A DNA stretch of 16,400 bases from Candidatus Eiseniibacteriota bacterium (GTDB lineage Bacteria > Eisenbacteria > RBG-16-71-46 > JABDJR01 > JAWXBZ01): NCBI GenBank assembly GCA_034440375.1, contig JAWXBZ010000258.1, forward strand, positions 1 through 16,400. Reading direction: 5' to 3'. The position numbers and the translations under genes are program-made. Positions 1 through 16,400 of this stretch are shown piece after piece. The notes beneath the pieces are model-generated. The model ran no database searches. It was not told where the DNA came from and saw only the letters and a list, made by a program, of their open reading frames with translations. Within the stretch, counting starts at the first letter, position 1. Each line of letters starts with the position of its first letter.

Positions 1-1963
1 CGCGCCGCGTATACGCGGCCACGTCGGATAGAATGGCGTTTCCGATCTGCTCCGCCGAATCTCCCCGGCGGGCCATCCCCGTAACCAGGGCGATCAACCG
101 TTCGTCACCGTACAGGTCAGCCCCCTGCGGTGCCTCGGTCACGCCATCCGAAAAGACAACGAGGACATCCCCGCGCCGAAAGGGCTGACGTCCTTCGTTG
201 TAGTCATCGATATCCATCAGGCCGAGCGGCAGACCGGTTGCCTCGAGAAGGACGACGTCGTCGGCGGTCACCAGGAACGGTGGATTGTGTCCGGCATTGC
301 AGAAGACGAGTTCCTCTTCGCTGGGAGACAGGGTCGCGAGAAAAAAGGTGGCGAAGCGGCCGCGCTCGACGGCCGTGTAAAGCGATCGATGCATGTGACG
401 GGCCATGTCGGCCGGGCTGGAGCTGTTCCGGGCCTCCACGTGAAGCGAGGCCCGGAGGTGTGACATCAAGAGCGAGGCGGAAACACCCTTTCCGGAAACA
501 TCCCCCAGCGCCACCAGGAGATCACCGTTCGGCCGGGGGATCCAGTCGAAGTAATCTCCGCCGACTTCCTGCGCCGGCATGTTGGTTCCAAATACGTCGA
601 GATCGGGAAGGTCCGGGGCTTGCTGGGGGAGGAGCTTCTGCTGAATGTCGCGGGCTAGTTGCAACTCGCGGTCCTGTTCGCCGGCATGTCGTTCCACGAA
701 AAAGAGTCGGAAGCTGCCGAGCGTGGCATAGACCAGGAACGGCAGCGTGGCGGGGAGGACCGACGGCATGTCGAGACGTCCCAGGGCCAGGCTGAAGAAG
801 GCCGTGGCCTGCCAGGCGACGGCGATGATCAGGACGCTGACGGCAGCCTGCAGCAGCGGACGGGTCATGACCAGCCAGCCGATCAACACGGTCGCCAGCG
901 TCCACAGGATCAGGAAGGTCGGCAACGAGACATGGCGCAGGAATCGACCTTCGAGGAGGGCGTCCAGGGCGTTGGCATGAACGTATACCAGCGGCGTCTT
1001 GTTGCTGAACGGTGTGGTCCCGATGTCGGCGGCGGCCTCGCCCACGGCGGTGTTGCCGACCAGCACGATCCGGTCCTGGAACGCCCGGCGAAGCAGCGAA
1101 TCCTGCCCGGAGCTGTACCACTGGACGACATCGAGCATCGAGTACTGGTTGGGAAAGGCATCCGAGTCGCCCGCGAAGTCGATGGCGGTGCCTCCCTCGC
1201 CATCGACCGGCATCTCGAGCCGCTCGCCATTCGCCCAGATGACGATGATGCCCCCGGGAGATCGTTCCGCCCGTGGCGGCTCTCTCTCTCCCCTGGCAAG
1301 GCCGATCATTCGAAGGGAGAGGGCAGGATAGACCCGATCGCGAAATCCGACCAGGAATGGGAGCCGACGGACAGGGCCGTCCTGGTCGAGCAGGACCGCT
1401 ACGTGCCCCAGCGCGTGGGAAGAGAAGAGAAGATCCTCGAACGGAAGGGCGATTTCGCTGGTCTGCCAGATGGGCAGCCCGGGGTTGGGAAAGCTGTCCA
1501 GCTTGAGGCGGGCGGCCCGATCATCCGGCAGGAAGTGCTCCGCTTCCAGGTTCGAATCCCGGGGGGGGAAGACGAAGGCGTGGACAACATTGGGAAACTC
1601 ACCGGTCAGGAGGGCCAGGGTCGAGTCGTCGGCTGCGTCGACGCGGTCGAACAGGAGGAGATCAAGACCGATGACGGCGGCCCCACCCTCACCCAGCGCA
1701 CCGATCAGCACCGCGTACTGGCTTCGGGGCAGCGGCCACCGGCCATAGGCCTCGATGGTCCGGTCGTCGATGGTCACCAGCGCGATGCGTGGCGAAGCAA
1801 GCTGTTTGCCGCGCAGCAGGTACCGGCCATCCCGAATCTTGAGGTCGGCCGTGCGGAAGACCCCCCCGACATGAAGAAGGCTGAGGACGGCCAGGCAGGC
1901 GATGGCGACCACGGTCCCCGCGATCAGGTGACGCGGATTTCGGCGTGCTCCGAGTTGGGGCAC
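1..1963 (-). CDS. CHASE2 sensor domain + transmembrane helices + SpoIIE/RsbU-type PP2C serine phosphatase (3' end runs off the window)
   Basis: Not in the ORF track. Hand translation from GTG at 1963 (7 nt after the upstream stop) is open to base 2. N-terminal TM (LIAGTVVAIACLAVLSLL). CHASE2 motifs: IALVTIDDRTIEAYGRWPLPR, GAAVIGLDLL, LGHVAVLLDQDGPVRRLP, FQDRIVLVGNTA, GTTPF, VYVHANALDALL. About three hydrophobic helices follow, then RELQLARDIQQKLLP and SpoIIE motifs EVGGDYFD, LGDVSGKGVSASLLM, CNAGHNPP, GLPLG, VVFSDGVTEA. Confidence 0.93.
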   Translation of the reverse strand, partial: MPQLGARRNPRHLIAGTVVAIACLAVLSLLHVGGVFRTADLKIRDGRYLLRGKQLASPRIALVTIDDRTIEAYGRWPLPRSQYAVLIGALGEGGAAVIGLDLLLFDRVDAADDSTLALLTGEFPNVVHAFVFPPRDSNLEAEHFLPDDRAARLKLDSFPNPGLPIWQTSEIALPFEDLLFSSHALGHVAVLLDQDGPVRRLPFLVGFRDRVYPALSLRMIGLARGEREPPRAERSPGGIIVIWANGERLEMPVDGEGGTAIDFAGDSDAFPNQYSMLDVVQWYSSGQDSLLRRAFQDRIVLVGNTAVGEAAADIGTTPFSNKTPLVYVHANALDALLEGRFLRHVSLPTFLILWTLATVLIGWLVMTRPLLQAAVSVLIIAVAWQATAFFSLALGRLDMPSVLPATLPFLVYATLGSFRLFFVERHAGEQDRELQLARDIQQKLLPQQAPDLPDLDVFGTNMPAQEVGGDYFDWIPRPNGDLLVALGDVSGKGVSASLLMSHLRASLHVEARNSSSPADMARHMHRSLYTAVERGRFATFFLATLSPSEEELVFCNAGHNPPFLVTADDVVLLEATGLPLGLMDIDDYNEGRQPFRRGDVLVVFSDGVTEAPQGADLYGDERLIALVTGMARRGDSAEQIGNAILSDVAAYTRR

Positions 1964-1970
1964 GGCGAAG

Positions 1971-2657
1971 CTAGCGACTCCAGTAGAGACTTGACGGCGC
2001 GGCGGCGCTCTCGTCGCCGCGGGGTCCGGCCGATCGCCAGGCTTGCGGCGTTCGTAAGGCCTTGTCCCGGGGCTTGCTCGGCGCTTTGACCGTTGCGGAA
2101 TCGCCAGGAGCGGGCGATGCCGGCACCTGCCGGGAGGCCTCCATGAGAAGCGCACGGACAGAGGCCTTGCTGAGGGTTCCACCCTCGGCGGCACGCTCCG
2201 CCGGAGCATCGGCCGAATCGCCATGAATGGCCATCAGGGCCGTGGCCTGTTCCACCCCGCCGGCCATCTCGATGGCACGCGAGGCCTCGCGCAGAGCACC
2301 GGCCTCGTCTCCCGCGGCCATCAACGCCACCGAGTGATTGATCGTCACGCCGGCGTCGGTGCTGTCGATCCCCAGCGCCCGAACGTAGAAGACCAGCGCC
2401 ACGTCGACGTCGTTCCGGAGGAAGTAGAGGTTGCCGATATTGTTCAGGGCGCCGGCATCTTGTGGCGCCAGGGAGAGCTGGGAAAGAAACGCCGTCTCCG
2501 CCTCGTCCAGCCGGCCGCCAAGAGCCAGCGAGATGCCGTACTCCCCGACCACGCCGGCGGCATTGCCGTCCGCCGGCTGGTCACTTCCCCGGGCGACCGC
2601 GACGGTGATCAGTCCGGCCAGGATCATGAGCGCACCCGCTCGACGTGTTCGCTTCAT
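1971..2657 (-). CDS. Exported tetratricopeptide-repeat protein, paralog of the C-terminal module of the upstream barrel protein
   Basis: 228 aa ORF. Strong SD (GAGGAGG) overlaps the upstream stop codon. Signal-peptide-like N-terminus MKRTRRAGALMILAGLITVAVARG. About three TPR units (e.g. APQDAGALNNIGNLYF, DAGVTINHSVALMAAGD). Ends LYWSR. Confidence 0.88.
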   Translation of the reverse strand: MKRTRRAGALMILAGLITVAVARGSDQPADGNAAGVVGEYGISLALGGRLDEAETAFLSQLSLAPQDAGALNNIGNLYFLRNDVDVALVFYVRALGIDSTDAGVTINHSVALMAAGDEAGALREASRAIEMAGGVEQATALMAIHGDSADAPAERAAEGGTLSKASVRALLMEASRQVPASPAPGDSATVKAPSKPRDKALRTPQAWRSAGPRGDESAAAPSSLYWSR

Positions 2658-2667
2658 CTCGACCTCC

Positions 2668-5184
2668 TCATGGCTTCCAGTACAGGTACTCGCGGAGCGC
2701 GTCCTCTCCCGCCCGGGCGGCGGCCACGCGCACGCCCTGCGGTTGCGGCGTGACCGCCGGTCGTTCCGGCGACAGACTGTCGGACGAGGCGGCGACGGTC
2801 GGAACGCGCTTCACTGCCTCGCGAAGCAGGCGCCGCACCTCTTCGGACGTGAGCCGTTTCTGGGCGGCACGTTCGTCGGGACGAGCCGGGATTCGGAGGA
2901 GTCTGGCCGCTTCCTTGTAACCGCCGGACAGTTCCAACCCTTGCACGACAGGATCCATCGCCTGACCGGAATCGCCGATGACATACCGGGCCAGGCCGAG
3001 ATTCAGCCAGATTCCCGCGTCGCGACGTTCCGTGTCAATTGCCTCGGCAAAGTAGTCGATGCTCCGCTCCAGTTCCCCAACGGCGGCGGCCACGACTCCC
3101 AGATTGTTGAGCAGGAGGGCCGAACCCGGAGCTCCCTCCAGCGCGGTTTCGAGCTGTCGGCGCGCCGCCTCGTAACGCCCGGAGCGGTACAGGAGTTCGG
3201 CCACCGTGCTCGCCGCCTGCGGCGACACAGCCGACGTGGCAGCCCCCCCGAAGCGTTCGGCGAGGAACTCGCTCCGTCGCGATGCCATCGTCGCGGTCTC
3301 CGCCGCGAAGAGTTCGTCAAACTTCCCGAGACGACCAAGGAACGCGGTCGAGGGTGTGCCGGGGAGTTCCGCCGGCAGGAAGGCGGCCTGCGAGGCCGCG
3401 ACATCCACCGTGTTGACGACATCCCGCGCCCGCCACGAGGCGTAGCTTTCGGCCCCGGCCGTCCAGGCCCCGGCGAAACCACGCGAGATCAGCGTGGTTT
3501 CGAGCGGAATCCAGATGGTCTCGTTCTCGACGACGTAGAGCGACTCGTCGACCGGAAGTCCCAGCCGGTTTCGCTCATGAACCCCCGAGTCGAACATGAG
3601 AAAGATATGCCCCGGCACGTCCACGAATCGAGTAGCGATCCCGAGGTTTTCCAGCAGGGAGCAAACCAGCACCGTGGTGTCGTCGCAATCGCCCACGCCG
3701 CTGGCCAGCGTTTCCCGTGGATAGTGGATCGTGTCGACGGCCCGCGATTCTTCCGAAATGGTCGCGAACGGATTGCTCGGGTCGGGAACGTAGGCCAGGC
3801 CGAGCGCCTGCAGCGCCGAAATCACCGCGGCGGCGAAGGATAGATTGCGATTTTGGAACGGGCCCGTTCCCGCCCGGGCCGCCTCGCCGGCGACCTGCCG
3901 GGCCAGGGCGTCCACAGCTGGATCACGCGTGGTGACGAAGGCTGCGGCCTGCTCCATGCCGCCGCCCCAGTTGATCGCGCCCGGAGCGTAGGCCAGGCAC
4001 TTGGAGTTTCGCTTCTCGGTCCGCGAGAGCCGGGCGCTCTGATAGGACACCGACACCTGGACCGGAACCTGGCGGTCGCCGGCCAGCTTCATGACCTTGT
4101 CGGACAGCACGGCGGGCAGCTCGATATCCAGCGAGGCTCGCGGCCTCAACAAGACTTCGGTCTCCGAGCGTTCATCCATCAGGTCGGGGAGCAGAAGCCC
4201 GACCCGGACCGTGAGCGGCGAGTCCTTGAGATTCCGCAGGCGCACGCGAGCCACCGGTTTCGTGTCGTACGACTTGTAGAGCGAGGTGTAGACCTCGTTG
4301 GCCTCCACCTGCTCGATTCGCACCTGGGCCGGATTGAAGTTGAAGGCAATGCCCAGATCGAAGTGGTTCGTCTCCCCCAGGTCGGGATGAAACTCGACGG
4401 CATAGTCAAACTTGATGATGCCCAGCCGGACGCCCGTGCCCGCGCTCCAGACGGTTCCCTCGGGGCCGCCGGTGTCATCCTGGAACCCGGCTCGAAACGC
4501 CAGGAAATCGACCGGGGAATACTCGACTCCGGCGTGGAGGCGATCGTCCAGATCCATTGCCAGCAGCAGGGGCTGGAACGGATTCCATGCGGCGGCCAGG
4601 CGAAGACTGCTCGGGTAGACGACCGTCGAGCCGACGTCCGAGTAATCGAGGCTGGTATCCTGGAAATCCTGGAGGACGACGCCGAGACGGGCGTGCTCGG
4701 AGAGAACGGTCATGAGCCCGAGGTCGAGTCCAAACCCCCGGCCGCTGCCGAGCGTCACGCCGTCCAGTCCGATGTTCCGTGACAGGTACTTCACGTTGAC
4801 CCCGACCGCCACGCGGCGATGCAGTCGCTGCGACCAGGCCAGGTCGAGACGATTCTCTCCGAAGTCAAGTTCGTTATCGTCGTACCCGTTGCTGTACCAG
4901 TCGAAGGCCGCAGCCTGGTCAGGCGTGAATGGAACGACGGCACCGATCACGTTCTGCTTGAGTCCGGTGCCGTAAAGATTCGCATGGGAACCGACCAGCT
5001 CCTGGTGCCCGAGCTGGCACAGCCCGGCCGGATTCCAGAAGATGGCCGATGCGTCGTCGGCCACGGCCGAATAGGCGCCGCCAAGGGCGATGGCGCGCGC
5101 TCCCATCGCCACCTGTTCCCGGGCCGCGGCGGCGGGCCCGGCAGTCAGCGCGAACAGGCCGGCGATCAGGACCGGCCGGATCAT
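2668..5184 (-). CDS. PorV/PorQ-family outer-membrane beta-barrel fused to an Ig-like domain, a transglutaminase-like cysteine-peptidase domain and TPRs
   Basis: 838 aa. Signal peptide, then the PorV/FadL-like N-terminal motif MGARAIALGGAYSAVADDASAIFWNPAGL and amphipathic strands ending NHFDLGIAF (~aa 281). Transglutaminase-like core: PRETLASGVGDCDD (Cys500), DVPGHIF (His526), WIPLETT (Glu562). C-terminal TPRs (LLNNLGVV, IWLNLGLARY). ATGA overlap with the upstream gene. Confidence 0.87.
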   Translation of the reverse strand: MIRPVLIAGLFALTAGPAAAAREQVAMGARAIALGGAYSAVADDASAIFWNPAGLCQLGHQELVGSHANLYGTGLKQNVIGAVVPFTPDQAAAFDWYSNGYDDNELDFGENRLDLAWSQRLHRRVAVGVNVKYLSRNIGLDGVTLGSGRGFGLDLGLMTVLSEHARLGVVLQDFQDTSLDYSDVGSTVVYPSSLRLAAAWNPFQPLLLAMDLDDRLHAGVEYSPVDFLAFRAGFQDDTGGPEGTVWSAGTGVRLGIIKFDYAVEFHPDLGETNHFDLGIAFNFNPAQVRIEQVEANEVYTSLYKSYDTKPVARVRLRNLKDSPLTVRVGLLLPDLMDERSETEVLLRPRASLDIELPAVLSDKVMKLAGDRQVPVQVSVSYQSARLSRTEKRNSKCLAYAPGAINWGGGMEQAAAFVTTRDPAVDALARQVAGEAARAGTGPFQNRNLSFAAAVISALQALGLAYVPDPSNPFATISEESRAVDTIHYPRETLASGVGDCDDTTVLVCSLLENLGIATRFVDVPGHIFLMFDSGVHERNRLGLPVDESLYVVENETIWIPLETTLISRGFAGAWTAGAESYASWRARDVVNTVDVAASQAAFLPAELPGTPSTAFLGRLGKFDELFAAETATMASRRSEFLAERFGGAATSAVSPQAASTVAELLYRSGRYEAARRQLETALEGAPGSALLLNNLGVVAAAVGELERSIDYFAEAIDTERRDAGIWLNLGLARYVIGDSGQAMDPVVQGLELSGGYKEAARLLRIPARPDERAAQKRLTSEEVRRLLREAVKRVPTVAASSDSLSPERPAVTPQPQGVRVAAARAGEDALREYLYWKP

Positions 5185-8100
5185 CGCCTCACCACCAGGG
5201 TCTGGGTCCGCGACTCGTCACCGGATTCCACTCGCACGAAGTAGAGTCCGTCGGTAACGACGGTGCCGTCATCGTCCCGCCCGTCCCAGCGGAGCAGGTT
5301 GATCCCGCTGGTCATCGGCACCTGGTGCGCCAATTCCCGCACCATCCGTCCGGCGCGGTTGAAGACACGCACGGTGGCTTCAGCCGACCGGCCGAGCGTG
5401 AAACTGATGGCCACCTGCCCCGGCGAGCCGCCGTCCGGCGTGAAGACGCGCGGGATGACGATCGGCCTCGAGAATTCGGATCCCCCGTCGGGAGGTGAAC
5501 CCTCGGGGAAGAGGGCGTATCGGCCGGGCTGATCGATGATGCCGACGATGCTGCCACCCGAACCGGCCGGACTCCCACCGAGTCGACTCCAGGAGAGGCC
5601 CTGGTCGATCGAACGGTGGAGCGTGAGCGGTTCGGTGACCGGACTTCCCGGCGACAGCTCGACAACGCCGGCCTTTTCCAGGCGCGGGTTCCCCCAATCG
5701 ATGTCCCAGGCCACCACGGGTGCGGCCCCTTCCGCCGGCCCTCCGGATTCCGGCGCGGGCTGGATCGTGACCACCGCATCCAGTGAGAAAGCCCGGGGGG
5801 GAAAGTAGAGGTGAACCTCTCCCCCGGTTGTGTAGACATCTCCGCCGGTGAAGGCCGCTATCCGGACAGGGGTTGTCACGTTGGCGAAGGGCGCCTCGTT
5901 GTCGACTACCAGTGACAACTGCGCGATTCCCGTCAGGCCCAGCGTGTCCTCCACGACCAGCCGCATCTCGTAATTGCCGTCGGGAAATTTTTGCGTATCC
6001 CAATCGGCCAGCGGGCCGAGTTCGATTGGCTCTGATCCCTCGTCCAGCCGGGTGACGGAGGGCCCGTCCCATGATGAGTGTTCGGCGGGACGCAGCTCCA
6101 GCCGGTAGTGGCGGAAACGGGGATCGGAGGCGGTCCCACGGACGACCTGCGCTCCCTGCACGGCCTGCCCGAATGCCGGCGCGGAAATGACGGCCGGCGG
6201 CGGCGTGGCGTCGACTTCGAACTCGAGCCGGGCCGGCGTCGGGTCCGCGTTGCGACTCCAGTCGCGAGCCTCGACCTCGAACAGGTGCCTCCCATCGGCC
6301 AGACCGAAGAACTCGGTGGTCACGTTGGGTGTCCAGTTGGAGGACTGGCTGTCCAGTGCGGACCGGTATTCGACGTCGGCGACCTCTCCATAACCGGCGG
6401 CGAAGACGAAGCGGACGTTTCGCGTCGCGGAAATGGCCGGGGGCGTTGAGACAAACACCGTCTGGGGCGCCGTCTCGTCCGGATCGTATTGCGAGATGCC
6501 GGAAAAGCTGCCGAACCAGAGGCGACCCCGGACATCCTCGAGGAAGTGGGATATTTGATCCGATACGAGGCCATCGCTGGTCGTGAACCGGTTCCAGCCG
6601 ACTCCGTTGAATCGAGCCAGCCCACCGAACGTGGCCACCCAGACCGTTCCGGAGCGGTCTCCGAAGATGCGGGTGACTGGCGTGGAGCCGAGCACGTCTC
6701 CGGCGTGGAGTTCGTGCGCTCCGGAGGACGGGAGGCGAAGGGCACCGTTCGACAGTCCGACCCAGATGTCACCGGACATCGTGCGGTAGATCGCTTCGGC
6801 GTCCTCAGTCGTCAACGGGGAGCGGGTCACGACACCGTCCCGCCAGACGCCGAATCCCCCGGCGGCGGCAATCCAGACCTCCCCGCCGGGCGCCGGAAAG
6901 AGGGCGCGAACGTCGGTGGTCCAGAGTCCGTCGGCGGGACCGAGCGCAACCGGCCCGGATGCGCCCGGTGCCATCCGAAACAGCCCGTCGGAGGTGCGCA
7001 GCCAGATGCCACCCGTCGAATCCTCCTGGATGGCATAGACTTGGACGTCGTAACCCACGACCGAGCGCGACAGGAAGGGTCGCCACGTGCCCCCGGACCG
7101 GGCGGCAACGCCCGCCGCTGTGCCGACCCAGGCGGTGCCAGCGCGATCCTCGTGGAGGGAGAGGACATTGTCGTCGGGGAGTACTCCAGGTCCACGCCAC
7201 GCGGTCCAGGTCACGCGGTCCGATTCCAGGATTGACACGCCGGCATATCGGCCGAATCCCGACACGTTCCCGCTGCCGAACCAGAGGCGGCCGCCCGAAT
7301 CGAGGAAGACCGAGCTCAGGGAGTCGGACAGGGACCGGCCGGCCGCGCGACGAAGAAACGTCCACCGACCGGATCGATCCAGCCTGGCAGCTCCTCGATC
7401 AGAGGTGGCGGCCCAGATTTCGCCGAACTGATCCTCCACGAGCCCTTGGACGCAGTTGCTGGCCAGGATCGGCTGGATGCGGCCGCCCAGCGCGGGGCGG
7501 GGCGAACAGTCGCTGAACCCTTCCGGCGCGATGAACCCCTGGATGTCGACCCGGTCGTATCGGAACAGGCCATTCGATTCGGTTCCGACCCACAGGTTTC
7601 TCGATCGGTCGACGAGGAGGGAAAAGACGCGTCCGAGAGGAAGCCCGTCCGTGGTCGTGGAGTAGGTTCGCCAGGTGCGACCATCGAAGTGGTCGATGCC
7701 GCGCGTCCCCCCGAACCAGACGCCGCCGACCTCATCGACATGAATCGCCAGAACGGTGGTGTTACGAAGTCCGTCCGCCTCCTGGAAGTGCTTCCACTCG
7801 GGCACTCCCGCCACGAGCCGCCACCGCCAGGCCCCCTGGTCGGTTCCAAACCAGATCCCGCCGGAAAGATCTTCGGCCATGGCAAGAACACTGTCGCGCC
7901 CAAGACCGTCGGGGTCGGCGCGAAAACTCTCCCAGCTCAACCGGTCCGGAGCGAGACGGCCGACTCCCTCGGGCGTGGCCACCCACAGGAATCGTTGGCT
8001 GTCCTCGAGCAGCCGCCAGGCGTTTGGATGTACGAGGCCGCCGGATTCGGGCTGAAACGTGGTCCATTGGCCGCCAGCGGCCTCCCGGCGAACCAGGCCA

Positions 8101-8543
8101 TTGGGCGTGCCGAACCAGAGATCACCGGCGTGATCCTCGAGAATGGCCTGAACGTTATCGCTTGGCAGATGCCCCGAGGCGACCGAAAAGATGCGGCGTT
8201 CCCTGGTCGCCTCGCGAAACTGAACTGCCCCTCCGCCCTGAATGCCAAACCAAAGAAATTGATCTTCTGTCTCCGTGATCGCCTGGACTACCGGGTTGGC
8301 GGTGCCCAGGTCCGGAGAAAGCCATCGAAAACCGTCGAAGCGGGAGGGCCCTCGCGGTGTACCAAACCAGAGGCTCCCCGTTCGATCTTCCAGGAGCGCC
8401 AGGACCTGTCCGTCGGCAAGGCCGTCGCGGGAGCCGCGATAGCTCTGCCATTCAGCCCGGAGTGGGGCGGCCGCGAACAGCGTCCATACCGCGGCCAGGG
8501 CGATCACTGCGGATCGCGGCTCACCTGTTCGGATGGGTTTCAT
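5181..8543 (-). CDS. Secreted two-component-regulator-type beta-propeller protein with Ig-like and ZU5-like domains and a FlgD-Ig/T9SS-like C-terminal domain
   Basis: The ORF is open from 8621. ATG 8543 gives a clean signal peptide (MKPIRTGEPRSAVIALAAVWTLFAAAPLRA|EW); ATGs at 8558 and 8582 are alternatives. About 15 Reg_prop repeats, a Y_Y_Y/Ig-like domain (GLADGRHLFEVEARD...DPTPA), a second Ig (WDTQKFPDGNYEMRLVVED) and a ZU5-like segment (GGDVYTTGGEVHLYFPPRAF). C-terminal domain IPRVFTPDGG...VRVFNRAGRMVREL...WDGRDDDGTVVTDGLYFVRV. No TM helix or kinase domain. Confidence 0.87.
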   Translation of the reverse strand: MKPIRTGEPRSAVIALAAVWTLFAAAPLRAEWQSYRGSRDGLADGQVLALLEDRTGSLWFGTPRGPSRFDGFRWLSPDLGTANPVVQAITETEDQFLWFGIQGGGAVQFREATRERRIFSVASGHLPSDNVQAILEDHAGDLWFGTPNGLVRREAAGGQWTTFQPESGGLVHPNAWRLLEDSQRFLWVATPEGVGRLAPDRLSWESFRADPDGLGRDSVLAMAEDLSGGIWFGTDQGAWRWRLVAGVPEWKHFQEADGLRNTTVLAIHVDEVGGVWFGGTRGIDHFDGRTWRTYSTTTDGLPLGRVFSLLVDRSRNLWVGTESNGLFRYDRVDIQGFIAPEGFSDCSPRPALGGRIQPILASNCVQGLVEDQFGEIWAATSDRGAARLDRSGRWTFLRRAAGRSLSDSLSSVFLDSGGRLWFGSGNVSGFGRYAGVSILESDRVTWTAWRGPGVLPDDNVLSLHEDRAGTAWVGTAAGVAARSGGTWRPFLSRSVVGYDVQVYAIQEDSTGGIWLRTSDGLFRMAPGASGPVALGPADGLWTTDVRALFPAPGGEVWIAAAGGFGVWRDGVVTRSPLTTEDAEAIYRTMSGDIWVGLSNGALRLPSSGAHELHAGDVLGSTPVTRIFGDRSGTVWVATFGGLARFNGVGWNRFTTSDGLVSDQISHFLEDVRGRLWFGSFSGISQYDPDETAPQTVFVSTPPAISATRNVRFVFAAGYGEVADVEYRSALDSQSSNWTPNVTTEFFGLADGRHLFEVEARDWSRNADPTPARLEFEVDATPPPAVISAPAFGQAVQGAQVVRGTASDPRFRHYRLELRPAEHSSWDGPSVTRLDEGSEPIELGPLADWDTQKFPDGNYEMRLVVEDTLGLTGIAQLSLVVDNEAPFANVTTPVRIAAFTGGDVYTTGGEVHLYFPPRAFSLDAVVTIQPAPESGGPAEGAAPVVAWDIDWGNPRLEKAGVVELSPGSPVTEPLTLHRSIDQGLSWSRLGGSPAGSGGSIVGIIDQPGRYALFPEGSPPDGGSEFSRPIVIPRVFTPDGGSPGQVAISFTLGRSAEATVRVFNRAGRMVRELAHQVPMTSGINLLRWDGRDDDGTVVTDGLYFVRVESGDESRTQTLVVRR
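6483..8424 (-). repeat. About 15 tandem Reg_prop beta-propeller blade repeats (protein level)
   Basis: Recurring L-x-x-x-x-V-x-x-I/L-x-ED-x-x-G-x-L/IW-F/V-G/AT-x-x-G units, e.g. LPSDNVQAILEDHAGDLWFGTPNGL, LPDDNVLSLHEDRAGTAWVGTAAGV, LVSDQISHFLEDVRGRLWFGSFSGI. Confidence 0.85.
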
Positions 8544-8955
8544 GCGAGTGTCGGGCATCCTGAAATACCCCGCCGGGTCCATTGATTCACTGCCGGCAAA
8601 GGCGGCTCCACCTGGGGGCAAGCGTGAAAATCCCCCCCATGTCAGGTCGCCTCGGCGCGGTTGGCTCTCATCTGCTTAGAAGGACCGACCCTGTCCCAGT
8701 TGGTTGACTCCGAATCAGACCGTGCCTGTCATTTATTCCTGCCCCATGCGGAGTGGCACGTCATCGTGAGGGGCGGGGCAGAACAACCCAAGGCGGCCGG
8801 CCGACTGCCAGGTGCGCATTTGACTCCATCTTCCATCAGGGTAGCGGCCCGAGGCGGGAGATGATTCGTTCCGGATCGAGCCGGATCATGCTACATCGCT
8901 GTGACGACGGCAAGACAAACTGGGCCACTGGAGTGACGCTTTCGCGGAGAACCGA

Positions 8956-9741
8956 TCAGCAGGCCCGGATCGGCTTCACTGCACCCACCTTCACCGACAC
9001 GACCGAGTCGAACGCCGCGCGCTCCGGGCTGTCGGCCGGTAACGAATCAACACCAACGTCGTAGCGACTCTCGTTGAGGACTTCGACCGAGGCCAGTCCA
9101 GCCTCCCGCATCATGCCAAGGTACTCCTCCTTCATCGAGGCGCCGGCAACGCAACCAATGTAGAGATCGACCGACTTCTGCATCTCCAAAGTCAGCGGTC
9201 GCGTCAGCACCAGGTCACTGACCAGCAGGCGACCGCCGGGCTTCAGCACCCGGAAGGCTTCGCGAAACACCTGCGGCTTGTCCGGCGACAGGTTGATGAC
9301 GCAATTCGAGATGATCAGATCCACGCTCGAGTCGGCCACCGGCAGATGCTCGATCTCCCCGAGACGGAATTCGATGTTGGCCTCGGCGACCTTCGTGGCG
9401 TTGGCGCGGGCTTTCGCCAGCATCGCCGGCGTCATGTCGACACCGATGACCCGGCCGGTCGGCCCTACCTCGCGCGCGGCCAGAAAACAGTCAATGCCCG
9501 CCCCCGAACCAAGGTCAAGGACCGTCTCGCCCGGTTTCACCTCCGCCAGGGCCAGAGGATTTCCGCATCCAAGCCCGAGGTTCGCGCCTTCGGGAATGGC
9601 CGAGGCCTGCTCGGCGGAATAGCCGATCTCGGTCAGCACGTCGGTGCCGCACGAGCCACCGCAGCAGCCGGTCCCCGAGGGGCGGCCCTCGGCGATGGCC
9701 CCGTACTTCTCGCGGACGACTTCACGAATGTCTTCGCTCAC
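8956..9741 (-). CDS. arsM: Arsenite S-adenosylmethionine methyltransferase
   Basis: 261 aa, GTG start overlapping the arsR stop (GTGA). Motifs: N-terminal [19 protein letters not shown] motif [43 protein letters not shown]. Confidence 0.93.
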
Positions 9742-10085
9742 TTTCCTTCTCCTTTCCGTGGCTCCACCAAGGAGCCCAGTTCCTCGAACAGCTCACGCAA
9801 TCTCCTGAGTCCAGACGCATCGACGCAATAACAGACGCGGGGGCCGTCAATTTCGCCCTGGATGAGTCCGGCCTCCTTCAGCACCTTGAGATGCTGTGAA
9901 ACGGTCGCCTGGGCGAGCGGCAATTCATCGACAATTGCACCGCAGACACACTCACCCCGGCGGATCAGCAGCCTCAGGATGGCCACCCGCGCGGGATGGC
10001 CGAGCGCCTTGGCCAGCCGGCCAAGTTCAATATCGCGGGGCCGCGCCGACTGGCGCGAGGCGGAGGATCGAGAGTCTGGTTTCAT
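9738..10085 (-). CDS. arsR: ArsR/SmtB-family metalloregulatory repressor
   Basis: 115 aa. [12 protein letters not shown], metal-site-like [27 protein letters not shown], wing GPRVCYC. Directly upstream of arsM. Confidence 0.92.
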
Positions 10086-10087
10086 CG

Positions 10088-10125
10088 TTAATCGTCAATA
10101 TACGATAAACAAGATCCCTCATCAA
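10088..10125 (-). promoter_or_regulatory. Sigma70-type promoter of arsR-arsM overlapped by an inverted-repeat operator
   Basis: Minus strand reads TTGATG (10125-10120)-N17-TATATT (10102-10097). The inverted repeat ATCGT-caatat-ACGAT (10091-10106), extendable to TTAATCGT/ACGATAAA with one mismatch, covers the -10 box. Confidence 0.72.
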
Positions 10126-10152
10126 GCCAGAAGTGGCCGCGCCGGAAGAGGT

Positions 10153-10182
10153 GACTCGGAAAGCCGGATATCCGAACGAGTC
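10153..10182 (-). terminator. Possible stem-loop downstream of the small basic protein gene
   Basis: GACTCG...CGAGTC arms enclose the palindrome CGGATATCCG, 5 nt after the stop at 10188. Only a weak pyrimidine tail (ACCTCTTCC) follows, with no poly-U. Confidence 0.3.
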
Positions 10183-10187
10183 GAGCG

Positions 10188-10370
10188 CTAGTCTTGAGGA
10201 ATCGGCTGGGGGCCCGGGCGGATATGGGCGATATCAGGGTCCTCGCCGTTTTCGGGCCGCTCTACGGTTGTACTCTGGCGCAATGCCTTTTTTTCGGCCT
10301 TACGCACTTGCCGTGCCTTCGAAGCGAGTTCTTTCTGACGCTTGGCGAATGAGGTTTGTCGGTTTGCCAA
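10188..10370 (-). CDS. Small basic hypothetical protein (60 aa)
   Basis: TTG start with SD AAGGGGAG and a perfect TATAAT upstream. K/R-rich helix (SFAKRQKELASKARQVRKAEKKALR) then EDPDIAHIRPGPQP, a tail I recall from a family of small hypothetical proteins (unverified). Confidence 0.72.
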   Translation of the reverse strand: MANRQTSFAKRQKELASKARQVRKAEKKALRQSTTVERPENGEDPDIAHIRPGPQPIPQD

Positions 10371-10423
10371 AACAGTGATCTCCCCTTGGAAGCGGAAAAG
10401 GACGCTGGATCGTTGAGGGGACC

Positions 10424-10429
10424 ATTATA
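10424..10429 (-). promoter_or_regulatory. Putative -10 box (TATAAT) for the 60-aa gene
   Basis: Perfect TATAAT on the minus strand in GC-rich DNA, about 54 nt upstream of the TTG start. No convincing -35. Confidence 0.5.
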
Positions 10430-10741
10430 GGCCAGAACGGGTCAGGGCATGACACGCACCTTCGGGTCACAACGCCGGCCCGGCCAGGGGCCTGATAGAC
10501 TATGTCCTCAATGGCCAGTCCGGCCGGATTCCTGAGCCCAAATTGCGAGGTCGCCACCCACCCCCTGGAGATCAACAACCTGTGCCGCAACAGTTTGGCC
10601 TGCAGCCTCGTCGCCGCCATCATTCTGACGCTTCCCGCCCTCTCCCCCTGGATCAAGTTGCGGTAGGATTCCACCCCTCTTACCAAATGGGCCGCACGCG
10701 GCGCCCCTGACATTTCAGCCACGAAAGTGACGGATCCCGGC

Positions 10742-12307
10742 ATGGCAATCACGAGCAACTTCATGAAAATCCTTGGCCTCACCGATAAACATGCCGGCGG
10801 ATTTGCCGGTGAGTGGATCGGTTCAGGCCCGGTCCTTGCGGTCACCTCTCCGATCGACGGTTCAACCATCGGCTCGGTGACGCAGGTGACCGAAGCGGAA
10901 TATGACCAGATCGTGACCCGGGCCCATGCGGCATTTCTGGAGTGGCGCAAGCTGCCGGCGCCCCGGCGCGGGGAAATCGTCCGACGGCTCGGCAATCGCC
11001 TGCGCGATCTGAAGACTGAACTGGGGCAGCTCGTCACCCTTGAGATGGGCAAGGTCACCTCCGAGGGTGAGGGCGAAGTTCAGGAGATGATCGACATCTG
11101 CGATTTCGCCACCGGCCTGTCGCGCCAGCTCTACGGCCTCACGATGCACTCGGAGCGGCCGGACCACCGCATGTACGAGCAGTGGCATCCGCTCGGCGTT
11201 GTCGGCGTCATCAGCGCCTTCAACTTTCCGGTGGCGGTCTGGAGTTGGAACGCCGCCATCGCGGCCGTCTGCGGCGATTCAACCGTCTGGAAACCGGCCA
11301 GCAAGACACCCCTGACCGCCATCGCCTGTACGCGGATTGCGGAACAGGTATGCCGGGAGAGTGGCGTCGATCCGGCGGTTTTCTCGCTGACCATCGGCAA
11401 GGGTTCCACCGTGGGCGACCGGATGCTGCATGACCGTCGCGTGCCGCTGGTATCGGCCACCGGCAGCTGCAAGATGGGCGAGCGGGTTGCCCAGGTCGTC
11501 AATGGCCGTTTTGGCCGGACGATCCTCGAACTCGGCGGGAACAACGCCATCGTCGTGACCCCCAACGCCAACATGGATCTGGCCCTGCGGGCCATCCTGT
11601 TCGGCGCCGTGGGTACGGCCGGGCAGCGCTGCACCTCCACGCGCCGGATCATCGCCCACGAATCGATCAAGAAGGCGCTGGTTCAGCGACTTGTGAAAGC
11701 CTACGAAGGAATCCCGATCGGCGATCCGCGCAAGGCATCGACCCTGATGGGGCCGCTCGTCACCCACGAGGCTGTTTCCGATATGCAGAAGGCCATCGAG
11801 CGGCTGAAGGCCGAAGGCGGCACGGTGGTGTACGGCGGCGATGTTCTGAGCGGCGCCGATTTTCCCGGCGGGCATTACGTCAAGCCCTGTATCGCCCTGG
11901 CCCGGAACGAATACCAGATCGTCCAGGATGAAACCTTCGCGCCGATTCTGTACATCATCGGATATGGCTCGAAGAGTTCATCCCCGGCCGAAGCCATCAA
12001 GGAACTCGATGAGGCCCTGGCACTCCACAACGGGGTGCCGCAGGGCCTCTCGTCGTCCATCTTCACCGACAACATGCGCGAGGCCGAAATTTTTCTATCG
12101 TATCAAGGCTCCGACTGCGGCATCGCCAACGTCAACATCGGCACCAGTGGGGCGGAAATCGGCGGCGCCTTCGGGGGCGAAAAGGATACCGGTGGCGGCC
12201 GCGAATCGGGCTCCGACGCCTGGAAGGTGTACATGCGACGCCAGACCAACACCATCAACTGGAGCACCAGCCTGCCGCTGGCCCAGGGGGTCAAGTTCGG
12301 AGATTGA
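10742..12307 (+). CDS. amaB: Aldehyde dehydrogenase family 7 (antiquitin / L-piperideine-6-carboxylate dehydrogenase, AmaB/Pcd-like)
   Basis: ALDH7 signatures: EGEGEVQEMIDICDFATGLSRQLYG, EQWHPLGVVGVISAFNFPVAVWSWN, catalytic Glu in LELGGNNA, catalytic Cys in GTAGQRCTSTRR, VNIGTSGAEIGGAFGGEKDTGGGRESGSDAWK, LPLAQG. Start could be 10727, 10742 or 10763. Confidence 0.9.
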   Translation: MAITSNFMKILGLTDKHAGGFAGEWIGSGPVLAVTSPIDGSTIGSVTQVTEAEYDQIVTRAHAAFLEWRKLPAPRRGEIVRRLGNRLRDLKTELGQLVTLEMGKVTSEGEGEVQEMIDICDFATGLSRQLYGLTMHSERPDHRMYEQWHPLGVVGVISAFNFPVAVWSWNAAIAAVCGDSTVWKPASKTPLTAIACTRIAEQVCRESGVDPAVFSLTIGKGSTVGDRMLHDRRVPLVSATGSCKMGERVAQVVNGRFGRTILELGGNNAIVVTPNANMDLALRAILFGAVGTAGQRCTSTRRIIAHESIKKALVQRLVKAYEGIPIGDPRKASTLMGPLVTHEAVSDMQKAIERLKAEGGTVVYGGDVLSGADFPGGHYVKPCIALARNEYQIVQDETFAPILYIIGYGSKSSSPAEAIKELDEALALHNGVPQGLSSSIFTDNMREAEIFLSYQGSDCGIANVNIGTSGAEIGGAFGGEKDTGGGRESGSDAWKVYMRRQTNTINWSTSLPLAQGVKFGD

Positions 12308-12560
12308 GCGGGCGGCGGTGGCGAAGTTTCTCAATCTCCCGACGGAGCGGCTCCCAGTAGCTTCGATCCAGTTCGCGCTCGACATCTTCTTCAGCGCGCA
12401 GTTCAGAGCGCAGGGCGTCCATTTCGCCTGAAATGGCGTGCTTCAGCAGCTCTCGACGTGAAGCAAGTGATCGGACGCGCGACTCGTGCAAGCGTGCTGC
12501 CTCGATCAGGAGCTCTGGAGTACGCAGTTCAAGAAACCAGAGGCTAAATGTTGTCAACAA
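12291..12560 (-). pseudogene. Probable C-terminal relic of a larger conserved hypothetical (nucleotidyltransferase-like) protein
   Basis: WFLELRTPELLIE...EEDVERELDRSYWEPLRREIEKLR resembles, from memory, the C-terminus of a longer conserved hypothetical family. The frame is closed by TGA at 12563-12561, there is no obvious SD, only ~30 nt separate it from the moaD-like stop, and the 3' end overlaps the ALDH gene by 17 nt. Confidence 0.5.
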
Positions 12561-12593
12561 TCATGACTTCCGGCGAACTGGCCACGGTATGCC

Positions 12594-12890
12594 CTACCCC
12601 CCCGCAATCGCCCCCACCACCAGCAACGGTTCCGCGCCGGAAACGATGGGCTCCGGCAATGGCGCGTCCGGTGATTCGTGGGACCAGTCTTCCTGGCAGG
12701 CGAAGAAGCGCAGGAAGTCCCGGCGCTTCAGTGTGACATGGTCGCGAATCGTCCCACGCAGCACGGGATAGCGGGCCTCGAGCGTGTCGAGGACCGATCG
12801 GAGTGTGATCGGTGCCTCGACATCGAGTTCCACCTCGCCCTCGACGCGCGCCAGGGTCCGCAGGTGCGCGGGCAGTTCCACCCGGATCAT
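12594..12890 (-). CDS. MoaD/ThiS-family ubiquitin-like (beta-grasp) protein
   Basis: 98 aa. [28 protein letters not shown]-terminal AIAGG-stop. ATGA overlap with the upstream BNR gene. Confidence 0.9.
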
Positions 12891-14002
12891 GCCAGCGTCT
12901 GGACCTCGACGGACAGCACCGCGGGGAGATCGCGCACGATGGCCGTCCAGTTATCGCCGGAGTCGGTGGATGCGTACACCTGACCGCCGGTGGTGCCGAA
13001 GTAAATGCCGCACGAATCGAGCTGGTCGACAGCCATGGCATCGCGCAGCACGTTCACGTAGCAATCGCTCTGCGGCAACCCCTTGGTGAGCGCTTCCCAT
13101 TCGTTGCCGCCGGTTCGGCTGCGGTAGACACGTAGCTTGCCCTCGGGCGGAAAGTGCTCCGAGTCGTTCTTGATCGGAACGACATAAATGGTTTCCGGCT
13201 CGTGGGCGTGCACATCAATTGGAAATCCGAAATCGGTCGGCAGGTTGCCGCTGACTTCGTGCCATGAATCGCCGGCGTCGTCGCTGCGCATGACGTCCCA
13301 GTGCTTCTGCATGAACAGCACGTTCGGCCGCGAGGGGTGCAAGGCGATGCGATGAACGCAGTGGCCGATTTCGGCGTCCGGGTCGGGAATGTACTGGGAC
13401 CTGAGCCCCTTGTTGATCGGCTTCCAGGTGGTGCCGCCGTCCTCGGTGCGGAAAGCGCCAGCGGCCGAGATGGCGATGAAGATCCGCTGGGGATTGGTCG
13501 GGTCGATCAGAATGGTGTGCAGCCCCAGGCCCCCGGCGCCCGGCGACCACTGCGGACCCGTATTGTGATTGCGCAGTCCCGACATTTCATGCCACGACGC
13601 GCCACCGTCGGTCGTGCGGAACATGGCCGCGTCCTCCACGCCGGCGTAGACCATGTCCGGATCGGTCAGCGACGGCTCCAGGTGCCATACCCGCTTGAAC
13701 TCCCATGGATGCTGCGTGCCGTCGAACCACTGGTGCGTGCCGGGAATGCCGTCATAAACGAATTTATTGTCGACCGGCTCCCAACTTTTGCCGCCGTCGT
13801 TGGAGCGCTGGATCATCTGCCCGAACCAACCGCTGCACTGGGAGGCGTACAGGCGATCCGGATCCACCGGTGAACCCTTGACGTGATACATCTCCCAGCC
13901 CGCGAACAGCGGGCCTTCGACCCCCCACTTCATGCGCATGGCATCCGATGTCAGGACAAACGCGCCCTTCTTGGTTCCGACGAGAACTCGAACGGTGCTC
14001 AC
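12887..14002 (-). CDS. Cytoplasmic BNR/Asp-box beta-propeller (sialidase-like, WD40/YVTN/BNR family)
   Basis: The true start is probably GTG 14002 ([26 protein letters not shown]), giving 371 aa. Six Asp-box-like motifs: [54 protein letters not shown]. No signal peptide. Confidence 0.9.
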
Positions 14003-14145
14003 GATGACTCCTTCCTGATCCGCGCGGTGGTCGCGCGCCGCCTGACCCGGGAACTTCCGATGGGCGCGGATCCTACCAGCGGTCCACTCGCCGATGCTAT
14101 TATCCCTGACCTTGGAAACGCCGGTGGCGGCCCAATTTTTACACC

Positions 14146-14154
14146 TGTTACAAT
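14146..14154 (+). promoter_or_regulatory. Extended -10 promoter element for the kinase gene
   Basis: TG-t-TACAAT in an AT-rich patch, 11 nt before ATG 14166. No SD between them. Confidence 0.55.
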
Positions 14155-14165
14155 CGGATCTCCCC

Positions 14166-16400
14166 ATGACGCTCACGCCCGGCACGCGCGTTGGTCCCTA
14201 CGAAATCCTGGGTCCCCTCGGGGCCGGCGGGATGGGGTTGGTTTATCGCGCGCAGGATCCCCGGCTGGAACGCCAGGTGGCCATCAAGGCGCTGCCGGAG
14301 GCGATGTCGGGGGATGCGGAACGGCTGGCTCGCTTCGAGCGCGAAGCGCGTGTCCTGGCCTCGCTGAACCATCCGAACATCGCGGCCATTTACGGGCTGG
14401 AAACCCTCGAGGGTGTGCCGCATCTTGTCCTCGAACTGGTGGACGGGGAAACCCTGTCCGCGCGGCTGGCCCGAGGGGCCATGGCTCCGGTCGTGGCACT
14501 CGACATCGGCATGCAGGTGGCGGCGGCCATCGAAGCCGCGCATGACGGGGGCATCGTGCACCGCGATCTGAAGCCCGGCAACGTCATGATCACAGGTGCC
14601 GGGATGGTCAAGGTCCTCGATTTCGGACTGGCCAAGGGAGCCGCCGCCGTGTCGTCCGCGTCGTCGCCCGATCTGTCGGCCTCGCCCACGATGGCCCTGT
14701 CCGCCACGCGCGAAGGAATGATTCTCGGCACGGCTCCCTACATGAGTCCCGAGCAGGCGCGCGGGCAGGCAGTGGACCGGCGCACCGACGTGTGGGCCTT
14801 CGGATGTCTCTTGTACGAGTGCTTGTCCGGCCGTCCGACGTTTTCCGGGGACACCGTGTCGGACGTCGTGGCCCGCATCCTCGAGCGGGAGCCCGACTGG
14901 GGGCTGCTGCCGGCTGCGTTGCCACCCCGCATCCTGGACATCGTGCGCCGCTGTCTGACCAAGGAGATGGCCCAGCGTCCGCGGGCCATCGGTGACCTGC
15001 GCCTGGAACTGGGTGCGATCCGTCTGGAGATGTCGTCGCCGACAATGGCCCGACCGGCGACCGCGTCCGCTCGGCCGTCGCTGGCGGTTCTCTACTTCGA
15101 AAACCTGTCCAGTGATTCGGAGAGTGACTATTTCTGCGCCGGCATCACCGAGGACATTCTCACTGATCTCTCCAAGATCAAGGGATTGAATGTGGCCTCG
15201 CGGAACGCGGTGGCCCGCTATCGCGGCAAGACTGTCGATCCGGCGCAGGTCGGGGCCGAACTCTCGGTCACGGCCGTGCTTGAAGGAAGCGTGCGTCGCG
15301 CGGGCGATCGCGTCCGTATCTCCGCGCAGTTGATCAACGCCGCCGACGGCTTTCACCTCTGGGCCGACCGCTACGACCGAACGATGGAGGATGTCTTTGC
15401 CGTGCAGGAGGAGATTGCCGCCTCGATCACCGAAGCGCTCCGCGTGGCGTTGACTCCGGCGGAAGCCGAAGCGCTGATCGGCAATCGTCCCGATGACGTG
15501 CGGGCCTACGACCTGTACCTGCGCGGCCGCGATCAGTACGGCCGTTACCAGGCCGACAGTCTGAAGGAGGCCGTCGAGCTGTTCGAGCAGGCCATCGCCA
15601 TCGACCCGAACTACGCGCTGGCCTGGGCCGGACTGGCCGACGCCTGCGCGCAGACGATGCACTGGGGTTATGCGTCCGACCCGGCGGCCATGCTGAACAA
15701 GGGGCTGGCCGCGGCCCGCAAGGCCATCAACCTGAATCCGTCGCTCGCGGAGGGTCATAAGGCCGAGGCGTTGAATCTTCGCGGCCTGAACGACGTCGAG
15801 GGGGAGATTCGGTCACTGGGCCAGGCTATCGAGGCCAATCCCCGCTATCTCCCCGCGATCATCAACCTCGCCGTGGTGGCCTTCGAATCGGGCAATGTGG
15901 CTGGTGCGGAACGAGGTCACCGGCGTGCCCTCGAAATCGACCCGCAGGAAGCCTTCGCCACCACCTGGCTCATGGGGATCACCCACATGACAGGGCGCCC
16001 TGACGAAACCCTGGCCCTCGCCGAACGGCTTCTCGAAATTTCCGACAAACCGTTTTACATGACCGCTTCGTACATGACCCAGGCAATTCTTGCCAACAGG
16101 CAGGGCGACCCAGCCGCCGCCGGCGCACTGCTGGTCCGGGCCGCCGCCGCCGGCGCGGATGCCTCGAACATGAGGTCCGTCGAAGCAATGCTGCACGCCG
16201 CGTCCGGCCGCCCGGCCGAAGCGCTCGAACTGCTGCGGGAGATGGCCCCCCATAGCGGCCTCAACACCGGCACCCTGTTGCTCGCTGCCCGCATTTCCAT
16301 GCAGCTCGGCGAACCCGAGATGGCCCTCTCATTTTTCGAGCGCCCAATTGTCGGGCACCTGGTGCCGACCATGCTCCGCCTCCACCCAGAATTCCACCCC
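14166..16400 (+). CDS. Hanks-type Ser/Thr protein kinase with TolB-N-like domain and TPR repeats (3' end runs off the window)
   Basis: Not in the ORF track; hand translation is open to the window end. Kinase motifs: [61 protein letters not shown]. TolB_N-like [11 protein letters not shown]...[14 protein letters not shown]...[19 protein letters not shown]...LWADRYDR. TPRs: [24 protein letters not shown]. Confidence 0.95.

Follow-up and report, generated by a model that had tools for sequence, protein, structure and literature searches.

The locus analysed here raises the question of whether four adjoining genes, called A to D below, make up one signalling route across the whole cell envelope or are neighbours with separate roles. 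The window, i.e. the whole stretch of DNA analysed, is an entire 16.4-kb contig of a 94%-complete MAG (G000). All four genes, and all features within them, lie on the minus strand: A at 5181..8543 (1120 aa from the ATG, with TTG at 8621 as an alternative start), B at 2668..5184 (838 aa), C at 1971..2657 (228 aa) and D at 2..1963. Gene D runs off the contig end, so that 654 of 669 residues fall in the window; the complete protein (669 aa) was read from a longer metagenome contig (L069) that is identical to the window contig (0 mismatches in 13,184 bases). The GTG start of D is backed by orthologues whose N-terminus (MPP...) falls at the same alignment column.

The genes had been described from the sequence as co-directional and tightly coupled, and the three junctions, read directly in the sequence, bear this out. 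A and B share an ATGA stop/start overlap (5181..5184). At the B/C junction (2658..2670) the B stop TGA (2670-2668) lies inside GGAGG, 10 nt ahead of the C ATG (2657), and a 7-nt gap (1964..1970) separates the C stop TAG (1973-1971) from the D start GTG (1963). The four-gene observation, with the domain content given below, is confirmed.

A secreted double propeller and a PorV-like barrel

The product of gene A (5181..8543) consists of a signal-peptide-like N-terminus, a double Reg_prop propeller, an Ig-like stalk and a type-A T9SS C-terminal domain (CTD). The propeller head (residues ~40-700; 6444..8426) scores 169 bits with Reg_prop and matches by sequence the PDB entries 4a2l (E 3.6e-35), 3v9f and 3ott, which are periplasmic sensor domains of hybrid two-component systems from Bacteroides. 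The stalk (residues 761-1030; 5454..6263) is conserved, with tblastn identities of 36-48% to cassette orthologues, and is single-copy, i.e. no further copy was found in G000. The CTD (residues 1031-1120; 5184..5453) is recognised by TIGR04183 (26.1 bits, cut-off 23) and by FlgD_ig (35.6 bits). A propeller with a T9SS-like cargo tail, as originally predicted, is what the domain searches return.

Mean identity to the orthologues rises from 33% in the propeller to 43% in the stalk and 47.5% in the CTD (30/30 loci). In other words, the head is the least and the CTD the best conserved part of A, and the CTD is about as conserved as the barrel of B (47.8%). Most cassette orthologues align to the CTD of A with 84-100 bits, whereas no other CTD hit in G000 exceeds 61 bits (94 CTD hits there, A itself counted). 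A-type genes stand singly or in tandem runs of up to 4, and their heads diverge.

Gene B (2668..5184) encodes an outer-membrane barrel, a periplasmic beta-sandwich, a transglutaminase-fold domain, TPRs and an LYWK tail. The beta-barrel (residues ~25-285; 4330..5112) belongs to the PorV/PorQ superfamily: the match to NF033709 (PorV_fam; E 2.4e-23) spans profile positions 9-326 of 326 at 83.3 bits, just under the curated cut-off of 90. In the AF2 model of B (mean pLDDT 80.4) the best solved folds for the barrel are PorV (6h3i_F, E 5e-8, TMt 0.56) and 8gl6_F, then FadL.

At least part of a T9SS is encoded in the genome. SprA and PorU, which had been proposed as search targets, are both present in G000, and the CTD-bearing PorU is followed by a PorV-like barrel gene, i.e. 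the same order of CTD protein and barrel as in A-B; two more CTD-gene/barrel-gene pairs were found. The GldK and GldM models had no matches in this 94%-complete MAG, and the GldM model gave no match in its control either. In P. gingivalis, CTD-bearing surface proteins are held on PorV/PorQ-family barrels (PorZ:PorQ, PorU:PorV); PorZ, itself a double propeller, is a homologue of BT4663 (PMC5562754). The original prediction took the binding and shuttling of CTD cargo by PorV as its model; the barrel kinship stands, and stable anchoring of the PorZ:PorQ and PorU:PorV kind is a closer model for A and B than shuttling. The PorQ and PorV barrels serve cargo attachment rather than signalling and, unlike B, are not known to have a periplasmic enzyme or TPR extension.

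This likeness also suggests that A and B could be the equivalent, in this lineage, of the T9SS attachment complex (PorZ/PorQ), acting in cargo processing, with C and D as unrelated neighbours. A has the architecture of PorZ, with two propellers and a CTD (NF052228, E 3e-23), the B barrel is in the PorV/PorQ family, and no protein in G000 reaches the PorZ cut-off. However, A and B miss the equivalog models widely (PorZ 82 against a cut-off of 260 bits, PorQ 23 against 220, PorV 26 against 250). Moreover, SprA occurs in 41/41 class relatives whereas the full-length B family occurs in 3/41, each time adjoining CHASE2, so A and B are not a core secretion part. Considering also the regular presence of C and CHASE2 after B (see below), we regard such a role as very improbable.

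The predicted periplasmic arm, the TPR paralogue and the CHASE2 phosphatase

Behind the barrel, B continues with an Ig-like beta-sandwich and a transglutaminase-fold alpha/beta domain (residues 291-640; 3265..4314), for which an AF2 domain model was obtained with pLDDT 91.5 and pTM 0.90. VIA-align placed this model closest to 3kd4, a putative protease (Z 10.3), followed by TglA (9.2), PNGase (8.6), LapG (8.6) and 3isr (8.3). Transglut_core scores 21.3 bits, just under its curated cut-off of 23. A profile of the beta-sandwich/transglutaminase-fold domain matches 1,747 50%-clusters at E<=1e-30. The invariant GDCDD motif contains the putative nucleophile, Cys500 (codon at 3685..3687, translation checked). 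Neither C500 nor H526 varies among the aligned sequences (22/22 and 19/19), and E562 is invariant in 22/22 and at least 90% conserved in a wider set. The TPR array (residues ~650-765; 2890..3237) is found by Pfam TPR families and appears as helical repeats at 655-762 in the model. The conserved C-terminal tail (2671..2709) ends in LYWKP, with W836 invariant and Y835 nearly so, and beyond a disordered linker the model gives its final 8 residues a pLDDT of 84. B homologues form at least 238 90%-clusters, and among those listed nearly all full-length ones are ~850 aa long. The predicted combination of PorV-type barrel, protease-like domain and TPRs is thus borne out by NF033709, Transglut_core, Pfam TPR and the AF2 folds.

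Gene C encodes an exported TPR protein (Pfam TPR) that is paralogous to residues 665-836 of B (33% identity). Its tail is of the same kind as that of B (WRSAGPR...LYWSR), with Y225 and W226 invariant and WRSAG conserved. Gene D encodes an inner-membrane sensor and is the sole CHASE2 gene in G000; its CHASE2 domain (residues 22-362; 878..1900) scores 163 bits and its cytoplasmic SpoIIE-type PP2C output 141 bits, the latter resembling Rv1364c, RssB and SpoIIE. The domain searches bear out what had been predicted for both genes. The partner-switching role that had been suggested for the phosphatase is locally unsupported: no STAS/RsbW genes lie within 4 kb beyond D on the longer contig, and none was found in the 5.5 kb after D at 17 loci (Pfam on 32 of 65 called ORFs). 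STAS/RsbW genes are present elsewhere in G000.

The protease-like fold could point to the opposite direction of control, in which D and C would govern the B protease, and the latter would process, release or retain A as an adhesin or enzyme. The Lap system, which runs inside-out from c-di-GMP, likewise has a periplasmic transglutaminase-fold Cys/His domain genetically tied to inner-membrane signalling and surface proteins. In structure, 138 residues of the B domain align with LapG of Legionella, a periplasmic transglutaminase-like protease (Z 8.6), with marginal sequence similarity (18% identity in the aligned region). Other putative proteases superpose as well, and the Cys and His residues of the domain are invariant. 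Tandem genes with diverging heads, as seen for A, are also frequent in adhesin families. Unlike LapG, the B domain is barrel-anchored; the outputs and fused forms described below bear further on this reading.

Conservation, output exchange and fused forms

Neighbourhood analysis of the 838-aa B protein, suggested with the original prediction, was positive. A B homologue is directly followed by C and a CHASE2 gene in 67/76 informative loci, with all three on the same strand in 44/48 informative metagenome and 23/28 informative genome loci; these loci are not independent, since one MAG or near-duplicate contigs account for several of them and Eisenbacteria for most. Since the same order recurs to this extent elsewhere, the A-B-C-D arrangement is not due to chance. 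A gene with a CTD precedes B, ending less than 500 nt from it, in 35/49 metagenome and 24/31 genome loci. In three loci (L017, L018, L022) the A-like gene stands just after D instead, and two (L023, L034) have no A-like gene in the available sequence. B occurs without C-D alongside in L021, L037, L040 and L135, and on one complete chromosome 1.9 Mb separate C-D from an A-A-B locus. Taken with the domain matches, the conserved neighbourhood supports the predicted composition, envelope placement and functional linkage of the four products.

That the CHASE2 gene may carry a SpoIIE, kinase or cyclase output was anticipated correctly: the output is PP2C in 47 loci, Pkinase in 13 and cyclase in 1, and is cut off in 6. 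The kinase-type sensors group together (support 100/99). A same-strand ECF sigma hit was found in 7/13 kinase-type loci versus 0/47 PP2C-type loci, and in L015, L016 and L035 the ECF sigma gene (Pfam-confirmed) directly follows the sensor.

The ECF sigma genes recall the PorA-PorXY-SigP system of P. gingivalis, in which a T9SS cargo signals to an inner-membrane sensor: periplasmic binding of the PorA CTD to PorY sets off an ECF sigma cascade (PMC12152298). By analogy, the TPR proteins and CHASE2 might read the CTD of A while it is still periplasmic and so report T9SS traffic or jamming, and the CTD is indeed the best conserved part of A. Yet a double propeller of 700 residues and of sensor type, which moreover diversifies and is duplicated, is more than a reporter cargo would need, and the cassette is found in only 3/41 T9SS-bearing relatives. 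PorY, a histidine kinase, contacts the CTD directly, and neither a barrel fusion nor CHASE2 is known to take part. We consider secretion surveillance unlikely, also in view of the fused forms.

In other phyla a single polypeptide adjoining CHASE2 combines the propeller with the protease-like/TPR module. L046 has a Reg_prop propeller, a transglutaminase-fold domain and TPRs in one chain, followed by CHASE2, and in L044, L149 and L150 a chain of NHL propeller, fn3, transglutaminase-fold domain and TPRs comes directly after a CHASE2 cyclase. Among 16 long family members sampled, six have Reg_prop (five of them also Y_Y_Y) and five have NHL heads. These fused forms lack the barrel and stand in phyla where no CTD or barrel was seen, yet the CHASE2 link is kept, which speaks against a CTD-reading role.

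The same data weigh against inside-out control. A head fused to the protease-like domain beside CHASE2 fits poorly with the head as a released substrate, the head of A belongs to a known ligand-sensor family, and the exchange of cytoplasmic outputs (PP2C, kinase with ECF sigma, cyclase) behind a constant CHASE2 fits an outside-in sensor. Control of A by D is in our opinion doubtful, and no more probable than surveillance.

A possible route from the surface to the cytoplasm

On balance, we favour the reading that the four genes are one trans-envelope sensory cassette, with the A head sensing at the surface and D giving the output in the cytoplasm. A would be an HTCS-type sensor head carried to the cell surface by the T9SS and held there on the dedicated PorV/PorQ-like barrel of B, as PorZ is by PorQ and PorU by PorV. 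B would continue in the periplasm as the beta-sandwich, the Cys/His (protease-like) domain, the TPR array and the LYWK tail, while C would be a free periplasmic copy of the TPR-plus-tail module that pairs with D. The periplasmic arm of B and the adaptor C would then feed the CHASE2 domain of D, which may contact them, read the state of the complex and alter the activity of the cytoplasmic PP2C phosphatase. The relay might be conformational or might proceed via cleavage by the Cys/His domain, e.g. of the LYWK tails. Fusion places the head and the transglutaminase-fold domain in the same compartment, whereas the proposed split model puts the outer membrane between them; in the split form a signal would therefore have to pass through or around the barrel.

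The ligand may be glycan-like. BT4663 of Bacteroides binds heparin (PMC5562754), and the BT4663 and BT4673 sensor domains are sequence homologues of the A head from the same Reg_prop family, which in those two proteins binds glycan fragments. Their propellers are fused to an inner-membrane kinase, whereas those of A are a separate T9SS cargo.

Literature searches found no published description of the four-gene cassette, and its conserved linkage across many uncultured bacteria points to an undescribed signal route across the whole cell envelope. The Sinorhizobium meliloti precedent cited in the original prediction is real: signalling to the CHASE2 cyclases CyaK and CyaD depends on the outer-membrane protein NsrA (PMC13001267, PMC7529298), and we found no other outer-membrane partner of CHASE2 with experimental support. 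In S. meliloti a beta-barrel protein of the outer membrane is needed for inner-membrane CHASE2 enzymes (CyaK, CyaD1, CyaD2) to respond to an external signal, in that case a protein. The word TPR is absent from the text of the NsrA paper examined. The output is a cyclase there and PP2C here, and the NsrA barrel is the C-terminal half (residues 600-1200) whereas that of B is N-terminal and PorV-type. Unlike the cassette, the NsrA system is not described as having a T9SS cargo, a transglutaminase-fold domain or an LYWK adaptor.

CHASE2 cyclase genes clustered with genes for FecR-domain and TPR proteins have been reported from Campylobacterota and a Phyllobacterium plasmid, and one pathway was proposed (bioRxiv 2022.03.11.484041). 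As in the cassette, the CHASE2 gene has as neighbours genes for a TPR protein and for a partner that is exported or lies in the outer membrane; the partner there has a FecR domain, with no known PorV-like barrel, transglutaminase-fold domain or secreted propeller. Among our loci, a FecR gene directly precedes the CHASE2 cyclase gene in L148, and likewise in L064.

Layout of the four genes and their predicted products

The window comprises one entire contig (16.4 kb) of a MAG (genome G000, 3.96 Mb in 264 contigs). Its minus strand carries four consecutive genes: A (8543..5181, 1120 aa), a propeller protein with a T9SS tail; B (5184..2668, 838 aa), a barrel/enzyme-like/TPR protein; C (2657..1971, 228 aa), a small TPR protein; and D (1963..2, 654 aa, truncated where the contig stops), a CHASE2-SpoIIE protein. 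The translational coupling that was originally claimed for this cassette is borne out at each junction: A and B share an ATGA overlap, the stop of B lies inside a GGAGG 10 bases ahead of the next ATG, and a 7-nt gap is followed by the GTG start of D, which is backed by the N-termini of orthologues. A longer, identical metagenome contig (L069; 0 mismatches in 13,184 bases) completes D to 669 aa; the gene that comes next there is a long ORF (1239 aa or more) that weakly resembles BNR, and is neither STAS nor RsbW. A promoter and terminator scan of window positions 1-9100, uninformative for this phylum, gave no sigma-70-like site and one terminator-like site (174-159), i.e. below the level of shuffled sequences.

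Protein A has a hydrophobic N-terminus, many Reg_prop repeats (PF07494, 169 bits), a FlgD_ig domain (35.6 bits, cut-off 27) and, at the C-terminus, a type-A T9SS sorting domain (TIGR04183, 26.1 bits, cut-off 23). By sequence its head is homologous to the domains with which the hybrid two-component sensors (HTCS) of Bacteroides bind ligands in the periplasm (4a2l, E 3.6e-35). From these signals we infer that A is an exported T9SS cargo with a predicted surface location. Its predicted architecture is PorZ-like, yet A is not classed as PorZ and scores below the equivalog cut-off (NF052228, 82.1 against 260 bits). The stalk is single-copy in G000. In all 30 of the 30 loci that have a full-length A beside B, conservation is lowest in the propeller head, with a mean identity of 33%, as compared to 43% for the stalk, 47.5% for the C-terminal domain (CTD) and 47.8% for the barrel of B, i.e. 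the CTD matches the barrel. Moreover, the CTD of A scores 84-100 bits against most cassette orthologues and at most 61 bits against other CTDs of G000. Such a pattern is consistent with a conserved docking part that bears a variable head for sensing, and is not in itself proof of docking.

The N-terminal barrel of B (residues 25-285) matches NF033709 with full profile coverage (E 2.4e-23; 83.3 bits, cut-off 90), and its closest solved folds are those of PorV, 6h3i_F (E 5e-8, TMt 0.56) and 8gl6_F (AF2 model, pLDDT 80). The protein stays well under the PorV and PorQ equivalog cut-offs (NF033710, 26.1 against 250 bits; NF033711, 23.2 against 220 bits), and judging by these scores we call the barrel PorV-like, not PorV or PorQ proper. 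The barrel is followed by an Ig-like beta-sandwich, an alpha/beta enzyme-like domain, a TPR array, a disordered linker and a conserved LYWK tail.

The enzyme-like domain is single-copy in G000. Pfam places Transglut_core on residues ~405-600 with 21.3 bits, as compared to a gathering score of 23. Folded alone, the domain reaches a pLDDT of 91.5, and VIA-align matches the model to 3kd4 (Z 10.3), 9crn (9.2), 2f4o (8.6), 4fgo (8.6) and 3isr (8.3), i.e. to transglutaminase-fold putative proteases, TglA, PNGase and LapG. Foldseek returned no match at E<=1e-3 for this domain, only weak ones with E of at least 2e-3, and the PDB sequence search with the B profile found TPR proteins only. On the strength of the model, residues ~405-600 are assigned a predicted papain-like transglutaminase fold. 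Neither C500 (in GDCDD) nor H526 varies in the two alignments; E562 is unchanged in 22 of 22 sequences and conserved to at least 90% in the wider set. By analogy, C500, H526 and E562 form a putative catalytic triad, and the invariance of Cys and His speaks for a putative enzyme in the periplasmic arm of B. It is noted that residues 347-599 (window 3388-4146) weakly match the N-terminal part of the NCBIfam model of the anti-phage protein ProA (E 4e-11; 41 bits, cut-off 1500); this may reflect a shared domain and implies no membership.

Protein C is an exported paralogue of the C-terminal third of B, with TPR, a linker and a WRSAGPR...LYW(K/S)R tail. In the model of B (ma6cdc29cc412), the last 8 residues (831-838, the LYWKP tail) are placed with a pLDDT of 84 after ~35 residues at pLDDT <50, which points to an intramolecular docking site in the model. 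Since the tails are common to B and C and that of B is modelled confidently, they are candidate substrates or docking peptides. The tail is not universal in the family: it is absent from the barrel-less or divergent homologues at four loci (L042, L044, L046 and L048).

Protein D is the sole CHASE2 protein found encoded in G000 (PF05226, 163 bits). As read from the sequence, one hydrophobic segment precedes CHASE2 (residues 13-36) and three follow it (~348-424). The cytoplasmic SpoIIE/PP2C domain (PF07228) reaches 141 bits with the part that the window encodes; for the full-length protein of L069 the score is 156 bits, over profile positions 2-191 of 192. The domain resembles Rv1364c, RssB and SpoIIE. 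Structure prediction of C 25-228 with the periplasmic CHASE2 of D 37-346 (20-row alignments) gave 0.01 against a mark of 0.32, which is evidence neither for nor against contact.

The original prediction saw in the phosphatase a part of a partner-switching module, and the neighbouring genes do not bear this out: STAS or RsbW genes were found neither within 4 kb past D on L069 nor in the 32 scanned of 65 downstream ORFs at 17 loci. Partner switching may still operate, because six STAS ORFs and RsbW-like genes are present elsewhere in G000, among them a STAS/RsbW pair on contig C11. Another candidate partner was a Ser/Thr kinase with C-terminal TPR at window 14094-16400 (+), which extends past the contig end. 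It shares 41% identity with a kinase-TPR gene two genes past the CHASE2-PP2C gene in locus L027, and has the architecture of the kinase that replaces CHASE2 after C in locus L122. It was dropped as a conserved feature, as a Pkinase gene occurs in the available flanks of only 2 of 43 PP2C-type loci.

Type IX secretion parts in the genome

SprA and PorU, whose presence had been anticipated, were both found in G000, SprA with 535 bits summed (cut-off 200) and PorU with 520.5 bits (cut-off 420). For the PorK/L/M/N-type motor and ring genes, the GldK and GldM models had no match in this 94%-complete MAG; the GldM control matched no genome, and the result is uninformative for this phylum. Dozens of ORFs bear a CTD (94 tblastn matches to the CTD of A). 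The PorU gene is directly followed by a PorV-like barrel gene (contig C196:26443-31085), and two more pairs of a CTD gene and a barrel gene are present (C241:7052-8522 and C188:2766-3892), spaced by 63-170 nt. In other words, a CTD protein followed by its barrel is a recurring layout in this genome. Some PorV-like barrels have long C-terminal extensions, with open frames of 560-800 aa across the class. Taken by sequence, the class appears to have expanded dedicated cargo/barrel pairs.

Conservation, output exchange and fusions

Barrel-only matches are present in 41 of 41 genomes (G000 and 40 class relatives), and so is SprA. The full B architecture is found in only three of the 41 (G000, G012 and G026), and in each of them C and a CHASE2-SpoIIE gene come next. 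The presence of SprA throughout and of full B in three genomes indicates that the cassette is accessory and not a secretion component.

Loci were mapped by tblastn with segments of A-D of about one domain each, together with kinase, cyclase and ECF sigma queries. A genome scan with one genome per species gave 34 loci, and a metagenome scan gave 79, one of which, the window's own contig, was set aside. For the downstream count we used only loci with at least 2,400 bases past the enzyme-like domain, which drops 6 of 34 and 30 of 78 loci. The expectation that the neighbourhood of B would be conserved was upheld: C and CHASE2 directly follow B on the same strand in 23 of 28 genome loci and 44 of 48 metagenome loci, counts in which the loci are not independent (some are from the same MAG or near-duplicates) and the thresholds are of our own choice. 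Upstream of B, the end of a CTD gene lies no more than 500 nt away in 24 of the 31 genome loci and 35 of the 49 metagenome loci that could be judged; in L017, L018 and L022 an A-like gene stands after D instead.

The cassette is separable into an A-B pair and a C-D pair. In L021, which is on a complete chromosome, C and D are found as a pair 1.9 Mb from B, and L037 and L040 are additional A-B copies, whose MAG has the full cassette as well. L044 has a CHASE2 cyclase upstream, and in L048, L135 and L144 C and CHASE2 do not follow B. The other exceptions are L113 and L122, where the gene after C encodes a Ser/Thr kinase that lacks CHASE2, a Pkinase-TPR protein in the case of L122.

An exchange of CHASE2 outputs between SpoIIE, kinase and cyclase had been predicted and is indeed seen: 47 loci have SpoIIE as the cytoplasmic domain behind CHASE2, 13 have Pkinase and one (L141) has a cyclase, and in 6 the domain is cut off. 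The kinase-type sensors form one well-supported group in the CHASE2 tree (100/99). A same-strand ECF sigma match occurs at 7 of the 13 kinase-type loci and at 0 PP2C loci; directly after the sensor it is confirmed by Pfam in L015, L016 and L035. A Hanks kinase is described as phosphorylating an ECF43-type sigma directly (PMC13147305). As to Fec-type cell-surface signalling, no TonB-dependent receptor or FecR domain was found in A-D, and ECF sigma accompanies the kinase-type variants only.

Outside Eisenbacteria the enzyme-like domain occurs without the barrel. On a Rokubacteria contig, Reg_prop propellers, the enzyme-like domain and TPR make up one 1242-aa protein, followed by CHASE2. In the order of L044 (a Gallionellaceae MAG) the domain was found in 3 of the 101 genomes searched, and in all three it belongs to an NHL-propeller/fn3/enzyme/TPR protein of ~1,250-1,300 aa, encoded immediately behind a CHASE2 cyclase. 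Both copies in a Myxococcales MAG adjoin a Ser/Thr kinase. The profile of the domain matches 6,063 50%-clusters at E<=1e-3 and 1,747 at E<=1e-30. Among 16 sampled long members the head is Reg_prop in 6 (5 with Y_Y_Y), NHL in 5, ankyrin in 1, and TPR only in 4. The fused architectures argue that head, enzyme-like domain and TPR are one functional unit. On this sequence comparison, Eisenbacteria would have divided the unit into A and B, with the T9SS tail on one half and the PorV-like barrel on the other.

A different pairing was noticed in a MAG labelled Brevinema andersonii (L042, 612-12289), where the gene of a 3125-aa FG-GAP/Big_5 protein that ends in a FlgD_ig tail stands directly before that of a divergent B homologue, i.e. 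barrel, enzyme-like domain and TPR without the LYWK tail; the locus covers 1.3 kb of downstream sequence. This is another type of cargo, on a barrel fusion of the kind seen in B.

The class relatives have six other CHASE2 genes. Their upstream partners are an M48 peptidase in two cases, FecR in one, an unknown protein of ~310 aa in two and an unknown protein of 826 aa in one; peptidase partners beside CHASE2 thus recur (2 of six). These cases suggest that an exported partner beside CHASE2 is the rule. The CHASE2 cyclases L062 and L065 (genomes G008 and G020) and L064 (G011) each have a different exported partner ahead (M48, FecR and the ~310-aa unknowns).

A possible signalling route and its nearest relatives

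The interpretation given in the original prediction is the best available for the gene content and the co-inheritance, and the observation behind it is real. We take the cassette to be a new form of CHASE2 signalling aided by the outer membrane, with parts taken over from type IX secretion. Established domain identities, placement signals, co-inheritance, output exchange and fusions are its basis, and the coupling of B to CHASE2 is here a genetic one, i.e. the conserved adjacency of the barrel gene and the CHASE2 gene. We consider it likely that B, C and D belong to a single pathway. In the route that we propose, A would be exported by the T9SS and retained at the surface by the barrel of B, as PorZ is by PorQ and PorU by PorV. 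The periplasmic arm of B, together with C, would contact the CHASE2 domain of D, and the signal would run outside-in and end at the phosphatase. As a whole, this picture is somewhat favoured.

In a wider reading, the beta-sandwich/transglutaminase-fold/TPR module would be a general, unrecognised input device of many CHASE2 sensors, in which the variable head (Reg_prop, NHL, ankyrin or TPR) binds the stimulus and the Cys/His domain turns binding into a covalent or proteolytic event, e.g. on the LYWK tails of B and C, that is read by CHASE2. Eisenbacteria would then have moved the head through the outer membrane by means of the T9SS tail and given the enzyme arm a PorV-like barrel. We regard this reading as rather unlikely. 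If true, it would be the first known route in which a type IX cargo on a PorV-like barrel signals to an inner-membrane sensor.

The closest case studied by experiment is NsrA with CyaK/CyaD (PMC13001267, PMC7529298); the domain make-up of NsrA, as far as these sources describe it, is unrelated to that of B. The closest published genomic observation is the CHASE2/FecR/TPR cluster of Campylobacterota (bioRxiv 2022.03.11.484041). PorZ:PorQ is the closest structural analogy for A:B, PorZ being described as kept by PorQ and PorU by PorV (PMC5562754), and PorA-PorY is reported as a case in which a T9SS cargo can signal to an inner-membrane sensor (PMC12152298). For the enzyme arm of B, whose predicted fold matches LapG, the closest analogy is LapG/LapD. 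None of these five systems has the composition of the cassette. In LapG/LapD, a signalling protein of the inner membrane is coupled to a transglutaminase-fold enzyme of the periplasm. In line with the original statement that no system of this composition is described, no paper joining CHASE2 and T9SS, nor one on Eisenbacteria and type IX secretion, was found in a search of mostly open-access main texts. In the text open to searching, CHASE2 with transglutaminase gave unrelated work only, and CHASE2 with outer membrane gave nothing on this system.

CHASE2 is a widespread sensor domain whose ligands are, to our knowledge, largely unknown. The single studied case requires an outer-membrane partner; the cassette is a second partner type, with an architecture conserved across at least 1,747 50%-identity clusters of the enzyme-like domain, and it supplies a plausible, predicted ligand-binding head. 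The fused, split and output-swapped versions are natural experiments that make the question of the CHASE2 input directly testable. In this uncultured Eisenbacteria genome, moreover, the cassette carries the only CHASE2 gene found. The data further suggest that PorV-like barrels and T9SS tails are reused outside secretion proper, in order to place a sensor on the cell surface.

DNA near-identical to window 1-8700 (at least half of the sampled words) is present in six sequencing runs (X1-X6), each of which carries the label microbial mat metagenome and the date 2018; they may be one campaign, and two of them may underlie the assembly. Elsewhere in the window, an aldehyde dehydrogenase gene (10727-12307, +) and a gene for a BNR/sortilin-like repeat protein (12887-14185, -) have no evident link to the cassette. 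Upstream of A on the same strand there is a gene for an ArsR-type HTH regulator (9738-10085, -), followed by one for a SAM-dependent methyltransferase with a Cys-rich N-terminus (8956-9741, -), and ~410 nt of non-coding DNA separate the latter from A. The two genes (8956-10085) may be an arsenite-methylation pair.

Follow-up and report, generated by a model that had tools for sequence, protein, structure and literature searches.

P0001 (838 aa), encoded on the minus strand at positions 2668..5184 of the window (the whole stretch of 16,400 nucleotides that was analysed), joins a probable signal peptide, a PorV-homologous β-barrel, an Ig-like sandwich, a transglutaminase-like core, TPRs and a C-terminal LYW tail, in that order, as read from its translation, profile matches and a structure model. 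The N-terminal part is a PorV-homologous outer-membrane barrel, the enzyme domain is predicted from its sequence and is apparently active as a cysteine enzyme, and the C-terminal part is most likely periplasmic, judging by barrel topology. Our leading reading, held tentatively, is that P0001 is a LapG-like protease or transamidase, anchored in the outer membrane and acting in the periplasm at the sensory side of a CHASE2 receptor, with its barrel holding a propeller protein as PorQ holds PorZ.

Architecture of P0001

All features described here lie on the minus strand, and coordinates are those of the window. The reading frame of P0001 is open over 838 aa and, as the first-pass annotation had described, is continuous from the barrel (HFDLGIAF ends at aa 281) through approximately 550 further residues of the same ORF. 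The possibility that a sequencing error had joined two genes was considered and rejected, and the fusion is not regarded as an artefact because barrel and enzyme domain occur together in 122 of the best 150 cluster representatives at 50% identity; counted on these representatives, no fewer than 122 such clusters hold the fusion, which is real and widespread. Members of the family carry the public names TPR protein, putative transglutaminase-like protease or hypothetical. A full-text literature search found no paper joining the barrel, enzyme and CHASE2 parts of the module, and the single paper that contained both 'CHASE2' and 'transglutaminase' used the two words in unrelated contexts. The chain opens with a probable signal peptide (aa 1-21, MIRPVLIAGLFALTAGPAAAA; 5122..5184), read by eye from the translation.

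The barrel (aa ~25-283; 4336..5112) is predicted to be of the FadL type and is homologous to the PorV/PorQ barrels by profile and structural comparison. NCBIfam PorV_fam (NF033709) matched aa 25-281 over profile positions 9-326 of 326 with an E-value of 2.4e-23 and 83.3 bits, just under the curated cut-off of 90 bits, which the barrel of a fused KSB1 relative clears (116.7 bits). Scores for the individual equivalogs fell below their cut-offs (PorV, 26 vs 250; PorQ, 23 vs 220; PorV2, 55 vs 325). When a profile of 25 barrel regions was compared with the PDB, the top solved sequence was F. johnsoniae PorV (6h3i_F, E 7e-13); the alignment spans residues 36-239 and 327-395 of PorV. An AlphaFold model of P0001 (pLDDT 82) places the barrel strands from aa 61 to 281, and in a Foldseek search with the full-length model the matches included FadL (2r89_A, 8.8e-9) and PorV (6h3i_F, 1.9e-8, TM by target 0.59); the earlier assignment of a PorV-like barrel is borne out by these three lines. 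Within aa 61-281 DSSP recognises 16 strand elements; the model is poor over aa 1-60. The PorV barrel has 14 strands. P0001 departs from the stand-alone barrels of the PorV/PorQ family by its ~550 additional residues, and relatives that lack the barrel carry a weakly matching CsgG/LpoB/FlgT-like region where it would be. A phmmer search of whole P0001 against PDB sequences returned TPR proteins only.

The Ig-like domain expected behind the barrel was recovered as a β-sandwich (aa ~288-400; 3985..4323), with DSSP strands at 288-399 and Foldseek matches, at E 3e-4 to 3e-3, to Ig/macroglobulin-type sandwiches, namely those of Fsx1, the MG domains of complement C3 and factor XIII; CARDB matched the corresponding region in 5 of 37 relatives. 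It is followed by a helical lobe and the transglutaminase-like core (aa ~405-612; 3349..3972), a domain of the papain-like fold class. Pfam Transglut_core (PF01841) scored 21.3 bits on whole P0001 and 22.5 bits on the sub-region, against a cut-off of 23; it matched 34 of the 37 relatives at E<=1 (best 1.7e-6), including one (L036) at 27.2 bits. Since the full-length Foldseek search was dominated by the barrel, a second, separate model was made for aa 285-650 (pLDDT 93, pTM 0.91). Its match to TG2 (9bc3_A) was weak (E 1.1e-3, probability 0.91, 389 columns, TM 0.23, rmsd 15.7 Å), those to TG3 (8oxx) and a second TG2 structure (2q3z) were much the same (~390-400 columns), and the stronger matches of this sub-model were limited to the Ig-like domain. 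When a profile of the module was compared with the PDB, the best match was LapG (4u65_E, E 0.38); it covers 56 profile positions on either side of the cysteine, where GDCDD of P0001 aligns with GDCED of LapG and an upstream VD..P is also shared.

Three candidate catalytic residues were located by script, alignment and model: Cys500, in VGDCDDT at the start of helix 500-513 (codon 3685..3687); His526, in PGHI as the first residue of strand 526-536 (3607..3609); and Glu562, in WIPLETTL directly after strand 556-561 (3499..3501). The codon positions agree with those first assigned, and all three residues are invariant in 40/40 full-length homologues and in 37/37 sequences drawn from several phyla (27-55% identity to P0001); G498, D499, D501, D502, D484, D468 and T563-T564 are likewise invariant in the latter set. 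P0001 thus has the ordered Cys...His...acid arrangement of the transglutaminase superfamily, with the Cys at a helix N-terminus and with Glu as the acid in place of the usual Asp. If strands 526-536 and 556-561 are assumed to be antiparallel neighbours, Glu562 would lie opposite His526.

The TPRs reported for the C-terminal part were found by Pfam TPR families, consensus-TPR structures and the helices of the model at aa ~655-762 (2899..3222). The tail beyond them (aa ~775-838; 2671..2862), delimited by alignment and model, runs from a conserved helix through a disordered linker and an R-x-A-A/G-x-R-A-x-D/E block to a terminal LYWK motif. Among 40 full-length homologues W836 is invariant and Y835 is present in at least 90%, and the motif recurs across lineages. 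In the model of P0001 the last 8 residues have a pLDDT of 83 and are preceded by ~35 residues below 45.

The four-gene neighbourhood

The first-pass annotation had linked P0001 to a neighbouring cargo and a TPR/CHASE2 partner, and operon packing and synteny uphold a genetic tie to the CTD cargo, the TPR protein and the CHASE2 protein. The order in this conserved, tightly packed set, of which P0001 is the central protein, is P0002, P0001, P0272, P0003; the first two genes overlap in ATGA, and the next two joints are gaps of 10 and 8 nt. A scan for promoters and terminators gave 1 promoter-like site (0.9 expected) and 1 terminator-like site (6.1 expected).

The upstream protein P0002 (1146 aa as listed; 5181..8621), whose stop codon overlaps the P0001 start in ATGA, was assigned Reg_prop propellers, Ig-like domains and a type IX CTD by Pfam (Reg_prop, 1.9e-52; FlgD_ig, 35.5 bits, cut-off 27) and NCBIfam (Por_Secre_tail, 26 bits, cut-off 23). 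By passing the CTD model, P0002 would offer indirect support for a type IX machine in the same genome. It is not a PorZ equivalog (T9SS_PorZ, 81.8 bits vs a cut-off of 260), and its match to PorU is weak and confined to the CTD region (18.6 vs 420 bits). A homologue of P0002 lies immediately upstream in 21/28 Eisenbacteria-type loci, and an upstream propeller protein with a type IX CTD is kept where the propeller type changes (Reg_prop, PorZ_N or BNR/Sortilin). P0239 and P0258 carry Reg_prop, Y_Y_Y and the Ig/enzyme/TPR module on one chain. Such Reg_prop fusions put propeller and enzyme in one compartment, an arrangement that is awkward for a surface propeller with a periplasmic enzyme and so speaks against our leading reading.

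Directly downstream of P0001, a GGAGG and then an ATG 10 nt past its stop codon open the gene of P0272 (1971..2657), a small secreted TPR protein of 228 aa that ends in LYWSR and was characterised by BLASTP and operon packing. P0272 is a paralogue of aa 669-837 of P0001 (colinear over 180 aa at 31% identity, E 9e-16), and a small TPR protein with a [LV]YWK tail is present in 25 loci. Both the paralogy of P0272 with the C-terminal third of P0001 and the LYW tail common to the two proteins had been missed in the first-pass annotation. The tail motif co-occurs with CHASE2 downstream: of 50 loci, 29 had both and 13 neither, with the motif alone in 3 and CHASE2 alone in 5 (Fisher p = 9e-6, the loci being counted as independent despite their phylogeny).

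The last gene encodes the CHASE2 receptor P0003 (2..1963), which has a SpoIIE/PP2C phosphatase output by Pfam (CHASE2, 1.7e-47; SpoIIE, 7.4e-41) and runs off the window end; its probable GTG start, read from the sequence, is at 1963, 8 nt past the stop codon of the TPR gene. In 34/53 related loci the gene immediately downstream encodes a CHASE2 protein (25/28 Eisenbacteria-type loci and 9 distant ones of KSB1, Fibrobacter and Ignavibacteria types), counts that are not independent of phylogeny. The partnership of the module with CHASE2 is not obligate, because CHASE2 is absent from the directly downstream position in the other 19/53; among these are Spirochaete-type loci, some of Fibrobacter and Latescibacterota types, and two additional copies from a single Eisenbacteria genome. 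The outputs of 25 CHASE2 partners that were scanned comprised SpoIIE (11), Pkinase (6), Guanylate_cyc (6) and unrecognised domains (2), to which the SpoIIE output of P0003 is added. In Fibrobacter and Ignavibacteria types there are also modules that lack both the barrel and a CTD neighbour yet keep the CHASE2 partner. Two leads, the CsgG/LpoB/FlgT-like region of barrel-less relatives and the extracytoplasmic CHASE2 partner, agree with a periplasmic C-terminal part of P0001. A complex prediction of P0001 aa 285-770 (tail excluded) with the P0003 ectodomain (aa 124-432) gave a score of 0.26 (mark 0.32), a value that speaks neither for binding nor against it.

There was also an NCBIfam match that covers the first 300 positions of 'anti-phage protein ProA'. 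A defence role based on it was rejected: PADLOC gave no hit to any of the four proteins, and the match is therefore taken as a shared domain module. No paper on ProA was found in the literature search.

Proposed role and alternatives

In the leading reading, P0002 would probably be exported and kept at the surface by docking of its CTD on the P0001 barrel, as PorZ is by PorQ, and the enzyme/TPR part of P0001 would work together with P0272, which has the same tail, on the periplasmic, sensory side of the CHASE2 receptor. This last role is proposed because of the gene order and the combination of a constant sensor with a variable output. The enzyme domain would most likely be a regulatory cysteine protease in the manner of LapG, and less likely a transamidase; its substrates may be the conserved tails or the ectodomain of CHASE2, and the outcome might be an altered cytoplasmic phosphatase, kinase or cyclase output. 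The first-pass annotation had listed cargo and receptor partner as possible targets with equal weights. The part that concerned the CHASE2 side is now favoured and the part that concerned cargo processing is rated lower, because CHASE2 is constant while its output domain changes.

Processing of the cargo, with the enzyme cleaving the neighbour's CTD or attaching the neighbour by transamidation, as PorU does on PorV, is unlikely in our estimate. It draws on the barrel being a PorV homologue, on the upstream CTD protein with its stop/start overlap, which recurs in other lineages, and on the thioester chemistry of transglutaminase-fold enzymes, which resembles that of sortases. PorU is also a Cys/His peptidase held by PorV, but it processes CTDs on the cell surface (PMC10202324), whereas a domain behind an even-stranded barrel should be periplasmic. 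Moreover, the barrel-less module without a CTD neighbour still keeps CHASE2 in Fibrobacter and Ignavibacteria types, P0001 has no PorU homology (no match to the PorU profile at E<=0.1), and P0272 and CHASE2 are left unexplained. A tether or cross-linker, in which the enzyme covalently joins the barrel or TPR partners to peptidoglycan or envelope proteins and so stabilises the outer membrane, would suit an outer-membrane-anchored protein with protein-binding TPRs, and the order of β-sandwich and core mirrors that of the animal transglutaminases TG2 and TG3 (~390-400 columns), true transglutaminases being cross-linkers of proteins. We consider it very unlikely: the bacterial transglutaminase-like domains that have been characterised are mostly hydrolases, the Pfam/NCBIfam scan revealed no domain that binds peptidoglycan, and a structural role does not predict a conserved CHASE2 with interchangeable outputs.

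The marginal family HMM scores of the enzyme domain could instead mean a pseudo-enzyme that binds a partner, P0001 then serving as a non-catalytic scaffold whose TPRs and tail act as an adaptor. Inactive transglutaminase folds exist (e.g. Rad4/XPC), the TPRs and the C-terminal peptide are elements typical of adaptors, and past a disordered linker the model is confident for the last 8 residues; yet Cys, His, Glu and the flanking acids are invariant in 37/37 sequences, unlike in known inactivated members, and such a scaffold appears highly improbable. Hardly credible at all is surface display, with the Ig/enzyme/TPR part threaded through or beside the barrel in the manner of an inverse autotransporter and acting outside the cell. 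The layout does resemble that of intimin/invasin-type proteins, in which Ig-like domains follow an N-terminal barrel, and the adjoining P0002 is predicted at the surface, but the barrel is of the FadL/PorV and not the intimin type, TPR proteins with a signal peptide are usually periplasmic, and the CHASE2 partner, like the weak CsgG/LpoB/FlgT-like leads from relatives without a barrel, points to a periplasmic location.

Beyond the leading reading of a periplasmic enzyme on the CHASE2 side, the four genes might, though this is distinctly improbable, form an undescribed trans-envelope route in which a surface propeller acts through a barrel-linked protease that edits LYW tails, and CHASE2 reads the resulting signal. 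A type IX-exported propeller sensor would be docked at the surface on the PorV-like barrel, the transglutaminase-like protease, possibly calcium-dependent, would cut or edit the 'R-A-x-D ... LYW' tails of P0001 and P0272, and the tail peptide, or removal of the tail, would be the signal for the CHASE2 domain. If this were true, the module would be a general CHASE2 input device in the Fibrobacterota-Chlorobiota-Bacteroidota group and relatives. CHASE2 is a widespread sensor with few known inputs or natural ligands; the four-gene set with its CHASE2 sensor points to an unstudied signal route across the bacterial envelope, and the pairing of a constant partner with a changing output yields testable candidates for acting on CHASE2, namely the enzyme domain, the TPRs and the common LYW tail.

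Comparison with known systems

The animal transglutaminases (TG2, TG3 and factor XIII) share with P0001 a β-sandwich before the catalytic core, but the fold match is weak (E ~1e-3, TM ~0.2), the third catalytic residue is different, their C-terminal barrel domains are missing from P0001, and the biology is entirely different. In Sinorhizobium meliloti, CHASE2 cyclases (CyaD1, CyaD2 and CyaK) sense a signal of protein nature via the outer-membrane barrel NsrA; an outer-membrane barrel and CHASE2 are thus combined there as well, the two being linked here by gene order, and the available part of the source mentions no enzyme domain for NsrA, unlike P0001 (PMC13001267).

LapG, the bacterial transglutaminase-like cysteine proteinase (BTLCP), is a periplasmic C-H-D protease of the transglutaminase fold with calcium near its active site, and it is bound by the periplasmic domain of its receptor (PMC4359373). 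The LapG/LapD pair therefore resembles the present module in having a transglutaminase-like enzyme, periplasmic in LapG and probably so in P0001, that is tied to a membrane receptor, and in the acids that flank the catalytic Cys. The sequence similarity to LapG is not significant (E 0.38), LapG has Asp where P0001 has Glu, and it is soluble whereas P0001 is barrel-tethered; LapD is a c-di-GMP receptor, whereas the partner of P0001 is a CHASE2 protein with phosphatase, kinase or cyclase output. No LapD-type receptor, LapA-type adhesin or type I secretion domains were found in a scan of the 12 ORFs of the window.

The closest parallels for the barrel are the PorQ-PorZ and PorV-PorU pairs of Porphyromonas gingivalis and the PorP/SprF barrels with their cognate cargo; P0001 has a PorV-homologous barrel of the predicted FadL type and is encoded beside a propeller-rich protein with a type IX CTD. 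Known PorV, PorQ and PorP proteins are, to our knowledge, stand-alone barrels, whereas P0001 carries an enzyme domain, TPRs and a tail in its ~550 extra residues; the known PorQ/PorV pairs are from Bacteroidota, whereas the lineage of P0001 appears to be Candidatus Eisenbacteria. The CTDs of PorZ and PorU are uncleaved and bind PorQ and PorV, respectively, and PorV-like barrels serve specific cognate substrates (PMC10202324). PorV-like barrels are known as type IX shuttles or anchors on the outer face of the membrane, and an enzyme on the periplasmic side would extend the roles of these barrels.

Gene layout and the N-terminal barrel of P0001

Four closely packed minus-strand ORFs are present in the window, across which GC content is 0.60-0.69: P0002 (5181..8621, 1146 aa), a Reg_prop propeller protein that bears a type IX C-terminal domain (CTD); the target, P0001 (2668..5184, 838 aa); P0272 (1971..2657, 228 aa), a small TPR protein; and P0003 (2..2224 as listed), a CHASE2 receptor that runs beyond the window end. 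The P0002 stop overlaps the P0001 start ATG in an ATGA, and a GGAGG and the ATG of P0272 follow 10 nt after the P0001 stop. Read from its listed ATG (2224), P0003 would share 254 nt with P0272, and this part is translated as a run rich in Arg and Pro. The true start is more likely the GTG at 1963, 8 nt past the P0272 stop, from which the protein begins with a short basic stretch ahead of a hydrophobic segment. Judged from the sequence, the packing of these four genes looks like that of an operon; a promoter and terminator scan returned 1 promoter-like site (0.9 expected) and 1 terminator-like site (6.1 expected). Elsewhere on the minus strand (8956-10085), an ArsR-family regulator overlaps a SAM methyltransferase (Methyltransf_31, 1.5e-39); the pair resembles a small operon of its own, with no relation to the P0001 set. 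A 252-aa ORF at 10300-11058 (minus strand), which matched no family, extends across the start of an opposite-strand aldehyde dehydrogenase gene and is probably not a real gene.

The first-pass annotation had assigned P0001 an N-terminal PorV-like barrel, and the PorV_fam, barrel-profile, AlphaFold and Foldseek matches all agree with this assignment. NCBIfam PorV_fam aligned over almost its whole profile with aa 25-281 (E 2.4e-23, 83.3 bits, which is 6.7 bits below the curated cut-off), and a profile made from 25 barrel regions ranked Flavobacterium PorV first among solved sequences (6h3i_F, 7e-13). A full-length AlphaFold model, computed with 40 homologues (pLDDT 82), is all strand over aa 61-281, and Foldseek with this model returned FadL and PorV matches at 1e-8. 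The N-terminal third of P0001 is thus a PorV homologue.

The enzyme domain and the constant unit

Downstream of the barrel, a Cys-His-Glu set had been proposed; a script run on the translation confirmed C500 (VGDCDDT, nt 3685-3687), H526 (PGHI, nt 3607-3609) and E562 (WIPLETTL, nt 3499-3501), the nucleotide coordinates agreeing by arithmetic. A second model, of aa 285-650, was built from 37 sequences (pLDDT 93, pTM 0.91) and comprises a beta-sandwich (aa 288-399), a helical lobe, the core and long helices; the full-length model places TPRs at aa 655-762. In the predicted core, Cys500 opens a helix, His526 opens a strand and Glu562 lies directly after the next long strand. Most Foldseek matches to the aa 285-650 model fell on the Ig-like sandwich, and those to TG2/TG3, which have the same domain order of sandwich then core, were weak, aligning ~390-400 columns at E ~1e-3. 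Pfam Transglut_core was marginal for P0001 (21.3-22.5 bits, cut-off 23) and was found at E<=1 in 34 of 37 relatives (best 1.7e-6), one of which exceeds the cut-off. The best solved sequence for a profile of the post-barrel module was LapG (4u65_E), yet with an E of 0.38 and confined to the Cys region, where GDCDD of P0001 aligned with GDCED. Because Transglut_core is marginal and the LapG match weak and local, we call the domain transglutaminase-like and place it outside the LapG family.

About 212 full-length relatives were found at 45-50% identity, the few that carry names being Candidatus Eisenbacteria. C500, H526 and E562 are invariant in alignment A1, which holds 40 full-length homologues, as are G498, D499, D501, D502, P524, W558, P560 and T564. 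The 37 module sequences are 27-55% identical to P0001 and come from loci titled Eisenbacteria, KSB1, Fibrobacter, Ignavibacteria, Spirochaetes and others, labels that are the submitters' own and in some cases possibly unreliable; invariant among them are W406, Y465, D468, D484, P489, G498-D502, L506, H526, E562-T564 and F570. Invariance in both sets argues for a working active site in P0001. In LapG, the calcium-coordinating residues flank the catalytic Cys. The acidic residues around Cys500 recall the calcium site near the LapG active site, where calcium is bound and the coordinating residues are conserved (PMC4359373).

A search run exhaustively against 1.84 billion cluster representatives returned 1154 proteins at E<=1e-30, and per-domain HMMs from alignment A1 were run on the best 150 of these. 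Barrel and enzyme domain occurred together in 122 of the best 150, so the fusion described in the first-pass annotation recurs; a further 23 of these 150 had the enzyme domain but no barrel, and many of them are short fragments. Among long barrel-less relatives, P0239 and P0258 join a Reg_prop propeller, Y_Y_Y and Ig/enzyme/TPR in a single chain, and in P0257 and P0260 TPR or NHL repeats precede the module. In Fibrobacter-type loci the ~370 residues before the module are not PorV-like and gave weak CsgG/LpoB/FlgT-like leads (e.g. L036:8909-11686, aa 1-385), and in locus L034 a separate CsgG-like gene (8436-9185) lies directly upstream of the module gene. Given these varied N-termini, the constant unit, as delimited by sequence comparison, is Ig, enzyme, helices and TPR (with or without the tail), and the N-terminal part is variable. 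Separately, aa 347-599 of P0001 (Ig and enzyme) matched positions ~10-325 of 1903 of NCBIfam NF058533, 'anti-phage protein ProA' (E 4e-11), as did 12 of 13 scanned relatives (loci L029-L051); PADLOC reported nothing for the four proteins of the set, and a literature search found no publication on ProA.

The domains of P0001 are all known individually; what seems not to have been described is their combination, together with the conserved four-gene set. Among the open-access papers searched, none joined PorV with 'transglutaminase-like' or Eisenbacteria with type IX secretion, and CHASE2 and transglutaminase occurred together in a single, unrelated paper.

CHASE2 receptors and the shared C-terminal tail

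Gene neighbourhoods were compared by local tblastn with the window proteins in 55 loci (one genome per species), 53 of which had a target match. Of the 28 Eisenbacteria-type loci (L001-L028), 21 had a P0002 homologue immediately upstream of the target and 3 had one at another place in the locus; none was seen in the remaining 4 (one of which has no flank). The small TPR gene followed the target in 25. A CHASE2 gene was directly downstream in 25 of the 28, the others being L027 (no flank) and the pair L021 and L022, both of them additional copies from the genome whose full set is L025. With nine further distant loci in which CHASE2 follows the module (L030-L037, L052), the total is 34/53; by tblastn over the 53 loci, a directly downstream CHASE2 was not found in Spirochaete-type, some Fibrobacter sp., Latescibacterota-type and a few other loci. 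Some Eisenbacteria genomes carry multiple propeller and barrel-enzyme pairs, three in one (L021, L022, L025, two of the three copies being without TPR and CHASE2 genes) and two in another (L007, L010).

Pfam searches of 25 of these CHASE2 partners found Pkinase in 6, SpoIIE in 11, Guanylate_cyc in 6 and an unrecognised output in 2, with CHASE2 constant throughout; the window's own P0003, in addition to these 25, is CHASE2-SpoIIE. Ser/Thr kinase, PP2C phosphatase and nucleotide cyclase outputs are thus exchanged behind an unchanged upstream module (L001, L003, L004, L013, L014 and L015 versus L002, L005 and others; also L032-L037). Since the sensor stays constant while the outputs vary, the pattern suggests that the module acts on the extracytoplasmic, sensory side of the receptor. 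On the upstream side, giant propeller proteins that bear a type IX CTD recur despite a change of propeller (PorZ_N/Reg_prop at L030, BNR/Sortilin at L034 and L038); at the latter two loci the BNR/Sortilin propeller, with its T9SS tail, replaces the Reg_prop protein. The window itself encodes, less than 10 kb from the module, a BNR/Sortilin-type propeller protein (12887-14185, minus strand) in which no T9SS tail was seen and a Ser/Thr kinase with TPRs (14094-16400, plus strand).

P0272 has a signal-peptide-like N-terminus and is colinear with aa 669-837 of P0001 (31% identity, E 9e-16, BLASTP); by this alignment it is a free copy of P0001's TPR and tail, a paralogue of its C-terminal third. The tail of P0001 (2671-2862, minus strand) shares three blocks with the end of P0272: a short helix (L-S/T-x-E-E-V/I-R-x-L-L), a variable linker rich in Pro/Ala/Lys, and R-x-A-A/G-x-R-A/G-x-D/E followed by [LVF][LVF]-Y-W-K near the extreme end. 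Every sequence of alignment A1 has W836, and the motif reads RGADP...LLYW in Fibrobacter-/Ignavibacteria-type proteins and FYWGEQG or FYWME in Reg_prop fusions. Fifty loci combined an intact ORF with 1.5 kb or more of downstream sequence; of these, 29 had both the tail motif and a downstream CHASE2, 3 the motif only, 5 CHASE2 only and 13 neither (Fisher p 9e-6, but the loci are related and represent about four lineages with both versus three that lack both). Among the five CHASE2-only loci, three resemble near-misses: L024 (tail slightly further from the end), L032 (LLVW) and L013 (early ORF end). The full-length model reaches a pLDDT of 83 over the last 8 residues, after ~35 residues below 45, which suggests that the motif is docked on some folded part. 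TPRs often bind C-terminal peptides, so binding of the tail in cis, or in trans between P0001 and P0272, is possible.

Proposed mechanism and precedents

The first-pass annotation had proposed an outer-membrane-tethered periplasmic protease or cross-linker. The C-terminal part of P0001 would be periplasmic, since the termini of such barrels lie on the periplasmic side and the CHASE2 partner domain is extracytoplasmic. Its display on the cell surface is a far-fetched alternative. The Reg_prop fusions are two-edged: they argue that propeller and enzyme are functionally linked, yet they place both in one compartment. If the enzyme were instead a PorU-like processor of cargo, the recurring upstream propeller protein could be its cargo, and we consider this reading unlikely; an envelope cross-linker is somewhat less likely again. 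A non-catalytic scaffold, which would leave the invariant Cys-His-Glu set without a catalytic role, is more doubtful than either. All four alternatives explain the CHASE2 pattern less well than does a periplasmic enzyme that regulates the receptor.

On this preferred reading of a receptor-regulating enzyme, the barrel would hold P0002 via the P0002 CTD, much as PorZ is held by PorQ and cognate cargo is served by PorV-like barrels (PMC10202324). The enzyme may then act as a regulatory protease or transamidase on the tails or on the CHASE2 ectodomain, altering receptor output. A complex prediction of P0001 aa 285-770, a construct that stops short of the tail, with the CHASE2 ectodomain (aa 124-432 of P0003) scored 0.26 against a mark of 0.32, which weighs neither for nor against binding. 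LapG with LapD (PMC4359373) provides a working analogy for such an action on the receptor. A precedent for a barrel-to-CHASE2 relay is found in S. meliloti, where perception of a protein signal by CHASE2 cyclases requires NsrA, an outer-membrane barrel (PMC13001267).
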